Shown piece after piece: positions 1-64,000 of a DNA stretch of 64,000 bases. A program made the position numbers and the translations under genes. The DNA comes from a virus (Duplodnaviria; Heunggongvirae; Uroviricota; Caudoviricetes). The notes under the pieces are model-generated. The model worked only from the letters and a program-made list of their open reading frames with translations. It did not search any database and was not told the origin of the DNA. Each line of letters opens with the position of its first letter. Positions within the stretch are counted from its first letter, which is position 1. Location of the stretch: positions 27,133 to 91,132 of IMG/VR virus record IMGVR_UViG_3300050821_006962. One strand, 5' to 3'.

Positions 1-268
1 GCGTGGTCTCGGCATAAAGCGCGCGAGCCTTTGCAAGGCAAGACTGGTCGTACACGACTTCCTTCACGGCTTCCGGCTTCGGCTTTGAGCCCTGACGTAG
101 GCTCTCCAAATTCGAACCACCGTCCGAGGTTGTCTTCTCGGTCGCAGCCTGCGAATTACCCGGGGCCTTCAAACCGCCGTTGCCGCTCGGCTTCGAGCCG
201 TTGCGGAGCGTTGCTTCCGGACCTAGTGCTTCTGGCCCGGTCGTTCCCATCGTTGCTTGCTCACTCAT
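1..268 (-). CDS. hypothetical protein (C-terminally truncated by window edge), Gly/Pro/Ser-rich
   Basis: ATG at 268 preceded by AGGAG (revcomp of ctcct 275-279); open minus frame to position 1; the three overlapping + ORFs here are shadows of it. Confidence 0.5.
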   Translation of the reverse strand, partial: MSEQATMGTTGPEALGPEATLRNGSKPSGNGGLKAPGNSQAATEKTTSDGGSNLESLRQGSKPKPEAVKEVVYDQSCLAKARALYAETT

Positions 269-271
269 GAC

Positions 272-447
272 TTACTCCTGTTTCCTTGCTTCCCGAGCAA
301 CCGCGTACGGGGTCTTCTTGTGTACGTGCTCCGGGAGCGTATCAAACTTGCCTTTCGTCGCCTCATCCCACTCGTGCAGCCCTTTCTTGCCTAGAATTTC
401 CGGGTGCGCGTGTAGATAGCCCTGTTGGGCCTTGGACTCGAACGGCA
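272..447 (-). CDS. small hypothetical protein (58 aa)
   Basis: ATG 447 with AAGAGG RBS; stop TAA at 272-274; abuts the downstream start. Confidence 0.4.
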
Positions 448-744
448 TTAAGCCTCTTTTACTTCGTCGACGACGTGAATAACCTCATCGCCGCTTAGCA
501 CGCGCGCTTGGTTATTGGTCATCTTTTGTACTGCTTCTTCGATGTGGGCAAGGTGGTTCGTGAGAAGCGTTTGCATTCCGGCTTCCATCACGTCCATGTG
601 TTTCACCGTGCGATTAAAAAAGTGAGTGATTGCTTCATAAACCCCGCGCGCTTTCCACGACGCCGCGATAAGGGAGCCTACGATTGCAAAGTCTCTAACG
701 GATGATGAAATTTGCCCCAATGTTATGCTGGATGGGTCGAACAT
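448..744 (-). CDS. hypothetical protein
   Basis: ORF track 98 aa, start MFDPSS; tight packing with neighbours. Confidence 0.5.
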   Translation of the reverse strand: MFDPSSITLGQISSSVRDFAIVGSLIAASWKARGVYEAITHFFNRTVKHMDVMEAGMQTLLTNHLAHIEEAVQKMTNNQARVLSGDEVIHVVDEVKEA

Positions 745-878
745 GGGGTCCTTTAAAAATTTGTCGGGGCTATGACTCGACCTGCCGGGGATTTCACCCG
801 ATACCCGTGGTGGTCGCTTCTTGGAAGCGCCCCAGCCAACAGGGAAAAAGAAGGGGCGACTTGCGCCGCCCCAGAGGA

Positions 879-1484
879 TTACGACTCGATGGTGAACTGG
901 GTCAAGGATGCCTTGTTGGTTGCGTCCGTGGTTCCGAACGTTACGCCAACAACGAAGCCAAGCACTGCGCCTTGTGCCAACAACGGGTTACCCGCGTTGA
1001 AGTCCAAACCAGTTACGATGTTTGTAACAGTGGTCGGGGCAGTTACCGAGCCACGAATGAATGCTTCGTAGCTACCAATCAAAAGGCCGTTCGCGCCGTT
1101 GTTCGATGCGCCAACGAGTTCTACGTTCAAGCCCCACGGCTCTTGTGCGAAGAACGGGGTAATTGCGCCCGTGGTTGCAATCGAGGTGTAGGTCGGAGAT
1201 GCTACCGAGCCAGTCACCGCGTACAACTGAACAGTTACGGTACCCGATGGGTCGCCCGTGTCCGAGCCGAAGAAGCCGCTCGCCATCACGTTGAACTGCT
1301 GACCTTGGAACACGTTCTGCGCCGGAAGAAGCAATGCGCCTACCGGGCTGGTCGAAGACGGAGTCGAAGGTGCCACGCCGATGGACGGACCAATCGGACG
1401 AGGGAAATACTTAACTGTGGTTCCAAGGCCCCCGACTTTCGATGGGAACGCTCCGGATACCTGAAAATCCAATACATTACTCAT
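879..1484 (-). CDS. Gly/Thr/Ala/Ser-rich beta-type protein, possible virion fibre or secreted protein
   Basis: 201 aa ORF; RBS AAGGAAAAC upstream of the ATG at 1484; composition typical of phage fibre or adhesin domains. Confidence 0.6.
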   Translation of the reverse strand: MSNVLDFQVSGAFPSKVGGLGTTVKYFPRPIGPSIGVAPSTPSSTSPVGALLLPAQNVFQGQQFNVMASGFFGSDTGDPSGTVTVQLYAVTGSVASPTYTSIATTGAITPFFAQEPWGLNVELVGASNNGANGLLIGSYEAFIRGSVTAPTTVTNIVTGLDFNAGNPLLAQGAVLGFVVGVTFGTTDATNKASLTQFTIES

Positions 1485-1588
1485 TGTGTTTTCCTTATTT
1501 GTACGCCACCGAAACGGGAAACCGCCTCGGAGACGCTGTTTCAGAAATGCCGCCCTTAGACCGTACTGAGCGGATTGCTAGAAAATTT

Positions 1589-1885
1589 TTAGAAGTTACC
1601 TGCTTGAACGGGCGCGTTGTTTGCGTTCAACGCCGTGGGATTCAAATTAATGCCCGCGAAAGTTGCCGACCCATCGACTACTACTTGAACCGGGTGGTAA
1701 TAAACTTGGGCATTCAAAAACGCGCTGATGATGTAGGTGCCTGCCGCGAGACCCGCAATCGAATAATTTCCTGACGCGTCGCCGCCGCCAAAGCTAACCT
1801 GCTTCGTCAGAATGTTCAAGCACTGAACCTGCGCACCTAATGCTGCTGCGCCACCGACGTTACCGCTGATTGTTGAACCCGCCAT
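1589..1885 (-). CDS. Ig-like or carboxypeptidase-regulatory-like domain protein
   Basis: 98 aa; motif SGNYSIAGLAAGTYIISA; RBS GGAGATAAG. Confidence 0.55.
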   Translation of the reverse strand: MAGSTISGNVGGAAALGAQVQCLNILTKQVSFGGGDASGNYSIAGLAAGTYIISAFLNAQVYYHPVQVVVDGSATFAGINLNPTALNANNAPVQAGNF

Positions 1886-2003
1886 TTCTTATCTCCACAC
1901 CCAGCCACATGCTGGACAAACCTTGACCTCTCCTGATTTCTTTCTCAAGAGTAGTTTACAAACTGCACAAAGACGACTCCACATTGGGAGCCTCCCGCAG
2001 TTA

Positions 2004-2441
2004 TTAGCTGCCGTGCGAGACGCCTAGATAATCAAGCCAGTAGGAGATGTTGCCGCCGAGGTTGACGATTTGGAAGATGTCCGCTTGAGCGCCTTGGCCT
2101 ACTGAGGAGTTCCAGCGCCAAGCACTTGCGAACAGCTGAGCAGTCGAAGAGGAAGAGGTTCTGTCCCCGGCGTGGAAAACGCCTAGACGAGTACCGTTGG
2201 TGGGATTAACTGCGGGGTTGTGAACTACGCCGTTGGAGTCAACGTTCAAAGCCACGATTGGCGAGGGAGAATTCGGTGAGCCCGGTTCCGTTCCGGGTAC
2301 TGTGATTTGCAGCATGTCGAGGTTCTGACTCGCGATGCCGTTCGGTGTAACTTGAGGGAACGCGGTTATCAATGAAGCACCAAGAAATGTGCCGAGCACA
2401 TTATTCGGAACTCCGCCTGCCGTTGTAGTTGCTGCTGCCAT
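2004..2441 (-). CDS. Gly/Asn/Ser-rich hypothetical protein (possible structural)
   Basis: In-frame ATG at 2441 (MAAATTTAGG...) preceded by GGAGA; the longer ORF-track start at 2558 would overlap a tRNA. Confidence 0.6.
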   Translation of the reverse strand: MAAATTTAGGVPNNVLGTFLGASLITAFPQVTPNGIASQNLDMLQITVPGTEPGSPNSPSPIVALNVDSNGVVHNPAVNPTNGTRLGVFHAGDRTSSSSTAQLFASAWRWNSSVGQGAQADIFQIVNLGGNISYWLDYLGVSHGS

Positions 2442-2460
2442 GTTGTCTCCGTAAAATACA

Positions 2461-2483
2461 AAACCCCCTGAATGAGGGGGTTT
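2461..2483 (-). terminator. rho-independent terminator closing the tRNA operon
   Basis: Minus-strand RNA AAACCCCCU-CAUUC-AGGGGGUUU (9 bp stem) followed by UGUAUUUUAC; sits between the last tRNA and the RBS of the next CDS. Confidence 0.7.
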
Positions 2484-2498
2484 CGTTACAATGAATAT

Positions 2499-2573
2499 TG
2501 GTTGCGGCGGGTGGACTCGAACCACCATGAACGCTTTCAGAGAGCGCCATCCTGCCAATTGAATGACATCGCA
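2499..2573 (-). tRNA. tRNA-Gln(CUG)
   Basis: T-arm GGTGG-TTCGAGT-CCACC, anticodon loop CTCTGAA, U1-A72, encoded CCA; one A.C in the acceptor stem. Confidence 0.6.
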
Positions 2574-2672
2574 ACAGAAATAAATGTCGTCCCCACTGGG
2601 GCGATGGGGTCCCTTTTCCTTGGAGGGTCGCTACGCGTTTGCTTTCTCCAAGTACCAGACCGACGACAAGAT

Positions 2673-2748
2673 TGGTTGGGTAAGAAGGATTCGAACCTTC
2701 ACCTGAGTGATTCAAAGTCACCCGTTCTACCAGTTAAACTATCGCCCA
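2673..2748 (-). tRNA. tRNA-Gln(UUG)
   Basis: D arm GTTT-AACTGGTAG-AAC, anticodon loop CTTTGAA, T-arm GAAGG-TTCGAAT-CCTTC, CCA encoded. Confidence 0.6.
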
Positions 2749-2756
2749 ACAGAAAA

Positions 2757-2836
2757 TGGAAGCCTCGAACACGACGCAACGCGTATGACCTTTCGGTTAA
2801 ATGCCGAATGCTCTTATCGCTCTGAGCTACCGAGGC
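2757..2836 (-). tRNA. tRNA-like gene, possible Lys(UUU) pseudogene
   Basis: Classic GCCTCGG-TA-GCTC D-arm start and a perfect acceptor stem, but T-loop TTGCGTC, A33 and a 3' UUCCA; probably degenerate. Confidence 0.35.
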
Positions 2837-2845
2837 ACAGAAAAT

Positions 2846-2919
2846 TGGTCCCAAGTCGTGGAGTCGAACCACGCCTACCAGTGTTTCAAACTGGGGTGCT
2901 ACCCTCACACTCACAGGGG
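2846..2919 (-). tRNA. tRNA-Phe(GAA)
   Basis: Anticodon stem CCAGT/ACTGG with loop TTGAAAC; T-arm CGTGG-TTCGACT-CCACG; CCA. Confidence 0.55.
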
Positions 2920-2920
2920 A

Positions 2921-3005
2921 TGGAGGAAGAGAACAGAATCGAACTGTCGTCCTTTCAGACGGTCGGGTGTTCGAAACCCGTTGCGAGCCATTCGCACTGT
3001 CTTCC
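2921..3005 (-). tRNA. tRNA-Ser(CGA)
   Basis: Type II; anticodon loop TTCGAAC; long variable arm ACCGTCTGAAAGGACG; CCA. Confidence 0.65.
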
Positions 3006-3010
3006 GTAAA

Positions 3011-3099
3011 TGGCGGACTGGTAGACGAATCGAACGCCCCCGTATCTCTACGAGCCTCCGGGTTCAAACCGGATTGCACACCGTTGCGCGGTACCATCC
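3011..3099 (-). tRNA. tRNA-Ser(UGA)
   Basis: Type II; anticodon stem TCCGG/CCGGA with loop TTTGAAC; long variable arm. Confidence 0.6.
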
Positions 3100-3106
3100 A
3101 TAAACT

Positions 3107-3194
3107 TGGCGGATGATGTGAGATTCGAACTCACTCGGGCTTTCACCCGCTGGTTTAGCAAACCAGTACGACACTCCGGCTTCGCCGACCATCC
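3107..3194 (-). tRNA. tRNA-Ser(GCU)
   Basis: Type II; anticodon loop TTGCTAA; T-arm GTGAG-TTCGAAT-CTCAC; acceptor GGATGGT/ATCATCC. Confidence 0.65.
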
Positions 3195-3200
3195 GTAAAC

Positions 3201-3617
3201 TTAAACTCCTAGCATCTTGCTGAGCTGCGCGACGCGCGACTTGGCTCTTTCCAAATCCCCGCTCGCTGCTTTGAATCCGTGATTCGGCTGAAACCCGTTC
3301 AGCCACTTGCACATCAGCTTGCCCCACAGCTTGCCTTCTTGCTGCGCGCGCCAGCTGTGCGTTGAAATCGTTTCGTCCTGCTGGCCTCGAAGAATCGTAA
3401 CATTGAACCAGATATCGAACGCGACCAGCGCTCGATGAGGCCAACCTTCTTTAGATGCCGTCAACTCTTGCGCCGCGACCTGCTGTGCCCCGGCCCACGG
3501 CACATACAGCCCGCGATATTTGTTAATTACACCAAATATGGTGGATACCGCAATCAAGCCGAGAACCGCACCGCTGAAAATTTCGCCAGTCAGCAACAGC
3601 TTATGAAGTGCGTCCAT
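3201..3617 (-). CDS. small membrane protein (N-terminal TM helix)
   Basis: 138 aa ORF inside the tRNA array; AAGAGG RBS 5 nt upstream of the ATG at 3617. Confidence 0.5.
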   Translation of the reverse strand: MDALHKLLLTGEIFSGAVLGLIAVSTIFGVINKYRGLYVPWAGAQQVAAQELTASKEGWPHRALVAFDIWFNVTILRGQQDETISTHSWRAQQEGKLWGKLMCKWLNGFQPNHGFKAASGDLERAKSRVAQLSKMLGV

Positions 3618-3633
3618 CGGAGCCTCTTAAATT

Positions 3634-3706
3634 GGCAGGAAGCGTAGGAGTCGAACCCACTCTCTCCGGGTTGGAGCCGGATGTGCTACCGCAACACTTG
3701 CAACCT
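3634..3706 (-). tRNA. tRNA-Trp(CCA)
   Basis: Anticodon stem TCCGG/CCGGA with loop CTCCAAC; D stem GTGT/GCAC; CCA; two U.U in the acceptor stem. Confidence 0.55.
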
Positions 3707-3769
3707 GTAGAAAATCTGAGCTTCCTATTTCACCGCGTGGCTGGCCGTGTCACAGCCCTTTGGACTCAC

Positions 3770-3880
3770 GTTGAAATCACCCGCTCCCAGTGGGATTCGA
3801 ACTCACACGCGGACACGATGGACGAATGCTGTCTAGGTCAGCACGTACGGACTAAGCCGCCTTCGTATCTACCTCGTACT
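3770..3880 (-). pseudogene. degenerate tRNA-like element
   Basis: T-arm-like GTGAG-TTCGAAT-CCCAC and an anticodon-like hairpin TGCTG-ACCTAGA-CAGCA (would read CUA), but no matching 5' acceptor strand and no CCA. Confidence 0.25.
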
Positions 3881-3951
3881 AGATGCGCCTTGCCGTTCGG
3901 CGTCATGGTCCCTCGCGTTTTTCAGGCGCGAGAGAAAAGAATGGTGGATGA

Positions 3952-4030
3952 TGAGGGATTCGAACTCTCTATGGCCCAAGGGCCAACAGGGTTACAGCCT
4001 GCCGCGCCACTCCAACTGCGCCGCTCATCC
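3952..4030 (-). tRNA. tRNA-Tyr(GUA)
   Basis: Anticodon loop CTGTAAC; long variable arm TGGCCCTTGGGCCAT; CCA. Confidence 0.65.
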
Positions 4031-4035
4031 AAACT

Positions 4036-4109
4036 TGGAGCCTCGTCGAGGAATCGGACCCCGGCGTCCTCTTTACGAAAGAGGCGTCATACCACTAGAC
4101 CAACAAGGC
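4036..4109 (-). tRNA. tRNA-Thr(CGU)
   Basis: Anticodon stem CCTCT/AGAGG with loop TTCGTAA; T-loop TCCGATT; CCA. Confidence 0.6.
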
Positions 4110-4115
4110 AAAAAT

Positions 4116-4191
4116 TGGAGCACCGCATTCGATTCGAACGAATGTGACCGAGGTACAAGCTCGGTATACTGGACCGCTGTATGAGCAGTGC
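4116..4191 (-). tRNA. tRNA-Thr(UGU)
   Basis: D stem ATAC/GTAT; anticodon loop CTTGTAC; T-arm ATTCG-TTCGAAT-CGAAT. Confidence 0.6.
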
Positions 4192-4192
4192 A

Positions 4193-4266
4193 TGGAGCCG
4201 AAGGCAGGAATCGGACCTGCGCTTGTTCTTTACCAAAGAACTGTTCTACCACTATACTACATCGAC
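4193..4266 (-). tRNA. tRNA-Thr(GGU)
   Basis: Anticodon stem GTTCT/AGAAC with loop TTGGTAA; T-arm GCAGG-TCCGATT-CCTGC. Confidence 0.6.
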
Positions 4267-4275
4267 TCAGAAAAT

Positions 4276-4350
4276 TGGAGCGAAGTGCGGGAAGTCGAAC
4301 CCGCGCCTAGACGTTGGCAACGTCTCGTGCTACCATTATACCAACCTCGC
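4276..4350 (-). tRNA. tRNA-Gly(GCC)
   Basis: Anticodon stem AGACG/CGTCT with loop TTGCCAA; CCA. Confidence 0.6.
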
Positions 4351-4358
4351 CCTGAAAC

Positions 4359-4432
4359 TGGAGCGGCGTCACGGACTCGAACCGAGACGAAGAGTTTGGA
4401 AAACTCCAATGCTACCATTACATCAACACCGC
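4359..4432 (-). tRNA. tRNA-Gly(UCC)
   Basis: Anticodon stem GGAGT/ACTCT with loop TTTCCAA; D arm ATGT-AATGGTA-GCAT. Confidence 0.6.
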
Positions 4433-4440
4433 TCAAAACT

Positions 4441-4529
4441 TGGTTGCGCAGAAGGGATTCGAACCCTTGGTGTCCTTTCGGATTCCAGCTTATGAGACTG
4501 GCGACATCGGCCATCTAGTCGACCGCGCA
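4441..4529 (-). tRNA. tRNA-Met/Ile2(CAU) with a 16-nt variable arm
   Basis: Anticodon loop CTCATAA matches elongator Met; acceptor TGCGCGG/CTGCGCA; unusual 16-nt variable region AATCCGAAAGGACACC. Confidence 0.5.
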
Positions 4530-4538
4530 ACAGAAAAA

Positions 4539-4612
4539 TGGTTGACGAGGAGTGAATCGAACACTCTCTTATTCCTTATCAGAGAATCGTCCTGCCGTTA
4601 GACGACTCGTCA
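4539..4612 (-). tRNA. tRNA-Ile(GAU)
   Basis: Perfect acceptor TGACGAG/CTCGTCA; anticodon loop CTGATAA; T-arm GAGTG-TTCGATT-CACTC. Confidence 0.65.
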
Positions 4613-4621
4613 ACTGAAAAT

Positions 4622-4698
4622 TGGTGGACCATAAGGGACTCGAACCCTCATTATTCCTCGGTGCAAGCGAGGTGCCATCCCAATTAGGCGAACGGCCC
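4622..4698 (-). tRNA. tRNA-Ala(UGC)
   Basis: Anticodon stem CCTCG/CGAGG with loop CTTGCAC; the G3.U70 Ala identity pair is present. Confidence 0.65.
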
Positions 4699-4708
4699 AC
4701 AGTAAAAT

Positions 4709-4784
4709 TGGTACTCGCGGCGGGATTTCAACCCGCGTTCTCGCCTTGAAAGGGCGGCGTCCTAGAGCACTAGACGACATGAGC
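4709..4784 (-). tRNA. tRNA-Glu(UUC)
   Basis: Body closely resembles E. coli tRNA-Glu (TC-GTCTAG...CTAGGAC, GCCGCCCTTTCAAGGCG); T-loop TTGAAAT. Confidence 0.6.
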
Positions 4785-4854
4785 ACTGAAACTTCTTGCC
4801 GCCTCCTGTTATCCCGGCCCCTTTCGGACCCCGGGTTTCCTGAACGGCAAAACT

Positions 4855-4928
4855 TGGTAGCGATGGCGAGAATCGAACTCGCGCTACTTGGTTGAGAACC
4901 AAGCGACCTGCCACTAATCGACAACGCC
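4855..4928 (-). tRNA. tRNA-Glu(CUC) (tentative)
   Basis: Anticodon stem CTTGG/CCAAG with loop TTCTCAA; T-arm GCGAG-TTCGATT-CTCGC; CCA. Confidence 0.5.
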
Positions 4929-4930
4929 AT

Positions 4931-5005
4931 TGGTGCCTCGTGGTGGAATCGGACCACCGTCTCAAGTTTATAAGACTTGGGCCTTCGCCATTAGACGAAC
5001 GAGGA
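4931..5005 (-). tRNA. tRNA-Ile(UAU) (tentative)
   Basis: Anticodon stem CAAGT/ACTTG with loop CTTATAA; T-arm GGTGG-TCCGATT-CCACC. Confidence 0.5.
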
Positions 5006-5013
5006 ATAGAAAT

Positions 5014-5089
5014 TGGTACCCAATCAGAGAATCGAACTCTGCCAGCCTCTTTGTAGGAGAGGTTCATACGACCAGTTTGATAATCGGGT
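5014..5089 (-). tRNA. tRNA-Val(UAC)
   Basis: Anticodon stem CCTCT/AGAGG with loop CCTACAA; acceptor ACCCGAT/ATTGGGT. Confidence 0.55.
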
Positions 5090-5171
5090 AGAAAATTTGG
5101 TGACAGTATTGTGTACCGGGGGAATCACCGTGCCCGCCTCTTGCGTTTTTGCTATCGGCTGAGACTGCCGT

Positions 5172-5339
5172 TTATAAATTCGTTTTGTACCAACGCTGGC
5201 CCATCGAAGACCACTGATAAACAATCTTGCAATCTTCGCACTTCACGACAGTCTCGCGGTCGGGTTGAACTTTACCCTCGACATACTTTCCGCACTGACA
5301 CATCAGACCTACAGACCGTGATGTTTTGTGAAGGCTCAT
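5172..5339 (-). CDS. small Zn-ribbon protein (55 aa, CxC...CxxC)
   Basis: MSLHKTSRSVGLMCQCGKYVEG...KCEDCKIVYQW; shares CxCGK...YQW with the ORF at 6041-6181. Confidence 0.35.
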   Translation of the reverse strand: MSLHKTSRSVGLMCQCGKYVEGKVQPDRETVVKCEDCKIVYQWSSMGQRWYKTNL

Positions 5340-5344
5340 AAACT

Positions 5345-5420
5345 TGGTGCATCGCCGGGGACTTGAACCCCGACCTCAGCGCTTAAAAGGCGCGCCATCT
5401 GCCGCTCGATATCGCAATGC
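5345..5420 (-). tRNA. tRNA-Lys(UUU)
   Basis: Anticodon loop CTTTTAA; T-arm CGGGG-TTCAAGT-CCCCG; CCA. Confidence 0.6.
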
Positions 5421-5430
5421 ACTGAAAATT

Positions 5431-5506
5431 TGGTCGACCGCCTCGGACTTGAACCGAGACCGTGTTCCTTAAGAGGGAATCATTCTGCCACTCGAAATCG
5501 CAGTCG
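5431..5506 (-). tRNA. tRNA-Lys(CUU)
   Basis: Anticodon loop CTCTTAA; T-arm CTCGG-TTCAAGT-CCGAG; acceptor CGACTGC/GCGGTCG. Confidence 0.6.
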
Positions 5507-5514
5507 ACTGAATT

Positions 5515-5586
5515 TGGTTGCGCGATAGCCCGGGTTCTGTCTAGGACGAACATTCCTCTGAGCCAGCTACCCGACCTTCATCACGC
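5515..5586 (-). pseudogene. short tRNA-like element (no canonical T-loop)
   Basis: Good acceptor pairing GCGTGAT/ATCGCGC plus ACCA, but only 69 nt and no TTCGA loop. Confidence 0.25.
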
Positions 5587-5869
5587 TCAACAAGCGCTCC
5601 GGTCCTATTTGCTGTTGCATCCGTGTGGAGTGCCTTCGCTTGAATGACTCAGGTATCTACGCTAACATTTCTGCTGCTCTCGCTGAGTACGAAGCCTTAC
5701 CCGTCCGCTTACGCGGCCCGCAACTTCCACGGCACGATGTTGAGTTATGCCCGGAACTTCCTCCAGCGCTTGCGCGCCAGCGTTCGTCTACGCTACCAAA
5801 AAGTAGGCAGTCTTTCGTTGACGCCAGAACGATTCGGCATTTGTGTCTGAACTGTTTCGCCGACAAACT

Positions 5870-5944
5870 TGGAGAACCGGGTCAGAGTCAAACTGACCAA
5901 TAGCGGGTTTGCAATCCGCCGCCTAATCGATTGGCTTCCGATTC
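5870..5944 (-). tRNA. tRNA-Cys(GCA)
   Basis: Anticodon arm GCGGATTGCAAACCCGC, near-identical to the E. coli Cys arm; discriminator U; CCA. Confidence 0.65.
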
Positions 5945-5949
5945 AAACT

Positions 5950-6035
5950 TGGTGCGCGTCGAGGGAGTCGGACCCTCACACCCAAAGGGGTAGCGCGTTT
6001 TAAGTGCGCCGCGTATGCCATTCCGCCACACGCGC
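5950..6035 (-). tRNA. tRNA-Leu(UAA)
   Basis: Type II; anticodon loop CTTAAAA; T-arm GAGGG-TCCGACT-CCCTC; acceptor GCGCGTG/GACGCGC. Confidence 0.65.
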
Positions 6036-6040
6036 AAAGC

Positions 6041-6181
6041 TTACTTGATGACCTCTAGCCACTGATAGCGAGTTCCGCAAGAGCAAGACGCCCAAACTTT
6101 TCTCATGCGATAGCCTGAGATAAATTTCTTGATTCGTCTCTTTACTCGATTAAATTTTTTACCACAAACGCAGGTCATCAT
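6041..6181 (-). CDS. small Zn-ribbon protein (46 aa), paralog of 5172-5339
   Basis: MMTCVCGKKFNRVKRRIKKF...SCSCGTRYQW; internal start of the 97-aa ORF-track entry, whose longer version would overlap tRNAs. Confidence 0.4.
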   Translation of the reverse strand: MMTCVCGKKFNRVKRRIKKFISGYRMRKVWASCSCGTRYQWLEVIK

Positions 6182-6187
6182 AAAACT

Positions 6188-6271
6188 TGGTCGCCCACCA
6201 CGGAGTCGAACCGTGACGCCCGAAGGCACGGGGTTTTGAATCCCGCGCGTCTGCCAGTTCCGCCAGCAGGC
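6188..6271 (-). tRNA. tRNA-Leu(CAA)
   Basis: Type II; anticodon loop TTCAAAA; variable arm TGCCTTCGGGCGT; T-arm CACGG-TTCGACT-CCGTG. Confidence 0.65.
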
Positions 6272-6279
6272 GATAAAAC

Positions 6280-6355
6280 TTGGAGGGCCACCGGGGAGTC
6301 GAACCCCGCTCCTAGCGTTCGTAGCGCTATGCAATTTCCGATATACGAGCAGCCC
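6280..6355 (-). tRNA. tRNA-Arg(ACG)
   Basis: Anticodon stem TAGCG/CGCTA with loop CTACGAA; T-arm CGGGG-TTCGACT-CCCCG. Confidence 0.65.
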
Positions 6356-6445
6356 TCAGAAATCGGAATCGTGTTTGCTCTGAACCACAGAGATTACCGC
6401 GCCTTGCAGCCGAAGCTGGCGAAGGACTTGACGCGACACAAATAT

Positions 6446-6523
6446 TGGAACACTCGGAGAGATTCGAACTCTCTTTGGTACGGGTTAGAACGCCGTTGGG
6501 ATATCCAGTTTCCCGACGAGTGC
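6446..6523 (-). tRNA. tRNA-Arg(UCU)
   Basis: D arm GGGA-AACTGGATA-TCCC; anticodon TTCTAA; T-arm GAGAG-TTCGAAT-CTCTC. Confidence 0.6.
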
Positions 6524-6669
6524 TCAGAAATTTTCGGGGTGCTGACGTGCCCTTAGACCGGAACCTTTTACGCGGGTCCGCACGGAGTGTGTCGCGAATC
6601 ACTTACGCGCTGGCTTAGGCAAGAAGACAGTACTCGTCCGTTCTCTGGCTCACGGAAGCCTTTGCAAAT

Positions 6670-6783
6670 TTACAGCGCGATGATTCGCGCGATGATTGGA
6701 TACTTACGGCAAACCCACAGCAGCACAAAAGGCGCTGCGGATGTGAACGAGACCGCAATCAGATACTTCTCGAAGAAGGTCAT
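6670..6783 (-). CDS. 37-aa hydrophobic membrane peptide
   Basis: GGGAGG RBS 5 nt upstream of the ATG at 6783; MTFFEKYLIAVSFTSAAPFVLLWVCRKYPIIARIIAL. Confidence 0.4.
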   Translation of the reverse strand: MTFFEKYLIAVSFTSAAPFVLLWVCRKYPIIARIIAL

Positions 6784-6844
6784 GAGAACCTCCCTTCTTA
6801 AATTTGGGCCGAGATTACAGCTCGACCCGCTCTACATGCAAACT

Positions 6845-6929
6845 TGGTACCCCGCACAGGAGTCGAACCTGCACGACCGAAGTCACTGGTTCCTAAGACC
6901 AGCGCGTCTCCCAATTCCGCCAACAGGGC
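6845..6929 (-). tRNA. tRNA-Leu(UAG)
   Basis: Type II; anticodon stem CTGGT/ACCAG with loop CTTAGGA; variable arm TGACTTCGGTCGT. Confidence 0.6.
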
Positions 6930-6930
6930 A

Positions 6931-7020
6931 CTGAAAATCTGCCGAGCGTTCTACCATTAAACTACGTGCGAGCAAGCTCACACGGCGGGACTCGAACCCG
7001 CACCTCTCAGCTCATCTGCC
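6931..7020 (-). other. tRNA 3' half followed by a tRNA 5' half (permuted order) joined by a perfect acceptor hairpin
   Basis: Minus RNA reads ...CUGAG-AGGU-GCGGG-UUCGAGU-CCCGC-CGUGUGA-G-CUUGC-UCGCACG-UA-GUUU-AAUGGUAG-AAC-G-CUCGG-CAGAUUUUCAG. The acceptor strands CGUGUGA/UCGCACG pair 7/7; GGCAGAU is duplicated in both halves. Confidence 0.4.
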
Positions 7021-7030
7021 ACCCGAACAA

Positions 7031-7360
7031 ATTGGTGGACTTAATTTCCGGGCGGATTTTATCAGCGCGAGCCGCCGTCCCGCATAGGGCACCTTTAGTG
7101 CCGAGTCCTATTGCCCCAAACCAGCATGCGAGGCCCCGTCAGGGAGCTACCCCGATAGGTTGATGGACTCTGTCGCGACAACATCTCCGTGGTAGGCGTG
7201 CCTTGACGCCTCGTTCCCCTTCGCACTTTCGTGCTCCGGTGTCCGTTCGCTCCCTAGAGAGCCGCGACCTCGCGCGCCCGAAGGCTACAGCCCCGAAGGG
7301 CCTGCGCTGTCCGCGACCCTGCAAGGGTCCGTAGTGGATAACCGAACGGCTCCACAAAAT
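7031..7360 (-). ncRNA. 330-nt GC-rich structured non-coding segment ending ...GUCCACCA
   Basis: No credible ORF; at least 6 perfect hairpins (GGCAC-CTTTA-GTGCC, GACCCT-GCA-AGGGTC, GGCGT-GCCTT-GACGCC, CCCGAAGGG x2, palindrome TGTCGCGACA); sits inside the tRNA operon. Confidence 0.35.
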
Positions 7361-7439
7361 TGGTCGAGAAAGCTGGATTCGAACCAGCGTGCCCTCGCTT
7401 CCGAAGCGAGTGAGATAAGCCAAACTCCTCTATTTCTCG
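7361..7439 (-). tRNA. tRNA-Pro(CGG)
   Basis: Perfect acceptor CGAGAAA/TTTCTCG; anticodon stem CTCGC/GCGAG with loop TTCGGAA; T-arm GCTGG-TTCGAAT-CCAGC. Confidence 0.6.
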
Positions 7440-7449
7440 ACAGTAAAAT

Positions 7450-7537
7450 TGGCTGGGGCAACAGGACTCGAACCTGTAATGAGCGCTAGCTCTGCCTGAT
7501 TAACAGTCAGGTGCTGTACCAATTGAGCCACACCCCA
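7450..7537 (-). tRNA. tRNA-Asn(GUU) with a 17-nt variable arm
   Basis: Anticodon arm CCTGA-CTGTTAA-TCAGG is identical to the E. coli Asn loop; extra hairpin CAGAGCTAGCGCTCATT in the variable region; discriminator G. Confidence 0.5.
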
Positions 7538-7546
7538 GTAGAAAAA

Positions 7547-7621
7547 TGGCGGAGATAACGGGAATCGAACCCGTACTTCATCCGTGACAGGGACGTGTCG
7601 TTACCAACTGACCCTATCTCC
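7547..7621 (-). tRNA. tRNA-Asp(GUC)
   Basis: Perfect acceptor GGAGATA/TATCTCC; anticodon loop CTGTCAC; T-arm ACGGG-TTCGATT-CCCGT. Confidence 0.65.
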
Positions 7622-7630
7622 GCTGAAAAA

Positions 7631-7719
7631 TGGTCGAGATAGAAGGATTCGAACCTCCGGGGCGTTGCCGCACTGGTTTCCAAAACCAGACCGCTACCAA
7701 GCTACGGACCTATACCTCG
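7631..7719 (-). tRNA. tRNA-Pro(UGG) with an expanded D region and a 14-nt variable arm
   Basis: Aligns with E. coli Pro(UGG) (AGCTTGGTAGCG, CTGGT-TTTGGAA-ACCAG, GGAGG-TTCGAAT-CCTTC) but carries insertions. Confidence 0.45.
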
Positions 7720-7833
7720 ACAGAAAATGTATACATCGTAGCAAACGTTTCGAACCGGACGCTTTCGCCACAACGGCAGGCCACGCAATGTAGCCTATGG
7801 TGTTTCACCCTTACGGATGACTTTGACATAGAC

Positions 7834-8031
7834 TCAGCCCACGCTTCTCGCCGAATTAGGCTCGCGAACCTGTAGCGTCTTTTCGGCAATCAGCAAGTAA
7901 ACTTTCGCGCTTTCCTCGACGTCGCCACTTAAGGCTAGGTGGACTATCTGCACGGTACTGACCCGTCGCTGGGCCAAGAAAATTATTGGTTCATTCATAA
8001 GTCGGAAAGCCAGTCGCAGCGGATGCGCCAT
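7834..8031 (-). CDS. hypothetical protein (65 aa)
   Basis: ORF track only; weak RBS. Confidence 0.25.
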   Translation of the reverse strand: MAHPLRLAFRLMNEPIIFLAQRRVSTVQIVHLALSGDVEESAKVYLLIAEKTLQVREPNSARSVG

Positions 8032-8053
8032 ACATTACCGTCCCAGTGCCCCG

Positions 8054-8125
8054 GGAGCTGGTGGGAGTCGAACCCACTCTGCCGCTTTGGTGGACTGTGA
8101 ACCAGCCGACCGCCCCGTGTTCATC
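8054..8125 (-). other. tRNA-like 3' element resembling a tmRNA 3' end (no full cloverleaf)
   Basis: GUGGG-UUCGACU-CCCAC-CAGCUCC, compared with E. coli ssrA GCGGG-UUCAACU-CCCGC-CAGCUCC-ACCA. Only about 40 nt upstream is pairable and no CCA is encoded. Confidence 0.3.
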
Positions 8126-8157
8126 ATGCGGTGATGAGCCGCCCACGGTTTGAACTC

Positions 8158-8349
8158 TTAAACCTTTCTGTGCTCGATTGGCGTGAGGTCTAACGTCGTC
8201 TCCGCGCCGCACTCGCAAACATATCTGTTGCCGGGTCGTCTCCGAACCGGGTCCCCGCATTCGGGGCATGAAATCAGCCGGGGTGGTTGCCCGACTCCGT
8301 TCTTCGCCGGAATCCATATTTCCGTTTCGAACGTTTCCATTGAACCCAT
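8158..8349 (-). CDS. Zn-ribbon protein (CPECG...CECG)
   Basis: ...LISCPECGDPVRRRPGNRYVCECGAETTLD; ATG at 8349 or 8340 lies inside or just after the -10 box of promoter 8348-8376, so it is possibly leaderless. Confidence 0.5.
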   Translation of the reverse strand: MGSMETFETEIWIPAKNGVGQPPRLISCPECGDPVRRRPGNRYVCECGAETTLDLTPIEHRKV

Positions 8350-8376
8350 CCTACCACACTTTCGAAACCTTGTCAA
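8348..8376 (-). promoter_or_regulatory. sigma70-like promoter (TTGACA-17-TAGGAT)
   Basis: Minus strand TTGACA (8371-8376), 17-nt spacer, TAGGAT (8348-8353). Confidence 0.5.
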
Positions 8377-8464
8377 GCTTTATTTTCGGGGCAGCTTTGG
8401 CTCGTGCTAGCTGCCCCTTGGAGGTGCAACTAATGCAAGGTGATGCTACTGCGATTCGAGAACC

Positions 8465-8493
8465 AGTCTAGCACAGTTCTCGAAACTTGTCAA
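8465..8493 (-). promoter_or_regulatory. sigma70-like promoter (TTGACA-17-TAGACT)
   Basis: Same architecture; the flanking sequence TTTCGAgAACtTGTCAAG is repeated from 8348-8376. Confidence 0.45.
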
Positions 8494-8508
8494 GTACTAT
8501 TTTAAACT

Positions 8509-8585
8509 TGGGGTGAAGTACGGGGGTCGAACCCGTGCCGAGGGATTCACAGTCCCCCGTGCTACCTTTACACTAACGACACCAC
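8509..8585 (-). tRNA. tRNA-His(GUG)
   Basis: Anticodon loop CTGTGAA; extra 5' G (G-1) opposite discriminator C73 as expected for His; T-arm ACGGG-TTCGACC-CCCGT. Confidence 0.6.
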
Positions 8586-8680
8586 TGAAAATTTGGCGGT
8601 AATGGTCGCCACCCTCCGAGGCCGGAGATACATCTCCGTTTAAGTAGGGCTAATCGCTACCCTTCCTCGACCGTGGGTGA

Positions 8681-8709
8681 ATCCTACCACACTCGGCGGC
8701 GGATGTCAA
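8681..8709 (-). promoter_or_regulatory. promoter of the tRNA operon (TTGACA-17-TAGGAT)
   Basis: Minus strand TTGACA (8704-8709), 17 nt, TAGGAT (8681-8686); TSS about 8673; the leader contains hairpin CGGAGAUGUAUCUCCG before tRNA-His. Confidence 0.55.
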
Positions 8710-8715
8710 GAACTA

Positions 8716-8985
8716 TTACAGCTTGACGCCAATCTTCGCGATGAGCGCGTCAACCTTCGCTTCCAGCGCCTTCACGAGCGCGCTCTGGTCAAGAGTGGCA
8801 ACGAGTGCCTTCAACTTCACAATCTCGGCGGCAACGGTGCTCTCGATTGTGACAGCCTCAACCTTGGCTGCGGAGAATACCTTCTCGAACTCGGCCTTGA
8901 CATCGGTAACAGCGGCCTTTACTTCGCCTTCAACCTTGACGGCCTCAGCCTTTATGTCTGCTACAATCGTGGCTACTTCGCTCAT
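8716..8985 (-). CDS. alpha-helical repeat protein (Ala/Val/Lys/Glu-rich)
   Basis: Internal ATG (MSEVATIV...) with AAGGAAACG RBS; 89 aa. Confidence 0.5.
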   Translation of the reverse strand: MSEVATIVADIKAEAVKVEGEVKAAVTDVKAEFEKVFSAAKVEAVTIESTVAAEIVKLKALVATLDQSALVKALEAKVDALIAKIGVKL

Positions 8986-9023
8986 TTTCGTTTCCTTTTT
9001 CCAAAATTTTAACCAAGCGAACA

Positions 9024-9377
9024 TTAATTGTTCGGCCCGTGGGTCTTGTGCTTCTCTTCGTGCTCGTTAATCGGATAGCGGTTCAATCCGTTCTGTCGCT
9101 GCGCGCAACGCGCGTGGGTGCCCGTGTCTTCCTTCGCGGTCGTAACCTGCTGGACCGGAGGAGTCGCGCGACCGGGATAGCTCTGCCCGCCGACTTCCTT
9201 CTGCGTTTCCAAAATTCCCTGCTTCGCGCCGAAGCGAGGTTCTTTCTGGCGAGCTACGTCATTCGCCGCCGTGACCTTCGGGTCGCCGTATGTCGGCTTG
9301 TAGTCATCGGGGTCGCCGACCGCACCGTGCTGGAAAGGAACGCTGCTGTCGGGTGACTTCTTCTTTGTCTCTGCCAT
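9024..9377 (-). CDS. hypothetical protein
   Basis: 117-aa ORF, packed. Confidence 0.45.
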   Translation of the reverse strand: MAETKKKSPDSSVPFQHGAVGDPDDYKPTYGDPKVTAANDVARQKEPRFGAKQGILETQKEVGGQSYPGRATPPVQQVTTAKEDTGTHARCAQRQNGLNRYPINEHEEKHKTHGPNN

Positions 9378-9392
9378 GATACCTCTGCTCGA

Positions 9393-9746
9393 TTACTTCA
9401 AACTAATCTTTGCGGCCTTCAATCTCAAATAGTTGCGAACAGCGAAGAAGGTCTCGGTTGCGGCTAAGCTTCCCCAAAATACTTCTGGAGGGCCGAAGCC
9501 CCAGTTGGACATCGCTGCGCCGCCAATCAGGATGGCTACCGCTTGAGCGAAAAATGTGCCCGTCTGACCAATCTTGGAAAAGAACCAGCGGCTAACCGGA
9601 TTGGTTTCAATGAAGCCGTGCTCCAATCCAACCATCGTGGTGTAGCAGTCTCCCATGAAAGCTAGGAGGAATGCAAAAGCAGTTGCTGCAAGAATTCCTG
9701 TCTGACTACCGCTGATGGGTACGAACATTTTTACCTCACAAACCAA
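9393..9746 (-). CDS. membrane protein (3-4 TM helices)
   Basis: Hydrophobic 117-aa ORF. Confidence 0.5.
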   Translation of the reverse strand: MVCEVKMFVPISGSQTGILAATAFAFLLAFMGDCYTTMVGLEHGFIETNPVSRWFFSKIGQTGTFFAQAVAILIGGAAMSNWGFGPPEVFWGSLAATETFFAVRNYLRLKAAKISLK

Positions 9747-10000
9747 AGACCTACTGCCGTCAAAACTCCAGCGAGATACATCCCGAAGTCTAGCGGGCTA
9801 GAGCCTCGAACCAGTGGATTCTCGTGCTTCACATCGTACCAAAATTCTTTCACGGCGGCGAACGCTGTCATGCCGATTGCGGCGAACAGCAGCCAGTGCC
9901 ATCCCGCTCTTCCTATCTGACTGACTAGAAACGCGGCGGTGAAGAAGTGCGCGAACTGCGCGGCGACCTCGTAATCCATGGGCGATATCTGGTCAGCCAT
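9731..10000 (-). CDS. small membrane protein (holin-like topology)
   Basis: 89 aa with 2-3 TM segments. Confidence 0.45.
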   Translation of the reverse strand: MADQISPMDYEVAAQFAHFFTAAFLVSQIGRAGWHWLLFAAIGMTAFAAVKEFWYDVKHENPLVRGSSPLDFGMYLAGVLTAVGLWFVR

Positions 10001-10232
10001 CTATTTCCTTATTGCAGGTTATCGTCGTAATCACAATCGGCGGTGCTGGCTGGCCGCATTGGCGGCAGCGACCACATCCCGGACAAACGTCGGGAGCTGC
10101 TGGATACTGCGGATATTGCGGATACACAGTAGGAGCTGGATATACAGGCCATCCGTTGGGAATTGTGGGAGTCGGGACGTAGTAAAAGTAATTTGGGTCA
10201 ACTCCGATATTTCCGTTAGACCAGTTCTTCAT
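9993..10232 (-). CDS. Pro/Tyr-rich small protein with a CxxCxxCxxC cluster
   Basis: ORF track. Confidence 0.4.
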   Translation of the reverse strand: MKNWSNGNIGVDPNYFYYVPTPTIPNGWPVYPAPTVYPQYPQYPAAPDVCPGCGRCRQCGQPAPPIVITTITCNKEIDG

Positions 10233-10411
10233 TTGCGTCTGTGCTCCACTAATCTTCCGCCCGTCAAGCCTGCGGGGTCTTTGCCTCGCTTAATTGCTCT
10301 CATCGAGCTGCCCTTGAATTCGTAAGTGCGCTGCCCATCCGGGTTGTCGAACGTGACGTGCATCGTGTTGTTGTCGATTTGTTTCTTCTCGATGATGTTT
10401 TTCTTAGACAT
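10229..10411 (-). CDS. hypothetical small protein
   Basis: ORF track, overlaps neighbours by 4-8 nt. Confidence 0.35.
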   Translation of the reverse strand: MSKKNIIEKKQIDNNTMHVTFDNPDGQRTYEFKGSSMRAIKRGKDPAGLTGGRLVEHRRK

Positions 10412-10862
10412 CGTATTTAAAGAAATTTCTCTGGAGTCCTGTCGCCACTGGCAGACCGCGCATGCCTACGTTCTGTTGAGCTGCTGCGTTGCCGTAAGGC
10501 ATCAAGGTCAACTGAGGAAGAAACTCTTCCACTCGTCCAGTCATGCAGTCTGATTCGTTTATAGTCAGCGTGCATGACTCGCCCGGAGCTAGATAATAGG
10601 TCTTGCCTCGGTGGTCAACTTGCACGTCGCGGTTGCCCACGACCTTTAAATACATCTGACGGTTGTAGTCTCTCGGGTTCATCCCGATGCTGACTTGCAC
10701 GCCCATCTCGGTACAATAATTGTTGAACACGCGGTAAACGCGGTTCGCGTAATCCGTCAACTGTGGAATTCCCGGCGAGTGCTCCTGCGTTTGCGGGACG
10801 TACGCCTGCTTCTCTTCGAAGACTTCCGGCTTCGGCTTGCGCTTGAATTTAAGCTCCCACAT
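10404..10862 (-). CDS. hypothetical protein
   Basis: Internal ATG (MWELKF...) chosen because it is coupled to the upstream stop. Confidence 0.4.
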   Translation of the reverse strand: MWELKFKRKPKPEVFEEKQAYVPQTQEHSPGIPQLTDYANRVYRVFNNYCTEMGVQVSIGMNPRDYNRQMYLKVVGNRDVQVDHRGKTYYLAPGESCTLTINESDCMTGRVEEFLPQLTLMPYGNAAAQQNVGMRGLPVATGLQRNFFKYDV

Positions 10863-10863
10863 A

Positions 10864-11190
10864 TTAAAACCTGAAACCAAAACTGCGTGGATTGGAATCA
10901 AAAGTTGACTTGTGAAGTTTAGCCACGCTGAGTCCGGCACGATGTCCTAATTCAGCGGCTGCATTCTCAACTGCTTCGTCCATCGCGCTCGCGAGTGCGA
11001 AGTCAGAAAAGTTTACGTAGTTGGCGTACTCGCTGATGATAGCGTCCTTGCCCATCACATACGTCGTGTACGTCAAAGTCTTTGGTGCCACGCAAAGCGG
11101 TTCCAACGCCTTGAGCATGGTTGGGGCGACCACCGCTGCGGCAGTCCCTACCCCGAGCCATTTGAAAAATTTGCGGCGGTTGAGAATCAT
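10864..11190 (-). CDS. Tat-signal (RRKFFKWLGVGTAAAVV) secreted protein
   Basis: Twin-arginine motif followed by a hydrophobic stretch and AxA-like site. Confidence 0.5.
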   Translation of the reverse strand: MILNRRKFFKWLGVGTAAAVVAPTMLKALEPLCVAPKTLTYTTYVMGKDAIISEYANYVNFSDFALASAMDEAVENAAAELGHRAGLSVAKLHKSTFDSNPRSFGFRF

Positions 11191-11191
11191 C

Positions 11192-12049
11192 TTACGCCTT
11201 CTCTATAGCGTTGACGCAAGATTTCCAATCGCTGACTTTAATAATCAAATTCATTAAAGCGGAAATATCAACCACAAAGCCTGCTTGCTTTACGAACTCC
11301 GGGTTCTCCAACAGTTTCAAAATAAGAGAAAGAGAATCACGCAACGCTTCTTTAGCTGCGGCCTTTTCCAACTGCTCAAGACGGCGCTCCAGCTGTGCGG
11401 TCTCTTCAGTGCGGCGCGCAGTCGAGAGTGCGGCGAGACGAGCCTCGACTTCGTCAAGCTGGCTGTAAACGCCGGAAAGCTTCTTGTTGACCCACTCGTG
11501 GCCGACTGGCAATTCGGGTTTGAAGCCCGGTGCCGCACAAGCGGCGGGACGCATAAACTTCTTGGCGCGCTCCAATAGCTCGTTCTGGAATAATTCCAAA
11601 TTCTCGATGCGACGCAGCAAACGAACGTCCGCAGTCATCAAGCTTTCGACGTCGGTCTTTACAGCGCTGAACCCCTTATCGGTCGAGGCTGCCAATTTCT
11701 GCAACGATACAACGTTTGACTGGTCGCGAACCGTTTGACGCATCTCGCGGTCGTCGTTTTCTTTCTTGACCTGTGCAAGGCTCGCGGCGATTTGCTCGGA
11801 GCGCTGGAAAGCTTGGACACGGAAGTCTTCGACTGACTTGTGTGTATCCGCAAATTCTTTTAGAAGCGCTGCGTTAGCTCCCTTCTGGAAATCCAGCTTC
11901 GCATTCAAATCGGTGTAAGCGACTGCGAAAGTCTCGCGAAGAATGGAAAGTTCGTCCGCGTTCTCACGGGTCTGCTTGCGAACCTTGTGCAGACTCTTCT
12001 GCAAGCTCGATACTAGTCCCGTTAGGGATTTCAAAATTTCGCTGCTCAT
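11192..12049 (-). CDS. coiled-coil protein
   Basis: 285 aa, heptad-rich, Glu/Leu/Lys/Ala. Confidence 0.5.
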   Translation of the reverse strand: MSSEILKSLTGLVSSLQKSLHKVRKQTRENADELSILRETFAVAYTDLNAKLDFQKGANAALLKEFADTHKSVEDFRVQAFQRSEQIAASLAQVKKENDDREMRQTVRDQSNVVSLQKLAASTDKGFSAVKTDVESLMTADVRLLRRIENLELFQNELLERAKKFMRPAACAAPGFKPELPVGHEWVNKKLSGVYSQLDEVEARLAALSTARRTEETAQLERRLEQLEKAAAKEALRDSLSLILKLLENPEFVKQAGFVVDISALMNLIIKVSDWKSCVNAIEKA

Positions 12050-12058
12050 TGGGTACTC

Positions 12059-12760
12059 CTACTTTCCGCTTTTGCGGGATTGGGTCTTTCGAATCTTATA
12101 GCGTTTAGGTGCTGTGCGAGATATTCCCAGTTGGGCCTTTTGGCCCTCGGGTATTGCGATGCTGTCCTGCACAACGACGGTTGCTTGCAATACTTTCTTT
12201 GCGCGCTGACGCACGTAGCGGAACTTCAAGCCGCGCTCGATAATCGTATCTGGTGCCTCAATCGGGTCCGGGTGCGGAAGAACCGCGCCGAGGATTGGGT
12301 CTCCGGGTTTGATGCGCCCATCTTCCAGACCTCGCTGAATATAGGCCCAGAACAGGTCGCTCGATTCTTTGATGCACTGACGATACGCGTCCGTGTAGGT
12401 CGGCACCGGGCCGGGGTCTTTTCTGTTAGCGTACAACTCGGATGACGCCTTCGTGTTCGTGCTCGGCAGGTCGTACAGCTCGTTGAACGCGGCGGTCAGC
12501 TCTTTCTCGTCGGAGCGAATCTTCAAACCGCAGTTGTAAAGGCACTTGATTTCGGTCACGCCTGTCGGGAACGTGAAGATGCTTAGGTTGTAGTCCTTGC
12601 CGGGTCCCGCGAGGGAGCGCGGCGTGCGCCCGCCCTTCAAGTGGGTGCAGGGAAACCGAAGCTTGCTCTGGAAACGCTGGAGCACGCTCGCCAGCGTGTA
12701 CTTGCCGGGGGCGACCCTCTGCAACTGCTCGACTAGGAACTGCTCAACCGTTTGCGTCAT
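12059..12760 (-). CDS. hypothetical protein
   Basis: 233-aa ORF; last gene of the leftward block. Confidence 0.5.
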   Translation of the reverse strand: MTQTVEQFLVEQLQRVAPGKYTLASVLQRFQSKLRFPCTHLKGGRTPRSLAGPGKDYNLSIFTFPTGVTEIKCLYNCGLKIRSDEKELTAAFNELYDLPSTNTKASSELYANRKDPGPVPTYTDAYRQCIKESSDLFWAYIQRGLEDGRIKPGDPILGAVLPHPDPIEAPDTIIERGLKFRYVRQRAKKVLQATVVVQDSIAIPEGQKAQLGISRTAPKRYKIRKTQSRKSGK

Positions 12761-12884
12761 TGGGTCCTTCTTGTTCCGGCCAGCGGACGTTTATGTCCGG
12801 AGCCGGGATTGGATTTCAAACTTCTGGGCTAACTCGGTTTTATTCGGTAAACTCTGTTAGCGTGGGCCAGCCATAGTCTACCCT

Positions 12885-14092
12885 CCTCGGGGATGGGAAA
12901 ACTTTTTCCTCCGATATCGGAGGCACTTTTTGTCACTGTGACACTTTTTGTCTCCGATATCGCTATCGGGGTGTAACGTGACGCCGTAGCCGGATTGGCC
13001 GATTGCCACGAATGCGACCACCGTCCCACAAAGGGGCCTTGGGGCGCTCGCCACCCGGCAGGCTGCCGGGTCCTCGGTTTGGCCCCCGAATTGCTGGGGG
13101 AGCAAACGAATTGCCAAAGACTATCTTGTTGAAAACAAAGCTCTTAACGTTTCGCCCGAGGTTCGCTGCCAGCCTGCGCCGACAGGTCATTGCGCGTTGC
13201 GATTCCTTGCGGGAGGGTCGCGCCGAGCGCTTGCGGTTAATAGGGCATTAATCGCCAAACGCCGAGAAACAGTCTAAGCTGCTGATTCTACGGCATTTAG
13301 CGTTTGGCAAGCGGCTTGCTGGGGGAGCAAATTCGTTGCCAAACTTGAAATTCGTTGAAAATAAAGGACTTGCGCGATAATTTTGCGCTCATCGGAAACG
13401 GCTGGCAAACTACTCATCCCAACCGTCATTAGCTTGTGCGTTGTATCTCATTTGTTTTGTTCATGTTACAGCGAGTGTCGAGGCGTTGAAATTGGGTTGG
13501 CGCGATACGCGCCGTCACCTGACAAGGTCACTGAAGATATGACAAAAGAAGCGCGGTTAGGGTCGTGAGTTGGTTTGCATCTCGTAACTCGTTGATTCTA
13601 TTCAAAGCCAAGCTCGCGCTGCCCACACGTTGGCAAGTGCCCAAATATGGTCAGATTGGCGTCGAGGCCGTCACGCGGATTCTATCATACTATCATAAAA
13701 TATGCGAAAGGGAATTAAGTCGTTTAAATTGATGTGATTACGAGCGAAAAACAGCCGAAAACACGAGAGGTGTATACCCCTAGCGAGCCTTGGACCGATA
13801 TCGCTTCAATTGATACCGATATCGCAGGAAAAGATTTTCCTTATATATGATTTTTCATATAATTGAATTCACTTCATCGTAGAGAGGGAAAAAGTTTTCC
13901 TCCGATATCGCTAGCTGTTGGACCGATATCACTAAGTCGCGTCGTGGGGGGTACACTTTGCGAATTTTGACCTTAAAATGGCATCTAACTCTATCAATAT
14001 AAAGGACTTGATTCCAAAATGTGGATTTTATGATAGTTATGATAGTATGATAGCATTTTCCGCTTGACAGTGTGATATCGGTCTGTTACACT
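12885..14092. repeat. repeat-rich divergent control region (candidate origin or regulatory hub)
   Basis: Seven or more CCGATATCG boxes; 12-bp palindrome TCCGATATCGGA (12909-12920); direct repeats CACTTTTTGTC x2 flanking inverted repeat GTCAC-TG-GTGAC; two copies of a 60-bp repeat CTGGGGGAGCAAA...TTGCCAAA (13091-13150 and 13316-13375); inverted repeat CGCCAAACGC...GCGTTTGGC (13253-13310); TATCATA x2 (13682-13697) inverted relative to TATGATAG x3 (14030-14054). Confidence 0.6.
14065..14092 (+). promoter_or_regulatory. sigma70-like promoter with a GATATC box in the spacer
   Basis: TTGACA 14065-14070, 16-nt spacer gtgtGATATCggtctgt, TACACT 14087-14092; the ATG of the next gene lies 7 nt downstream (leaderless?). 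Confidence 0.5.
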
Positions 14093-14098
14093 GGTTGG

Positions 14099-14569
14099 AT
14101 GACTGAATCAACCATCTTGACAGCATTGGATGTGCGCAGCTGGCTGCGTCCTTGCGTCTACATCGCTCGCCTCGGCGACCGTGTCCAATACATCGGCCAA
14201 TCATCCCAAGGCATCCTGCGACCGCTGGACCCGCAACACCATGTTATATCCTTGCCAACATTCGAGTATGATACTCTGGAGATAATCTGGCTCGAATCAG
14301 AGGAGCAAGCTCTCGCTCTGGAAAGCGAGTTGATATTCAAACACTCTCCACCGTTCAACACTCGCGGCGTTGCGCCTCTGGACACAGCAGGCGACGCGTG
14401 TCGACCGTGTTTGTGGTTTGACCCAAGCAAGCGCGATTATGTTGTTCTCGCACGCCGCACTCCATTCGAAAAGCGAGGCGTGGAGATATTGCGCACCAAG
14501 GATAGAGCAGAGGCAAAGCAAAGGCTTCGCGACACGCTGAAAGCAGAGAATATAAAAGCGCGGTACTAG
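14099..14569 (+). CDS. GIY-YIG domain protein
   Basis: VYIARLGDRVQYIGQS...E...N motif pattern; 157 aa. Confidence 0.55.
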   Translation: MTESTILTALDVRSWLRPCVYIARLGDRVQYIGQSSQGILRPLDPQHHVISLPTFEYDTLEIIWLESEEQALALESELIFKHSPPFNTRGVAPLDTAGDACRPCLWFDPSKRDYVVLARRTPFEKRGVEILRTKDRAEAKQRLRDTLKAENIKARY

Positions 14570-14611
14570 TACGTTTTTCTTCTTGACATCATTCGCTCCA
14601 TATACGATACT
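14564..14611 (+). promoter_or_regulatory. early promoter cassette copy 1 (TACTAGTACGTTTTTCTTCTTGACA + GATACT)
   Basis: Palindrome GTACTAGTAC, T-tract, -35 TTGACA 14583-14588, 17 nt, -10 GATACT; the ATG at 14618 is 7 nt downstream. Confidence 0.55.
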
Positions 14612-14617
14612 CGTCGC

Positions 14618-16045
14618 ATGGACACCACACTCAAGACCTACCGCATCCCCGAGGCCAACCTATCCACCCTCCAGTCGCGCATGACGCAGTTGGCGCGCCG
14701 CTGCACCCGCATCAAGGTCGAAGCACCCAAGCTCACGGTCGGCGCGTTCGAGGACATCAAGTACCGCAACGAGGAAGGCTTCGACCGCGTGCGCCGCGTG
14801 TACACTGTCACCTTGGAATCGGCTGGACGTCCCAAGATAAACGGCTATGAATTCGCCGCCGTGATATCGCCTGTCACTGATGAAGATGGCAAGCTCATCG
14901 GCAACGTTATGCGCCGCGTCCCCGGATTCGAAGGCGATATCCCCACCAAGTTTCGCGAGGCCACTAATTACTGCGACCACTGCAAGGCAGCGCGTTATAG
15001 ACTGGAAACGTTTGTCATCCACAGCGACGCAGGCTTCCGGCAAATTGGCCGGAACTGCCTTGCAAATTATCTTGGACTCACCGACCCGAGCACGCTGGCT
15101 GCTATCGCGGAGATTTTGATTGACGCTGATGAGCTTGCTGAGATGTCAGAGCGCGAAGGCTTCGGCGGTGGCTCAGTAATGGAACGCATTCCTATGGATG
15201 ACGTGCTGACCGTAGCAGCCTCTGCAATCCGCTTGTATGGCTGGCTCTCGAACAAGAGCGCGCAAGAACACGGTAAGACCTCAACGTCTGGCCGCGTGCG
15301 CGAATGGATATTCGGAAATGCGAAAGACCGGGAGCGCTTCGAATTTCCGCTGGTCGCATCCGATGAAGACAAGACCCTCGCAGCCAACACCTACGAATGG
15401 CTGCAATCGCTCTCTATCCACACACAAGACGATTACCGATACAACCTCGCACTCCTCGCGCAGTCTGTATCAGTCAGCAGCAAGAACTTCGGCATCGCGG
15501 TCTCTGCCATCAATGCCTACAGCAAGGAAAGGGAATTTGAGATTCGCCGCAATGCCCGCATCGAGTCTGACAGCAAGTCAAACTTCATCGGCACAATCGG
15601 CGAGCGCATCACTTTGGAAAACACCACAGTGCTGTATCACACCACGTTCGAATCACAGTTTGGCGTCTCCCACTTCTACAAGATGAAGTCCGGCGACAAT
15701 ATCATCGTGTACTTCGCCTCGACCGAGATGTTTGAGCAGGGCGAGGTCATCCCACAAATGACCGCACGCGTGAAGAACCACGAGAACCGCGTGGATAAGT
15801 ACAACCCGGAAGGCGTGAAGCAGACCATTATCACGCGCGCCACGCTGCCCAAGCCTCCCAAGGCCCCGCTGACACCGGAGCAGAAGACAGCCAAGAAGGC
15901 CGCTGCGAAGCTTCGCCGCATCGCTAAGACTCTGCCGCACATTGCGGAGGATATCAGGCTCGGCAAAGGCGACAATGACGATTACACCGCTTGGAATATC
16001 GTGGTCGACTTGGAATGGCAGATTAAGAGGGAGAATAAGCTATGA
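14618..16045 (+). CDS. large early hypothetical protein (475 aa)
   Basis: Long ORF with no recognisable motifs; first long gene of the early operon. Confidence 0.6.
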   Translation: MDTTLKTYRIPEANLSTLQSRMTQLARRCTRIKVEAPKLTVGAFEDIKYRNEEGFDRVRRVYTVTLESAGRPKINGYEFAAVISPVTDEDGKLIGNVMRRVPGFEGDIPTKFREATNYCDHCKAARYRLETFVIHSDAGFRQIGRNCLANYLGLTDPSTLAAIAEILIDADELAEMSEREGFGGGSVMERIPMDDVLTVAASAIRLYGWLSNKSAQEHGKTSTSGRVREWIFGNAKDRERFEFPLVASDEDKTLAANTYEWLQSLSIHTQDDYRYNLALLAQSVSVSSKNFGIAVSAINAYSKEREFEIRRNARIESDSKSNFIGTIGERITLENTTVLYHTTFESQFGVSHFYKMKSGDNIIVYFASTEMFEQGEVIPQMTARVKNHENRVDKYNPEGVKQTIITRATLPKPPKAPLTPEQKTAKKAAAKLRRIAKTLPHIAEDIRLGKGDNDDYTAWNIVVDLEWQIKRENKL

Positions 16046-16254
16046 CATATCGCAATCCTTATACCGTGTTCGAATCGATTCACGGTGAGTACAATCCGGA
16101 CAAGCCGCACGACCCGCCGTTCAGCGTATGGATGAGAGAGCAGAAGCAGAAATATCTCACGCTCTTCCCGGACGCGGCGCAGAACCAGATATACGGCCAT
16201 TTCTTTAACGCCGAGCTGGAGAAATTCTTTCGATGGATTTCGGAGAATCTATAA
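16042..16254 (+). CDS. hypothetical protein
   Basis: ATGA overlap with the upstream stop. Confidence 0.45.
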   Translation: MTYRNPYTVFESIHGEYNPDKPHDPPFSVWMREQKQKYLTLFPDAAQNQIYGHFFNAELEKFFRWISENL

Positions 16255-16451
16255 TGGCATACGAAGCACTCAAGAAGTGGGCTGACGATTACACCGCATG
16301 GCTGCATAAGATGGCAGCACAGCGCAAAGCCTGTCTCGCGTGTGAGCAAGATGCGTATCTCTCCGACCCTAACACAGACTTGGATGCCGCAATGATGGGC
16401 ACGCGCTGTGACCCGCACGGCGGACCATATTGCAAGAAGGTGAAAGCATAG
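16254..16451 (+). CDS. hypothetical protein
   Basis: ATG overlaps the upstream TAA. Confidence 0.4.
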   Translation: MAYEALKKWADDYTAWLHKMAAQRKACLACEQDAYLSDPNTDLDAAMMGTRCDPHGGPYCKKVKA

Positions 16452-16500
16452 TATTAGTACGTTTTTGTTGTTGACACCTATTCCGGATTTTGGGACACTA
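16449..16500 (+). promoter_or_regulatory. early promoter cassette copy 2
   Basis: TAGTATTAGTACGTTTTTGTTGTTGACA, 17 nt, GACACT. Confidence 0.5.
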
Positions 16501-16515
16501 AGAGTGGAGGTAGTC

Positions 16516-16722
16516 ATGAGCTACCAGTGGGACGAAGTAAAGCAGCAAGCGGTTCGAGTGCCTTACGATACTGACCGCGTGGTAGACGAAGCTTGCGTTT
16601 GCGGGCATTATCTCAGCGAGCACAAATCCCGAGGTCTCTGCGAGTATTGCAAGAGCGACTGCAAGGCATTTCGTTTCGTGGCTTTCATCTTAGCTAGCGA
16701 CGTCGAACCTGCAAAACAATGA
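16516..16722 (+). CDS. Cys-rich small protein
   Basis: GGAGG RBS; CVCGHYLSEH...CEYCKSDC. Confidence 0.5.
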   Translation: MSYQWDEVKQQAVRVPYDTDRVVDEACVCGHYLSEHKSRGLCEYCKSDCKAFRFVAFILASDVEPAKQ

Positions 16723-16868
16723 CACCTCTCCTCATCCGTCTCGCCCCCGAGCTATTAACGCGTTTACGCGCGCTAGCGGATGAGAAGGGTGTATCGGTCG
16801 CGTGCATCATACGCAGCATACTGGAAGATTGGTTTCGAAAGGCCGAAGATGCAAAAGTTAAGAGTTAA
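16719..16868 (+). CDS. ribbon-helix-helix (CopG/Arc/ParD-like) DNA-binding protein, 49 aa
   Basis: PELLTRLRALADEKGVSVACIIRSILEDWF is a classic RHH pattern; ATGA-coupled; below the ORF-track size cut-off. Confidence 0.5.
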   Translation: MTPLLIRLAPELLTRLRALADEKGVSVACIIRSILEDWFRKAEDAKVKS

Positions 16869-17274
16869 GCGTTTGTTAGAAAACATAGAGCGTATTCCCC
16901 ACGTTTTCCACACAGGTAATTGTGGCAGAAGCAATCGCGGTCGCTTAAAACTACCTTTGGAAATAGAAAAGCAAATCGCGGAGCGCCGACACAGGGGAGA
17001 AACCCTTAGCTCTCTGTCAAAAGAATTCGGCGTAACGGACGGAGCTATTATCGATATCTATAGAAGGCGCTGCCCAGACTGGAGGGCCTTTCAGTTACCT
17101 GCAAAAGAGGTAAGGAAAAATCACGAAGCGACCACAGCGCGCTTACTTCTTGAATTTGGAAAAATTCCCTCGTTCTCCGTTCTGAAAGAAATGGGATTGT
17201 TGTCATATTATAACTATTATAAAGCTCTAATAAGAGGAGGAAACAATGAGCGTCAAAATGCGTCAAATGGTTGA
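16849..17274 (+). CDS. HTH DNA-binding protein
   Basis: ETLSSLSKEFGVTDGAIIDIYRRR helix-turn-helix; overlaps the RHH gene end. Confidence 0.45.
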   Translation: MQKLRVKRLLENIERIPHVFHTGNCGRSNRGRLKLPLEIEKQIAERRHRGETLSSLSKEFGVTDGAIIDIYRRRCPDWRAFQLPAKEVRKNHEATTARLLLEFGKIPSFSVLKEMGLLSYYNYYKALIRGGNNERQNASNG

Positions 17275-17593
17275 GAAGGAAATTTACACTAAGGTCATCG
17301 ATGTATTGCTCGACAAGGGATTTTATCTCTCTGTCGACAACGGCGATAACAGCGGCAATGATTATGAAATATACCACAGCCGCGACCGCAAAGACATTTT
17401 GAAAGCGATGTACCTTTGCGACGAGGACCGTCTGTATGTTCACAAACCGTTTAAGAATCAGCCGTTCGCGTGGGTCTACTTCGTGTACGGCAATGATGGC
17501 TGGGACGTCATCAATGACTACACGGTTAACTTGGAGAAGTATATCGGCGACGGCACTGAAGTAGACAAGGTCGTTAAGAAGTACGAGGACTAA
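17246..17593 (+). CDS. hypothetical protein
   Basis: AGGAGG RBS. Confidence 0.55.
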   Translation: MSVKMRQMVEKEIYTKVIDVLLDKGFYLSVDNGDNSGNDYEIYHSRDRKDILKAMYLCDEDRLYVHKPFKNQPFAWVYFVYGNDGWDVINDYTVNLEKYIGDGTEVDKVVKKYED

Positions 17594-17784
17594 TGAAGCT
17601 CCTCGCAAAAATAGGCCACGCCTTGCATATCGCGCTTCTCAGCGTGCTGTTGAGCGCGTTTATCCTCGGCGTGGTCCTGATGCTGGCGATGCTCGTACAA
17701 AGCCGCGTCGAGGCATACAAGCGGTGGAGCACCGACACGCCACCACCCGCAGTCAAGATTGAGCAAGACAACGAACAGTACTAG
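17593..17784 (+). CDS. small membrane protein
   Basis: ATGA-coupled; two TM helices. Confidence 0.5.
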   Translation: MKLLAKIGHALHIALLSVLLSAFILGVVLMLAMLVQSRVEAYKRWSTDTPPPAVKIEQDNEQY

Positions 17785-17830
17785 TACGTTTTTGTTCTTG
17801 ACGCGGTCCTCGGGCTGTGAGAGAATTTGA
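17779..17830 (+). promoter_or_regulatory. early promoter cassette copy 3
   Basis: TACTAGTACGTTTTTGTTCTTGACG, 17 nt, GAGAAT. Confidence 0.5.
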
Positions 17831-17844
17831 GCATGGAGGCAGTT

Positions 17845-18162
17845 ATGAAATACGACGTCAAGCGCATCCAGCAAGCAGTCTCGGAAGCAATCGCGCACTC
17901 TCAGCAGTTCGCGAGCCACGACGATGGCGGCACCTGTAACTTCGATGCGTGCATCCTGTACGTTCCCGGGATGCGCAAGTCTACCGCCGACTCGATTCAA
18001 GGCACCTCGCTCTTCACCTCCGGCTGGCACGGTCGCAGCCTGCATATCGGCGGCACGCTAGGACAAGGCGCGCGTCGCACCAAGATGGCTGAGGCGCAAC
18101 GGGATTTTCTCAAGGCCAATTACCCCGACATCAACATCGGGATGTATTACCAGATGGACTAA
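17845..18162 (+). CDS. hypothetical protein
   Basis: GGAGG RBS. Confidence 0.5.
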   Translation: MKYDVKRIQQAVSEAIAHSQQFASHDDGGTCNFDACILYVPGMRKSTADSIQGTSLFTSGWHGRSLHIGGTLGQGARRTKMAEAQRDFLKANYPDINIGMYYQMD

Positions 18163-18163
18163 C

Positions 18164-18379
18164 ATGACCGACTTATTCACATTCGCCAACACCGAGCAAG
18201 GCCGGGAGCTTCGCACGCACGTTGCGAATATTTACTTTCTTGCTGGCCGTACGGTGCGTGAATTCGAGGAAGACTTCACGGACGGCGATATGACCACGCG
18301 CGTGCTACGCTTGGAAGTAAGCGGCAAGCGCAAAGGCGAGGGTCAGATAGCCGCTGATATGAAACGGAGAAAAGCATGA
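18164..18379 (+). CDS. hypothetical protein
   Basis: ORF track. Confidence 0.45.
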   Translation: MTDLFTFANTEQGRELRTHVANIYFLAGRTVREFEEDFTDGDMTTRVLRLEVSGKRKGEGQIAADMKRRKA

Positions 18380-18666
18380 CACTCTGCACTCAATGCAATG
18401 CACAGATTCCTACACTGGACCGCCGCCAACGACGTGTAAATTCAGAACTGCACCAACTAGGGCTGACATATCACAAATTTCTCCCGGTCGCATCGGTCGA
18501 CTCCGCATTGCGCGCAAACGGATTTGCAGAAACATCATGCTGGGCATTTCAGCCGGGTCACGGCGTGGTCCGCATCCACGAGGAGGTTGGCGATGGCAAG
18601 TGGCTCACGCTGCACGCGTACAAGATGGCAAGCGGTAACTGGGAAGTTGTCGCATACGTCAATTAA
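18376..18666 (+). CDS. hypothetical protein
   Basis: ATGA-coupled. Confidence 0.45.
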   Translation: MTLCTQCNAQIPTLDRRQRRVNSELHQLGLTYHKFLPVASVDSALRANGFAETSCWAFQPGHGVVRIHEEVGDGKWLTLHAYKMASGNWEVVAYVN

Positions 18667-18759
18667 GCGCGTGGTTCACCGAGTAGTAGAGTATCTGGTG
18701 CTGTCCGCTGTTAATCTGGTCGGACTGCTCTGGCTGATATACCGCATGAGGAAGAAACG

Positions 18760-18954
18760 ATGACCCTGATTGTACCCACGGCATACCGCCGCAACGCGTT
18801 CCGGGAGCGCAACGAGAAGCTTAACACGACCGCATCCGATGCGGCAGAGGTCACACTGACCTGTCTGCGATGCTTCCGGCCCGCGAGTATAGGCACGCGC
18901 TGCGATGATTGCAGGATGGCGCGCGTGAAAGCGAACGCGGGGAGGAAGCGCTAG
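18760..18954 (+). CDS. Zn-ribbon small protein (CxxC...CxxC)
   Basis: ORF track. Confidence 0.45.
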   Translation: MTLIVPTAYRRNAFRERNEKLNTTASDAAEVTLTCLRCFRPASIGTRCDDCRMARVKANAGRKR

Positions 18955-19003
18955 TACTAGTACGTTTTTGTTGTTGACAAGATTCGGAGGCCATGAGACA
19001 CTC
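18952..19003 (+). promoter_or_regulatory. early promoter cassette copy 4
   Basis: TAGTACTAGTACGTTTTTGTTGTTGACA, 17 nt, GACACT. Confidence 0.5.
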
Positions 19004-19020
19004 TACTCATGGAGGCAACA

Positions 19021-19323
19021 ATGAAAGTCAAAGCACTGAATCAACTGGCGACCGAGATGGTAGGCGATGGCAAAAAGCAAAACGTCTTTTTCGTGACCAA
19101 GGAAGGCAACGTCGTGCTGATTGCCCTCGACTTCAATCTGGCCTATCACACGTGGCAAGGTCTTGCTTTTAGCCACATCGAAAGCGCACTGGAAGACCGC
19201 GCGACGGGCATCATCGCATCTGCGGGCATGGAGCCTCAGTACGATGAGAAGACCGATGATTTTACTGGTCCAGAGCGCTGGGAAGTGCGCGACGATTCCC
19301 GCACCTTCGGGTTCAGGAGCTAA
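19021..19323 (+). CDS. hypothetical protein
   Basis: GGAGG RBS. Confidence 0.5.
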   Translation: MKVKALNQLATEMVGDGKKQNVFFVTKEGNVVLIALDFNLAYHTWQGLAFSHIESALEDRATGIIASAGMEPQYDEKTDDFTGPERWEVRDDSRTFGFRS

Positions 19324-19325
19324 AT

Positions 19326-19787
19326 ATGGACCTCTCTGCCGCACACTCGCTCATCTGGAAAGCGATGCTCGACCACAAGCTGTTTGACCTCGGCTGGTCC
19401 TTCGAATGGGACCACGCAAAGACTCGCAGCGGCCAATGCCGCTTCGCAGACCGCACGATTAGCATGTCCAAACATTATGCGATAATGGAGGAGGAATCCG
19501 AAATTCGCGATACCATCCTGCACGAAATTGCGCATGTGCTAGTCGGCCCCGGACATCATCACGATTACGTATGGAGACTCAAGGCCCGCGAAATTGGCGC
19601 GAAGCCTCTGCGATGCTCCCAGAGCGAGAAGCGGGTCCCCGGTAACTACATCGGCAAGTGCGCGGGCTGTGGCGTGGAAGTACATCGGTACAAGAAGCCG
19701 CGCATGCTGAACGTCCCCGGCTGGTATCAGCACACAGCATGCAAGCGCATGGGCAAAGAATCAAAAATTGAATGGACGGTAAAATAG
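19326..19787 (+). CDS. SprT-like Zn metallopeptidase-domain protein
   Basis: HEIAH (HExxH) plus a C-terminal CxxC...Cxx zinc ribbon. Confidence 0.55.
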   Translation: MDLSAAHSLIWKAMLDHKLFDLGWSFEWDHAKTRSGQCRFADRTISMSKHYAIMEEESEIRDTILHEIAHVLVGPGHHHDYVWRLKAREIGAKPLRCSQSEKRVPGNYIGKCAGCGVEVHRYKKPRMLNVPGWYQHTACKRMGKESKIEWTVK

Positions 19788-19835
19788 TACTAGTACGTTT
19801 TTGTTCTTGACACCCGGAGCGAATCGCGGTACAGT
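19785..19835 (+). promoter_or_regulatory. early promoter cassette copy 5
   Basis: TAGTACTAGTACGTTTTTGTTCTTGACA, 17 nt, TACAGT. Confidence 0.5.
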
Positions 19836-19856
19836 TAAAGCATGGAGGACGTGATG

Positions 19857-20126
19857 AAGGTTCAAGTAAATCGCAACTACATCTACTACCCCAACCTGCT
19901 CGACCGAATCGATGCGCGCACGAATCTGCTCCCCGGCACGGTGGTCCGAGTCGTGAATTTTCACGGATGCCCCCGGGCCAACACGATGAACCACGCGCAC
20001 GTTGCGGACAAGAACGGCATCTTCATCGGTCTCGTTCACACTAACTCGCTGCACGCAATGAGTGATGCTCCACTGGTCATCGATGCTATCAAGCGCGACA
20101 TCGCGCAGAAAGCGGTGCAGTCATGA
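19857..20126 (+). CDS. hypothetical protein
   Basis: GGAGG RBS. Confidence 0.5.
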   Translation, partial: KVQVNRNYIYYPNLLDRIDARTNLLPGTVVRVVNFHGCPRANTMNHAHVADKNGIFIGLVHTNSLHAMSDAPLVIDAIKRDIAQKAVQS

Positions 20127-20320
20127 TGGGAGCAAACTACAAGAGCAAGAAGGATTTGAAGGCCGCTGTTGGGCAGGCTCTGCGTTACGAGGAGACCTCG
20201 TTCTTCGGCCCCGAGTACAAAGAGAATGGGACCTTTTGCGTGGTCGGCCCCAGCCCCACCCAGCGCAAGTGGTTCGCATCCGTGACCATGCAGAATGGTC
20301 TGATTGCAAAGGTGTCGTGA
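20123..20320 (+). CDS. hypothetical protein
   Basis: coupled. Confidence 0.4.
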   Translation: MMGANYKSKKDLKAAVGQALRYEETSFFGPEYKENGTFCVVGPSPTQRKWFASVTMQNGLIAKVS

Positions 20321-20598
20321 TGAATAAGCCATCAGGCTTGCTGTACAACAGAGCAGTGAGCGCTGCCTGCGATGCGTCTAACCGTTTCGTGAAGCTGCCA
20401 GATGCGCATCGCGAGCTTATCAGTGACGCTACGCTTGCGCTGTACCTGAAATTCCCTGACAAGACTGAGGAGGAGTATCACCTCGCGGTCTCTAGGCTCG
20501 TAACGGCGGTGCGCAGCCACAAAGAAGGTAATCAGCGTATTTGGACCTTGAAGGTACCAGAGCTTGGACAGCGATTCGTCCGCGTGGTGCCAGCATGA
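20320..20598 (+). CDS. hypothetical protein
   Basis: TGATG overlap. Confidence 0.4.
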   Translation: MNKPSGLLYNRAVSAACDASNRFVKLPDAHRELISDATLALYLKFPDKTEEEYHLAVSRLVTAVRSHKEGNQRIWTLKVPELGQRFVRVVPA

Positions 20599-20867
20599 GC
20601 GAACACTACATAGCGCTGTCTGGTATGCACGGCTGCCTGCCGGACCATTGCGAAGTTTTCGAAACCCGGGCAGAGGCGATTGCAGACCTGACAAGCCTGT
20701 TCGAACTGGGTCGCATCCATGAAACCCGCCTGCGGGAAAACGGCTATCTGGAACTGGAAGTCAGCCTGATTGAGGCCGCGCAAGGTGATTGCTTCGGCGC
20801 AGATTATTGTGAAATTAGAGCTTGCAATTGCGCCACGCCTGCGGTACACTCTGACAGTGGAGACTAA
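20595..20867 (+). CDS. hypothetical protein
   Basis: ATGA overlap. Confidence 0.4.
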   Translation: MSEHYIALSGMHGCLPDHCEVFETRAEAIADLTSLFELGRIHETRLRENGYLELEVSLIEAAQGDCFGADYCEIRACNCATPAVHSDSGD

Positions 20868-20868
20868 C

Positions 20869-21027
20869 ATGACAGTCGGCGAGCGCTACCAAGTACGTGC
20901 AAAAATTTCGATGCTCTTCCGGGAGGCGAATCTTTTCGAAGACCGCCAGACCGAGGAGGGTCGCGTGAAGGCCCGGGAGCTTCGTCAGCAAGCGGACGCG
21001 ATGAACGAGGAACTGCGGAGGAAGTAA
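20869..21027 (+). CDS. small coiled-coil protein
   Basis: coupled. Confidence 0.35.
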   Translation: MTVGERYQVRAKISMLFREANLFEDRQTEEGRVKARELRQQADAMNEELRRK

Positions 21028-21185
21028 TGACAGGCCAGCAAATTAAGGCGCTAGCGTTTACTCGCGAGAAGCGAAAGCACCAAACGAGTCCCAGCACCCG
21101 TTTGAAGGTCGACCGCAAGCGCGCACGATTGAGGAAGCGAACTATTGAGCGCCATTTTGTGCTCAAACAGAAGGGGAGCCAATGA
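21027..21185 (+). CDS. small basic protein (52 aa)
   Basis: TAATG and ATGA overlaps at both ends; below the ORF-track cut-off. Confidence 0.35.
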   Translation: MTGQQIKALAFTREKRKHQTSPSTRLKVDRKRARLRKRTIERHFVLKQKGSQ

Positions 21186-21388
21186 GAGGCAGCGAGCAGC
21201 TGACAAAAGAGATTCGAGACGCGGCAGTGACTTATGAGCGCGTCGTAAAGAATTTCCCCAGCGAGTATCTTCTCAGCTGCGGCCACTACGGCGTAGGGAC
21301 GGAGCGCAATCCTGCGCACCTCGGGCAGGTTCGCTACTGCCAGCAATGCACAGAGGCAAAGCTTCGAGAGACAGGCGACATCAAGTGA
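21182..21388 (+). CDS. Cys-containing small protein
   Basis: ORF track. Confidence 0.45.
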   Translation: MRGSEQLTKEIRDAAVTYERVVKNFPSEYLLSCGHYGVGTERNPAHLGQVRYCQQCTEAKLRETGDIK

Positions 21389-21487
21389 TTGAACGCCGCC
21401 AACTACCGCGACCGAAACCCGGCAGCACGCTTCGCCGGATTTACGATATCACGTTCGCTCAAATCAGGAAGACGGAGGCAAAGCAGA

Positions 21488-21796
21488 ATGAGCAGACTCG
21501 AAAGAGCAATTGAAATTCTGGAAGCGCTGAATGACTTCTTTCAAGAGCATGACGGGCAGGTGGTGCTCTACTCGGACGCGCAACTGCTCGACGGCGACAT
21601 CACAATCAAGGACGCCATCGCCGATTGTCTAGTTCAAGGCGACGCGATACTGGCGAATAAGATTGTTCCCCGCAGCCAGCGCCGCCGACTTAACACCTAC
21701 ATGGGCCGGACCTCCGGCTGGATTGGCAAACGAAAGATTCGCTACTTCGATAGTCAGGAGGAGGCGAACGCATGGTTGAATTCATCGGAGCAGTAA
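21488..21796 (+). CDS. hypothetical protein
   Basis: GGAGG RBS before MSRLERAIEIL. Confidence 0.45.
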   Translation: MSRLERAIEILEALNDFFQEHDGQVVLYSDAQLLDGDITIKDAIADCLVQGDAILANKIVPRSQRRRLNTYMGRTSGWIGKRKIRYFDSQEEANAWLNSSEQ

Positions 21797-21888
21797 GTTT
21801 AGTGGCTGGACTATTTGTTCTCGGTATGTGCTGGCGGTACCGACCTCGCTAATGTGAGGCGGAAAACTCATTCAGGAGGAATTAGGCA

Positions 21889-22434
21889 ATGACTACCTTT
21901 TACAAGAACACGGAAGTGGTTGTACTGGAAGCAAGCGCGAGCCTTTCGAAGGTCCGCTTAGTTGGACAGGAAGATTACCAAGCGGTATGGGTACCGAATC
22001 GGTTACTCGAACAGCGTGAAGTGAAACCCACAACGAAGGTTCTGGCCGTGTGTTCTACTTCGCCCGAGGTCGTTTCGCGATTCCTCGAATCAACGAAGTT
22101 TGCAGATGTCCCCGCCGTGACCGTGGAGCAGGCTCTGGTGCCCTTCGTGAAGCGCCTGCGCATCCTTCACGCTCCCAAGGCCTCGACGTACCTGCAAGAG
22201 CAGGCATCGAAGCAAGGCGTTATCCTCGACCCGCGTACGCGTCCCATCAATGTGGGCGAGAACAGCAAGGGCATGCGCAGCGCGGCAGCGGAGATTGAAT
22301 TCTCCAAAGACACGCCGACCAACATCTTGCCCAACGGCTACCGTGTGCGTCCCAACGGTCGCTACCGCGTGAACAGCCTCGCGGTCGCATTCGCACTGCT
22401 CAAGGCCGGAGCGAAGCAGACCGCGTTCGCCTAG
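21889..22434 (+). CDS. hypothetical protein
   Basis: AGGAGG RBS. Confidence 0.55.
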   Translation: MTTFYKNTEVVVLEASASLSKVRLVGQEDYQAVWVPNRLLEQREVKPTTKVLAVCSTSPEVVSRFLESTKFADVPAVTVEQALVPFVKRLRILHAPKASTYLQEQASKQGVILDPRTRPINVGENSKGMRSAAAEIEFSKDTPTNILPNGYRVRPNGRYRVNSLAVAFALLKAGAKQTAFA

Positions 22435-22483
22435 TACTGGTACGTTTTTGTTGTTGACAGCGTACCGAATCGATGTTAGGATG
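22432..22483 (+). promoter_or_regulatory. early promoter cassette copy 6
   Basis: TAGTACTGGTACGTTTTTGTTGTTGACA, 17 nt, TAGGAT. Confidence 0.5.
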
Positions 22484-22539
22484 TACCCAGAGTCGGACAC
22501 CTTAACCAGCCTGCGACAAGTGGCGGCTGGACGACGCTA

Positions 22540-22830
22540 AGGGAACTTATCAGGCGCGTCGGTGGATGTGGCGAGCAACGCGCGGACTCATCATCTGTCG
22601 CGGCCTCGTACCCGGTAGGCTGATTACCCCGGGTGGTTCGAATCCCACCCGACTCAACTTTTTGCGAGAGGCACTCGGTGCTCCTCGCAGTATGCAGCCC
22701 CAACGTGGCTTCCGAGGCCCTCAGCGCCGAAAGTGCTGGACAAGGCAGGCGGGTAAAGTCACTAGGCGGTAAGGTCGCGACTGAAACCGAAGGGTAACTG
22801 CATACTGCTGGGCGCATCGCGGAGGAACTA
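22540..22830 (+). other. structured leader containing a T-arm-like element (GGGTGG-TTCGAATC-CCACCC)
   Basis: A 290-nt non-coding stretch between promoter copy 6 and the first ORF; 6-bp stem with 8-nt TTCGAATC loop at 22631-22650, followed by hairpin GCGAGAGG...CCTCGC. Confidence 0.3.
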
Positions 22831-22920
22831 ATGGGCGGCTGGGTTATCTTCTGGGTAGTATTTCTCCTCACGGCATTGTCTGTGCTCGACATGGGACGCA
22901 AACGCGGGAGGCACGAATGA
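22831..22920 (+). CDS. 29-aa membrane peptide
   Basis: GGAGG RBS; MGGWVIFWVVFLLTALSVLD. Confidence 0.3.
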   Translation: MGGWVIFWVVFLLTALSVLDMGRKRGRHE

Positions 22921-23087
22921 GCGCGGAGTGGACACTGGAACCGAAGACGTGCGCCTTCTGCAAGAAAGAGCCCGACAACGGGTACGCGCTGCCAGACAAA
23001 GAAGGCAAGTGGCAGCCCGCGTGTTGGCCTTGCACCAAGAAGCGTTTGAAGACTTTACAAGAGGAGGACCCCGCACAAGGGTTTTGA
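22917..23087 (+). CDS. Zn-ribbon small protein
   Basis: CAFC...CWPC; ATGA-coupled. Confidence 0.35.
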   Translation: MSAEWTLEPKTCAFCKKEPDNGYALPDKEGKWQPACWPCTKKRLKTLQEEDPAQGF

Positions 23088-23089
23088 AT

Positions 23090-23242
23090 ATGAGCAAAAC
23101 GTGGAAAGAAGACTACAGCAAGAGACCAGCTAAGAACGCGCCAGAGAAGCCACAGAGCACGATTGCGCGCCTTTCGATGGCGGAGGCCGACCGCGAGATT
23201 CGCGAGGCCCTACGGGCTCCGCAGGAGGCCGCACGTGCTTAA
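23090..23242 (+). CDS. hypothetical small protein
   Basis: in-frame part of the ORF-track entry. Confidence 0.35.
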   Translation: MSKTWKEDYSKRPAKNAPEKPQSTIARLSMAEADREIREALRAPQEAARA

Positions 23243-23389
23243 ACTACGCTCGCCACAGACCGCGCATCAAATTTTCTGGGAGCACGATAACTGCCCCCTC
23301 GTCTATGAATACGACCCCGCCGATGATGGCCCCGAATGCCAGATTATCAAGGCTATTCTAGCGTCTCACCCTGACCTTCGGAGCGCGGA

Positions 23390-23665
23390 ATGAAGCTAAT
23401 CCGCATCGAAGGACCCGCTGTCACGCTGACCTGTTACACCTGCCCTGCTACGGGTGTGGCAGGTTCTGAGCCGTACACAAACGCGTCAAGAGGCGAGGAG
23501 TGTATGCCGGAGGACTGGTATCGTGCAGATGGATGCTTGAACGTTTACTGCTCCCCATGCGCCGCGAAGCTTGTCCAGCAAGATGAGGCCCGAAGCGTGA
23601 ATCAGTTTTTCAGCGACACGGCGGGCAACGAGATTCTGCCAAGTATTTTACCGGACGAGCAATAA
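23390..23665 (+). CDS. Cys-rich protein
   Basis: ORF track. Confidence 0.45.
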   Translation: MKLIRIEGPAVTLTCYTCPATGVAGSEPYTNASRGEECMPEDWYRADGCLNVYCSPCAAKLVQQDEARSVNQFFSDTAGNEILPSILPDEQ

Positions 23666-23747
23666 ATTTATTTTTCATATAGGAGCCTTTTTGGTTTCTA
23701 GGAAAGCCAAATTCTGAACAAGCCACGACCCCTTTCATGCTCCCGAT

Positions 23748-24200
23748 GTGAAAGAAGAACAGAAAGAAAGGGCCAGAGCCAAACGCCTCTGGGATAACTA
23801 CAAGCTGACCATCGCGCAGTACGACGCAATCCTTGCGTATCAAGGCGGCGTTTGTTACGGCTGTCACCAAGCGGAGCCTGTAAAGGGTCGCCGTCTGTCT
23901 GTTGACCACGACCATGAGACGGGCGAGGTTCGCGGGCTGCTGTGTTCCCGCTGCAATCCGATTATCGGTAAGCTGGAGAACGCGTACAAGCGATACGGAC
24001 TCGGAAAGGTTACAGGTCTCACCGTGCTCATACTAGCCACTCGAATTGCGGAATATTTGCTGGTGCATCCGGCCAGCCGCGCGCTCGGCGCGCCGCATTT
24101 TGGATACCCGGGCCGGACGGGCACCAAGGCCCATCGAGCCCGCCTGCGACGTGAGAGGAAACTCACGACCCCAACCGCAGTTCCTTCACGAGGTAAATAA
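23748..24200 (+). CDS. endonuclease VII-like Holliday-junction resolvase (T4 gp49 family)
   Basis: CYGCHQ...LSVDHDHETGEVRGLLCSRCN matches the Endo VII Zn and catalytic motifs; GTG start. Confidence 0.6.
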   Translation: MKEEQKERARAKRLWDNYKLTIAQYDAILAYQGGVCYGCHQAEPVKGRRLSVDHDHETGEVRGLLCSRCNPIIGKLENAYKRYGLGKVTGLTVLILATRIAEYLLVHPASRALGAPHFGYPGRTGTKAHRARLRRERKLTTPTAVPSRGK

Positions 24201-24931
24201 TGGCAACCACACCCACTGCGGTAACGGCCACCACGACCACGACGCATCCAATCACTCACTGGATAAATGTCGTCAAAGCTCACGAAAAGCTCATAATCAC
24301 AGTGATTATCGCTTTCGTCCTCTGGCACTACGGCAACAAGGCATACGATGCGTACGGCAAGCATCTCGACGCCCAAGTCAAAACAGACAACGCGCAAATC
24401 GCACAAATCGAAAGGCAGAACGAGCAGAACGCAATCACTCTTCAACAGCTAGCGGTCACAGTGGCCGCGCAAGCGAAAATAGATGACGCGAAGATTGCAG
24501 TCGCGAAGCAGACCATCATTGTAAAACAGCAGGCGGACGCAGCTCTGCCGCTGCCCGAGTTATCCAAGCACTGGGCTGACATGCTCTCATTACAGCCTGC
24601 TGCCATCACGCCACAACCGAACGGCACCGTTGCAGTTACGACGGACGCCGCACACGCCACAGTCAACGAACTTGAAAAGGTAGGACCTCTCACAGACCAG
24701 CTTGCTGCGACACAAGACCAGCTCAAGGGCTGCACCGTTCTTAGCGCACAAAAAGACACTACCATCACCGGGCTGCAAGCAGATGTTGTTGCGAAGGACA
24801 AAAAGATTGGCGACGATGCGAAGCAGGCGAAGCATGATATACGCGCTGCGTATCGGCGCGGACTCAAGCACGGACTCATCATCGGCGTACCCGTTGGAAT
24901 CGCTCTAACAATTGCGGCAATAATCCACTAA
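24200..24931 (+). CDS. membrane-anchored coiled-coil protein
   Basis: TM segments near both termini. Confidence 0.5.
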   Translation: MATTPTAVTATTTTTHPITHWINVVKAHEKLIITVIIAFVLWHYGNKAYDAYGKHLDAQVKTDNAQIAQIERQNEQNAITLQQLAVTVAAQAKIDDAKIAVAKQTIIVKQQADAALPLPELSKHWADMLSLQPAAITPQPNGTVAVTTDAAHATVNELEKVGPLTDQLAATQDQLKGCTVLSAQKDTTITGLQADVVAKDKKIGDDAKQAKHDIRAAYRRGLKHGLIIGVPVGIALTIAAIIH

Positions 24932-24940
24932 GAGGAAAAC

Positions 24941-26581
24941 ATGAAGATATCTTCAGAAGAAGTGTCGGCAGCGTTCGACCGTAACAGCGGCAACATCCGC
25001 GCGACCGCGAAAGAGCTGGGCATCGCCCGTTCCTCGGTGCGTCGCCACTTGACGCCGCTCGGCAAGATGAAGAAACCGCTCGCCGGAGGTACGAAGCTCG
25101 GCACCAAGACCAAAGCGGCGAAGCTGCCGACCTCGGGCGGCGTAAAACGATTCATCGTCACCTCTGCGCAGAATAACACGCACGTTCACAAAGAGCTGCT
25201 CGCGAATCTGGAAGCGCTCGCGGATTTTTACAGCGCTGAGATTATCGTCGGGACCTACACCTACAATCAGAACCACTACGGTCAACTCAGCGTGAAGAAA
25301 GGCACGGATAAGCGCGCCGAGAAAGAGCTGTGGTATGACCCGGCCATCGAGAAGTACATCCGCGATGAGCGTATCGAGCTTGGCAAGGGTCTTGTGTGGT
25401 GCGGTGAGTACAACGCTCTGCCGACCAACGTGAACCCGCTCGCCGGACTGGAATCTTACACGGGCCGCAAGAGCGCCATCTTCCCGCACGCCAAGCTCGC
25501 TATGCGCAGCATCGCAACGATGCAGGGCGAGGGTGTGAAGCTGAACTACACCACGGGCACCGTGACCCAGCGCAACTACATTCAGAAGCGCGAAGGCGTC
25601 ATCGCCGAGTTTCATCACATCTACGGCGCGCTGCTCGTCGAGGTGAACTCGAAGGGCAACTGGTGGGTGCGTCAGCTGAATCAGGACGAGGGCACCGGGA
25701 CGCTGCAAGATTTGAACGTGCTCGTGAAGGACGGCGTGGTTCAACAAGGGGAAGCGCGCGTTGAAGCCATTACGTATGGCGACTTGCACGGCGTCTTTGC
25801 GGATGAGGATGTTGTTGCAGCCTCGCTGGATATGCGTGACGCGCTGGTGCCGAAGTATCAGTTCCTGCACGACATCATGGAGGGCGCGGCGGTCAATCCG
25901 CACCAGCGCAAGTACAACACGAATCATGAGAAGTTCCACACGTGGCTGCGCGGCTACCACAAGCTCGACAACGAGCTGGTCGACACGGTGAAGCTGTTGA
26001 ACCGCTACCACCGCAGCGACATCGAGACCTTTGTTGTCGATTCGAATCACGATGACGCGTGGATTAAGAAGTGGCTGCGTGAGTACGATTATCGCAAGGA
26101 CCCGCCGAACACCGAAATCTTTTTGAATCTGCAATCGTATCTGTACGGCCAGATTCGCAACGGCGTCACCGACGAGGAGTCTCGCGCTCGCACCGCAAAG
26201 CCGAAGTTTGTGCGCGACGTGAACGTGCTCGAATACGCGCTGAAAGAAGTTGGCGGCTTCACCGCTCCGTTCTACTTCTTGAAGGCCGACGAGTCGTGCT
26301 TGAGCTGCAATCGCAAGATTGAAAACGGCATGCACGGTCACCTCGGCCCCTCGGGCAAGTTTGGCAGCCCCGCAGAGCTGTCGAAGATGGGACGCAAGGC
26401 CAACACGGCCCACACCCACTCGACGGGCATCTGGAACGGGCTGTACGTCGCGGGCACCAGCTCGAAGCTGCGCTGGGATTACACGAAGGGTCCGTCGAAC
26501 TGGACGCACTCGCACATCGTGACGTACCCGAACGGTAAACGTACCATCGTGACTATATACGATGGGAAGTGGAGAGCATAA
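24941..26581 (+). CDS. N-terminal HTH plus calcineurin-like metallophosphoesterase protein
   Basis: Fis/NtrC-like HTH (NIRATAKELGIARSSVRRHL); GDLHG...SNHD phosphoesterase motifs. Confidence 0.55.
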   Translation: MKISSEEVSAAFDRNSGNIRATAKELGIARSSVRRHLTPLGKMKKPLAGGTKLGTKTKAAKLPTSGGVKRFIVTSAQNNTHVHKELLANLEALADFYSAEIIVGTYTYNQNHYGQLSVKKGTDKRAEKELWYDPAIEKYIRDERIELGKGLVWCGEYNALPTNVNPLAGLESYTGRKSAIFPHAKLAMRSIATMQGEGVKLNYTTGTVTQRNYIQKREGVIAEFHHIYGALLVEVNSKGNWWVRQLNQDEGTGTLQDLNVLVKDGVVQQGEARVEAITYGDLHGVFADEDVVAASLDMRDALVPKYQFLHDIMEGAAVNPHQRKYNTNHEKFHTWLRGYHKLDNELVDTVKLLNRYHRSDIETFVVDSNHDDAWIKKWLREYDYRKDPPNTEIFLNLQSYLYGQIRNGVTDEESRARTAKPKFVRDVNVLEYALKEVGGFTAPFYFLKADESCLSCNRKIENGMHGHLGPSGKFGSPAELSKMGRKANTAHTHSTGIWNGLYVAGTSSKLRWDYTKGPSNWTHSHIVTYPNGKRTIVTIYDGKWRA

Positions 26582-27336
26582 TGAATGTTACGATTGACGG
26601 ACGCGAGGTGGGTACGCAAACATGTTCGAAGTGTCACGGAGATTTGACTCCTCTTCAGCGCAGACTTGCGTATTCTTGTCCAGATTATTGCTGGAACTGC
26701 AATCAAGAGTATCGTACAGAGAAAATGGCATCGGTTCTGGAGACGAGGGACGAAGCAAATAGAAGAATTCTCGGTGGAAAAGGAAGCGCTAATAAGAGTG
26801 CAGCGCATGTAGCGAAACTTCTTGGAAAGACTGAAGAGTGGGTTAAATCCGAACAAGAAAAATTGAAAGCCGAGATAAAGGCTCAATCTGGCAAAGCCCA
26901 GACCTTGACACAGGCAGCCGTGGTGAAGCAACGAGTACCGTTCGATGATTCCAGCGAGAACCTTGAACGAATCGCAAACCACGTTGTGGTCCCTCGCGGC
27001 CCCGGAGAGAATCGCACACCTACTGGACCTCGTAAGCCGTCAGTTTTTCGCGAGCGCACGGAATACCAAGAACCCGCCAACGAGTATGCTCGCTCGAAGG
27101 GTTTGTTTGTGGCAGTAATGGACCGCGATGGTTTTCCTGACAATCTTTATCTTATTCCCGGGAATCCTATCCCATTCGGCGTGGAGTGGAAAGCAGAGGG
27201 AGAGGAGCCGTCGCCTAAGCAGGCGCAGAGAGTTTTGAAACTTCGCGAATGGTGGGATGTGCGTGTGCTCGACAATCTTGAAACTTTCGAGACTTTGGTA
27301 GACACATTCATATCCCAGCAGAAGGTGGTCGCATGA
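26581..27336 (+). CDS. hypothetical protein with an N-terminal Zn finger
   Basis: CSKCHG...CPDYCWNC. Confidence 0.5.
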   Translation: MNVTIDGREVGTQTCSKCHGDLTPLQRRLAYSCPDYCWNCNQEYRTEKMASVLETRDEANRRILGGKGSANKSAAHVAKLLGKTEEWVKSEQEKLKAEIKAQSGKAQTLTQAAVVKQRVPFDDSSENLERIANHVVVPRGPGENRTPTGPRKPSVFRERTEYQEPANEYARSKGLFVAVMDRDGFPDNLYLIPGNPIPFGVEWKAEGEEPSPKQAQRVLKLREWWDVRVLDNLETFETLVDTFISQQKVVA

Positions 27337-27542
27337 AGCTAGTCGGCGCAGAATCAACCGAACGCAAACCACGCAAGGTGCAGCCACCGAAGCGCGTCAT
27401 CTACTTCACAGGCTCTCTCGCCTGCCAGCGCTGCCCGGTCGAGTGGGCCGTGGTCGACCTGAATCCGGAGCACAAGGTCGTAAAGTGTCCGAAGTGCGGA
27501 GAACCAAACGATATCCGAGAGGCAATCAAGAGGGCCTTATGA
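27333..27542 (+). CDS. Zn-ribbon protein
   Basis: CQRC...CPKCG. Confidence 0.5.
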   Translation: MKLVGAESTERKPRKVQPPKRVIYFTGSLACQRCPVEWAVVDLNPEHKVVKCPKCGEPNDIREAIKRAL

Positions 27543-28102
27543 AATTGAAGCTCATGATTCTTGGCTACGCGCGACACGGCAAAGATACGGTCGCTGAGAT
27601 TCTGCGTGACAATCTCGGGCTGAAATTCATGTCTTCCTCTTTCGCTGCTGCTGAGAGAGTGATGGTCCCGTTCCTCGCAACAAAAGGAATAATCTATAAG
27701 AGTCTTGATGAGTGTTACGCCGACCGCGTCAATCACCGCCAAGACTGGTACGAACAAATCAAGGCGTTCAACACGCCGGACGGCGCGCGACTGGCTCGGG
27801 AGATTTACAAAAACAACGACGTCTATGTTGGTATGCGCAATCACGAAGAGCTGGAGGCGGTACGCAAAGAGGGACTGTATAACTACAGCATCTGGGTGGA
27901 CCGCAGCAAGCACATTGCTCCCGAGTCGTCGGCATCTTGCTCGGTTACACCAGAGATGGCAAACTACATCATAGATAACAACGGGACGCTGGAACAGCTC
28001 AAGACAAACACGCTGGCCTTGTACTGGAATCTTATCAGCTTGGAGTACGCAGGGAAGCTGCGCTTTTATCAGTATGAAGCGAGTCAGAAAGGACACGAGT
28101 GA
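27539..28102 (+). CDS. deoxynucleoside monophosphate kinase (T4 gp1-like)
   Basis: MKLKLMILGYARHGKDTVAE resembles the T4 dNMP kinase N-terminus MKLIFLSGVKRSGKDT. Confidence 0.55.
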   Translation: MKLKLMILGYARHGKDTVAEILRDNLGLKFMSSSFAAAERVMVPFLATKGIIYKSLDECYADRVNHRQDWYEQIKAFNTPDGARLAREIYKNNDVYVGMRNHEELEAVRKEGLYNYSIWVDRSKHIAPESSASCSVTPEMANYIIDNNGTLEQLKTNTLALYWNLISLEYAGKLRFYQYEASQKGHE

Positions 28103-28650
28103 GCAACGCCACGATTCTCACGGCCAGTGGTTTGACGTTCGATATTCTTGATACTACACCAGAAATGGTGTGCATCGATGATATCGCGCACGCTCTCAGT
28201 CAAGGCAATCGATTTACTGGGCACACTAAGTTTCCTTACCCGGTGAGCCAGCACAGCAGACTGGGGAGCTACATAATTCCACAAGTTTATGCGCTCCGCT
28301 TCCTTTTGCACGACGCGAGCGAAGCGTACTTAGGTGATATGAATCGACCATTAAAGCACTTCACCCCGGCGGGCATCGAGTACCGAAAGGTCGAGAACCG
28401 AATTCAGGAAATCATTTATAGCAAGTTTGGGTTGCACGGAGAAGACCCGGAAATAATCCACGACATCGATAATCAGATGCTCTACGCGGAGAAGGCTCAA
28501 ATTATGGCACCAACCGAGTGGAGAAACCAGTGGAGCAAGGACAAAAAGGCAGCCGATGTAAAGATTTTGGAGACGACGTTCCGGGTGAACAAAGCACTGT
28601 TCCTCGACCGCTTCTACAATATTCTTTACTACGGCGGACCTCAACTTTAG
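28099..28650 (+). CDS. HD-domain 5'-deoxynucleotidase (YfbR-like)
   Basis: H...HD...D motif (LLHDASEAYLGD). Confidence 0.55.
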   Translation: MSNATILTASGLTFDILDTTPEMVCIDDIAHALSQGNRFTGHTKFPYPVSQHSRLGSYIIPQVYALRFLLHDASEAYLGDMNRPLKHFTPAGIEYRKVENRIQEIIYSKFGLHGEDPEIIHDIDNQMLYAEKAQIMAPTEWRNQWSKDKKAADVKILETTFRVNKALFLDRFYNILYYGGPQL

Positions 28651-28659
28651 GAGAAAACA

Positions 28660-29010
28660 ATGATTAAGGACGCAACGATTCGTACCATCGCGTGTGACGG
28701 ACCCGCATGCGAGAAGCAGGTCATCTTCGAGCAAGGTGACAAGAGCGTGTTTGAGAAGCCGGAGAACGAGTGGCTCAAAAACAGCCGCATCGTCAGCACC
28801 AATGATGGCCGCGTGCTCGCGTACTGCTCCGACACCTGCGAGGTGAACAGCATCACCGCAGGCAAGCACAACGTTCAAGAGCAGCCGAAGATTGAACACA
28901 ACGCGAACCCCGCAGCCATCGCGCTCGCGGCGCAAGCAGCAGCTCGCGCTCGTCAGGCCGACCAAGCTCTTCGCGACGGAAAGGGCGGCATTCAGGTCGC
29001 GCCCCGGTAA
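28660..29010 (+). CDS. hypothetical protein
   Basis: ORF track. Confidence 0.45.
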   Translation: MIKDATIRTIACDGPACEKQVIFEQGDKSVFEKPENEWLKNSRIVSTNDGRVLAYCSDTCEVNSITAGKHNVQEQPKIEHNANPAAIALAAQAAARARQADQALRDGKGGIQVAPR

Positions 29011-29360
29011 TGCAAACCCTGATTCGATTTAACGGGCACGTCAATCACAAGGGACGCGGAGACGGTCTCCCTGAGACTATCTACGCGTTCCGAGTTTTGC
29101 AAGACCCTGATGCGGAACTCATAAACAAGGTTATTGAGCACCAGATTAACACTTTTACGAGCAGACAGATGATGTTTGTTCAACGGAACCAGAACGAGAT
29201 GGTTGATTTGTATTCGAATCTCACAAGTCAAATGGCCGTCCCGTTTCACAATCTGGCCTGCATCGACACAGACGTGATACCAATGGTGGGCGAACTGAGC
29301 ACCGCAGATGAAAGCGGTAAGGAACTTCTACCGAACGGCGAGGAGCCAGTGAAGCAATGA
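29010..29360 (+). CDS. hypothetical protein
   Basis: ORF track. Confidence 0.45.
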   Translation: MQTLIRFNGHVNHKGRGDGLPETIYAFRVLQDPDAELINKVIEHQINTFTSRQMMFVQRNQNEMVDLYSNLTSQMAVPFHNLACIDTDVIPMVGELSTADESGKELLPNGEEPVKQ

Positions 29361-30079
29361 TAGTCCTCGGTTTCGATTTGGAGAGCACTGGCCTCGATAA
29401 GGTTAATGACCGCCCAATCGAGGCCGCGATGGCGCTATGGACCACGAAGTTCAACCGCAGCTTGGACACGCGGGCCATTCTCATTCAGTCGGACGGTGTC
29501 AAAGTCACCGATGAGATTACCGAGATTACGGGAATCAACCAGAGCATGGTCGACAAGTTCGGCTACACGCCGGAAGAAGCTTACGACGAGATGATGTACT
29601 TCGTGGAGCGCGCGGAGGCCTTGGTCGCCTTCAACGGCAAGCGCTTCGATGTGCCGATGTGCCAGCAGTGGGCGAAGCGGCTCGGCAAGCAATTCCCAGA
29701 CAAGCTCGTCATTGACCCGTTCACGGACCTCCCGATGCGCGGTCAAGAGCAGATTACGATGTGCGCCAAGATGGGCTTCTGCTACGATGCGCACGAGGCC
29801 GGGGCGGACGTTGGCGCGATGCTCCGCTTGATGGGCAAGTTTGACTTCAATATTGTCTTGACAAGAGCGCAGAGTCCTGTTATAGTAGTACGCTCACTTC
29901 AAGGCCGCAACGAGAACGACAAAGCAAAGAAACACAAGTTTCGCTGGAACCCCGACCGTAAAATTTGGTGGAAGGCCATCAAGCAGATGGACGTGGACGA
30001 GCTTGCTAAAGCAGTCAACGGGGAATTCAGGATGGAAATTCTAGACCTCCAACCGGAGGATTTGGAAGACCCGCAGTAA
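29357..30079 (+). CDS. DnaQ-like DEDD 3'-5' exonuclease
   Basis: Exo I GFDLESTGL; Exo III YDAHEAGADV. Confidence 0.6.
   Translation: MIVLGFDLESTGLDKVNDRPIEAAMALWTTKFNRSLDTRAILIQSDGVKVTDEITEITGINQSMVDKFGYTPEEAYDEMMYFVERAEALVAFNGKRFDVPMCQQWAKRLGKQFPDKLVIDPFTDLPMRGQEQITMCAKMGFCYDAHEAGADVGAMLRLMGKFDFNIVLTRAQSPVIVVRSLQGRNENDKAKKHKFRWNPDRKIWWKAIKQMDVDELAKAVNGEFRMEILDLQPEDLEDPQ
29858..29886 (+). promoter_or_regulatory. internal sigma70-like promoter (TTGACA-17-TATAGT)
   Basis: Lies inside the exonuclease gene; would drive the gene at 30111. Confidence 0.4.
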
Positions 30080-30110
30080 ACTCAAAGCGCACAGCGCATA
30101 GGAGAAACAA

Positions 30111-30752
30111 ATGAACATTGGACAAGGAAAGGTATTTGAAAAGGCAGTAGGCGGTTCGTACCTCGGCACAATCATCGATGTTGTTGACATGCCGAATCAA
30201 ACCTCGACTATCAATGGCGTACTCACAACCGTTGACCGCGTTCGAATTCAGTGGGTCCTTTCCCACATCAACGGCGCGCCTTATCTCGATAAGGAAAACC
30301 AGCCGATGACGGTGGTTGCGATGCCGACTGCAAAAATGGCACCAAAATCGAAGCTGTATAAACTGCTGGTCCAAATCTTGAATGCTGCACCTCCGCTCAT
30401 CACGAGCACGGAAGACCTCGCGCGCTTGCTTCTCGGTCGCTCGAATCAACTCTTCCTTACTCAGGAGCCGAGCACCAAGGTCGCGGGCGAATTCTATACC
30501 AATGTCGCCGGGATTGCTCCGCTGCCTCCGGGCGTAGCAGGCCCTCAGGCTCCCGCTGGCTTCGTTCGTCAGCAGAACCGTCCGAAGACGCAGGCAGGTC
30601 TTCAAGGCCAGCCCGTGCAGACGTACGCCGCGCCGCAGACTCAGCAGTTTGCTCCGCCTCCGGCGAACAACGTGTCGTTCGCTCCCGTGCCTCAACCGGG
30701 TGCTCCCATAGCGCCGCAGGCAGGCAAGCCAACGGGTAACGAAGCGTTCTAG
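30111..30752 (+). CDS. hypothetical protein with a Pro/Gln-rich C-terminal tail (possible ssDNA-binding protein)
   Basis: Position between the exonuclease and primase genes; low-complexity tail like SSB linkers but no DDIPF-type tip. Confidence 0.4.
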   Translation: MNIGQGKVFEKAVGGSYLGTIIDVVDMPNQTSTINGVLTTVDRVRIQWVLSHINGAPYLDKENQPMTVVAMPTAKMAPKSKLYKLLVQILNAAPPLITSTEDLARLLLGRSNQLFLTQEPSTKVAGEFYTNVAGIAPLPPGVAGPQAPAGFVRQQNRPKTQAGLQGQPVQTYAAPQTQQFAPPPANNVSFAPVPQPGAPIAPQAGKPTGNEAF

Positions 30753-30791
30753 TTTCCCTCGAAACCTGAAAGCCGAGGGAGATAACAAGGC

Positions 30792-30822
30792 TTGACGCCC
30801 ACGCCAGAGCGCGTGGTATAAT
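30792..30822 (+). promoter_or_regulatory. promoter TTGACG-19-TATAAT with operator-like inverted repeat CCACGC-N7-GCGTGG in the spacer
   Basis: Upstream of the primase gene. Confidence 0.45.
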
Positions 30823-30837
30823 TCGAATCGAGGGCAA

Positions 30838-32880
30838 ATGAGTTTTTTAGATATAGCTAAGCCATTAGCTTTGATGGGCGTCCCGATGACGCCCGTGCGA
30901 CCGGGCACAAAGAGAGCCTTCCTTCCGGACTTCCCCACGACTGCGACCACCGACCTTGCGCAAATAACTGCGTGGGATATTCAACATCCGGACTGTAATG
31001 CTGCGTGCGTCGCTCGTGCGGAGCAAGGCGGAGTCTGGTTCTTCGAGGTTGACTCGCCGGATGTAATCCCCCGCTTGGAGAAGCAGACGGGGCAGACAAT
31101 GCCGAACACCTTTAAGGTGCGCAGCCGTCCCGGGCGCGGCCACTTTTATTTCCGTCACACGCCGCGCTCGATGGCGATGGGCAACATTTCACAGACGTAT
31201 GTTATCGGGCAAGATTGGTCTGTTCGCACGAATCGCGAGTATGTCGTCGCTCCCGGGAGTATCCATCCGGAAACGAAGCAGCCGTATACCGCGCTCAGCT
31301 GGGATACGCCGATTGTGGAAGCTCCCGATTGGCTCATCGATTGGCTGCTCGACCAAAAAATTCAAAAGACGGCTACTATCACAGGGAAGACAGAAGCGCC
31401 GCGTAATGAGCGCGGGTTAGTGCCGCACGGAAGCATTCACGGCTACCTTCTTACGGAAGCCGGACGCCTCCGCAACATGGGGCTGGGTGAAGAGGCCATC
31501 CGTGTCGCGCTTCGCGAACTGGTAGAGAAGAACTGCCAGCCGCCCATCGACTGGAACAAAGTTGATGCGATGGCGAAGTCCATCTGCAACTTTCCCGCAG
31601 GCGAGAATACAACTCTCGTCATGAATCAGGTCCCGACTCAGACAGCGGCAGAAGAGCCGGAAGAAGAGCTGAGCTTTGAGACCATCGAATATCCGGTGTT
31701 CCCGCATTGGGTCATGGAGGGCACCAGCATCTACGAAGGCTTCGCGAAGCCGTACTGCGATAAGAATTCGCGCATCGATTACTTCATGTGGGCACCCGCC
31801 GCCGCAATGATGATGAATTACCTCGGCACCAAGGTTACCGTGCCGTACTCATCGTGGAAGCCGAGCTTTTACATCGTGCTCATCGGCAAGCGCGGCAGCA
31901 CCAACAAGTCGTCTTCGATGAAAGATGGAATGCGCTATCTCGAACTCGCGAACGTGCTCACTCACTACTCGAAGGGGCTGAAGAATTCGGACGGCAAGGC
32001 GGTCGTGTGGGAGGCCGGGTCAGCAGAGGGCCTTGGCACCGACATGATGCGCATCAACTGCACGGGCGTCATTCTGTTCTACGACGAACTCTCGGCGCTC
32101 ATCTCCAAGGCCCGCATCGAGAACAGCAGCCTTTATAGCGCGATGCTAAAGATGTACGAGTCCGCGCCATTCTCCAACTCCGTGAAGTCGAAGAGAGACG
32201 CGTTCGACATCAAGGAGGGAAGCTACTGCGCGACGCTTATCACCGCAACGACAGATAAAAAATTCATGGAGCTGTGGTCTCAACTCGCCGGGGAAGACAC
32301 CGGGCTGAACGACCGCTTCACGTGGATATTAGAGCCAAGAGAGCTGCCGAAGAAGAGACTGGAGCACGTCGTCAACTATGCGGAAGCCGCCCTCGTGACT
32401 CGGAAGCTTATCGATAAGGCCGTTGAGAAGCGCACCTACCAGTTCTTCGACAAGACCCCGCTGATGAAGACGCTGGAGATGTACGACAACCGAGCCGCAG
32501 GTCGCGCGGAGAAGTGGGCGCTCTATTTCGCTATCGACTTGGGCCTGCCCGAGATTGATGAAGACTGCGTGGAGCGCGGCATCGAGATGGTGAAGTACGA
32601 GTATGCGGTGAAGGACTATCTGGAGGTCTTCGAGGCCAAGAACGACGAGTCTGCGATTCAGCAAGGCACGCTTCGGCTGCTCCGCAAAAATGGCGGCGTG
32701 ATGGAGAAGAATACCCTGATTCGCGCGCTGAATTATAACAAGTACGGGCTCTCGGTCTGGAACAAGGCGTACTACCAACTGGTCAACTGCGGTTTCGTTG
32801 TCGAGGAGGGCAAGGGCTGCAAAGGCAGCCCGAAGATGGTTCGCATGATTCGCGATATGAAGGGCGGCGAGGATGATTGA
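30838..32880 (+). CDS. bifunctional primase-polymerase (Prim-Pol) / P4-D5-type helicase
   Basis: N-terminal Prim-Pol-like region; Walker A GKRGSTNKSS. Confidence 0.6.
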   Translation: MSFLDIAKPLALMGVPMTPVRPGTKRAFLPDFPTTATTDLAQITAWDIQHPDCNAACVARAEQGGVWFFEVDSPDVIPRLEKQTGQTMPNTFKVRSRPGRGHFYFRHTPRSMAMGNISQTYVIGQDWSVRTNREYVVAPGSIHPETKQPYTALSWDTPIVEAPDWLIDWLLDQKIQKTATITGKTEAPRNERGLVPHGSIHGYLLTEAGRLRNMGLGEEAIRVALRELVEKNCQPPIDWNKVDAMAKSICNFPAGENTTLVMNQVPTQTAAEEPEEELSFETIEYPVFPHWVMEGTSIYEGFAKPYCDKNSRIDYFMWAPAAAMMMNYLGTKVTVPYSSWKPSFYIVLIGKRGSTNKSSSMKDGMRYLELANVLTHYSKGLKNSDGKAVVWEAGSAEGLGTDMMRINCTGVILFYDELSALISKARIENSSLYSAMLKMYESAPFSNSVKSKRDAFDIKEGSYCATLITATTDKKFMELWSQLAGEDTGLNDRFTWILEPRELPKKRLEHVVNYAEAALVTRKLIDKAVEKRTYQFFDKTPLMKTLEMYDNRAAGRAEKWALYFAIDLGLPEIDEDCVERGIEMVKYEYAVKDYLEVFEAKNDESAIQQGTLRLLRKNGGVMEKNTLIRALNYNKYGLSVWNKAYYQLVNCGFVVEEGKGCKGSPKMVRMIRDMKGGEDD

Positions 32881-34102
32881 GTGTCTCATAGACTACGAAT
32901 CGCGCTCTCCGGTTGCGCCTTCCGACGTAGGACTGCACAATTATATCTTTCACCCGGAGACCGAGCCTCTGTTTCTCTGGTACAACATCGACAACATCGG
33001 GTACGAGTGCTGGCGCATCTGGGAAGATGACGCCTTCAAAGCTCGCGATTGGAAGAACATTTGCGTTCCTCAAGCTCTGGATGAGGCGATGCACGACCCC
33101 GAGGTTCGCTTCGTTGCTTTCAACTCAGGCTTCGAGAGATATATGAATCGCAAACTCGGCTGGGAGGTTCCGGCCAGCCGTTTCATCGACCCGCAGGTCG
33201 GCGGTCGCTATCTATCTCTTCCCGCAAGCTTGGAAGTGCAAGCCGATGTTCTTGGGCTGCCTCCGAGTCTCACCAAGGACAAACGCGGCGGCGAACTGAT
33301 TAAACTTTTCTCCGAGAAGGTTATCAAGAAGGCCACGAAGAAAAATCCCGCGCAAGAATATTACAACGACTGGAACAGTCACCCGAAAGAGTGGCAGGAG
33401 TTCCTCGATTACGGCAAGCAGGACGTGGTCGCGGAAGGCGAGTTGCTTCGCAGAATGCGAATTCTCCGTGCGCTCCCTCTTCCTCCGTTCGAGCAGCGCC
33501 TCTGGCTCTTTGACCAGAAGGTGAACGACCGAGGCATGCCCGTCGACCTCAATTTCGTAAAGAAGATGTACGCGCTCGCCATCCGCGCCAAGAAGGAAGC
33601 GAAAGAGGCGTTCGAGAAGATGACAGGCGTGTTGAACGCCAACTCGCCCGCGCAGATTAAGAAGTGGGCCGCAACCCAAGGCTACCCGTACCCATCGCTC
33701 GGCAAGGATGTTGTCGCGTCCGCGCTGAAGGACCCCAATTTGAAACTCACAGAGCTTTGCCGCACTGCGCTCAATATGCGCGCCGAAGCCGCGAGCACCA
33801 GCTACCAGAAGCTCCGCAAAATTCTACTGGCGGTCTCGCCGGACGGCATGCTTCGAAACCAATTTATCTTCATGGGTTCTAGCCGCTGCGGTCGCTGGTC
33901 CGGGAACGCGGTCCAGCTCCACAATATGGCGCGCCCGCTGCCGCCGAACAAGCTGAACGGCTATGACTTCGAAAAGCAAAGCGTTGTGAGAGAAGCTCGC
34001 GCGATGATTTACGCGGAAGACTACGATGGAATCAAGGCCAAGTATGGTAGCGTGCTTCTCGTTGTGAAGAGTCTGATTCGCACGGTGTTCGTGGCACCAT
34101 GA
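32873..34102 (+). CDS. DNA polymerase I family A, N-terminal piece (exo, thumb and pre-motif A)
   Basis: ...FIFMGSSRCGRWSGNAVQLHNM corresponds to RLSSSDPNLQNIP; stops just before motif A. Confidence 0.6.
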   Translation: MIECLIDYESRSPVAPSDVGLHNYIFHPETEPLFLWYNIDNIGYECWRIWEDDAFKARDWKNICVPQALDEAMHDPEVRFVAFNSGFERYMNRKLGWEVPASRFIDPQVGGRYLSLPASLEVQADVLGLPPSLTKDKRGGELIKLFSEKVIKKATKKNPAQEYYNDWNSHPKEWQEFLDYGKQDVVAEGELLRRMRILRALPLPPFEQRLWLFDQKVNDRGMPVDLNFVKKMYALAIRAKKEAKEAFEKMTGVLNANSPAQIKKWAATQGYPYPSLGKDVVASALKDPNLKLTELCRTALNMRAEAASTSYQKLRKILLAVSPDGMLRNQFIFMGSSRCGRWSGNAVQLHNMARPLPPNKLNGYDFEKQSVVREARAMIYAEDYDGIKAKYGSVLLVVKSLIRTVFVAP

Positions 34103-34260
34103 ACGAAATCGTCTACATCGGATGGAAGTGCAACGAGATTCTGATTTACTGGAACGGCGAATATTGGCGCTGGACTCGTTCACCTATGACAAAAGATGAC
34201 CCGCCCCATGTGTTTGAGAAGTTGACCGATGAGTACAAAGAGGGATGGAACCTGCGATGA
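34099..34260 (+). CDS. 53-codon ORF inserted between the polymerase pieces
   Basis: ATGA overlaps at both junctions; MNEIVYIGWKCNEILIYWNGEYWRWTRSPMTKDDPPHVFEKLTDEYKEGWNLR. Confidence 0.4.
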   Translation: MNEIVYIGWKCNEILIYWNGEYWRWTRSPMTKDDPPHVFEKLTDEYKEGWNLR

Positions 34261-35372
34261 GCACACGACTGAACGTTTGCGATTTGAACGCCATAGAAAC
34301 CCGAGTGGGGGGTTGGCTCGCGGGCTGCACCGACTTGATGAACGTGTTCATACCGTACACAGACGCGAAGGGAAATTTCTGGCGCAACGGTCGGGACCCG
34401 TACATCGCGTTCGCGGCGAAGATGTACGGTACGACCTACGAGGCTCTTTGGAACGACTACATCGGGCTGAACGGCCCGGAGCGCAAGGCGGAAGCAAAGA
34501 GGAAGCGCCAGATTGCGAAGCCGGGTGTGCTCGGCGCTATCTATCGTCTGTCCGGCGGCCTTCTCATGTACGTGTTCAAGTGTACCTGTCGCAAGACCGA
34601 ATGGTACGCGCAAGCGGCGACCGCGCAGTGCGGCAACTGCGGAGCAGTGTGTGAACCGCAGTACACGAAGAAGACCGGGCTGTGGGATTACGCGGACAAG
34701 ATGGGCGTCGAGATGTCGCAGGAGCAGGCGCACGAGGTGGTGCGAATTTTCCGCGACTCGTATCCGGAAATCTGTGACCCGAAGGTCGGCATCTGGAAGC
34801 AGCTAGAGGTCGCGGTCGCAGACGTCATGCATCCGCACCACCCGCAGACGGTTCGCACCATCGGCCCGGGCGGCTGCGTTGTAATCGACCGCATCAATTT
34901 CATCGACTCGCAAGGAAACGAAGAGCGCAAGCCGATGATGCGCATGCGGCTGCCGAGCGGTCGCTACTTACACTACTTGGATGCACGGCTCGAATCGACC
35001 AAGATGCCGTGGAAGGGACAGGACGAAGATGGAGAAGAAATTGATGTCTACCGAGACAGCCTCATTTATGCCGGAACCAACCAGAAGACCAAGCAGTGGG
35101 ACGTTTGGGTCTCAACACACGGCGGTAAACTGTTCGAAAACTTGGTGCAAGGAATTGCCCGAGACATCTTGGCCGTCAAGCTTCTTGAGTTTGAAGAGCG
35201 AGAGCTTCCCGTTGTCGGACACGTACATGACGAGGGAATCTGTCTTGTGGAGAATGATATCTTATCGCCTACTGTACACGATATGGTCGAGATAATGAGC
35301 AAGGAAGTCAGCTGGGCACCCGGATTACTTCTAGGAGCAGACGGATATGAAGACCCCTATTATCACAAATGA
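34257..35372 (+). CDS. DNA polymerase I family A, C-terminal piece (motifs A, B, C)
   Basis: Motif A DLNAIETRV; motif B RQIAKPGVLGAIYRLSGG; motif C VGHVHDEGI. Confidence 0.65.
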   Translation: MSTRLNVCDLNAIETRVGGWLAGCTDLMNVFIPYTDAKGNFWRNGRDPYIAFAAKMYGTTYEALWNDYIGLNGPERKAEAKRKRQIAKPGVLGAIYRLSGGLLMYVFKCTCRKTEWYAQAATAQCGNCGAVCEPQYTKKTGLWDYADKMGVEMSQEQAHEVVRIFRDSYPEICDPKVGIWKQLEVAVADVMHPHHPQTVRTIGPGGCVVIDRINFIDSQGNEERKPMMRMRLPSGRYLHYLDARLESTKMPWKGQDEDGEEIDVYRDSLIYAGTNQKTKQWDVWVSTHGGKLFENLVQGIARDILAVKLLEFEERELPVVGHVHDEGICLVENDILSPTVHDMVEIMSKEVSWAPGLLLGADGYEDPYYHK

Positions 35373-35559
35373 AAAATATGTGCCGATGTTTACGTGGGTA
35401 TGTGTATGTGGCAATCGTTTTCGTTGGCCGATAGAGAATTTGGCTTGCTCACCGATGGGCATAAGCGATTGTCTGCGCTGCAACTTGAAAGACGGCGACG
35501 AGGTGCCTATTAAAACGTGCCGCTGTAAACCAGAGCTTGACAAACTAAAAGAAGTGTGA
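35347..35559 (+). CDS. Cys-rich small protein
   Basis: ORF track. Confidence 0.4.
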   Translation: MKTPIITNEKYVPMFTWVCVCGNRFRWPIENLACSPMGISDCLRCNLKDGDEVPIKTCRCKPELDKLKEV

Positions 35560-35571
35560 TATGCTCTTAAA

Positions 35572-35859
35572 ATGAAGATAACGCGAATCATTCTGACCGC
35601 TCTGTTCATCCTGCTCTTCTACGCAGCTGTTGCCGCGCTGGCAAATCAGACCCAGCCGGACGGGAAGCGCGTGAAGCAGATTCAACTCGCGTTGGTGAAG
35701 CACGGATACCCGGCTGGGAAGAGCTGGCCGGAAACGCAGGACATTCTGAGGAGCATCGCGAAGCAGCATCACTGGCAGATGCATCACGCGCCGGACGCTC
35801 GCGTTCTGATTCTTCTCGACCTTGGCAACAAGTATTCGGACCCAGACGTAACAAAATAG
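35572..35859 (+). CDS. signal-peptide or TM protein
   Basis: N-terminal hydrophobic segment. Confidence 0.45.
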   Translation: MKITRIILTALFILLFYAAVAALANQTQPDGKRVKQIQLALVKHGYPAGKSWPETQDILRSIAKQHHWQMHHAPDARVLILLDLGNKYSDPDVTK

Positions 35860-35867
35860 GAGAACTT

Positions 35868-37136
35868 ATGGCGAAGAAAAATCTAGTAATCAAGCATGAC
35901 CTTTCAAAGCTGAGCGCGGAAGAGCTGACGCAGTATTTGCGCGACGTCAGCGAATTTATCGGGCTGGACCCGGATTTGAACGGTCTCGATACCATCTGGA
36001 TGGACAACGAGAACGGACCCGGTCGCTCGTTGGTAGTTTACGCGCGTCGCGGTACCGCCGAGATTCTGCGCGAGTCTAACAAGATTGAAGTCTCCTCGCT
36101 GACGCACGAAAAAGTCAATGACAGTATCGTCTTTACTGCGACAGGTAAAAACGGCGAAGGACGACAGGAGATTGCGACAGGCTCCAAGAGCATCGGCGGG
36201 CTGACAGGCAAGCCGTTTGACAATGCCATCATGACCGCGAGCACGCGCGCCCTCCGTCGCCTCACGATGCAGTTCACCAAGCTCGGCATCCTAGATGAAA
36301 GTGAAATTGAGGCTGTTCACAATACTGCGCCGAACCCGGCAGCCGGAGCGGAACTCGCAGGCAGCCCGGTCGTGATTCCGCCCGCGCCAGCGGTCGTGAA
36401 TAATCTGCCCGGTCGCGATATCACCGCGCCTCAAATAGCAGTGGTTCCGAACTCCCATACGTATCACCACACCCCCGACATCGCAGAGGTTTACGCGGAA
36501 GGCAAGGCCTCGCTCGCGGCAATGCCGACTCCAACATCGGCAAAAACATCGGCAATCGAGCAGCCTGCTGCGCCCGTAACCCCAGCGCCTGCACCAGTTG
36601 CGGCGGTTCCGGAAGCGGCAAAAGAAGCGGCACCAGCACCCCCTGTGCGCCGTCCGCGCGCTCGCAAGAATACGGTCTCGATGGACGTAGAGCCAGAGGT
36701 GGTCAATACGCCCGCCCCAGCGGCCCCTGTTTCCTATCCTAGCAGCTCGATGGCAGCGGTAGCGGCATCGATACCTCCAGCCCCTCCGGTCGCGCCACAG
36801 CCCGCCCCAGCGCCAGCAGCGGCCCCTGTAGCCGTACCCGTAACGGGTACAAGCGTACCCAATCAGGGTACGGACTTCCCGGGTAAACCGACCGAGGCTC
36901 AGATGGCCGATTATCGGAAGCGTGTCTCCGTCTACACGAACGAGCTGCCATCATCGGAGAACATGGGCAGCGTTCAAAAAATGCGCGCTTTCATCACTAA
37001 GATGTCCGGCACTCCGCCGCAGACGATGACCACCGACCAGTGGGAAGAGATGCTCTCGTGGTTCGAGAGCTTTGTGGAGCGCAACAAGGTCAAGGGGCTG
37101 GTCACGTACATCAACGACTCGCTGGGGGTGAAATAA
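35868..37136 (+). CDS. hypothetical protein with a long Pro/Ala-rich linker
   Basis: Globular N- and C-terminal domains separated by about 150 aa of PAPA-type repeats. Confidence 0.5.
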   Translation: MAKKNLVIKHDLSKLSAEELTQYLRDVSEFIGLDPDLNGLDTIWMDNENGPGRSLVVYARRGTAEILRESNKIEVSSLTHEKVNDSIVFTATGKNGEGRQEIATGSKSIGGLTGKPFDNAIMTASTRALRRLTMQFTKLGILDESEIEAVHNTAPNPAAGAELAGSPVVIPPAPAVVNNLPGRDITAPQIAVVPNSHTYHHTPDIAEVYAEGKASLAAMPTPTSAKTSAIEQPAAPVTPAPAPVAAVPEAAKEAAPAPPVRRPRARKNTVSMDVEPEVVNTPAPAAPVSYPSSSMAAVAASIPPAPPVAPQPAPAPAAAPVAVPVTGTSVPNQGTDFPGKPTEAQMADYRKRVSVYTNELPSSENMGSVQKMRAFITKMSGTPPQTMTTDQWEEMLSWFESFVERNKVKGLVTYINDSLGVK

Positions 37137-37780
37137 TGATTCACTACTGGGAATGCGACCGCTGCACCCATCAATGGCAATCGAGCTGCATGGGCGCAAT
37201 GATGATGGACAAAAAAGAAAGCGAGCATCACAGCCGCCATCTATCTAGCGGCTTGTGTGAGGATTGTTTTGAACAGCTAGAAGCCGAACAAATTTCCGGT
37301 CTCACGCTGTTCGAGCTATTCTTTTATCTGAGCAAGAAGTCAGATAATTACGGTGCCAGTAAGACGTGGAAGGTGTTTAACGAAGGCACTCCTGAAAGTC
37401 CGTGGTACAATCACCAGAAATTTTCCGGTATGTGCCACGAGTACATTGGTGCTACCTACAACGAAGACGGGAGCGAAAAAACTCCTAGCAACTTTACGTG
37501 GGGTGAAACCGCAGAGCACAAACAGCTACGAGAAATCACAGGCGAGATTGAGGAGATTTATAAACAGATTATCTCCTCACAACGAACGCCGAAACGTATT
37601 GAGTTAGATGAGTGGCAAAAAACTCAGAGAGGTTTCTTCTTTTTCGGACCCCAGCCACGTCCCGAAGATTTTGTAGGAGACCTGCCGGGAAAACAGCGTC
37701 TCGAAATTTTGTTCGGCCTTGACCCGGTGTCAGGCAACATCATTGCACCGACAATAGTCGCCAATGACGGAACTAAGTGA
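37136..37780 (+). CDS. Zn-ribbon-containing hypothetical protein
   Basis: CDRC...CEDC; TAATG overlap. Confidence 0.5.
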   Translation: MIHYWECDRCTHQWQSSCMGAMMMDKKESEHHSRHLSSGLCEDCFEQLEAEQISGLTLFELFFYLSKKSDNYGASKTWKVFNEGTPESPWYNHQKFSGMCHEYIGATYNEDGSEKTPSNFTWGETAEHKQLREITGEIEEIYKQIISSQRTPKRIELDEWQKTQRGFFFFGPQPRPEDFVGDLPGKQRLEILFGLDPVSGNIIAPTIVANDGTK

Positions 37781-39408
37781 CCGTCCAGCTAAATCCCGAC
37801 CAAGAACTCGCGGCCAATTTCGTAGAGGGGGATGCGGTGGTAATCGCAGGCCCCGGCGCGGGAAAGACCCGCGTGCTGGTGGAGCGATATCTCCGCATGA
37901 GAATGCGAGGCATCCCCGACCGCGATATCCTGAATCTCACGTTCACCAATGCCGCCGCGACCGAAATGGTGGAGCGCGTCGGCCTCTTGAATTCGGCAGA
38001 AGTCTTCCGTACCTTTCACAGTTTCTGCCTCCAATTGCTCAAGCAGGAGCGTACTTACCTGCCGTTCCCAACTTGTCCTGCAATCATCCCGGTGCGAGGG
38101 GAGCAGTACTTGCTGATGAAGGACCTGCTCAAGACCTATCAAGGCATCAGGTCTTACCACGCGCTCAACGACCTCATTGGGGAGTGGAAGGCCGGGAACA
38201 TGAGTCCGGAGCAGGTGTTGGAGGAGCAGTATACGCAAGGCGAAGGCTATTTTTACGCGCTCGCATACCGCGATTACGAAACGAAACAAAGAGAACAGGG
38301 CTGGCTCGACTTCGATAATCTAGTGAAAGAGACCGTCAAACTTTTGGAGGCGAACGATGGCGTTAGAGAACGAAACAAAAGAAAGTACATCGCTGTCGAC
38401 GAGTGCCAAGACACTGACATCACCCAGTTCCAACTTTTGCGATTGCTTTATGGCGGAAATATTTTTGTCGTCGGGGACGAGAATCAGCTTATCTACGAAT
38501 GGAGAAGTGCGAAGCGTGGCAATCTCTCCAATTTCGCCAAAACTTTCTCCGGAGCAAAAACACTTTATCTTGGACAAAATTACCGAAGCACTGGACTACT
38601 TGTCAAATTCCTCAAGTCCATCCTCCCGGTAGACAATGGCCTCGCCTCGCACCTAGTCTCGATGCGTCCGGAAGGCGTCGCACCTCGTTTCATCAGCTAT
38701 ATGACTGAAGACATCGAGGCCAATGAGGTCTTGAATGACATCTATAACCGGGGCATCGTAGACGATGCGGCGATTCTAGCGCGCACCAACCGCCAGCTCC
38801 AACTTATTCAGCGCCGCGCGATGAGCCGCAACATCAAGGCCGAAATCCTCGGCAAGAAAAACGTGTGGCAGGAGAACGAGGTCAAGCACCTAATCGAACT
38901 CACGAAAGAGCAGATTACGGACCCGCGTCCTGCCGCCACCGTGATGACCTCGCTGATTAAGGAACACAACCTCGTCTACCGCTATGGGAACACGAAGGGC
39001 GGAATGGACAAGGACCCCATCGAGAATTTGAACGACATCGTTCGCATGGCAGGCCGGAAGAGCAAGTCGACCGGACAGCCGCTGACCATTGTCCAATTCC
39101 TAGAGTGGCTCCGCAAGATTACCCACATGCGCCACACCAAGACCGAACCTATCCTGACGCTCTCAACGGTTCACCAAGCTAAGGGCCGCGAGTGGAAGTA
39201 CGTCTACGTGGTCGGCGCGAATCAGGGCACGATGCCACATAAAGATGGCGAGCTGCTGGAGGAGCACCGAATCTTTTTCGTGGCCTGCTCTCGCGCGGCG
39301 GATGAGCTGCAAATTAGTTTCAACAAGAACAGGAGTCAATTTTTGAACGACTTCGTAGAAGATATCGAAGTCTTCGGAGAGGAAGATGAGCGAACACAGG
39401 ACGTATAG
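37777..39408 (+). CDS. UvrD/PcrA-like SF1 DNA helicase
   Basis: Walker A AGPGAGKT plus downstream SF1 motifs. Confidence 0.65.
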   Translation: MTVQLNPDQELAANFVEGDAVVIAGPGAGKTRVLVERYLRMRMRGIPDRDILNLTFTNAAATEMVERVGLLNSAEVFRTFHSFCLQLLKQERTYLPFPTCPAIIPVRGEQYLLMKDLLKTYQGIRSYHALNDLIGEWKAGNMSPEQVLEEQYTQGEGYFYALAYRDYETKQREQGWLDFDNLVKETVKLLEANDGVRERNKRKYIAVDECQDTDITQFQLLRLLYGGNIFVVGDENQLIYEWRSAKRGNLSNFAKTFSGAKTLYLGQNYRSTGLLVKFLKSILPVDNGLASHLVSMRPEGVAPRFISYMTEDIEANEVLNDIYNRGIVDDAAILARTNRQLQLIQRRAMSRNIKAEILGKKNVWQENEVKHLIELTKEQITDPRPAATVMTSLIKEHNLVYRYGNTKGGMDKDPIENLNDIVRMAGRKSKSTGQPLTIVQFLEWLRKITHMRHTKTEPILTLSTVHQAKGREWKYVYVVGANQGTMPHKDGELLEEHRIFFVACSRAADELQISFNKNRSQFLNDFVEDIEVFGEEDERTQDV

Positions 39409-39411
39409 ATA

Positions 39412-40617
39412 ATGGCCTTCCTTTATATCAACGCCAAGGGGCAGGCTTGGAAGAAGCACTCGTATTCTGCGGGCAACACGTTCGACCAGTGCCCGCTCAA
39501 GTACAAGCTGCAAAAGATTCACGGCTGGAAAGAGAAGAACACAAAGGCGCGCTTCGAATTCGGCAAGGCCTTCGAGGCCGCGATTCAGTTCTATCACGAG
39601 AACCGAGGCGACCGCGATGCGGCTATAAAGCACTTCGTTTCGCTGTGGCAGCCGTACGCGGATAACAAGCTGTTGCAGTACACGAAGGCCGAGAAAGACT
39701 GGGCGCAGTGCTTGCGCATCGGCACCGACTGGATGAAGCTGTATGCGATTCGTCAGCCGAGTTTGCCGATTCCGCTTGGTGGACAAACTGTATTTCAAAG
39801 AGAATACGCCAAAGAGGTATTCCCGGGAGACCCAAATTATGGCGAAATCGAAGATGCTGGCAAGCTTGACATCGTGGCTTTCGTGGAGCCTGACCATCCC
39901 ATGCTCCCTAAGCTCATCTGGAAGCCCGAGTACGGAGCTTTCCGCCCTGTCATCGTCGACATTAAGACAGCCGGAGCTGACTTCCCCGAAGCCTATGGAA
40001 TCGCGGCCTTTGATACCCAGCTCCGTCGGTACTCGTGGCTATCAGGTATTCGGGACGTGGCCCTTCTCTGGTTTGTAAAGAAGGGGCTGACGATTCAGAA
40101 GGGCTACTCTGTAACTCTCTTGGAGAATTCGGGAGCGATGGTAGCAGGACAGGAAGCGGTCATCGCGCTGGTGGAAGATGAGGGAATCTGGCTGCTTCCG
40201 AACGACTTCATGGTCGAGGAGATGGAGCGAGCGCAAGGCAAGAAGGCCGACACAGGCAAGACAGAGCAGACGAAGATTGCTAAAGAGCGTCGCGATTTGT
40301 GGCTGAGAACGAATGGAACCTTCGTGAAGGAAGACGCGATTACGAAGCAGCGCATGCAGTTCAACGCTGGTTTCGTGACCGTAGAATCTGCGGAGGATGC
40401 AGGAAAAATTGCGCAAAGACAAATCATCAACATTGTGAACGCGCAGCGCACCGGGAACTACGAAAACACTTTCGGTGTCCGCTATCCACACGATGACAGA
40501 AGCGACCCGTACTTCCGCGCCTTCGTTCTAAGAGAGCCGGGATTTTTGGAAGCTAACTTTACAAAGTCCGACGAAGATATCGACTTGTTCGAGGACGACA
40601 GCGAGGCGGAAATATGA
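39412..40617 (+). CDS. PD-(D/E)xK family nuclease (RecB/Cas4-like exonuclease)
   Basis: GKLDIVAF...VIVDIKTAG. Confidence 0.5.
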   Translation: MAFLYINAKGQAWKKHSYSAGNTFDQCPLKYKLQKIHGWKEKNTKARFEFGKAFEAAIQFYHENRGDRDAAIKHFVSLWQPYADNKLLQYTKAEKDWAQCLRIGTDWMKLYAIRQPSLPIPLGGQTVFQREYAKEVFPGDPNYGEIEDAGKLDIVAFVEPDHPMLPKLIWKPEYGAFRPVIVDIKTAGADFPEAYGIAAFDTQLRRYSWLSGIRDVALLWFVKKGLTIQKGYSVTLLENSGAMVAGQEAVIALVEDEGIWLLPNDFMVEEMERAQGKKADTGKTEQTKIAKERRDLWLRTNGTFVKEDAITKQRMQFNAGFVTVESAEDAGKIAQRQIINIVNAQRTGNYENTFGVRYPHDDRSDPYFRAFVLREPGFLEANFTKSDEDIDLFEDDSEAEI

Positions 40618-40778
40618 GAGTGATTAGGAAACCGGATACAACAAACGAGAATCCCGAATACTGGGAGAAGGTCCTCGAATCTCACGGGCTGGGCATTAGG
40701 CAGCTCGGATTGCAGGAGGAGCCGGAAGAGACCGACAACGCCACTTTGGAGGAAGCGGATGGACAAACTGACTCGTAG
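40614..40778 (+). CDS. acidic small protein
   Basis: ATGA-coupled; 54 aa. Confidence 0.25.
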   Translation: MRVIRKPDTTNENPEYWEKVLESHGLGIRQLGLQEEPEETDNATLEEADGQTDS

Positions 40779-41163
40779 AAAAGATATGGCGAAGTTACGC
40801 CTCCGTATGGATGGTGATGATAGCTTCATGAGTTCTCATCAAATTAAGAAGATTCGCACCCGGGAGCGTGAAATTCCTGCGTGGACATTGAACGACAAAG
40901 AGGTGCAAAAGGTTATCACGCGGTCGTTCCCCAACTGGCGCACCCGCCGAGCAGACGCGCAGCGCGCGGGCCGCTGGATTCGAATTATTCACCTTTACTA
41001 CCGCATGCAGCTGTCGAATTCGCAGGTCGCAAAAGAACTGGAGATGAACCTCAATGCGCTGAAGATGGCCTTGAAAGGCATCCGCCGGGTTGCTCGCGGG
41101 CAGCGCTTTGATAACCGAGGACGCCTCGGCGCAAGACCGCAAGGAAGACCCAAAAGAGCCTAA
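40759..41163 (+). CDS. HTH protein, sigma-70 region-4-like (candidate late transcription regulator)
   Basis: MQLSNSQVAKELEMNLNALKMALKGIRR. Confidence 0.4.
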   Translation: MDKLTRRKDMAKLRLRMDGDDSFMSSHQIKKIRTREREIPAWTLNDKEVQKVITRSFPNWRTRRADAQRAGRWIRIIHLYYRMQLSNSQVAKELEMNLNALKMALKGIRRVARGQRFDNRGRLGARPQGRPKRA

Positions 41164-41208
41164 TCCACGACCCCTCCCCTACTCCCTTGGAGGGAAGCCG
41201 GGAGACCT

Positions 41209-41781
41209 ATGAGAGAGTCACGAGTCCACCACTGCATATCGCAAGAGATGGTAGCGCAGGGACTGGAAGAACCACCAGCAAAAAAGTGCAAGTGCCGCGA
41301 AAAGATTGACTATAAGAGGGCCGACGCGAAGGTCAAGGCCGGAGAGGCCCGCTGGGTGGTAACCGCCCGGGAACGAGGGACCCGCGAGGTAGTCTGCTCG
41401 CTCTGCAAGGGCGAGGAAGCCGTCAAAAATTGCGCTCAGTGCGCAGGCTCCGGCAAGCAGACCGAAGCCGCCGTGTGGGATACCTACAACTACGACATCG
41501 TTCTGGTGTCGCAAGCATCCGCAGATTTGAAAGAGAAGAAGTATCGTCCTGCGCTCGCGATGAAGACACCCCGCGTGGCGACCATCGAAAGCGAGCATAT
41601 CGAGCGCGCCTACGTGGAGGGCAACAAGGATGCCGCTGCGCGAATCGAGGAGTACGGGATGCTGATTTTGGAAGCGAGGACCTTCATCGGCAAGGACAAG
41701 ATTTTTGCTATCAAGCCGGAGCCGCTGGATGACCCGAAGACGGGTACAGGCCGAACTTATGATTTTGGGAGAGCTATATGA
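41209..41781 (+). CDS. Cys-rich hypothetical protein
   Basis: ORF track. Confidence 0.5.
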   Translation: MRESRVHHCISQEMVAQGLEEPPAKKCKCREKIDYKRADAKVKAGEARWVVTARERGTREVVCSLCKGEEAVKNCAQCAGSGKQTEAAVWDTYNYDIVLVSQASADLKEKKYRPALAMKTPRVATIESEHIERAYVEGNKDAAARIEEYGMLILEARTFIGKDKIFAIKPEPLDDPKTGTGRTYDFGRAI

Positions 41782-42377
41782 TTAAGATGAACCTTCTTTC
41801 GCCGGAACAGCAGAAGCTGACCGCCGCTCTTCTCGCTTTCCAAGACTCTCAGTACAACCGCTCGTTCTCGGAGCGTCACCCGGAACTCGGCAAGATGATT
41901 AACTGCCCCATCTGCTTGGAGCGTCACCGCGCGAACGAGCGCGGCTGCGGACAGGTCTTCACGTATCGCGTGGGTGATTATGAACTCTTCCGCGAAGACG
42001 AGAAGGGCGAGCTTGTGCCAGCGTATCGTACCGCCGTTCAGCCGGACGAGAAGCCAACACCGCGACAAATAATCGGTGCGGTAGCCTTTAAAAAGAAGCG
42101 CTTCAATCCTCATCCATCTAAGGTCAAGCTTCTCTTCATTCAGCGCACCCGTGAAGCTTTTCAAAATTACGGCTTCTATTTGCTGGACGAAAAATCAGAC
42201 AAGTTTAAGGCACTCACGCTGGCGGTTCAAGAGTTGGTCAAGAAGGACTTTCAAGAGGACTTGCAGCGCGCTCGCGTGCTAGCCGCACGGAAGATTCGCC
42301 GAGACCGCGAGTTCAGCGACCGAGCAATCCGCCGCACCCAAGGCCAGTCTCGTCGCATTAATCGAGGGCTAGCGTGA
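41778..42377 (+). CDS. hypothetical protein
   Basis: ORF track. Confidence 0.5.
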   Translation: MIKMNLLSPEQQKLTAALLAFQDSQYNRSFSERHPELGKMINCPICLERHRANERGCGQVFTYRVGDYELFREDEKGELVPAYRTAVQPDEKPTPRQIIGAVAFKKKRFNPHPSKVKLLFIQRTREAFQNYGFYLLDEKSDKFKALTLAVQELVKKDFQEDLQRARVLAARKIRRDREFSDRAIRRTQGQSRRINRGLA

Positions 42378-42688
42378 TTATTGTATCTTGCTCTCAAACG
42401 CCGCAAGAAGGTGAGCCACACTATCATCTTTTCGCGAAGCCGGAGAACTACACGCTGCCGACGAAGAATTCAGATGATTGCATTTGCGGTGGCGGTAAGC
42501 CGGGAGCGACCGGACGCACGTTGATTGCAAACTGCCCGTGCTGCGACGGCATTCAAGGCTTGGTGCAGGAGGCGTGTCCGAAAGGCGTCGACTGCCCTAA
42601 TAAAGCATACATCCCGATGCGAGTGACGCTACCACCGGACACCAAGATGAGGCTTCGATACATCGACACTGTGGAACCTATATGCTAA
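42374..42688 (+). CDS. Cys-rich small protein
   Basis: ORF track. Confidence 0.45.
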   Translation: MIIVSCSQTPQEGEPHYHLFAKPENYTLPTKNSDDCICGGGKPGATGRTLIANCPCCDGIQGLVQEACPKGVDCPNKAYIPMRVTLPPDTKMRLRYIDTVEPIC

Positions 42689-43434
42689 GCGACATCACAA
42701 TCGTCATCCCGACCTTCCACCGCCGAGGTTACTTGAAAGAGTGCTTCCGCGCTCTGGGAGAGAATCTGCCCGAGTGCTCGGTGGTAGTGGCACAAGATGA
42801 CGGCGGCGACTGCACTTATGAGCATAATACGTACTGGACGAAGCTGCCGTACGACTCCGGGCTGACGATGAAGCGCAACTGGGCGGTCAAACTGGTTGAA
42901 ACGAAGTACACACTGATGGGATGCGATGACTTCGACTTCTCCACGCCGGAAGCGCGAAAGACCGTTGATAACATGGACAGCGTACTAACCGTGTTTAAAC
43001 ATGTTGACGTAGTCGCTGGCAGAGTCAATGAGCGTCCTTACGAGGGCTATCTCGAATACGTTCCCGGCGAGTACATTAGAGAACACATGCTCGGCAGTCG
43101 GGGGGTTCCGTGGCTGATGGACCCGGTGTGGCGAGTTGATATCGCCGCAAATTTTTTCCTTGCTCGCACAGAAGTGCTCCGAGAGATACCGTGGGATGAG
43201 AGCATTCGACCCATCGGTGGAGAACACGTAGATTGGTTTCTTGACTTGAAGGCGGCGAACAAGCACGTTGTACTTTTACCCGGTGCGAACATCAACACGC
43301 AGCCGTACGACCCGGCCAAGCAGGACCCGAGGTATAAGGAATTTCGTCGTCGCGCGCTCACGACCGGGCATGCGCTGATGAAGCAGAAGCGGAACATTAA
43401 GAAGTACATCGATTTCAACGGAGGAATATCATGA
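42682..43434 (+). CDS. glycosyltransferase family 2
   Basis: IVIPTFHR...DD...; GT-A N-terminal signature. Confidence 0.55.
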   Translation: MLSDITIVIPTFHRRGYLKECFRALGENLPECSVVVAQDDGGDCTYEHNTYWTKLPYDSGLTMKRNWAVKLVETKYTLMGCDDFDFSTPEARKTVDNMDSVLTVFKHVDVVAGRVNERPYEGYLEYVPGEYIREHMLGSRGVPWLMDPVWRVDIAANFFLARTEVLREIPWDESIRPIGGEHVDWFLDLKAANKHVVLLPGANINTQPYDPAKQDPRYKEFRRRALTTGHALMKQKRNIKKYIDFNGGIS

Positions 43435-43628
43435 AAGTTAAGAAACAGAAGGAACCAAAGCCGATTACGATTGGCTCGGTAGTTCAACTGAAAAGTGGCG
43501 GACCCTTTATGACTGTAGTCGCTGCCGTCTCCACATCGCAAGTTATCTTGACAGTGCTGTGGGCTGGCAACGATGGCCGCATTCAGAAGGCCGACATCGC
43601 CATCCAAGCGCTGCGACTGGTGAAGTGA
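43431..43628 (+). CDS. small hypothetical protein
   Basis: ORF track. Confidence 0.4.
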   Translation: MKVKKQKEPKPITIGSVVQLKSGGPFMTVVAAVSTSQVILTVLWAGNDGRIQKADIAIQALRLVK

Positions 43629-44593
43629 TGGACCTCATACTTTATCACAATGCGTGTCCGGACGGCTGGTGCGCCGCCTACATCTGCAAGCTCAAATATC
43701 CAGAAGCGCAACTGATTCCGCTTAATCACGGACTAGGCGAAGAGGCACTTGATAGTCTCTTCGAAGGTTGCCGCAATAAAGATGTTATCATGGTCGACTA
43801 TTCGCTCCGCACCCGAGAGTTGAACGAGCGGCTGAATTCGGTCGCAAAGTCGTTCCGTATCCTCGACCACCACAAGACCGCGCAAGCCGCGCTGGCTGGC
43901 GCATCGTATGCGACCTTCGACATGAAGCGTTCTGGCGCGGGCCTCGCGTGGGATTATCTCTTCGGAAAAGATTCCCCGGAGATGGCTGATGCCACAGATT
44001 CAGTGAAGGAATATCGTCCGTGGTGGGTCGATTACACAGAAGACCAAGACCTTTGGAACTGGACGCTCGAAGACAGTCAAGAAATCAATGCATACTTAAT
44101 GGTTCAGCCTCGCACCGTTGAAGTATGGAATGAAATTGCAAAAGACCCGGGCGGCAAAGCATCGGCCAGAGCAAAAGGTGTTGGTGTTCGTCAGTACATC
44201 GAATACTACACCCGCTCCGTGGTCGCGGAAGTGCAAGAAGGGCTGTTCGCGTTCTCTTGCGTAAATGATTTCAAGCAGCTTCGCATCGCGGTTCTCAACA
44301 TTCCGTACGCCGGGGTGAGTGAAGCAGGCAACGCGCTCTGCAAAGCGGGCTACCCGGTCGCGCTGCTCTGGTTCGAGCGCGGCGACGGTATGACCACGTT
44401 CTCGCTTCGCGGCGACGGCTCCGTGGATGTGAGTGCAATCGCTAAGTCGTTCGGCGGCGGAGGCCACAACAACGCGGCAGGCTTTCAGCTCAGCGTTGAC
44501 GCAGGTCGAGAACTGGTGGATAGAATCCTTGGACGAGCAAACGCAAAGGCATTTTCCGAAGCTTTAGTAAGCCCGGGAGGCTGCATCAAGTGA
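43628..44593 (+). CDS. DHH-family phosphoesterase (RecJ/NrnA-like)
   Basis: DHH motif RILDHHKT; GGGH-like distal motif. Confidence 0.5.
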   Translation: MDLILYHNACPDGWCAAYICKLKYPEAQLIPLNHGLGEEALDSLFEGCRNKDVIMVDYSLRTRELNERLNSVAKSFRILDHHKTAQAALAGASYATFDMKRSGAGLAWDYLFGKDSPEMADATDSVKEYRPWWVDYTEDQDLWNWTLEDSQEINAYLMVQPRTVEVWNEIAKDPGGKASARAKGVGVRQYIEYYTRSVVAEVQEGLFAFSCVNDFKQLRIAVLNIPYAGVSEAGNALCKAGYPVALLWFERGDGMTTFSLRGDGSVDVSAIAKSFGGGGHNNAAGFQLSVDAGRELVDRILGRANAKAFSEALVSPGGCIK

Positions 44594-45303
44594 GTCAATT
44601 ACTGATTGCTGTTAAAAGTTGCAGAGCTGACCTCGACCGAGGCTGTCACAACGTGATTCGCGCCACGTGGGGCCAGCAGTTCCGTGGGCGCGCCATCGTG
44701 CGGTTCTTCGTGGGTCACACCGCCGACAAATACTTTATGGCGCATCCGGGCGCAAAGGCTCGCACGCTACAAAGCGACGAGGTTGAGATAGACGCGGCGG
44801 ACGACTACGACTCGCTGCCGCACAAGACTCGCGCCATCTGTCACTGGGCGACCGGGAAGAACATCGAGAATATCTTTCTCTGCGACAACGACACGTACGT
44901 TTACCCGCAAAAGTTGTTGACGTGCGGATATAACCGCTACGATTACGCGGGCAAGATTAGCAAGCCGCTCGGGGAGACGTTTGCTTATGATGCGGTCGAC
45001 CGGAGAGGCGTGACCACCCACATGGAGAACTGCTACCCGTGGGCCAGCGGCGGATACGGCTACTTCCTTTCTCGCGATGCCGCATTTTTGATTGCCGATT
45101 CGTATCCGAAGGGCTGGGCGGAAGACCTCTGGGTCGGCCAAGTTCTCGGAAAGGAAATTGCACAAGGCAGCATGCACGGCCTCGACCTGCCAGCGGGCAG
45201 CTATTCGCGGCACTTCCCGGCGCACCAGTACGGACAAGGCTACAGCCCAGAGCTAAAGTGGATGGAGCTGATGCACGCGGCCAATCAGGTGGTGAACGGA
45301 TGA
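44590..45303 (+). CDS. DxD-motif glycosyltransferase (GT31 or Fringe-like)
   Basis: LCDNDTYV. Confidence 0.45.
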   Translation: MSQLLIAVKSCRADLDRGCHNVIRATWGQQFRGRAIVRFFVGHTADKYFMAHPGAKARTLQSDEVEIDAADDYDSLPHKTRAICHWATGKNIENIFLCDNDTYVYPQKLLTCGYNRYDYAGKISKPLGETFAYDAVDRRGVTTHMENCYPWASGGYGYFLSRDAAFLIADSYPKGWAEDLWVGQVLGKEIAQGSMHGLDLPAGSYSRHFPAHQYGQGYSPELKWMELMHAANQVVNG

Positions 45304-45995
45304 AGACCGCGCTACTAGTTATCGCAACGGGCGAGAAGTATCACCAGTATGTGAACCCGCTGCTCGAATCGGCCCGTGAGTTCTTCGTGGAGCACGATGC
45401 GTGGGTGTGGACCGACAGCCTCGCGGCAGCAAGCCAAATCGACGCGAAGTTCGTGCTGACGAAAGAGCCACTCGGGTATCCTAACGAGACTCTTTATAGA
45501 TATCACACTATTTTGCAGCAGCGCTCGCTTCTAGCAAAATATGACTACCTGTTCTATCTCGATGTGGACATGCGGCTGGTCGCGCCTGTGGGCAAGGAAA
45601 TTTTTTCTAACAATATCACGGCCTGCCTTCACCCCGGCTACGTAAACGAGGTCGGCAGTCCGGAGCGTAGACCGGAATCGATGGCCGCAATTTCGTACAA
45701 CGCAAAGAACAAATATTTTTGCGGCGGCTTCAACGGTGGATTTTCCGGCGCGTTCCTCGGAATGGCAGCGGAGCTGGCGTGGTGCATCGACAAAGATACG
45801 GAGAAAGGCGTCTTGGCTGTCTGGCACGACGAAAGCCATCTGAATCGGTACCTGTACGACCATCCACCTTCAAAGATTCTGGACCCGAGTTACTGCTACC
45901 CGGAGGGCGCGGGCGACCACTATCTGAACAAGTGGCGCGCGGCGGGCATCAACCCAACGCCGAAGATTCTGGCGCTTACGAAGGCAGGGCGATGA
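45300..45995 (+). CDS. DxD-motif glycosyltransferase
   Basis: YLDVDMRLV; ATGA-coupled. Confidence 0.45.
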   Translation: MKTALLVIATGEKYHQYVNPLLESAREFFVEHDAWVWTDSLAAASQIDAKFVLTKEPLGYPNETLYRYHTILQQRSLLAKYDYLFYLDVDMRLVAPVGKEIFSNNITACLHPGYVNEVGSPERRPESMAAISYNAKNKYFCGGFNGGFSGAFLGMAAELAWCIDKDTEKGVLAVWHDESHLNRYLYDHPPSKILDPSYCYPEGAGDHYLNKWRAAGINPTPKILALTKAGR

Positions 45996-46657
45996 AGGTT
46001 AGTATCGTAATTCCGTGCTACAATATGCGCGTGTACGTCGGCGAGGCGATTCAGTCCGCGCTGGCGCAGTCGTACCGGGACTTCGAGGTCGTGGTGGTGG
46101 ATGATGGGTCTACCGACGGCTCTCTCGGCGAAATCGAGAACTATCCGGTTAAGATTGTCAACAAGCAGAACGGCGGGCTGGCATCTGCCCGCAACGCAGG
46201 CATCGGGTTTTCCACGGGTGAGCTGATTCTGCCACTGGACGCCGACGACAAGATTGACCCGCACTATCTGATGAAGACGGTGCCGCTGATGTCAAGCGCG
46301 GTCGGTGTGGTCTCGACAGACATGCAGTACTTCGGAACACACACAGACCGACTGCGCCCGACGCACACGACGTTGCAGCAGGTTGTTCAGTACAACGGAA
46401 TGCCTGTATGCTCTCTGATTCGCAAGAAGGCGATTCTGGAAGCAGGCGGCTACAAAAGCATCATGAACGAGGGCTGCGAGGACTGGGAGCTGTGGGTCTC
46501 GATATTGAAGCGCGGCTGGAAGGTCGCGGTCGTGAACGAGCCGCTGTTCTTCTACCGTCGCAAGCCCGTCTCGATGGTCTCGACGATGAACCGAGGAAGG
46601 ATGATTGAAGTGATGAAGACCTTGCACCCAGAACTGAATTGGAGCGGAGTGAGATGA
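45992..46657 (+). CDS. glycosyltransferase family 2
   Basis: IVIPCYN...DDGSTD...DADD. Confidence 0.6.
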   Translation: MKVSIVIPCYNMRVYVGEAIQSALAQSYRDFEVVVVDDGSTDGSLGEIENYPVKIVNKQNGGLASARNAGIGFSTGELILPLDADDKIDPHYLMKTVPLMSSAVGVVSTDMQYFGTHTDRLRPTHTTLQQVVQYNGMPVCSLIRKKAILEAGGYKSIMNEGCEDWELWVSILKRGWKVAVVNEPLFFYRRKPVSMVSTMNRGRMIEVMKTLHPELNWSGVR

Positions 46658-47427
46658 TTACCATACAACTGCTAGGCGGACACGGCAACCAGCTATTCCA
46701 GTGGGCCTTCGGAATGGCGCAGGCGAAGCGGCTCGGCGTGAAGCTACAGCTGAACACGAGCAAGCTCGGCGGCAACCGTCCGTACACGTTGAACCAGTGG
46801 ACGGCGGAGAAGTCGGACGTGCCTTATCAGGTTGAGCCGACCGTGCGGGAGCAAGGCATGCCGTACAACCCGGCGCTCGCGAACAGCATCAAGAACGGCG
46901 ACGTGATTCAAGGCTACTGGCAGACCGAGAAATATTTCCAAGGCATCGAGCAAGAGCTTCTGGCCCTCCGTCCCCGAGTCACCAGCAATGCACTGTTGGA
47001 GAACATCTTCAACACTATGCAGCCTGTCGCGGTTCATGTTCGCCGAGGCGACTACACGAGAGAGCCGCACGCAAGCTTCCACGGTAATCTTGGACTGGAT
47101 TATTACAACAACGCTTTCAATTACATCATCGAGCGAATTCCGCGTCCGACGTTTTTTATATTCAGCGACGACCCGCAGTGGTGTCGGGAGCACTTTACTA
47201 GCGAGGGTCGCCGTTCGGTTGTAATTGTTGAGCCAACCGAAGAGGCATCAGATATCCAAGCGATGTCTCTCTGCAAGCACAACATCATCGCCAACTCGTC
47301 GTTCAGCTGGTGGGGCGCGTACCTCGGAAAGAGAGGGGACCGCGTGGTTGTGGCACCGAAGAATTGGTTTCAATCGAAGGACGAAGACTCTCGGGACATC
47401 GTCCCGGAAAGATGGGTGAGGATATGA
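46654..47427 (+). CDS. alpha-1,2-fucosyltransferase-like (GT11)
   Basis: GGHGNQLFQWAFG, compared with GT11 motif I GGLGNQMFQYA. Confidence 0.5.
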   Translation: MITIQLLGGHGNQLFQWAFGMAQAKRLGVKLQLNTSKLGGNRPYTLNQWTAEKSDVPYQVEPTVREQGMPYNPALANSIKNGDVIQGYWQTEKYFQGIEQELLALRPRVTSNALLENIFNTMQPVAVHVRRGDYTREPHASFHGNLGLDYYNNAFNYIIERIPRPTFFIFSDDPQWCREHFTSEGRRSVVIVEPTEEASDIQAMSLCKHNIIANSSFSWWGAYLGKRGDRVVVAPKNWFQSKDEDSRDIVPERWVRI

Positions 47428-48377
47428 TTGATTTGAACACGTGCAACTTTGTTGTGTACGGCTTCCGCAACAGCTACAACACGTTCGGCCACATTCAGGA
47501 AGCGTGGTACCGCGCGCTGCAATACAAGTTCCCCGACCGGAAGGTCAGCTGGGTCGACGAGATGAACGTGGAAGACGCGGACTTCTCAAACGCTGTGGTG
47601 ATGACCGTCAACGTGGCGAACTTGGTGAAGATGCCGAAGCGCAAGGACGCCTTTTACATCATCCACAATCTGGACGAGACCACCAAGGCAGCCTTCGGCG
47701 GCGACCTGCGTCAGTACTCAGTGATGAACTACGGCATGTACACGAGCACGACCAAGCTGGGACAGGATGACATCGAGGTCGGTTTCGAGACCTATCTGTC
47801 TCTGCAAGGTCACGAGGCGTACACCACCACGATACTCCGCTGGGGCACCGACCTGTTCCCTCACGAGATTGAGGCCAACAAGCCGACCCAAGTTTTTGAC
47901 GAGAGCAAGACAGACGTTAATTTCGTAGGCACGATTTATCACAACGTCCACGACCCGTTCGCGAAGGCCTGCCGGGAGAACGGAATCAAGTTCAACGCTA
48001 TCGGCGGCTTCACGGGCACCGCGCCCGTATCCATCGCGGAGAACGTCCGGCTGGTGCGCGAGTCCTACATGGCTCCTGCTATAGGCGACGTTTACCACGC
48101 GAAGGTCGGTTACATCCCGTGCCGCACCTACAAGAACATTTCGTACGGTCGTTTGCCGCTGACCAACAATAGATACGCGCAGGAGTTCTTCAAAGGTCGG
48201 CTCATCTTCAACGAGGATACATATCAGCTCTTTTACGACGCGAAGAAGGCTTTGCGCGAATACAAGCTCGCGGACCTTCACCAGCTGATGGACGAGGTCG
48301 CGGCCAACCACACGTATCTCACCAAAGTGGACAGTCTGCTGAAAGCGGTCAAACTGACGCAGGAGGCACGCGGATGA
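47424..48377 (+). CDS. hypothetical protein, possible GT-B glycosyltransferase
   Basis: Position in the cluster; weak pattern similarity to T4 beta-glucosyltransferase (DVNFVGTIY...FNAIGGF). Confidence 0.3.
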   Translation: MIDLNTCNFVVYGFRNSYNTFGHIQEAWYRALQYKFPDRKVSWVDEMNVEDADFSNAVVMTVNVANLVKMPKRKDAFYIIHNLDETTKAAFGGDLRQYSVMNYGMYTSTTKLGQDDIEVGFETYLSLQGHEAYTTTILRWGTDLFPHEIEANKPTQVFDESKTDVNFVGTIYHNVHDPFAKACRENGIKFNAIGGFTGTAPVSIAENVRLVRESYMAPAIGDVYHAKVGYIPCRTYKNISYGRLPLTNNRYAQEFFKGRLIFNEDTYQLFYDAKKALREYKLADLHQLMDEVAANHTYLTKVDSLLKAVKLTQEARG

Positions 48378-49213
48378 AGATTCTAGTCCTCGGCTCCGGG
48401 GGTATGCTCGGGCACAAGATGCTCGAACGCTTAAAGCTTCATCATCCCTACGTAGAAGGGGTGTCGAGAAAGAATTTCAAAACCGCAACCAAGGCAAACT
48501 TTGATGCCACTGACAGTGGTAAAGTGATGCAAGTTTTCAACTACTATAAACCGGACGTGGTTGTGAACTGTCTCGGGGTCATCAAGCAAAGAACATCACA
48601 AGGTATGCAGAGCGTGAACGCGCTTCTCCCGCATTTTTTAAGCCGCCAATGTGAGGAGCGGGGCGCATACCTGATTCATTTCAGCAGCGACTGCGTGTTC
48701 TCCGGAAAGAAGGGGATGTACACGGAGAAGGATGCGCCGGACGCCGAAGACCTGTACGGTCTCACGAAAGCGGTGGGAGAAATTACTGATTCGAAGAACA
48801 CGCTGACGCTCCGCACATCAATCGTCGGGCGCGAGCGAGCGAATTATCTGGGTCTGCTCGAATGGTTCCTTCGACAAACGGGCGAAATTCAAGGTCATGA
48901 GAATGCCATCTTCTCAGGAGTCACAACCGAGTGGCTGTCAAGTCTAGTCGCGGAGCTGATATATTGGCCCAAGAGGCTTTCAGGATTGTACAATGTCGCG
49001 ACCGAGCCAGTTTCAAAGTTCGAGCTGCTTAAAATTTTCCAAAGGACTTATAATAAGCAGGGTGTTACTATCATCCCGGTTTCGGAACCGCGATGTGACC
49101 GAAGCCTAGACCCAACAAAGTTTAAACACGATACACTGATATCGATTCCGAGCATTGAGCACATGGTCGAAGGTCAGCGAAATTTGGACAAAGGGAGCGG
49201 ATATGCTATTTGA
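48374..49213 (+). CDS. dTDP-4-dehydrorhamnose reductase (RmlD)-like NAD(P) sugar reductase
   Basis: MKILVLGSGGMLG Rossmann N-terminus; RmlD-like length. Confidence 0.5.
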   Translation: MKILVLGSGGMLGHKMLERLKLHHPYVEGVSRKNFKTATKANFDATDSGKVMQVFNYYKPDVVVNCLGVIKQRTSQGMQSVNALLPHFLSRQCEERGAYLIHFSSDCVFSGKKGMYTEKDAPDAEDLYGLTKAVGEITDSKNTLTLRTSIVGRERANYLGLLEWFLRQTGEIQGHENAIFSGVTTEWLSSLVAELIYWPKRLSGLYNVATEPVSKFELLKIFQRTYNKQGVTIIPVSEPRCDRSLDPTKFKHDTLISIPSIEHMVEGQRNLDKGSGYAI

Positions 49214-50201
49214 CGGAAAGAACATCTTAATCACGGGTGGCACAGGCTCTCTCGGCAGCACGCTGGTGCGTCGACTCCTGTCTGGCGAGAAGGGCACGCC
49301 CGCGAACATCCTTATCCTCTCTCGCGACGAGGCCAAGCAATCGGATTTGAAACAGAAGTTGGATAACAAATCTGAGACCAAGGTTCATTTTCAGATTGGC
49401 GACGTCCGCAACCTCGCCTCCGTCGAGACCGCGATAAAGGGTATGCACATCGTATTCAATGCCGCCGCGTTGAAGCAGGTTCCCTCCTGCGAGTATTTTC
49501 CTTACGAGGCAGTCCAGACCAATATCATCGGAGCAGAGAACATCGTCCGCGCCATCGAGCAGCAGACGACGCGCCCGTTCCCCGTCCAGACAGTAGTCGG
49601 CATTTCTACAGACAAGGCCTGTAAGCCCGTGAACGTGATGGGCATGACAAAGGCGATACAGGAGCGCATCTTCCTCGGAGCGGCGGAACGCTGTCCGATG
49701 ACAAATTTTGTGTGCGTGCGGTACGGTAATGTGCTGGCCTCGCGCGGCTCCGTGATTCCGCTCTTCAAAGAGCAGATTAAGCGCGGCGGGCCTGTAACGG
49801 TCACCACGAATGAGATGACTCGATTTTTGCTGACCTTGGACCAAGCCGTAGACACGGTCTTCGCAGCGGTCGAGGGCGGGCAAAATGGGGAGACCTACAT
49901 CCCACTTATTCCATCGGCGCGCGTGATGGATGTGGCCCACCAGCTCATCGGATGCCGCGATATCAAAATCAAAGAGACTGGCATCCGCCCGGGAGAGAAG
50001 ATTCACGAAATTCTTGTCAGCGAAGAAGAGGTTTCGAGAACCATTCATCGTGGTAGCTACTACGTAATTAAATCGGTGCTTGAAAAACAATCCGGCTATC
50101 AGGCTAGAATGGATGAATTCAGCTCTAAGGACGTCGTAATGGGTTACGACGCCTTGGAAGACTTGCTATGGACCAACGGCTTTATGGAGAGTCATGCTTA
50201 A
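49203..50201 (+). CDS. UDP-sugar 4,6-dehydratase (CapD/PseB/FlaA1-like)
   Basis: ILITGGTGSLG ... typical polysaccharide-biosynthesis CapD family. Confidence 0.55.
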   Translation: MLFDGKNILITGGTGSLGSTLVRRLLSGEKGTPANILILSRDEAKQSDLKQKLDNKSETKVHFQIGDVRNLASVETAIKGMHIVFNAAALKQVPSCEYFPYEAVQTNIIGAENIVRAIEQQTTRPFPVQTVVGISTDKACKPVNVMGMTKAIQERIFLGAAERCPMTNFVCVRYGNVLASRGSVIPLFKEQIKRGGPVTVTTNEMTRFLLTLDQAVDTVFAAVEGGQNGETYIPLIPSARVMDVAHQLIGCRDIKIKETGIRPGEKIHEILVSEEEVSRTIHRGSYYVIKSVLEKQSGYQARMDEFSSKDVVMGYDALEDLLWTNGFMESHA

Positions 50202-50988
50202 AATATTCAGCTTTGGTTCCAATCGTCCGGACTTCATCGGTCTGCAACTGCGCTCGTTCCAGCGCCATCTGAAAGAGGACTTCGAGTTCGTAGTCTTCAA
50301 CAATGCGACCTACGACAACGGTGCGGGCGGAAACTACAACGGCCTCCACGAGCAGGCCAAGGCGCTCGGCATCCGGATGATTGATGTCGTGAAGGACCCC
50401 GGATTGGCGGAGCGCTGCCAGAAGATTGAGCTGAGCTGCCCGCTGTTTAATCCTCAAGGCTTGTATTCGAACGCCAACGTGGCGCACGCGTACGCGCTCT
50501 GCTGGGCGTGGGAGAACCACATCTCGAAAGAGCGCCAGCCGATTGCCATCTTCGACTCGGATGTCTTTCTGGTTGAGCCAGTGAGCCTGACCGAGATGAT
50601 GCTCCCTCACGTGATGCTCAACGTCCCGGACGGCAAGACTCACCAGCAAGACGGGCGCGTCTTCCGCTACATGTGGCCGACGTTCGTCGTGATGGATATG
50701 GCGCGGCTGCCGGACCCGGAAACCATGAACTGGTGGTGCGGCAGGGTGGAGAACACGCCCGTCGACGTGGGCGGGCAGACCTATCACTACTTCCAAGCGC
50801 ACCCGGACTTGGATGTTATTTCGGCTCGGAAGCTTCACCACACCGAGTTCAGCACCGATGAATTCTACTTGACAAAGGGCGACCAGTGTGCTACAGTACT
50901 ACACTACCGCTCCGGCAGCAACTGGGACCACCGCAGCCGAGAGTTCCACCAACAGAAAACCGAATGGCTGAAAGCGAGGATTGGATGA
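50194..50988 (+). CDS. hypothetical protein (possible glycosyltransferase, FDSDVF)
   Basis: ORF track. Confidence 0.35.
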   Translation: MLKIFSFGSNRPDFIGLQLRSFQRHLKEDFEFVVFNNATYDNGAGGNYNGLHEQAKALGIRMIDVVKDPGLAERCQKIELSCPLFNPQGLYSNANVAHAYALCWAWENHISKERQPIAIFDSDVFLVEPVSLTEMMLPHVMLNVPDGKTHQQDGRVFRYMWPTFVVMDMARLPDPETMNWWCGRVENTPVDVGGQTYHYFQAHPDLDVISARKLHHTEFSTDEFYLTKGDQCATVLHYRSGSNWDHRSREFHQQKTEWLKARIG

Positions 50989-51623
50989 GCGAAAAGATGT
51001 CCTTTGAAAACGCCCCCGGCTGCCACAGTGGGTCTCGGCTGGACGAGTTTTGCGCCATCATGCTTAACTTCAAGCACGGCGGCACCTACGTCGACATCGG
51101 CTCGGCGCATTCCAAGTTCCACAATAACTCGCACTTCCTCGACACGAAGCTCGGGTGGACCGGGTTATGCATCGAACTCGATAGTCAGTACAACAGCAGC
51201 TACACCGACCGGATAGGCTGCACGTATGTCAACGGTGATGCGACAAAGCTGGACTACGCCGAAGCGTTCAAGATGCTGGGAATGCCGAGGTCGATAGATT
51301 TCTTATCTCTCGATGTGGACGTGCTGGATTTGGAAGTCGCCAAGCTGGTGCTCAACACCGACTATCGCTTCAAGGTCATCGGCATCGAGCACGACGCGTA
51401 TCAGCACGGCGACCTGTATCGCGCGCCTCAAAGAGAATTTCTTTTGAGCAAGGGGTACGCGTTGGTTTGCTCCGACGTCTTTGTGCGCCATCCGGATTTC
51501 ATAAACTGCCCGTTCGAAGACTGGTACTTGGACCCGCAGCAGTTCGACAGCGACGTGATAGCGAAGGTGGAAAGCGATGCGTGCTATCCGGAAGATATTA
51601 TAGCGAGGCTAAATGGCCGTTAA
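50985..51623 (+). CDS. FkbM-family SAM-dependent methyltransferase
   Basis: GGTYVDIGSAHS. Confidence 0.5.
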   Translation: MSEKMSFENAPGCHSGSRLDEFCAIMLNFKHGGTYVDIGSAHSKFHNNSHFLDTKLGWTGLCIELDSQYNSSYTDRIGCTYVNGDATKLDYAEAFKMLGMPRSIDFLSLDVDVLDLEVAKLVLNTDYRFKVIGIEHDAYQHGDLYRAPQREFLLSKGYALVCSDVFVRHPDFINCPFEDWYLDPQQFDSDVIAKVESDACYPEDIIARLNGR

Positions 51624-52149
51624 GAAATCTTGGAGTCAGGTCGGTCAGGACTTATTTGCGCTGGAAAACTCAGGCGGAAATCAGACGTTCTTGGATATCG
51701 GGTGCATGGAGCCGTTCAGAGATAACAACACTTACATTTTAGACCGCGCAGGCTGGAAGGGTCTAGCGGTCGATTTTGAAAATTTGTTCATATCGACTTG
51801 GAATCAGTACCGAGCATGCCCCGCTATTTGTGCGAACGCGCTGAACGTTGATTGGCGTCACGAGCTTACGTCGCGCGGCTTACCGCTCGAAATTGGCTAC
51901 CTGTCTTTGGATTTATACGGCGAGGAGCTGGACGTGTTACACAATCTTGTGGCGGCGGGCGTTTCATTTCGCTGCGCCACTGTGGAGCACGACAGCATGG
52001 GCATCAAACTGGACCGCCGAGACGCGATTCGAGAGTTCATGCTTTCGCAGGGATACACGCTCGCGGTACCGGACGTGCTATCTCCGTCTTGCGTTATAAA
52101 TGAAGTAGAAGTAGGCAAGAGACCTTTTGAGGATTGGTGGACACGATGA
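51613..52149 (+). CDS. FkbM-family methyltransferase (second copy)
   Basis: GQDLF...FLDIGC. Confidence 0.5.
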   Translation: MAVKKSWSQVGQDLFALENSGGNQTFLDIGCMEPFRDNNTYILDRAGWKGLAVDFENLFISTWNQYRACPAICANALNVDWRHELTSRGLPLEIGYLSLDLYGEELDVLHNLVAAGVSFRCATVEHDSMGIKLDRRDAIREFMLSQGYTLAVPDVLSPSCVINEVEVGKRPFEDWWTR

Positions 52150-53132
52150 GCGGAAAAATAGGAATTTTTCTACCGGGGCTGAACGGCGACATTATGAGCG
52201 CGATGTCGGTGCTCAAATACAAAGACACGCTGTGGCCCGGGAAGGAAGTGGTTTGGTTCTGCGGAGAGCGATTCCGCGAGGTGTTGAACCACAACGATGC
52301 GATAGCCGAAGTTCGGCACTGGCCGGAAGGCTGGAAGCTGCCAGAGCGCTGCGTGTTGGAGAATCAGAGGATAGCCTCGGGCGAGTCCAAAGATTTGCCG
52401 TGGGCCGACTTTAGCATCTTGCTGGACAGCGAGAACCGTCTAAATGCCCGCAAGCATGAGTTTGAATCGACCAAAGATTTGGACGAAGGTTTCTTTCCCA
52501 CGCCTTGGATGATGAGTCTCGAACAGCGGCACGGGATTGATTATCCTAACATATCGCGAAAGGTGTTCCGCGCCGACTCGTCGTGGGAGTGGCACCCGTA
52601 TCTCGGATTTCTGGATGAGGAGCGCGAGGCGGTGAGAGCGTTCGCCGCTACGTTCCCGCACCCGAAGACGGTGATGCTGGAGACCAATTTCACGTCCGGC
52701 AAATCGCACTGGGACGATGACCTGACCCGGCAGACGATGGCGCTGTGCCGCCAGAAGCTCGGCAAGTGCAACTTCATTTTCGCGTGCGCGGGCGATTACT
52801 CACGATTCACCGACGATGCGGGCGTGCTTAACTGCAACAACTTCACGGTGAGACAGACCGCGCTCGTCAACAACTACGCCGATTTGTTCATCGGGATATC
52901 CAGCGGCATTTCGGTAGCGACCAGCTGTTGGGGTAACAAACCTACTCCGAAGCTGCAATACTGCGGCTCGTTCATTATGAGCACGTACTCGCTGGCGAAC
53001 GGGCCGATGGAGCTGGTGGTCGCTGACCCTCCGGGCCAGAACCCGCCGGAGCACGAGCGCCGCTTCCCGCCGAAGGCGAATCACCGCGCGGAGTACATAA
53101 GCAGACTGACCAGCATGCTGGGGAATCTATGA
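52134..53132 (+). CDS. GT9-like (heptosyltransferase-fold) glycosyltransferase
   Basis: C-terminal LFIGISSGISVATSC, compared with the GT9 motif DSGxxHLA. Confidence 0.4.
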   Translation: MVDTMSGKIGIFLPGLNGDIMSAMSVLKYKDTLWPGKEVVWFCGERFREVLNHNDAIAEVRHWPEGWKLPERCVLENQRIASGESKDLPWADFSILLDSENRLNARKHEFESTKDLDEGFFPTPWMMSLEQRHGIDYPNISRKVFRADSSWEWHPYLGFLDEEREAVRAFAATFPHPKTVMLETNFTSGKSHWDDDLTRQTMALCRQKLGKCNFIFACAGDYSRFTDDAGVLNCNNFTVRQTALVNNYADLFIGISSGISVATSCWGNKPTPKLQYCGSFIMSTYSLANGPMELVVADPPGQNPPEHERRFPPKANHRAEYISRLTSMLGNL

Positions 53133-53362
53133 AGATTACGGTAGGAAACCTGATTGACCAGCTGACCATCGCCAACATCCGAATCTGGATGGCGGAGGAT
53201 ATAAAGAGGAAGCCGGACGCTACCGACAAGCAGATTGCGGATGCGACCCGAGTGACCAACGTCGCCAACCAACAGCGGAACGACCTGATTCAGGCGATAG
53301 ACGAGGAGCTGGGCCAAAAATCCTACAAACAGGGAACGACGAAAATATATGGTAAAGATTAA
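53129..53362 (+). CDS. hypothetical protein
   Basis: ORF track. Confidence 0.4.
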   Translation: MKITVGNLIDQLTIANIRIWMAEDIKRKPDATDKQIADATRVTNVANQQRNDLIQAIDEELGQKSYKQGTTKIYGKD

Positions 53363-54554
53363 CAAGTGCCGAATCTGCGGTAACACGAATCTCCTCTGCG
53401 TACTTGATTTGGGCGAGCAAGTGCTCACAGGCGTATTCCCTAAGACAAGGGACGCCAAGATTACGAAGGGGCCGCTGCGCTTGGTAAAGTGCATCGGCAT
53501 GTGCGGTTTGCTGCAACTGGAACACTCGTACGACTCTTCTGAGATGTACGGAGAGAATTACGGGTATCGTTCCGGTTTGAACCCGAGCATGGTAGCCCAC
53601 CTGCAAGCAAAGGTCGCAAGAATTTTGAAGCAGACCCACCTGCTCCCGGGCGACATCGTCGTAGATATCGGCAGCAACGACGGGACCACGCTGCGAGCTT
53701 ATCCGGCCTTCCTGACTCGTATGGGCTTTGACCCGGCGGGTGCCAAGTTCGCCGAGTATTATCCGGAAGGCGTTCAGCTGGTCTCTGATTTCTTTTCCGC
53801 TGAGCTGCTGAAAAAGTACGGCAGAAGGAAGGTATCCGTTATCACGTCCTTCTCCATGTTCTACGACTTAGAAGACCCTACTCGCTTTATGAGGGATATC
53901 TACGAGGTCTTGGCTGATGATGGGATATGGGTGTTCGAACAAAGCTACATGCCTTCTATGCTGCAAACAGGCTCTTACGATACCGTCTGTCACGAGCATC
54001 TGGAATTCTACGCCTTAAAACAAATCGCGTGGATGGCAGACTTGGTCGGGTTCGTAATTCGTGATGTCGAACTCAATGACGTGAACGGCGGCAGTATTTC
54101 GGTCACTCTTTCCAAATACGGAAAAGAATCCGAGATGGTAAAAATACTTCTTGATAAAGAAGGGGAAGCCGGATATAATTATTTTGAACCCTTCTTATCC
54201 TTCGCAAAAAGAGCGGAGGAATCGAAGCTCGCCTTGCTCGCCTTTTTGCGCGATGCTCAACAGAATAACAAGACGGTGATGGCGCTCGGCGCGTCCACCA
54301 AGGGCAACGTCCTGCTCCAGTACTGCGGGCTGACCGAAAAAGATATCTCTTGCATCGGAGAGGTCAACTGTGATAAGGTAGGTTCTTATACGCCCGGTAC
54401 CGGGATACCAATCGTTTCGGAGGCCGAGGTGCTCGCCGCGAAGCCGGACTTCCTGATTGTCCTGCCGTGGCATTTCAAGAAGTTCTTTTTGGAGAACTGG
54501 AAGTACGCGAACCAAAATTTGATTTTTCCTTTACCTAAATTGGAGACTACATGA
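53349..54554 (+). CDS. C-methyltransferase-type SAM methyltransferase with an N-terminal Zn ribbon
   Basis: CRICGN...C...CGLLQ Zn domain plus [12 protein letters not shown] motif; architecture of sugar C-methyltransferases. Confidence 0.5.
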
Positions 54555-55579
54555 AAGCGCTGATTACAGGAATATCCGGGCAAGACGGCAGCTACCTCGC
54601 GGAGCTTCTGCTCTCCAAGGGCTACGAGGTTCACGGCGTGCTGCGTCGCGCTTCCAGCATTAACACGGAGCGCATCAAGCACATCCTGCCGGACCTGCAC
54701 ACCCACCTCGGTGACCTGTCCGATAGCCAATCAATTGAAAATGTTTTCGCGAAGCATACATTCGAAGAAGTCTATAATTTGGGAGCACAGAGCGACGTAC
54801 GCGCCAGCTTTGATGTTCCAGAGTACACAGGCGATGTCACCGGGCTAGGCGCGCTGCGACTCTTGGAGCTGTGCCGCGCGCACCGCAGCAAGTTTTACCA
54901 AGCGAGCAGCTCGGAACTATTCGGGAAGGCGCTGGAGACTCCGCAGTCCGAGAAGACTCCGTTCTATCCTCGCAGCCCTTACGGAGTCGCAAAGCAGTAC
55001 GCGTTCTGGTCGACCGTGAACTACCGCGAGAGCTATGACATGTTCGCGTGCAACGGTATCCTCTTCAACCACGAGAGTCCTCGCCGTGGCACTGGGTTCG
55101 TGACCCAGAAGATTACAAAGGCAGCGGTGAATATTTATCGAAAGAAACAGCTAGAACTGCGTTTGGGCAATTTGGATGCGCGCCGCGATTGGGGATATGC
55201 CAAGGATTACGTGGAAGGAATGTGGATGATGATGCAGCAGCCGAAGCCGGATGACTTCGTGCTCGCGACCGGGGAGACCCACTCCATCCGTGAATTTCTC
55301 GATGAGGCCTTTGACTATCTTCACATCGACTGGCATCAGCACGTCGCGATAGACCCGGAGCTTTATCGCCCTGCCGAAGTTGACCTGCTGCTCGGCGATG
55401 CATCGAAAGCGAAGCGCGTGCTCGGCTGGGAGCCGAAGGTGAAATTCAAGGAACTGGTCCGACTGATGGTGGATGCAGAACTATTCGGAGAAAGGCAGTT
55501 TTGTTCTTATTGTGGCGCAGGCACAGGTAGATTTCGACGATTCGGGGAAGGGACTTGTCCCAAGTGTGAAAAACAATGA
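54551..55579 (+). CDS. gmd: GDP-mannose 4,6-dehydratase
   Basis: [29 protein letters not shown] is the canonical Gmd N-terminus. Confidence 0.7.
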
Positions 55580-56205
55580 ACTTTTACCTCATTTCCGACA
55601 CGCACTTCAAGCATGACGCAATGAAGACATACTGCGTACGCCCATCGAATTTTACGGAGCTGACACATAAAAATGTCATGAATACCGTGACCGAGAAGGA
55701 CACCCTGATTCACCTCGGCGATGTCGGCATCGGCAAGCACGACGCGTGGGAGTGGATAATCCGCGAATGGCCCTGCCGTAAGATTCTAATTCGAGGCAAC
55801 CACGACCGCAATCACTCGTGCTCGTGGTGGATGGAGCACGGCTTCGATTTTGCGTGCGATTCTATGGTCTTCCGCAAGGTGCTGCTCACGCATGAGCCAG
55901 CAAATGCGGTCATCAAATCGGATGGACATCGTCCATACGGCTCTCTTGACGCTGGTCTGCCAGAAGGTTGTGAATTGAATGTGCATGGTCACCTCCACAA
56001 TATTTGGGATGGATTTCATCGTCCAGAACGAATCGAACGAGACAAGGAATTGCTCGGTATCGATTTTACGAAGCGATTGAAACACTCATGGCAGCGTCTT
56101 TTCGCACTCGAATACACCAGCTACGCGCCCGTTGAGTTTAACAAGTTCATTTCACATCCGGAACGATATCAGGCGACCGGGCCAAAAACACATGCCGGAA
56201 TATAA
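55576..56205 (+). CDS. calcineurin-like metallophosphoesterase
   Basis: ISDTHF...GDVG...GNHD. Confidence 0.55.
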
Positions 56206-56365
56206 ACGCGCCCAAGGAATAATTGAACGTCGCTGCGACGAGTGTAAAGAAGAAAACGGCATTCAGCCCGGACAGCGAAAACGAGTAAGATGTTCCTGCT
56301 GTAAAAAGCTTCTTTGTCGTAAATGTCATACGAAACATACGGAGATAGAAAATGGCGGACTTTAG
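56192..56365 (+). CDS. Zn-ribbon mini-protein
   Basis: CDEC...CSCC...CRKCH. Confidence 0.35.
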   Translation: MPEYKRAQGIIERRCDECKEENGIQPGQRKRVRCSCCKKLLCRKCHTKHTEIENGGL

Positions 56366-56867
56366 AACAGCAGTGAACATCACGATGGACGCGAACCACG
56401 AAGGCGGCTACCAGTGTTTGCGCGGCGACAAAGGCAACTGGACCGGAGGCGAGGTCGGCGTGGGGGAGTTGAAGGGCACGAAGTACGGTATCAGCGCCCG
56501 CGAGTTCCCCAACGAGGATATCGTGAATCTTACGATGGACCGGGCTGCGGAGCTTTACCGGGAAGGCTACTGGAAGCCCCTCTACAGCCAGATTAATGAC
56601 CAGCAACTGGCTAACAAACTCTTTGACCTCGGCGTCTTATTTGGCGTCAATACCGCCGTGAAGATGCTGCAAATCACGATGGAGAATAAAATCGCAATCG
56701 TGTCGGACGGCGTCTTCGGACCCAACACGCTCGCGACGCTGAATCAGCTGGAGAATCTTCTCCCGGCTTACAAGGCCGCCTTCTTGAATCATGTGATGAA
56801 TGTGGTTAACAACAACCCCGGAGAAGCGCAGTTTCTGAGCGACTGGGTCCGCAGGATTAATTCGTGA
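56352..56867 (+). CDS. GH108-family lysozyme (endolysin)
   Basis: EGGY...KGNWTGG...GTKYGI GH108 signature plus a C-terminal PG-binding-like region. Confidence 0.6.
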   Translation: MADFRTAVNITMDANHEGGYQCLRGDKGNWTGGEVGVGELKGTKYGISAREFPNEDIVNLTMDRAAELYREGYWKPLYSQINDQQLANKLFDLGVLFGVNTAVKMLQITMENKIAIVSDGVFGPNTLATLNQLENLLPAYKAAFLNHVMNVVNNNPGEAQFLSDWVRRINS

Positions 56868-57229
56868 CTTGGATTATGCCAGAATGGGTTCCGGGATTGA
56901 AGCACCCGATGACGCCTCGCACGGTCTTCATGAACTGCTACGAGATAGACAAGGTGCGCCGAGTCTTGATGGCGCGCTGCAAAATCTGCGGCCACACAGT
57001 CTCCAAGGACGAGAAGGCAGTCAAAGAGCTGATGTATCGCTGCGACAAGAGCACATTCTGCGGGTGTGGAGAGTTCAAGACCCATCAGGTTTGTAGTCTC
57101 TGTTACGACATGTTTCACGCTTTGTACGCGAACTACTTAATGAAGAATCGCAACTACTTCAAAGACATGGATGATAAGCGGCGCGCAGAGTGGGAAGGAT
57201 ACAAAAAGAGGGAAAATGGCACAACATAA
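56864..57229 (+). CDS. Cys-rich hypothetical protein
   Basis: ORF track. Confidence 0.45.
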   Translation: MTWIMPEWVPGLKHPMTPRTVFMNCYEIDKVRRVLMARCKICGHTVSKDEKAVKELMYRCDKSTFCGCGEFKTHQVCSLCYDMFHALYANYLMKNRNYFKDMDDKRRAEWEGYKKRENGTT

Positions 57230-57449
57230 GCTATCAACGGCTGTCTTCGCACAAGGCTGGCTGGAAGGCCAGTTCGAAACTATGGTCGCTCGCAGCGCAG
57301 AAAAAGCGGACGAAGACCCGACCGTTCACTTGGTCGCTACTCAGGTTCTGGAACAGTGGAACATCGTGAGCAACGCGTTTGACCAGCTCGTAAAAGAGAA
57401 CGCGGAGCTGGAGCGCCGTCTCGCGCTGGTGAAAGCCGCAGTACTCTGA
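57216..57449 (+). CDS. hypothetical protein
   Basis: AGAGGG RBS. Confidence 0.4.
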   Translation: MAQHKLSTAVFAQGWLEGQFETMVARSAEKADEDPTVHLVATQVLEQWNIVSNAFDQLVKENAELERRLALVKAAVL

Positions 57450-57742
57450 TGTCGTCTCCGTCCGAATGGTATAGCCGAGCTTATGCCAAGGAATGGACTC
57501 AGTGTGCTCGAAAACAGCTCATAACTAGCAAGGAAGAGGCAAATGTTCGAGCGCGAGCGATGCAAGAAAAGTATCGACAAGTTTTTAATTCTTACCAGTG
57601 TCCCTTTTGCGGCGGCTTTCACGTGGGCAGAATAGGCCCCGCTAAGGAAAAAAGATATCTACAAAATAGAGTTAAACAGCTCAACAACGCTTTCCAAATT
57701 TTGACTCCACGCTGGATGGAAGACTGGACTAGGGTACTGTGA
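57449..57742 (+). CDS. hypothetical protein (CPFCGG)
   Basis: ORF track. Confidence 0.45.
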   Translation: MSSPSEWYSRAYAKEWTQCARKQLITSKEEANVRARAMQEKYRQVFNSYQCPFCGGFHVGRIGPAKEKRYLQNRVKQLNNAFQILTPRWMEDWTRVL

Positions 57743-58287
57743 ACCTCCGCTGGGACGCGACCTTCCGCAGATTTATCGCGGAGTTCTCCTCTGATTTCCA
57801 AGGGGACCTTGCTGCCGTCAAGGCCGCAGGGTTCAAGCCGGATACCTCCACGGGCGCATGGGTCTGGTGGACCGGGAAGGCCGCGCCGCTCACCAAACTC
57901 CGCGAGAATCGTCCCGCCAGCGGGCTGACTATCACTCCGGAGGCCCGGGAGCAGTACACGCCGCTCGCCGCAATGGAAGCGAAGAACGCCGAGATAAAAA
58001 CCGCCGCCGCAAAGGCCAACAAAGAACTCAAGAAGACGCTCGGTCTGGTGGAGGCGAAGACTCCGCTCGTGATTCCTGAGAAAGGCTACATCGACGCATC
58101 TGACCTCCCGCCTCTGCCACCCTCCGAAAATCCCTACGTTCGTCCTCCCGAAGACCCCACCGCCCCCAGATGCTGCATCTGTAAAGCGCTCATAGAAATG
58201 TTCTTGTATGGGGACGATGAGCCTCGCCCGGTCGCCTGCTTATACTGCCAGAAAAAAGTGCTTGACAATGTCACAGAGGTATGTTAG
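57739..58287 (+). CDS. hypothetical protein
   Basis: ORF track. Confidence 0.5.
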   Translation: MNLRWDATFRRFIAEFSSDFQGDLAAVKAAGFKPDTSTGAWVWWTGKAAPLTKLRENRPASGLTITPEAREQYTPLAAMEAKNAEIKTAAAKANKELKKTLGLVEAKTPLVIPEKGYIDASDLPPLPPSENPYVRPPEDPTAPRCCICKALIEMFLYGDDEPRPVACLYCQKKVLDNVTEVC

Positions 58288-58290
58288 TCT
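58262..58290 (+). promoter_or_regulatory. promoter TTGACA-17-TAGTCT
   Basis: Followed by the shared leader CTTCATGAAAGGTAGG. Confidence 0.5.
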
Positions 58291-58312
58291 CTTCATGAAA
58301 GGTAGGTGCGTT

Positions 58313-58546
58313 ATGGAAAAATTTATCGCAGCGGCGATGGTTGTAGTTATTGCGTTGGCTCTCTTGTTTGGATTGGCCCTTCTTATGGCTTATCCCACCA
58401 TGTGGAGCGTGAACTATTTGTTCAGCGCGCAGCTTCTCTTTTTCGTGTTCGGCACCGCCAAGATTGGCTTTTGGCAAGCGTTTGTGCTTAACATGTTTTT
58501 CGGCATCGCGTTCAATCAGAACTCTAGCTCATCGAAATCGAAATAG
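58313..58546 (+). CDS. holin-like membrane protein (2 TM helices)
   Basis: AAAGGTAGG RBS; MEKFIAAAMVVVIALALLFGLALLMAYP... Confidence 0.45.
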   Translation: MEKFIAAAMVVVIALALLFGLALLMAYPTMWSVNYLFSAQLLFFVFGTAKIGFWQAFVLNMFFGIAFNQNSSSSKSK

Positions 58547-58548
58547 TT

Positions 58549-58577
58549 CTTGACAGGGTTTTGAAAGCGTGTTAGCA
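58549..58577 (+). promoter_or_regulatory. promoter TTGACA-17-TAGCAT
   Basis: Same leader ATTCATGAAAGGTAGG as the preceding promoter. Confidence 0.5.
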
Positions 58578-58599
58578 TATTCATGAAAGGTAGGGAACT

Positions 58600-58929
58600 G
58601 TGGACATTCATGCGGTCGCAGAGAAGTATCTGCAAGACATCCAGAGCGGAAAGGTCGTCTTTTACGAGCGTGACCATAAGCCGGAGCTGATGCACGCTCA
58701 TAAGCTCGCGCCGGAGCGCGTCGTGGTCGTGAGAGAAGAAGCTCCCCACTACTTGGCGGGCGTTAAGCCGTCCGGTCGTGTGGTCTGGACCCACTGCATG
58801 AGGCTCGCAGCATCTTACAATCATCCGTCGGCGGCGCTCGGCTCCGTGCTGGAGCGGATGGACGTTTATCAGATTCCGGTCGACACGATGCCCGCGTGCT
58901 GGTTCTCGAATCACCAGCATGGCTCATAA
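58600..58929 (+). CDS. hypothetical protein
   Basis: GTG start after AAAGGTAGGG. Confidence 0.45.
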   Translation: MDIHAVAEKYLQDIQSGKVVFYERDHKPELMHAHKLAPERVVVVREEAPHYLAGVKPSGRVVWTHCMRLAASYNHPSAALGSVLERMDVYQIPVDTMPACWFSNHQHGS

Positions 58930-59107
58930 CTGCCGATTACAGGGCAAGAACGGGGAGCTGCTCTACATCTGCTCTCGATGCGGCGAGTGCTACGTTTGCA
59001 AGCACAAGGCGGTTCACTTCACGGAGGAAGACGTCTGGCGGTGGAAGCGGAAGAACGGGAAGTATGAGGAAGTCATCTGTGATGGTCGGCTGAGAAGTGG
59101 CAGTTAA
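58919..59107 (+). CDS. Zn-ribbon mini-protein
   Basis: CSRCGECYVC. Confidence 0.4.
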   Translation: MAHNCRLQGKNGELLYICSRCGECYVCKHKAVHFTEEDVWRWKRKNGKYEEVICDGRLRSGS

Positions 59108-59132
59108 GGCGCTGTTAACTGACAGGAGACTT

Positions 59133-59312
59133 ATGGCACTCACCCCTTGGCAAAAGGCATTTGGAAGAGATTTTCCGGGCGCACCAAACGACAACAGAAC
59201 TCCGGAACAAAAATCTACTGATTTTATTCTAGCTATTCAAAGATGCCCGGATTGTTCTGAAAAGTACGGTTTGTGTGGTTTTCACGAAGAACAAAAGCCA
59301 GTTGGCAGTTAA
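59133..59312 (+). CDS. small Cys-containing protein
   Basis: AGGAGA RBS. Confidence 0.4.
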   Translation: MALTPWQKAFGRDFPGAPNDNRTPEQKSTDFILAIQRCPDCSEKYGLCGFHEEQKPVGS

Positions 59313-59338
59313 GGTATATTAAATGACAGGAGGAAGTC

Positions 59339-59683
59339 ATGAGCGAATTTGTTCAAAATTTTTCCAGCGTGGATGACATCGTCGACAGCTATGGAGGCAC
59401 CTCGCAAGAAGATTTGAGCGGTGCAATCATCCACCTCGCGTGGTACGGCTACGGGAGCTATAACGGCAGCAGCCTCGTGGTCTACGAAAAGGAAGGCAAG
59501 CTGTTCGAGGTCAACGGTTCGCACTGTTCTTGTCACGGACTGGAAGAACAGTGGCAGCCGGAAGAGACCACGCTCGCCGCGCTCGCGATGCGTGATATCA
59601 GCGATGGCGAGTACGATGGGAGCGGCGAAGCTCAAAAAGTTTTGGCAGCTTTTATTGCATCCAAATCAGGAGGTGTAAATTGA
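59339..59683 (+). CDS. hypothetical protein
   Basis: AGGAGG RBS. Confidence 0.5.
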   Translation: MSEFVQNFSSVDDIVDSYGGTSQEDLSGAIIHLAWYGYGSYNGSSLVVYEKEGKLFEVNGSHCSCHGLEEQWQPEETTLAALAMRDISDGEYDGSGEAQKVLAAFIASKSGGVN

Positions 59684-60018
59684 AACCGCAAAAGAAGGCT
59701 CCGGCTCTCACGCCGGAACAGCAGGCCGAAATCCTCGCCACAAAACAGAAGGCGCAGGAAGAGGCTCAGAAGGAACGGGAGCGCGTCGAGCTGTACGGCA
59801 AGTCCGTACAGAAGATGTCGCACCGTCAGTTGAGCGCGGAGCTGCGGAAGACGATTCGCCGGGAGCACACGGGTCGGCCTCCCCAGCCGCAAGCCGGGTT
59901 GACCATTTTGTACGCCTCGATTCTTTCCACGATTCTGGACAGCACCAGAACCAGCATGGACAAGCCTCGTCCGGACCAGATTAACCCGAACGGGCGGCTG
60001 TACGCCTATCCACGCTAA
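59680..60018 (+). CDS. hypothetical protein
   Basis: coupled. Confidence 0.45.
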   Translation: MKPQKKAPALTPEQQAEILATKQKAQEEAQKERERVELYGKSVQKMSHRQLSAELRKTIRREHTGRPPQPQAGLTILYASILSTILDSTRTSMDKPRPDQINPNGRLYAYPR

Positions 60019-60101
60019 TGTGGGAGCTGCTCTGCCCCCAGCACGGTATCCCGGCCTTCCTTATGTGGGCCGTGTTGGGCGGCGACCCGCAAATTTTGTG
60101 C

Positions 60102-60130
60102 TTGACATTTCAAATCTATCGTGATAAGGT
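60102..60130 (+). promoter_or_regulatory. promoter TTGACA-17-TAAGGT
   Basis: Upstream of 60155. Confidence 0.45.
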
Positions 60131-60154
60131 GACTTCGTTAATCAGGAGGATTGC

Positions 60155-60400
60155 ATGAGCGTGGCACAAGATTTGTTTCTCGGTCTGGTCGGCTCGGTCG
60201 AAGCAGGCATCTTGACACCAGAAGAGGCGGTGACCGAACTCGCCGAGTTGAAGCAGGAGTACGGTTTCTATTCGGAGTACACGCTCGAAGACTTCCAACG
60301 GCTTCGAACAAATTATCTCTCCAAGCTGGAATCGGAGGAAGATAACGATTATTACGAAGACGATTTCAGATACGACGAGGATGAAGAGGACGACGAATGA
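60155..60400 (+). CDS. acidic small protein
   Basis: AGGAGG RBS. Confidence 0.5.
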   Translation: MSVAQDLFLGLVGSVEAGILTPEEAVTELAELKQEYGFYSEYTLEDFQRLRTNYLSKLESEEDNDYYEDDFRYDEDEEDDE

Positions 60401-61704
60401 GCTTGCCAAACGAAAAGATGGTCGGGAAGAATTACAACGTGATTGTCCCTGAAACTGGTGTGCCAATCAAAATTTGGAACAAGCACGTTAAGGTTGAGGA
60501 ACAAGCAATTCAACAGCTGAAAGACGTGGCTTCTATGTCTTTTGTGAAGCCTTATGTCGCAGCAATGAGTGATTGCCACTGGGGTATGGGCGCGACGGTC
60601 GGCTCCGTTATCCCGACGGTGGGCGCTGTGATGCCCGCTGCGGTCGGCGTGGATATCGGCTGCGGGATGATGGCTGTCCGCACAAATCTCAAATGGCGAC
60701 AAGCAGCTCCCGAAGACGGAATTTTCGAGATATACGATTACAAGCGCATGTTCGAGGCAATCTCGAAGGCGGTACCGCACGGTCGCACCGACAACGGCGG
60801 CGCGAGAGATATCGGCGGCTGGGGTACGGTCCCGACTGACATCGCAGGAATATGGGAGAAAGAATTCGCCGCGCCTTACGATGAGCTTTGTCGGAAGCAC
60901 CCGGGCGCGTTATCGAAGAATGCGGAGCGCCATCTCGGCACACTCGGCACCGGGAACCACTTCATCGAGGTCTGCACCGAAATCGACAACCCGGACTCTA
61001 ACCTTTGGGTGGTCATCCACTCCGGCTCTCGCGGACTGGGCAATCGCATCGGCACATATTTCACCAAGCTGGCCGGAGACCTTTGCAAGACGTGGGGCGT
61101 CCAGCTCCCGAACAAGGACCTCGGGTATCTCCCGGTCGGCACCAGTCAGTACGACGATTACATCACGGCGATTACGCTGGCGCAGAAGTTTGCGTGGCAC
61201 AATCGCATCATCATGATGGAGCGCGTGCTGAAAGCTATCGGTGCAGAGCAGGATGGTAACGAGCAAATTGACGGCTTCAATGTCACTCCCTCGATTATCC
61301 ACATGCACCATAACTATATGACACAGATTTGCTTCGGCGGTCTTGACATCAACCTGACTCGCAAGGGCGCGGTCGACGCGAGCCACGGCAATTGGGTCAT
61401 CATCCCCGGTTCGATGGGCGCGAAGACCTACATCGCTCGCGGGCTGGGCAACAAGGAATCGTTCTGCTCTTGCTCCCACGGCGCAGGCCGCGCAATGAGC
61501 CGAACGCAGGCTTTGAAGACGTTCACGGTCGGGGACCACGAGGCGGCAACGGCAGGCGTGTACTGCGACAAGACACGCGCCGTGCTCGACGAAACGCCAG
61601 CCGCGTACAAAGACATCGATGCGGTGATGGAATCGCAGCGCGACCTAGTTGAGCCCGTTTTGAAAATCAAGCAGTTGGTATGTGTCAAAGGATTGAGCGA
61701 TTAA
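60397..61704 (+). CDS. rtcB: RtcB RNA 3'-phosphate/5'-OH ligase
   Basis: SHGAGRAMSR and His-rich metal-binding motifs; RtcB-like length. Confidence 0.65.
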   Translation: MSLPNEKMVGKNYNVIVPETGVPIKIWNKHVKVEEQAIQQLKDVASMSFVKPYVAAMSDCHWGMGATVGSVIPTVGAVMPAAVGVDIGCGMMAVRTNLKWRQAAPEDGIFEIYDYKRMFEAISKAVPHGRTDNGGARDIGGWGTVPTDIAGIWEKEFAAPYDELCRKHPGALSKNAERHLGTLGTGNHFIEVCTEIDNPDSNLWVVIHSGSRGLGNRIGTYFTKLAGDLCKTWGVQLPNKDLGYLPVGTSQYDDYITAITLAQKFAWHNRIIMMERVLKAIGAEQDGNEQIDGFNVTPSIIHMHHNYMTQICFGGLDINLTRKGAVDASHGNWVIIPGSMGAKTYIARGLGNKESFCSCSHGAGRAMSRTQALKTFTVGDHEAATAGVYCDKTRAVLDETPAAYKDIDAVMESQRDLVEPVLKIKQLVCVKGLSD

Positions 61705-61931
61705 TGAATCACTGTCGACACTGCGGAGCGCCTGTAGATATCGACACGTTTGTGTGCGACCCCTGCTATCTGGTCGCGACCGCTCCGTTCGAATTTCCTG
61801 AACAGGATGCTGTGAAGAGTTCCACATCTGTGATGAAAGCCGGAGTCTGTCAGACCTGCGGCTGCAAAATGGATGGCGTAAAGGGTGGCGGTAAGATTGG
61901 ATGTACCTGCGTCTGTCACAAAGGCGCATAA
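61704..61931 (+). CDS. Cys-rich mini-protein
   Basis: TAATG overlap. Confidence 0.4.
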   Translation: MNHCRHCGAPVDIDTFVCDPCYLVATAPFEFPEQDAVKSSTSVMKAGVCQTCGCKMDGVKGGGKIGCTCVCHKGA

Positions 61932-61951
61932 TTTCAAATCAGGAGGAATCT

Positions 61952-62983
61952 ATGGGAGTGATTTTGTTCTTGCTGTTCTTGGTTTCGCTGCTCGGCGGCA
62001 TCACTATCTCCGTCGTGCAGAGCTTTAAAGCATCGGAAAAGGCGGGCGACAATGTTGTGGTCAAACCGATTCCGGCGCTCATCAGCTTGGTCCCTGCGCT
62101 GGTATTCTTCTCGCTGTTCTTAGGCCTCGTCTCGGTTGACGCGGGTTCGGTCGGCGTGGTGAAGACGGGCGGAAAAGCGGTCGGCACGTTGCAGCCCGGT
62201 TATCACTTCGTTCATCCAATCATCGACACGGTCACCGAGGTCCCGGTCCAGACCCGCATCGTCAAGGTCTCGGAGCCTGCCTCGTCCAAGGACTTGCAGA
62301 TTGTGAACACCGAGGTGACGCTCGCTTACCACGTCGACAACCAGCACGCGATGGACATCTTGGTTCAATTGAACAACGACGCGGAGAACCGCGTTATCGT
62401 TCCGGCCATCTTGGAGTCCATCAAGGCGGAGACGGCTCAGTATGACGTTCAACAGCTCGTCACCCAGCGCGCCAAGGTTCGCGACGGCATCGAGGAGCGC
62501 GTCAAGGCTCGTTTGCTGCCTTACTTCATCGCGGCGGAAACCACGTCCATCACCAACTTCGCCTTCTCTCAGCAGTACGAGGCATCTATCGAGGCGAAGC
62601 AGGTCGCGGAACAGAACGCCGAGAAGGCCAAGAACGACCTGAACCGTATCAAGGTCGAGGCCGAGCAGGTCGCGGCAAAGGCGGATGGAGAGGCGCAAGC
62701 TCAGATTGCCAACGCTAAGGGTTCTGCCGAGTCCCAGCTCATCGTGGCTCGCGCAAAGGCCGAGGCTCAGCGCTTGCAGGTTACCAACATCACCCCGGAA
62801 CTGCTTCAAATGCGTACCATTGAATTGATGAACGAGAAGTGGGACGGCCAACTGCCGTCGATGGTCGTGGGCAGTTCGAACGGGATGGTTCCGATGTTCG
62901 ATGTGATGGCCGCGCGAAACAAGTCTCAAGAAATTCGCAACGCCCGCATCGAAGAGAAGCAGAAGCAACAGGACCCGCAGTGA
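61952..62983 (+). CDS. SPFH/band-7 (HflK/C or stomatin-like) membrane protein
   Basis: N-terminal TM helix plus SPFH core and coiled-coil tail; AGGAGG RBS. Confidence 0.55.
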   Translation: MGVILFLLFLVSLLGGITISVVQSFKASEKAGDNVVVKPIPALISLVPALVFFSLFLGLVSVDAGSVGVVKTGGKAVGTLQPGYHFVHPIIDTVTEVPVQTRIVKVSEPASSKDLQIVNTEVTLAYHVDNQHAMDILVQLNNDAENRVIVPAILESIKAETAQYDVQQLVTQRAKVRDGIEERVKARLLPYFIAAETTSITNFAFSQQYEASIEAKQVAEQNAEKAKNDLNRIKVEAEQVAAKADGEAQAQIANAKGSAESQLIVARAKAEAQRLQVTNITPELLQMRTIELMNEKWDGQLPSMVVGSSNGMVPMFDVMAARNKSQEIRNARIEEKQKQQDPQ

Positions 62984-63177
62984 AAAATCTTTACCTCGTA
63001 ACTCTGTCTTGTGTCCGTCATTACGGCAACGGCCACTTCGAACGCGATACAGAGCCAGCAATGAAGGTCGTTGCAGCAAACGGCGATGAGGCTGTGGAGA
63101 AGGCGAAAAAGAGAGTTGGTGAATCATCGAAGCCTGCGCTGGAAGGTTTGCAATTGATGGTATCAGGAGTCGAGTGA
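62980..63177 (+). CDS. hypothetical protein
   Basis: GTG start, coupled. Confidence 0.35.
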   Translation: MKNLYLVTLSCVRHYGNGHFERDTEPAMKVVAANGDEAVEKAKKRVGESSKPALEGLQLMVSGVE

Positions 63178-63347
63178 TGTCCAACATCGCAAAGAAATAT
63201 CTCGTCGTGGGCGGTGTGGTCGTGGAAGCCGTCAAGTCAGAGGGAGGCGGCTTCTACGAACTCACTGTGGTCGAGACAGGCGATAAGCAGCGGTACCTCG
63301 CCGACGTTTTCGAAGAGGTAGCAAAACCAGTGGAGGAGAAGTCATGA
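63177..63347 (+). CDS. hypothetical small protein
   Basis: TGATG overlap. Confidence 0.35.
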   Translation: MSNIAKKYLVVGGVVVEAVKSEGGGFYELTVVETGDKQRYLADVFEEVAKPVEEKS

Positions 63348-63523
63348 GCAAGAGTTCACAAAACGCGTGGTGGAACGGATTTTTCAGCGTGGTAGATTTG
63401 GTGATTCTTGGCTTCCTCTTTCGAGGCGTCTGGATTCATGACTTCGATACCATCGCAATTTCTTTTCTGTTCGGTATTCTCGGTTTCATCTTTTGGTTTA
63501 TAACGCTGGCGGGCATTGAATGA
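63344..63523 (+). CDS. 59-aa membrane protein
   Basis: ATGA overlaps both sides. Confidence 0.4.
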   Translation: MSKSSQNAWWNGFFSVVDLVILGFLFRGVWIHDFDTIAISFLFGILGFIFWFITLAGIE

Positions 63524-63816
63524 TTGTCGCATACCAACCCGGCGGCAGCGTGAAGGACGCGCGCGTGGTGTTGAAGCCCACGGAGACGCTGCCGAACCGT
63601 TACAACACCAAGCAGACGGTCGTGTACCGGGAGCAGGAGGGCGGAGGACCTTGGCTGCTGGTGAAGACGAAGTTCCAAGTGCTGCCCCAAGATTCGCCGA
63701 TACTGACCCAGCCTGAGATTCCTGAAACCCAAATTTTGCCCTTGACAAATCCGGAAGACCCTGCTACACTGTTCGAGCATCAAGACATCATTAGAATGGA
63801 AGAGGAGGAGAAATGA
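63520..63816 (+). CDS. hypothetical protein
   Basis: ORF track; carries internal promoter TTGACA-17-TACACT at 63742-63770. Confidence 0.45.
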   Translation: MIVAYQPGGSVKDARVVLKPTETLPNRYNTKQTVVYREQEGGGPWLLVKTKFQVLPQDSPILTQPEIPETQILPLTNPEDPATLFEHQDIIRMEEEEK

Positions 63817-64000
63817 AAAAGCAATACGTAGGAATCGTGAGGGACCACAGCATGTCGATTAAAAGCGCGGGCCTTATCAACGCCGCGATGTTCGACTACA
63901 ACATCTTGATTAGCAGCTTGAAGGCTGCTTCGGAGAAGGAAGATATCGATACCATCGTCTCGACCGTGAAGTGCGGCGTCGGATGGAATGGCATCGTGGA
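63813..64000 (+). CDS. hypothetical protein (3' truncated by window end)
   Basis: GAGGAG RBS. Confidence 0.4.
   Translation, partial: MKKQYVGIVRDHSMSIKSAGLINAAMFDYNILISSLKAASEKEDIDTIVSTVKCGVGWNGIV

Follow-up and report, generated by a model that had tools for sequence, protein, structure and literature searches.

A phage operon encoding soluble enzymes for a methylated deoxy-sugar oligosaccharide, possibly for decoration of virion proteins

The window (the whole 64-kb stretch of phage DNA that was analysed) contains, at positions 42682-56205, 18 open reading frames (g1 to g18), all on the + strand, that form one run of genes with overlapping starts and stops. The 17 internal junctions all overlap, by 1 to 14 nt each, which bears out the claim of an earlier, sequence-only reading that at least 16 consecutive genes are translationally coupled here. 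The chain of overlapping genes begins upstream of this run, at position 41209, and the unbroken series comprises 20 overlapping junctions. None of the island reading frames was interrupted, translational coupling extends into the phage genes on either flank, and identical gene models were obtained independently on an ENA metagenome contig. Promoter-like and terminator-like sites were not overrepresented along the operon. Within the genome, the island falls in the replication/lysis arm and away from the structural genes, and the endolysin gene comes after the operon's last gene, g18. The context of the island is that of a phage: the window contains 29 tRNAs and a GH108 endolysin, and contigs of relatives carry probable terminase, portal, scaffold and major capsid genes, assigned from size, order and composition alone. 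This uncultured phage, with a genome of about 100 kb, carries a real, selected operon of 11 to 13 kb, the cargo of which is a set of soluble enzymes for a methylated deoxy-sugar oligosaccharide.

Seven glycosyltransferases were recognized, five by sequence (g1, g4, g5, g6 and g7) and two by predicted structure (g8 and g14). The product of g1 (42682..43434) is a GT-A enzyme of the GT2/GT12-like type (beta-1,4-GalNAc-transferase-like). The protein alone scored weakly (PF00535, E of 0.017; TIGR04440, E of 2e-5); PF00535 was present in 28 of 92 homologues, and the family profile matched B4GALNT1 (GT12; PDB 9h6j) with an E value of 4e-22. The GT31 gene g4 (44590..45303; Galactosyl_T/Fringe-like; PF01762, 1.2e-12; PF02434, 4e-4) is the island gene with the highest constancy and the most duplications in the lineage. 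A homologue of GT6 alpha-1,3-Gal/GalNAc-transferases is encoded by g5 (45300..45995; PF03414, 1.3e-27); it retains the DVD metal motif, and its best solved relative in the PDB is BoGT6a (5e-32), followed by the human ABO transferase (3e-23). Next to it lie a GT2 gene, g6 (45992..46657; PF00535, 7.6e-30), and g7 (46654..47427; PF01531, 1.9e-30), a homologue of GT11 alpha-1,2-fucosyltransferases; in many cyanophages, g7 homologues adjoin GT6. Predicted structures supported g8 (47424..48377) as a compact GT-B (GT4-like) glycosyltransferase and g14 (52146..53132), the family of which has no Pfam model, as one with the GT9 fold (heptosyltransferase/TibC-like). Of the seven or more glycosyltransferases counted earlier, seven are thus supported, but g11 (50194..50988) is not. 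This conserved protein has 650 homologues, is syntenic within jumbo-phage cassettes and matched nothing in Pfam or the PDB. It has GT-A-like motifs (DFEFVVFNNA and FDSDVF), but hhalign probabilities stayed below 5%, and it is only a possible GT-A glycosyltransferase.

The genes for sugar-nucleotide enzymes and methyltransferases are interspersed with these. The sole reductase of the island, g9 (48374..49213), is an RmlD-like NAD(P)H 4-ketoreductase (PF04321, 5.6e-26; PDB 2ggs, 3.6e-18; TIGR01214, 91 bits, which is under the cut-off). The adjacent g10 (49203..50201; PF02719, 3e-92) had been called CapD-like; like the RmlD-like call, this was supported, and it could be refined to a homologue of CapE/FnlA-type UDP-GlcNAc 4,6-dehydratase/5-epimerases. 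Its best PDB matches were CapE (3vvb, 4e-68) and 4j2o (1e-67), PseB (2gn4) scored worse than both, and a Met occupies the position aligned to the Met of the CapE MxxxK motif. Two further enzymes were confirmed as previously described, namely a Zn-ribbon NDP-hexose 3-C-methyltransferase of the TylC3/TcaB9 family, g16 (53349..54554; PF08484, 6.5e-40; PF08421, 3.9e-16; TylC3-type 4rv9, 4e-39; TcaB9, 4e-35), and a GDP-mannose 4,6-dehydratase (Gmd), g17 (54551..55579; TIGR01472, 459.5 bits against a cut-off of 415; PF16363, 5e-132), which ends in a short CxxC...CxxC tail as read from the sequence. The two proposed FkbM O-methyltransferases held up in part: g12 (50985..51623), a probable sugar O-methyltransferase, and g13 (51613..52149) are FkbM-like, SAM-methyltransferase-type paralogues with 29% identity, but g12 had no direct Pfam match. 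Their link to FkbM is indirect because it is based on a homologue of g12 (44% identity) annotated as "FkbM family methyltransferase" in DSL-LC02 and on a PF05050 match (1.3e-4) in one of five aligned members of the g12/g13 family.

The operon also contains two small proteins, g2 (43431..43628; DUF2158; PF09926, 4.6e-8), which adjoins g1 in relatives too, and g15 (53129..53362; DUF4254; PF14063, 9.8e-11), which had no match in the PDB. In a synteny comparison, g15 always adjoined the C-methyltransferase gene or lay within about 2 kb of it, and it is among the best-conserved cassette genes (57-82% identity across GC contents of 0.29-0.53). The DHH/DHHA1 phosphoesterase g3 (43628..44593; PF02272, 3.6e-9; phrog_4771, 3.6e-67) and the metallophosphoesterase g18 (55576..56205; PF12850, 2.7e-8) were correctly identified in the sequence-only reading, the gene inventory of which stands in its essentials by profile, PDB and predicted-structure matches, but they are not island genes. 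Both occur in relatives with no or a minimal island, and g3 is missing from a relative with a full island (L213). Hence both belong to the phage backbone: g3 lies within the operon without belonging to the glycan cassette, and g18 is the operon's last gene.

The island is selected and resident, not a fresh capture from a host. Its dN/dS against a relative (L029) was 0.05-0.22, compared with 0.11 for the backbone gene UvrD; its GC content equals that of the phage, and its GC3 is 0.68, versus 0.72 for backbone genes. Four lineage members, with GC contents of 0.43-0.54, carry it in colinear form, and cassette GC follows that of the resident genome over a range of 0.29 to 0.55. Among relatives, the locus is hypervariable: some have no island, some only GT31, and others carry glycosyltransferases alone or a set of the fucose/perosamine type. 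In L028, GT31 is the sole glycosyltransferase; L030 pairs it with g1 alone, and L031 has five GT31 paralogues.

Similar cassettes were found in other phages. The core order GT6, GT11, g11, FkbM-like, GT9-fold, C-methyltransferase, DUF4254 and Gmd recurs in unrelated jumbo phages (GC of 25-37%), and the core is partly present in a T4-like cyanophage. The phages that keep this order have GC contents of 0.25-0.54 and contigs of 41-428 kb, some with tubulin and UvsW; therefore, their hosts and host envelopes must differ. An island of 10.5 kb in Synechococcus phage DSL-LC02 is homologous in part, and genes of such a kind number 24 in P-SSM2 (PMC1079782), 13 in S-SCSM1 (PMC9602691) and 22, including 13 glycosyltransferases, in S-SCSM2R (PMC12801897). 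Because of these similar cassettes in other lineages, this kind of cassette is already known, and the statement that it is not standard phage equipment was too strong.

At the family level, Gmd converts GDP-mannose to GDP-4-keto-6-deoxymannose, its neighbor g16 is a sugar 3-C-methyltransferase, and g10 and g9 correspond to steps one and two on the way from UDP-GlcNAc to UDP-L-RhaNAc, L-PneNAc or L-FucNAc. The soluble glycosyltransferases comprise, at the same level, GT31, GT2/GT12-like, GT2, GT11, GT6, GT-B and GT9-fold enzymes. We infer the sugar products, since the island has no GDP-fucose synthase and g9, its one reductase, must either serve more than one route or be complemented by host enzymes. 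The island would be a self-contained cytoplasmic glycan assembly line, expressed during the lytic cycle as a section of a single long phage operon. Its enzymes would build and then cap a hetero-oligosaccharide that may contain a fucose-type sugar or 3-C-methyl-6-deoxyhexose, an L-6-deoxy-HexNAc, Gal/GalNAc and O-methyl groups, and the GT11 and GT6 step would mimic the final steps of histo-blood-group A/B synthesis. A virion protein encoded by the phage itself, such as a capsid decoration, tail or fibre protein, may be the acceptor, and cassette exchange at one locus would then give related phages different glycan coats.

We tentatively favor this glycosylation of virion proteins over remodelling of the host envelope. 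No membrane-spanning segment was found in any island protein, and no initiating phosphoglycosyltransferase, flippase, polymerase, ABC transporter or ligase was found here or among the scanned or catalogued genes of variant islands. Soluble enzymes without export families point toward a phage-intrinsic cytoplasmic acceptor, as does the core order conserved in phages of differing hosts. The missing membrane proteins are only suggestive because glycosyltransferases of O-antigen synthesis, too, are soluble or peripheral. Against a virion acceptor, phages with a full, a minimal or no island share a probable major capsid protein with 75-98% identity and, mostly, equal length, and the island is not located with the structural genes. 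Moreover, GT9, GT11/GT6, CapE/FnlA and Gmd enzymes are classical for LPS, O-antigen and capsule synthesis too.

A role in the host envelope, which together with virion glycosylation makes up the two serious candidates, both already named as alternatives in the sequence-only reading, is somewhat unlikely. The enzymes would extend or cap lipid-linked O-antigen, LPS-core or exopolysaccharide intermediates of the host at the cytoplasmic face of the membrane, with export through the host's initiating transferase, flippase and ligase, and the altered surface of the infected or pseudolysogenic cell would lead to superinfection exclusion, receptor masking or changed grazing. The nearest characterized families (GT9 heptosyltransferase fold, CapE/FnlA, Gmd and bacterial GT6) favor it, and host "LPS genes" is the standard interpretation of homologous cyanophage clusters (PMC1079782, PMC9602691, PMC12801897). 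The locus varies like an O-antigen locus, and a non-lytic state is conceivable because relative L115 has an integrase-family gene downstream (10650-11576). However, neither the island nor the scanned or catalogued variant-island genes include an initiating transferase, Wzx/Wzy, Wzm/Wzt, WaaL or a GtrA/B-like membrane protein, and the colinear cassette serves phages whose hosts and acceptor structures must be very different. We know of no experiment showing that a lytic phage uses some ten cassette genes to rebuild the LPS of its host.

Transfer of the glycan to some other cytoplasmic acceptor, be it a host protein, a phage protein that is not structural, a small molecule or a glycoconjugate that is secreted, is unlikely, and so is a role for part of the set in merely rerouting the sugar-nucleotide pools of the host. 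The solubility of every enzyme and the small conserved proteins g2 and g15 would fit, but there is no positive sign of such an acceptor, and seven glycosyltransferases with capping methyltransferases suggest an ordered oligosaccharide rather than metabolic rerouting.

Assembly of the glycan on a modified base of the phage DNA, blocking restriction or CRISPR, as proposed in the sequence-only reading, is disfavored and seems very improbable. Seven glycosyltransferases are, to our knowledge, more than any known DNA glycan requires. Replication genes adjoin the island, an S-SCSM1 homologue of an island enzyme is annotated as a "DNA beta-glucosyltransferase," and phage enzymes akin to LPS/teichoic-acid glycosyltransferases add mono- to trisaccharides, heptose included, to 5hmC (bioRxiv 10.1101/2023.12.21.572611). 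Known pathways, however, cluster with a "handle" enzyme (bioRxiv 10.1101/2023.12.21.572611; PMC13326640), whereas no ThyA-like protein, cytosine C5-methyltransferase or TET/5mYOX was found among the ORFs scanned in the window, nor any base-handle enzyme in one scanned 308-aa ORF downstream of it. The dNMP kinase and HD protein said to lie nearby were not found near the island, and the DHH and metallophosphoesterase genes, the former also cited as a pointer, belong to the backbone. Restriction-site avoidance was extreme: the 64-kb window lacks GATC altogether, against an expectation of about 290 on each strand, and ten or more 6-bp palindromes do not occur in it at all. Relatives show such avoidance whether their island is full, minimal or lacking, so the phage DNA is exposed to restriction. 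Finally, a recently captured, silent or decaying host O-antigen fragment, which the bacterial polysaccharide-gene homologues of many island genes might suggest, is effectively refuted by the intact, coupled frames, the phage-like GC and GC3, the low dN/dS and the colinearity in four lineage members.

Glycosylation of virion proteins, the reading tentatively favored here, has parallels elsewhere. In the virus-encoded multi-glycosyltransferase systems resolved by experiment, as far as we know, the glycan decorates the virion. It is found on the virion in chloroviruses (PMC5408694), on virion fibrils, with L-RhaNAc included, in Megavirinae (PMC10117803) and, according to the summary given in PMC12619734, on the capsid and tail tube in mycobacteriophage. 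Unlike the mycobacteriophage capsid, the probable major capsid proteins of this lineage have no C-terminal tag of that type. Close relatives of this phage differ in their alleles at one locus, much as clades of the Megavirinae differ in their glycosylation cassettes (PMC10117803).

The glycan-building island comprises 18 ORFs (g1 to g18) on the plus strand of the window, from 42682 to 56205, with every junction overlapping by 1 to 14 nt. The chain of overlapping genes starts at 41209, three genes 5' of g1, and the same gene models were called independently on an ENA metagenome contig. Promoter-like and terminator-like sites across 40.5 to 58.5 kb showed no excess over chance. Therefore, given the overlapping junctions and the chance level of such sites, the region reads as one long operon, whose end lies 146 nt ahead of a GH108 endolysin gene. 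The location is viral and the island is co-oriented with viral genes, with PrimPol, DNA polymerase, UvrD and PD-(D/E)XK nuclease genes upstream and the endolysin gene downstream. The carrier gene content in the window further includes a T5 A1-like protein. Its family-A DNA polymerase, split or interrupted, occupies two ORFs (32873-34102 and 34245-35372, plus strand) whose products match consecutive parts of phrog_17, with a 53-aa ORF (34099-34260) between them.

The island gave no match by megablast against 50,697 phage records, and the carrier is without a close cultured relative. In IMG/VR, 31 related loci were found, and the lineage is represented there by contigs of about 100 kb with the backbone order of the window. 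On one 101-kb relative contig, a terminase, a portal, a scaffold, a major capsid protein and a fibre are probably encoded in the opposite arm, these assignments being based on size, order and composition only. A 201-aa protein (879-1484, minus strand), 91% identical in the relative L121, was far more conserved than the replication proteins, and in a relative it lies about 3.5 kb ahead of the probable terminase. The Arg/Cys-rich ORF that overlaps it (702-1559, plus strand) is probably spurious, as is the ORF at 62120-63235 (minus strand). Among genome contigs, the PD-(D/E)XK protein matched only two, both of them phage contigs of this lineage (L119, CABMCB010000010.1, and L120, CABMCB010000059.1; 57.7 and 99.9 kb, 73% and 58% identity). 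Both were deposited within the MAG "uncultured archaeon isolate LFW-28", probably a binning artefact. One full-island relative, L115, carries a Phage_integrase tyrosine recombinase (10650-11576, 4.7e-12) about 5 kb 3' of the window-equivalent end.

The window also contains 29 tRNA genes in one array (2499-8582, minus strand), in which most amino acids are represented; several ORFs listed within it are artefacts overlapping tRNAs. Inside the array lies a candidate phage-encoded RNase P RNA (5510-5799, minus strand; Rfam RF00010, bacterial class A), whose score of 102 bits lies just above the gathering score of 100 (E value of 4.7e-30), with 290 nt against a 367-position model. An RtcB-type RNA ligase gene (60397-61704, plus strand; phrog_1075, 5.7e-126) is not at the syntenic position in the closest relative, L029, and an RtcB probe of IMG/VR retrieved 80 phages, all of them unrelated and none matching a contig already placed in the lineage. 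No exact-protein match was on record for RtcB or for the two probably spurious ORFs. Together, RtcB, the tRNA array and the RNase P match suggest a theme of tRNA maintenance or repair.

The sequence-only reading had listed at least seven glycosyltransferases, Gmd, a reductase/dehydratase pair and three methyltransferases in the island, and this inventory was essentially borne out by profile, PDB and predicted-structure comparisons. Seven glycosyltransferases are supported. Four were assigned directly by Pfam: g4 (GT31, Galactosyl_T/Fringe), g5 (GT6), g6 (GT2) and g7 (GT11, PF01531, 106.6 bits). The match of g5 to PF03414 reached 96.9 bits with the DVD metal motif kept, and its nearest enzymes were Bacteroides BoGT6a and the human ABO transferases. 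Only g6 separates the GT6 and GT11 genes, which are adjacent in many cyanophages. For g1, PF00535 was found in 28 of 92 homologues, and the family profile matched human B4GALNT1 (GT12) at 4e-22. Six ORFs had neither a Pfam nor a PHROG match, and half of these turned out to be glycosyltransferases. Searches of PHROGs and Pfam at E values up to 10 returned nothing useful for g8, g11, g12, g13 and g14, and the family profiles of these proteins had no significant match among PDB sequences. According to its predicted structure, g14 adopts a GT9-type GT-B fold. It had no Pfam match and reached TIGR02193 only at an E value of 0.0045 over 44 residues; it is filed here as a predicted GT9-fold protein and not as a GT9 member. 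There are no heptose-nucleotide genes in the island, and use of ADP-heptose by g14 is not supported. The g11 family has 650 homologues; its likeness to GT-A enzymes was limited to motifs, and hhalign against g1, g4, g5 and g6 gave motif-level matches with probabilities below 5%.

Clustered with the glycosyltransferases is a sugar-nucleotide set: Gmd, a CapE-type dehydratase, an RmlD-like reductase, a 3-C-methyltransferase and two FkbM-like methyltransferases. The g17 product is a bona fide Gmd that exceeds the equivalog cut-off. It bears a C-terminal CxxC...CxxC tail of about 25 residues (window ~55500-55579), past the region aligned to the Gmd models and to the homologue in L029, where both alignments stop at residue ~311. 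The g16 product is a sugar 3-C-methyltransferase of the TylC3/TcaB9 type, with PF08421 (N-terminal, Zn-binding), PF13489 (SAM) and PF08484 (C-terminal Methyltransf_14) all above cut-offs and a match to PDB 4rv9 at 4e-39 over residues 4-381. The best PDB matches of g10 were CapE and an FnlA-type enzyme, and a Met replaces the SDR Tyr in alignment with the Met of the CapE Ser-Met-Lys triad; its score was under the NCBIfam equivalog cut-offs. The RmlD-like g9 adjoins g10. The paralogues g12 and g13 belong to a family in whose alignment one member matches the FkbM domain at 1.3e-4, and g12 is 44% identical to a protein of the cyanophage DSL-LC02 annotated as an FkbM family methyltransferase. The remaining products are g15 (DUF4254, with no PDB match and no informative literature found), g2 (DUF2158), g3 (DHH/DHHA1) and g18 (metallophosphoesterase). 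Neither GDP-fucose synthase (Fcl/GMER) nor UDP-GlcNAc 2-epimerase was found in the island. Fcl is present in DSL-LC02, S-SCSM1 and probably the relative L031. In a jumbo-phage locus (L210), the g9-g10 homologues are preceded, at a distance of about 1.5 kb, by an Epimerase_2 gene.

These families point to a likely chemistry. By family-level assignment, Gmd makes GDP-4-keto-6-deoxymannose, which the 3-C-methyltransferase and a reduction, by g9, a host enzyme or Gmd itself, could turn into a GDP-3-C-methyl-6-deoxyhexose. The g10-g9 pair may yield a UDP-2-acetamido-2,6-dideoxy-L-hexose of the L-RhaNAc or L-PneNAc type. The GT31, GT12-like, GT2, GT11 and GT6 enzymes would then build a Gal/GalNAc/HexNAc backbone, attach an alpha-1,2-deoxyhexose to it and cap it with alpha-1,3-Gal(NAc), in the manner of A/B antigen synthesis. 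Further residues might be added by the GT-B and GT9-fold enzymes, and O-methyl groups by the FkbM-like enzymes.

Comparison with the relatives revealed a hypervariable locus, bounded by the conserved p199/p104 genes on one side and g18/GH108 on the other, with an allelic series at this one position. It contained no glycosyltransferase genes in L014, L016, L021, L022, L026 and L027, a single divergent GT31 in L028 and L030 (with g1 in L030), and glycosyltransferases only (g1, GT31, GT6, GT2 and GT11) in L032. In L031, a different set of the fucose/perosamine type was present: five GT31 paralogues, GT11, GT10, GT2, Gmd, an Fcl-like reductase and a DegT aminotransferase. The full colinear island was found in L029/L213, L212 and L214. 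The g3 gene occurs in phages with no or a minimal island and is missing from the full-island L213, and g18 is also found without the island. Both are backbone genes, and their distribution does not follow the island. On this ground, the idea that they process sugar phosphates or nucleotides for the pathway was rejected. GIY-YIG (NUMOD3) homing-endonuclease genes are inserted inside or beside the cassettes of relatives and jumbo phages at L032 7867-8382, L209 3069-3902 and L210 20841-20975, and are a possible vehicle for cassette exchange. Island genes were 62-87% identical to those of L029 with a dN/dS of 0.05-0.22 (UvrD, 77% and 0.11), and their GC and GC3 matched the backbone. These values exclude a recent, decaying capture from a host.

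The cassette extends beyond this lineage. The g14 family was found on contigs of 41-428 kb with a GC content of 0.25-0.37, some of which are marked as jumbo phages by a TubZ-like tubulin and UvsW. In 11 of 12 IMG/VR loci and on two further contigs, the g14 homologue was accompanied by most of g5, g7, g11, g12, g16, g15 and g17, usually in the gene order of the window. The Gmd, C-methyltransferase and DUF4254 genes are close together in nearly all cassettes, the g9-g10 pair is also present on one jumbo-phage contig, and each cassette has the GC content of the genome in which it resides. Homologues of g7, g8, g14, g16, g15 and g17 were found in L216 (IMGVR_UViG_GVMAG-M-3300005662-28_000001; GC 0.28), labelled a giant-virus bin, which may be a mis-binned phage contig or a true copy of the cassette in an NCLDV.

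On what is the glycan built? By analogy with characterized viruses, we tentatively favour a virion protein or another phage protein. An all-soluble, self-contained pathway that is retained in phages of differing host range and varied by the exchange of cassettes matches three systems resolved by experiment: chlorovirus capsids (PMC5408694), the capsid and tail tube of mycobacteriophages (as summarised in PMC12619734), and Megavirinae fibrils, including L-RhaNAc (PMC10117803). Two observations speak against a virion target: the island sits in the replication/lysis arm, and the probable capsid protein keeps 75-98% identity and, for the most part, the same length whatever the island state. A C-terminal glycosylation tag of the mycobacteriophage style was not found on this near-invariant protein. 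The probable major-capsid gene is 1023 nt long in most members, and in some (L147, L151, L164, L175-L179 and others) the match extends over 1190-1440 nt, which suggests an insertion (an intron, an intein or an extra domain) in the conserved protein. More speculatively, the core cassette (GT6, GT11, g11, FkbM-like, GT9-fold, 3-C-methyltransferase, DUF4254, Gmd, optionally joined by the CapE/RmlD pair) could be a horizontally mobile, self-contained virion-glycosylation system common to unrelated aquatic phages, namely phages of ~100 kb, jumbo phages that encode tubulin, and cyanophages of the T4-like type. It might produce a capped branched-sugar coat, perhaps with a blood-group-like terminal epitope, diversified by allelic cassettes at one locus. 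If true, this would be the first description of a general virion-glycan system in phages other than those of Actinobacteria.

A somewhat less favoured but plausible alternative is that the glycan is destined for the host envelope. Enzymes of these families typically make LPS, O-antigen and capsule, and the clusters of cyanophages are usually interpreted in this sense (PMC1079782, PMC9602691, PMC12801897). However, no initiating, flipping, polymerising, exporting or ligating protein was found in the island or in the variant-island genes examined. The 18 proteins gave no Pfam or NCBIfam match to an initiating phosphoglycosyltransferase of the WecA/WbaP type and contain no transmembrane segment, and a flippase and polymerase, an ABC transporter and a ligase were absent from the island and from the variant-island genes scanned or catalogued. 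Moreover, the same ordered cassette occurs in phages that must infect very different hosts. A temperate serotype converter of the gtrABC type was rejected since there are no membrane proteins and no GtrA/GtrB-like or serotype-specific families. Other cytoplasmic acceptors take up the rest of the probability.

The sequence-only reading had also proposed that the glycan is built on a modified DNA base. The known pathways of glycan hypermodification depend on a ThyA homologue or a C5-methyltransferase with 5mYOX, usually clustered with the glycosyltransferases (10.1101/2023.12.21.572611; PMC13326640). Among window ORFs searched against Pfam or PHROGs, and in one 308-aa ORF searched downstream in a relative, no base-handle enzyme (ThyA-homologue hydroxymethylase, 5hoC synthase, or C5-methyltransferase with 5mYOX/TET) was detected, the ~24-kb structural arm of the ~101-kb genome being outside this search. 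The dNMP kinase and HD protein taken to point to base modification were not found near the island, and the DHH protein, cited to the same end, belongs to the backbone. In its predicted structure, g8 superposed on T4 AGT and BGT no better than on generic GT4 enzymes. The genome instead avoids restriction sites to an extreme extent. GATC is absent from the 64-kb window (about 290 expected per strand, z = -34), as are CCGCGG, CTCGAG, GAGCTC, CGGCCG, CTGCAG, GGCGCC, TGGCCA, GCCGGC, GTGCAC, CGATCG, GGATCC and AGATCT; for GATC and at least ten of these 6-bp palindromes, z runs from -5 to -34. Comparable avoidance, of overlapping but different site sets, was seen in relatives (L008, L010, L012-L014, L016, L021, L026-L032, L115, L121 and L128), whether their island is full, minimal or absent, and one close relative has 373 GATC sites. 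Therefore, by this indirect evidence, the phage DNA is under restriction pressure, which blanket modification would relieve, and the avoidance suggests hosts rich in type II restriction systems. Overall, a glycan on the phage DNA is highly improbable.

If the virion is the target, phage particles of lakes and oceans would carry self-made glycan coats, which would bear on adsorption, grazing, aggregation and the interpretation of viral "auxiliary metabolic genes". The core cassette in unrelated phages and the allelic series provide comparable test cases for a virion, host-envelope or DNA target. Several enzymes may be of biocatalytic interest: the GDP-sugar 3-C-methyltransferase with DUF4254, the Pfam-less GT9-fold family and the DxD-type GT6.

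Among known systems, blood-group-mimicking O-antigen loci such as that of E. coli O86 use GT11 and GT6 after a Gal-transferase, and in 3-C-methyl-sugar LPS (Coxiella virenose), Gmd, a C-methyltransferase and a reductase lead to a branched 6-deoxyhexose. Bacterial loci of these kinds contain wzx/wzy or ABC transporters and an initiating transferase, or rely on ones encoded in the same genome, whereas the island is phage-borne and is without a transporter or an initiating transferase. In mycobacteriophage systems, a methyltransferase accompanies the glycosyltransferases, and presence or absence differs between relatives. These sets have 2-4 genes, belong to phages of Actinobacteria and place glycans on C-terminal extensions of capsid and tail-tube proteins; the capsid protein of the lineage here has no such extension. 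Their glycosyltransferases decorate virion proteins (Freeman et al. 2023, as cited in PMC12619734). Giant-virus clusters (Megavirinae fibrils and the chlorovirus PBCV-1 capsid), compared by shared families, likewise combine sugar-nucleotide pathways, soluble glycosyltransferases and sugar methyltransferases, in clade-specific cassettes of 6-33 genes. Their products are rare sugars of bacterial type, among them L-RhaNAc and L-QuiNAc made from UDP-GlcNAc, and Gmd is found in chloroviruses (PMC10117803, PMC5408694). Their hosts are eukaryotic and their acceptor was shown by experiment. DNA sugar-hypermodification clusters (T-even glucosyl-hmC, MT/5mYOX- or ThyS-linked, arabinosyl-5hoC) also contain GT-A and GT-B enzymes near replication genes. 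Their glycosyltransferases derive from LPS or teichoic-acid enzymes and add 1-3 sugars, with the base-handle enzyme in or beside the cluster (10.1101/2023.12.21.572611; PMC13326640).

Similar to the island are the "LPS / cell-wall" clusters of cyanomyoviruses (P-SSM2, S-SCSM1, S-SCSM2R and DSL-LC02), which are large, occur in lytic-type phages and contain Gmd and epimerases/reductases together with neighbouring GT11 and GT6 genes, methyltransferases and further glycosyltransferases; export genes are absent. GT6-GT11 pairs are common among cyanomyoviruses, and the T4-like DSL-LC02 shares six families with the island (g17, 54%; g16, 47%; g12, 44%; g8, 30%; g7, 31%; g5, 33%). To our knowledge, phage "LPS" or glycan clusters have been catalogued since 2005 and a function has never been demonstrated. 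Published accounts of the cyanophage clusters likewise give their function as unknown (PMC1079782, PMC9602691, PMC12801897). The carrier here differs in being an unrelated uncultured ~100-kb lineage with PrimPol, a split DNA polymerase, a T5 A1-like protein and 29 tRNAs. Its island adds GT9-fold, DUF4254, CapE/RmlD, GT31 and GT12-like genes and is without GDP-fucose synthase; the wcaG-type RNA annotated inside the S-SCSM1 island was not found in the window by an Rfam scan. Such a gene set, described in the sequence-only reading as outside standard phage equipment, is thus less rare than supposed, given the similar cyanomyovirus clusters, the partial homologue in DSL-LC02 and the core cassette in jumbo phages. 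Virus-borne glycan biosynthesis clusters are already known as a kind, and a partial homologue is present in a published cyanophage genome. Within the literature searched, what appears to be new is the carrier lineage, the allelic series at a single locus and the conserved core (GT9-fold, 3-C-methyltransferase, DUF4254, Gmd, FkbM-like, GT6 and GT11) spread over unrelated phages.

Follow-up and report, generated by a model that had tools for sequence, protein, structure and literature searches.

The rtcB gene and its product

The DNA analysed here, hereafter the window, is a 64-kb stretch (64,000 nucleotides) of phage DNA from a tRNA-rich soil phage. The gene rtcB occupies positions 60397-61704 of the plus strand, runs from an ATG start to a TAA stop and encodes a protein of 435 residues, predicted to be a 3'-phosphate/5'-hydroxyl RNA ligase of the RtcB family. 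The first-pass annotation had placed an RtcB ligase at exactly these boundaries, and the assignment is borne out by the open reading frame, the domain and family matches, the fold and the active site. The Pfam RtcB profile PF01139 is matched from end to end (residues 40-432 against positions 1-426 of 426; 355.1 bits, E-value 8.6e-106, cutoff 27), and the family PHROG 1075, named 'tRNA splicing ligase', is matched with 422 bits. The scores fall below the NCBIfam cutoffs for both the E. coli-type RtcB equivalog (NF007153/PRK09588, 165 bits for a cutoff of 407) and the PrfH-associated RtcB2 (TIGR03073, release_rtcB, 129.7 bits for a cutoff of 271.8), and the protein therefore belongs to an uncharacterised subfamily. 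The AlphaFold model (pLDDT 90.5, pTM 0.90), searched against the PDB, returned RtcB structures as all of its top 16 matches (E-values from 6e-31 to 6e-22, TM-scores from 0.64 to 0.76), followed by a match with an E-value of 0.08.

The active site was compared with that of Pyrococcus horikoshii RtcB, in which the ligands of the two metals are Asp95, Cys98, His203, His234 and His329. The nucleophile of the covalent His-GMP intermediate is His404 in this enzyme and His337 in that of E. coli. The active-site equivalents in the phage protein are D59, H61, D86, C89, N187, H188, H208, H304/H305-N306, H361 and K431. All of them are present and invariant in an alignment of 81 sequences, so that the search for missing Cys/His metal and GMP-binding residues, proposed with the first annotation, turned up none. 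H361 lies within the invariant motif SHGAGR, which aligns with CHGAGR of PH1602. By this alignment, His361 is the predicted guanylylation site, and Asp86, Cys89, His188, His208 and His305 are the predicted metal ligands.

Judged by its sequence, the protein is a genuine, intact, full-length and stand-alone RtcB. Since it is complete and its active site is intact, it would be expected to join a 5'-OH end to an end that carries a 3'-phosphate or a 2',3'-cyclic phosphate, and the biochemical premise of the first-pass annotation, namely the resealing of cyclic-phosphate/5'-OH breaks, appears sound for this protein. The dN/dS of rtcB is 0.10-0.15 within its own phage lineage. The gene is maintained by purifying selection and is conserved in its lineage, one of soil phages of roughly 90-100 kb.

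The genomic neighbourhood of rtcB

The rtcB gene is placed between the lysis cassette and an SPFH gene, in a lysis/accessory block. This synteny is conserved in relatives of the same lineage at 71-97% identity. Otherwise the phage lacks a close sequenced relative: a megablast search with positions 58000-64000 found no match in GenBank phages. Its RtcB shares no more than about 50% identity with the phage proteins in GenBank and at most 54% with those in IMG/VR. The host search in genome contigs returned only matches of at most 53% identity, scattered across many phyla, and no prophage relative.

Directly upstream of rtcB, on the plus strand (60155-60400), lies the gene of a very acidic protein of 81 residues (pI about 4.05). 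The stop codon of this gene and the start of rtcB overlap (ATGA), and the two genes are therefore probably co-translated. The small protein has no Pfam or PHROG match and no tblastn match in 80 IMG/VR rtcB loci; it is also found in L201, a 99.5%-identical contig. A calcineurin-like metallophosphoesterase (55576-56205, plus strand; Pfam PF12850, PHROG 547) is encoded 4.2 kb upstream of rtcB. Its position is kept within the lineage (L201, L202, L203), and in unrelated viral contigs such a gene lies directly downstream of rtcB (L049, L061, L063) or ~1.4 kb upstream of it (L077). A role of this enzyme as an RNA-end-processing partner of RtcB is possible but unproven.

The search for an RtcA or Pnkp partner that the first annotation had suggested was run on the ~85 open reading frames of the 64-kb window, which covers part of a genome of likely ~91 kb. 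Neither was found, and the same scan returned no archease, Rnl or Ro protein and no enzyme for CCA addition. Likewise, rtcB is not flanked by rtcA and rtcR, as these frames contain neither an RTC cyclase nor a sigma54-activator domain, and no release-factor domain or PrfH-like gene occurs among the neighbours of rtcB. The absence of a healing partner from the window is consistent with direct sealing by RtcB. A conserved partner did not emerge from the wider comparison either: tblastn of 19 window neighbours against 80 rtcB loci gave almost nothing, and clustering of 2058 open reading frames neighbouring rtcB revealed no widespread partner. The top cluster was rejected as an artefact, its frames being antisense and overlapping the rtcB end. 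In the surroundings of rtcB, scans for promoters and terminators stayed at background level.

The tRNA array and its embedded RNAs

The minus strand carries a tRNA gene array at positions 2499-8582, with 29 confident and up to 34 genes according to ARAGORN and Rfam. The 29 genes were called by ARAGORN at default settings and Rfam adds a tRNA-Cys; a relaxed threshold yields five more minus-strand tRNAs, in register within gaps of the array, three of which end in CCA. The earlier figure of about 33 tRNA genes is thus fair for a count of 30 to 34. The 3' CCA is encoded by all 29 confident genes, and long variable arms occur in the tRNAs Met(cat), Asn(gtt) and Pro(tgg). The order of the genes is the same in the related contig L330. 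The Lys, Glu, Gln and Arg species had been read as a pointer to the targets of anticodon nucleases; the array covers all 20 amino acids, so this argument carries no weight. The first-pass annotation also had rtcB accompanying the array, which holds for the genome and fails for the locus: rtcB lies ~52 kb away, on the opposite strand and in a different gene block, that of lysis and accessory genes, and evidence of local linkage or co-expression is therefore lacking.

Within the array, on the minus strand (5510-5799), lies a bacterial RNase P RNA of type A, shortened to ~290 nt, which is separated from the preceding tRNA-Cys by 71 nt and from the following tRNA-Lys(ctt) by 4 nt. It matches positions 1-367 of the Rfam model RF00010 with an E-value of 4.7e-30 and 102 bits, for a gathering score of 100. 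Both strands of P4 and the L15 CCA-binding motif (GGU) are kept. In an alignment of eight sequences P1, P2, P3, P5, P8, P9 and P15 are recovered, and 50 of the 65 pairs show compensatory changes; the z-score of the minimum free energy (-1.24) is uninformative. The bacterial type-A RNAs, on the other hand, measure about 350-400 nt. Compared with them, the RNA of the window lacks P18, has a divergent specificity domain in which the conserved J11/12-J13/14 modules are replaced, and is phage-borne, between tRNA genes.

Other large viral contigs also contain similar RNase P RNAs within their tRNA arrays. The RNA of the window has no blastn match in GenBank phages, and the GenBank phage matches to the other viral RNase P RNAs were rejected, as they are mislabelled bacterial records only. 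Scans with the CR-I variant GGAGGAAGTTCCGGGC gave only chance matches in viral contigs, and the same is true among the metagenome matches listed. No gene of the RnpA protein was found in the 64-kb window. A motif pair resembling RNase P occurs in none of 169 rtcB loci, so there is no co-location of rtcB with such an RNA elsewhere.

A third kind of RNA lies directly 5' of tRNA-Leu(tag), at positions 6922-7022 of the minus strand. It is tentatively assigned as a Y-RNA-like (YrlA-type) tRNA mimic from a match to Rfam RF02553 of 32.7 bits (E-value 2.9e-5), below the gathering score of 69. Its topology comprises a closing stem, a T arm, a loop-capped acceptor-like stem and a D arm. The relative L330 has a syntenic RF02553 match (28.9 bits) with the same topology and different stem sequences. 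No TROVE-domain Ro/Rsr protein occurs in the scanned open reading frames of the 64-kb window, and the two largest unannotated proteins were rejected as Ro/TROVE candidates, having no Ro-like match in the PDB. The presence of this element in the array echoes the rsr-yrlBA-rtcBA operon of Salmonella.

RtcB in other phages and in cellular organisms

RtcB homologs are present in 685 GenBank phage records and together form PHROG 1075. The phage RtcB is common and already described, and the idea of replacing and repairing tRNAs is already in print: RtcB ligases that reseal cleaved tRNAs were proposed to supplement the phage tRNAs (Iyer et al. 2021; PMC7824862, section 3.4.9). Our literature search turned up no phage RtcB that had been studied experimentally. 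The proteins of the Ralstonia phages RP12 and RP31, the Pseudomonas phages Psa21 and pf16 and the Mesorhizobium phage Cp1R7A-A1 belong to the same family, have the same length and active site, and are also encoded by large phages. They share 46-50% identity over 94-99% of the window RtcB and are usually annotated as RtcB or tRNA-splicing ligase. To this well-populated phage family, the RtcB of the window adds a divergent but fully intact member.

Among cellular enzymes, the best structural matches of the predicted model are the RtcB of P. horikoshii (PDB 4dwq, 1uc2) and human RTCB (TM-scores of 0.73-0.76). Both the His-GMP site and the metal sites formed by Asp, Cys and His can be aligned, but identity is only 22-24%, the phage protein is about 45-70 residues shorter and no archease gene lies nearby. 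The archaeal and human enzymes rely on archease for turnover and splice tRNA introns; in contrast to this archease-dependent splicing system, the window has neither an archease domain nor intron-containing tRNAs. The RtcB of E. coli and Salmonella has the same fold, catalytic residues and direct sealing, in an operon linked to tRNAs cleaved in the anticodon loop (PMC7790460). As a bacterial precedent for the proposed role, the rsr-yrlBA-rtcBA operon of Salmonella is induced by tRNA halves with 2',3'-cyclic phosphate and implicated in restoring tRNAs that have been damaged (PMC7790460). The window differs from it in having no RtcA, RtcR or Rsr genes and in a phage-borne rtcB that is not operonic with the Y-RNA-like element.

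A further comparison is offered by phage T4, and it is one of resemblance, not of membership. In T4, RNA ends are healed by the kinase-phosphatase Pnkp and then sealed by the ATP-dependent ligase Rnl1, which counters PrrC. The proposed logic is the same, namely the restoration of tRNAs after the action of a host abortive-infection nuclease. The proteins and the chemistry are unrelated, however, since RtcB seals directly with GTP, and the window encodes no homolog of Pnkp or Rnl, only the calcineurin-like phosphoesterase.

Association of rtcB with tRNA genes

The link that is missing in this genome is found at the level of the family. Across 80 viral loci of the same clade from IMG/VR, which are metagenomic and partly redundant (e.g. 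L008/L012/L042 and L034/L036), the tRNA density is 0.62 per kb within 300 bp of rtcB and ~0.10 per kb farther out, a roughly six-fold enrichment. A tRNA gene lies within 10 kb of rtcB in 31 of these loci and within 300 bp in 16, and 156 of the 167 tRNAs are co-oriented with rtcB. On the other hand, in 80 bacterial and MAG loci of the clade the density near rtcB is only 0.04 per kb. This juxtaposition, viral but not bacterial, tight and co-oriented, strengthens the published prediction of tRNA repair and replacement by phages, and the family-level association provides new, partial support for the link to tRNAs. The adjacency could simply reflect the clustering of accessory genes and tRNAs in the same genome regions. 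The Corynebacterium phage Bran, with a genome of 44 kb, carries a single tRNA about 540 bp from rtcB. This closeness speaks for the link to tRNAs, and the occurrence of rtcB in such small, single-tRNA phages indicates that the gene does not need an array.

The two-pronged strategy of the first annotation, with tRNAs both replaced and repaired, consequently stands in part: the intact RtcB and the clade-wide adjacency of rtcB and tRNA genes speak for it, but no feature of this genome connects the ligase gene with the array.

Proposed role of the phage RtcB

The best explanation, which has about an even chance of being right, is that RtcB is a predicted-competent ligase that reseals nicked RNAs, above all tRNAs, during infection and complements the 30-34 tRNAs of the phage. 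With GTP and Mn2+, His361 would become guanylylated, as in the characterised RtcB enzymes. The GMP would then pass to the 3'-phosphate of the RNA, a 2',3'-cyclic phosphate being opened beforehand, and the attack of the 5'-OH end would reseal the strand with no need for a separate end-healing enzyme. The substrates may be host or phage RNAs, above all tRNAs, nicked by metal-independent ribonucleases that leave cyclic-phosphate/5'-OH ends. Candidates for the nicking are anticodon nucleases of the PrrC or RloC type, tRNases resembling colicins, and toxins of the HEPN or MazF type. We infer that tRNAs are the substrate of RtcB and that counter-defence is its purpose. If the anti-defence role is true, RtcB would counter abortive-infection nucleases that attack tRNAs. 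As regards RtcB alone, the gain from these findings is modest.

The range of such nucleases is narrower than first listed. The first-pass annotation had named VapC together with PrrC, RloC and colicins as a producer of cyclic-phosphate ends, which is doubtful. PIN-domain nucleases are metal-dependent, and the tRNA-cutting defences PARIS, Septu, retron PtuAB and OLD use Toprim or HNH nucleases. The PIN, Toprim and HNH nucleases are expected to yield 3'-OH/5'-phosphate products, which are not sealable by RtcB. Many of the known tRNA-targeting defences thus probably leave ends that RtcB cannot join. In addition, RtcB paralogs vary in activity; the RtcB3 of Myxococcus, for example, caps 5'-phosphate ends.

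A general repair of RNA, with the array as a separate codon-supply or decoy feature, is unlikely, although it is the alternative that survives best. Its targets would be any RNAs broken by RNases that form cyclic phosphates, for example rRNA, cut in the manner of colicin E3 or MazF (cf. PrfH-RtcB2), or phage mRNAs cleaved by RNases of the HEPN, Cas13 or Csm6 type. It would agree with the separation of rtcB from the array and with the presence of rtcB in many phages with few tRNAs (Bran; Mycobacterium, Brevibacterium and Corynebacterium phages among the matches listed). Bacterial RtcB2 mends damaged ribosomes (PMC9304027). The phage protein, however, falls short of the PrfH-linked subfamily (129.7 bits, cutoff 271.8) and has no release-factor-like neighbour, and the six-fold enrichment beside viral rtcB points to tRNAs.

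RtcB could instead act in the maturation of phage RNA, joining or circularising transcripts after programmed cleavage, as biogenesis rather than repair. The proposed substrates are intron-containing or permuted tRNAs, ribozyme-processed RNAs and the Y-RNA-like element. In archaea and metazoa RtcB serves as the ligase for tRNA splicing, tRNA genes adjoin rtcB in other phages, and the array holds unusual RNAs, namely the RNase P RNA, the YrlA-like mimic and a conserved, unassigned 135-nt element. This alternative is nevertheless improbable. None of the array tRNAs is intron-bearing, split or permuted; ARAGORN, when allowed to call introns, proposed a single implausible one, and the long tRNAs owe their additional length to variable-arm hairpins, so that splicing was rejected for the tRNAs of the window. 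Processing by ribozymes was rejected as well, given that no self-cleaving ribozyme, group I intron or other intron family was found at Rfam thresholds in the window. RNase P leaves 5'-phosphate and 3'-OH ends, and these are not substrates of RtcB.

The repair of tRNAs is also preferred to a quenching of alarm signals, in which RtcB would consume cyclic-phosphate RNAs sensed by RtcR-type CARF domains of the host, with the rescue of translation as a secondary effect. Cyclic-phosphate ends could signal an attack on the translation apparatus (PMC7824862), but the idea is purely inferential and very improbable: nothing in the window supports it, and its chemistry and substrates are those of the main explanation, from which it is hard to separate. 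The sealing or capping of 3'-phosphate DNA ends, which host nucleases or replication would produce in the phage genome, would suit a window rich in DNA-metabolism genes but is very improbable, because rtcB lies ~16 kb downstream of the replication module (30.8-44.6 kb), after the lysis genes, and the family-level association is with tRNA genes.

A possible self-contained tRNA kit

The repair of tRNAs by RtcB may also be one part of a self-contained tRNA kit, made up of the 30-34 CCA-encoding tRNAs, the minimised RNase P ribozyme, the Y-RNA-like mimic and RtcB. This wider reading is tentative, and we consider it rather doubtful. The RNase P ribozyme would cut the tRNAs out of the array transcript, the Y-RNA-like mimic may serve as a decoy or scaffold, and RtcB would reseal the tRNAs that host nucleases still nick. 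If the reading is true, phage translation would be largely independent of the host for the supply, processing and repair of tRNAs, and the array-embedded phage RNase P RNAs would be a recurrent, so far undescribed trait of large phages.

A more unusual and more consequential lead than RtcB is the RNase P RNA that lies among the tRNA genes, perhaps together with the Y-RNA mimic. If the RNase P RNA is functional, phages can bring their own ribozyme for the 5' maturation of tRNAs, and these naturally minimised RNase P RNAs would lend themselves to the study of the limits of specificity-domain reduction.

Identity and active site of the RtcB protein

The ORF at 60397..61704 (+), with an ATG start and a TAA stop, encodes a protein of 435 aa. 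Its first-pass annotation as an RtcB ligase is confirmed at exactly these coordinates. The Pfam family PF01139 (RtcB) spans the whole protein (355 bits, E 8.6e-106, cutoff 27), and PHROG 1075 'tRNA splicing ligase' is matched with 422 bits. A sequence search of the PDB retrieved RtcB proteins only, namely T. thermophilus TTHA1785, P. horikoshii RtcB and human RTCB (E 4e-32 to ~1e-24). The reference residues of the P. horikoshii enzyme are, in the literature numbering, Asp95, Cys98, His203, His234 and His329, which bind two Mn2+, and His404, which forms the GMP adduct. In the PDB alignments, the equivalents of the Mn2+ ligands are D86, C89, H188, H208 and H304/H305, and H361 is the counterpart of the histidine carrying the covalent GMP adduct. 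D59, H61, N187 and K431 are likewise conserved. None of these metal, GMP and additional residues varies among the window protein and 80 viral homologs (45-54% identity). The loss of the conserved Cys/His residues had been named as a ground for refuting the proposed tRNA-repair role; all are kept and this ground does not apply.

The AlphaFold2 model of the protein, computed with 30 homologs as input, has a mean pLDDT of 90.5 and a pTM of 0.90. Foldseek found 16 significant matches in the PDB, all 16 of them RtcB, and nothing further below E 0.08. The top match is the RtcB-GMP/Mn2+ complex 4dwq_A (E 6e-31, TM 0.73), and human RTCB superposes with a TM of 0.74-0.76. The rtcB gene is real and intact. 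The protein scores below the NCBIfam cutoffs of both the E. coli-type and the PrfH-linked subfamilies, which places it in an uncharacterised subfamily whose substrate preference is not confidently transferable. Its top NCBIfam match is the extein portion of an intein-containing RtcB-related family.

The rtcB gene in the phage lineage

The window is phage DNA, encoding a primase-helicase, a helicase, a T5 A1-like DNA-transfer protein, an endonuclease VII, a GH108 endolysin and a SprT-like protein, and no cellular housekeeping genes were found among the ORFs scanned. No close relative of the phage was found in GenBank. A search of 5.8 billion proteins yielded one 97%-identical RtcB and others grading from 55 to 80% identity, encoded on metagenomic contigs that reach 100 kb. 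Among the related contigs, L201 is 99.5% identical in DNA to window positions 50397..61703, and L202 and L203 show ~70% DNA identity to the window. The three share a gene order: a sugar or glycosyltransferase cassette, a metallophosphoesterase, the GH108 endolysin, small ORFs and rtcB. This common order indicates that rtcB is a stable gene of the lineage. The dN/dS of rtcB is 0.10-0.15 in four pairwise comparisons, including a close pair with a dS of 0.14, which points to purifying selection. In the longer contigs L202 and L203, rtcB is followed by an SPFH gene or a LAGLIDADG homing endonuclease and then by an integrase, accompanied in L202 by a SprT-like gene and a NAPRTase. Promoter and terminator scans around rtcB gave background level only.

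The 3' end of rtcB (61450-61704 and beyond) is a mosaic boundary: all 12 amino acid differences from L201 lie within residues 354-430, and the two sequences part directly after the stop codon. In the relative L203/L204, a LAGLIDADG homing-endonuclease gene overlaps the rtcB end. Together with the best NCBIfam match to intein-containing relatives, this suggests that rtcB attracts selfish elements.

Elsewhere in the window, a family-A-like DNA polymerase is split into adjacent ORFs (32873-34102 and 34245-35372, +) separated by 142 nt, which match successive stretches of PHROG 17 (profile positions 675-1003, then 1010-1231). The sugar-nucleotide cluster at 48374-55579 (+) encodes an RmlD-like reductase, a Polysacc_synt_2 dehydratase, a C-methyltransferase and a GDP-mannose 4,6-dehydratase. 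L202 and L203 carry at this position another cassette, of four to five glycosyltransferases and a DegT aminotransferase. The region is a swappable glycan or DNA-modification module.

The tRNA array and its linkage to rtcB

On the minus strand at 2499..8582, ARAGORN detects 29 tRNA genes, each with an encoded CCA end. Rfam adds a tRNA-Cys, and a relaxed threshold gives five extra minus-strand tRNAs in register within array gaps, three of them with a CCA end. The array thus holds 30 to 34 tRNA genes covering all twenty amino acids, and the earlier count of about 33 was fair. The description of rtcB as accompanying the array is right for the genome and wrong for the locus: the two lie 52 kb apart on opposite strands. 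In the lineage relatives read, no tRNA gene occurs within 10 kb of rtcB.

The linkage was then assessed in 80 IMG/VR loci whose RtcB homologs belong to the same clade, together with their flanking sequence (up to 10 kb). tRNA genes are present in the flanks of 31 of these loci and within 300 bp of rtcB in 16, counts that include several near-duplicate loci. Over the first 300 bp next to rtcB, tRNA genes number 0.62 per kb; between 300 bp and 10 kb no bin leaves the range of 0.09-0.15 per kb, and these farther bins of the same loci serve as the baseline. The tendency of tRNAs and accessory genes to occupy common parts of the genome bears on this contrast. The tRNAs are mostly co-oriented with rtcB (156/167), and Pro(UGG), Lys, Arg, Gln and Glu species make up the majority of those abutting it. 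By comparison, 80 loci of this clade from bacteria or MAGs have a tRNA density of 0.04 per kb close to the gene, and a tRNA lies within 300 bp in only two of them. The sole tRNA gene of the 44 kb Corynebacterium phage Bran is found ~540 bp downstream of rtcB. As tRNA genes are the commonest neighbours of this RtcB clade in viral genomes, a tRNA-related role is favoured.

Neighbouring genes and possible partners

An RtcA or Pnkp partner had been suggested as a check on the role of RtcB, and neither was found in the window. Comparison of ~85 window ORFs with Pfam or PHROGs revealed no RtcA cyclase, RtcR, archease, polynucleotide kinase-phosphatase, ATP-dependent RNA ligase, 2H phosphoesterase, CCA-adding enzyme, Ro/TROVE protein or RnpA. 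The window supplies no repair module corroborating the role. This absence is compatible with function, since RtcB does not depend on a partner that heals RNA ends.

A calcineurin-like metallophosphoesterase is the one protein neighbour that recurs near rtcB. In the window it is encoded at 55576-56205 (+), 4.2 kb upstream of rtcB, and lineage relatives keep it at ~4-5 kb. Three unrelated viral contigs (L049, L061, L063) carry it directly 3' of rtcB, and another (L077) carries it ~1.4 kb upstream. It may be an RNA-end-processing partner. Two small orphan ORFs flank rtcB: a highly acidic one of 81 aa (60155-60400, +; pI ~4.05), with an Asp/Glu-rich tail and a stop overlapping the rtcB start, and a downstream one of 83 aa (61680-61931, +) that contains 11 cysteines arranged in CxxC-like motifs. 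Pfam and PHROGs gave no match for either, and no homolog of either lies beside rtcB in the 80 IMG/VR loci.

Proposed role of RtcB

RtcB homologs are present in 685 of 50,697 GenBank phage records, with at least 80% of the query covered in 624 of the 685. The commonest hosts include Mycobacterium, Bacillus, Listeria, Brevibacterium, Caulobacter, Halorubrum and Gordonia. The proposal that phages replace and repair tRNAs, with tRNA genes and RtcB of their own, as a counter-defence is that of Iyer et al. (PMC7824862), already published, in which tRNA provisioning and RNA repair counter the host attack on the translation apparatus. In Salmonella, tRNA halves with a terminal 2',3'-cyclic phosphate induce the rsr-yrlBA-rtcBA operon, which is implicated by the authors in the repair of damaged tRNA (PMC7790460). 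No experimental work on any phage RtcB was found in the literature searched.

Judged from sequence comparison, the counter-defence interpretation is reasonable and has some comparative support; the layout of this genome is not specific support for it. The protein would act as a stand-alone, seal-only RNA ligase restoring tRNAs nicked by metal-independent RNases in infection, and this repair would complement tRNA replacement by the array. We put the chance of this reading at about even. The tRNA-rich neighbourhood of the clade favours it over general RNA repair, including that of rRNA or mRNA, which is possible and rather unlikely. Maturation of phage RNAs is very unlikely, and is disfavoured by the finding of no intron, split tRNA or self-cleaving ribozyme in the window. 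Quenching of alarm RNAs bearing cyclic phosphate ranks after it as a highly doubtful function, and a role at DNA ends, the weakest proposal, is most improbable.

RtcB cannot join 3'-OH/5'-phosphate ends. From their Toprim or HNH nuclease domains, we infer that several newly described tRNA-cutting defences would be answered by tRNA supply and not by RtcB. In two reports, the rescue from those defences is by phage tRNAs (PMC11555353, PMC13096335).

RNase P RNA and other candidate structured RNAs in the array

A shortened (~290 nt) bacterial class-A RNase P RNA is encoded within the array at 5510..5799 (-). It lies on the array strand, separated by 71 nt from tRNA-Cys upstream and by 4 nt from tRNA-Lys(CUU) downstream. 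The whole Rfam model RF00010 (1-367) is matched at 102 bits (E 4.7e-30), just above the gathering score of 100. Both P4 strands (GAGGAAGUUCCGGGC and ACAGAACCCGGGCUA), the J18/2 AGGAAUG motif and the L15 CGGGUAG motif are kept. The L15 motif, which pairs with the tRNA 3' CCA, fits the CCA ends encoded by the 29 ARAGORN tRNA genes. In the specificity domain, unaligned sequence takes the place of the conserved J11/12-J13/14 modules, and P18 is missing from the RNA. RNAalifold, applied to an alignment with seven RNase P RNAs from viral contigs, recovered P1, P2, P3, P5, P8, P9 and P15; 50 of the 65 pairs show compensatory changes, and the window RNA fits this consensus. No RnpA gene occurs in the window.

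A pattern scan of IMG/VR followed by Rfam located further RNase P RNAs at L095:4030-4350 (463 kb contig, 208 bits), L145:4462-4786 (101 kb, 209 bits), L111:512-862 (171 kb, 181 bits), L177:6402-6752 (34 kb, 181 bits) and L170:6583-6880 (202 kb, 173 bits). In L095, L145, L111 and L177 the RNA has tRNA genes no more than ~10 nt away on either side, and no tRNA was reported in the stretch around that of L170. RNase P RNA looks like a recurrent feature of tRNA-rich phages. A blastn search of isolated GenBank phages gave no counterpart, mislabelled bacterial records aside; no published description of a phage-encoded RNase P RNA was found, and the jumbo- and huge-phage literature found is silent on RNase P. 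L170 also has a group I intron match at 3325-3528.

A YrlA (Y-RNA-like) match at 6922..7022 (-) reaches 32.7 bits, below the gathering score of 69 (E 2.9e-5), and abuts tRNA-Leu(UAG) on its 5' side. A closing stem, a T arm, an acceptor-like stem of 7-8 bp with a CUUG loop and a D arm can be recognised by eye. Bacterial Y RNAs mimic tRNA with a T arm, a capped stem and a D arm in this arrangement. In the diverged related contig L330, a syntenic match (7789-7944, 28.9 bits) lies just 5' of tRNA-Leu(UAG); it is alike in topology and different in stem and D-arm sequences. These features are suggestive of a Y-RNA-type tRNA mimic for the sub-threshold element. In Salmonella, Y RNAs are co-operonic with rtcB (PMC7790460).

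Within a tRNA-free gap of the array, the window and L330 share two near-identical non-coding blocks with diverging flanks: ~135 nt just 3' of tRNA-Pro(CGG) (~7236..7360, -) and a second at ~7040-7085 (-). Both form GC-rich hairpins with CUUCGG-type loops, match no Rfam family and are candidates for a so far unassigned structured RNA. Three minus-strand tRNAs are long (88-89 nt): Met(cat) at 4441-4529, Asn(gtt) at 7450-7537 and Pro(tgg) at 7631-7719. Their extra length is due to type-II-like variable-arm hairpins, which are unusual for these identities, and the 88-nt tRNA-Asn and tRNA-Pro are also kept in L330.
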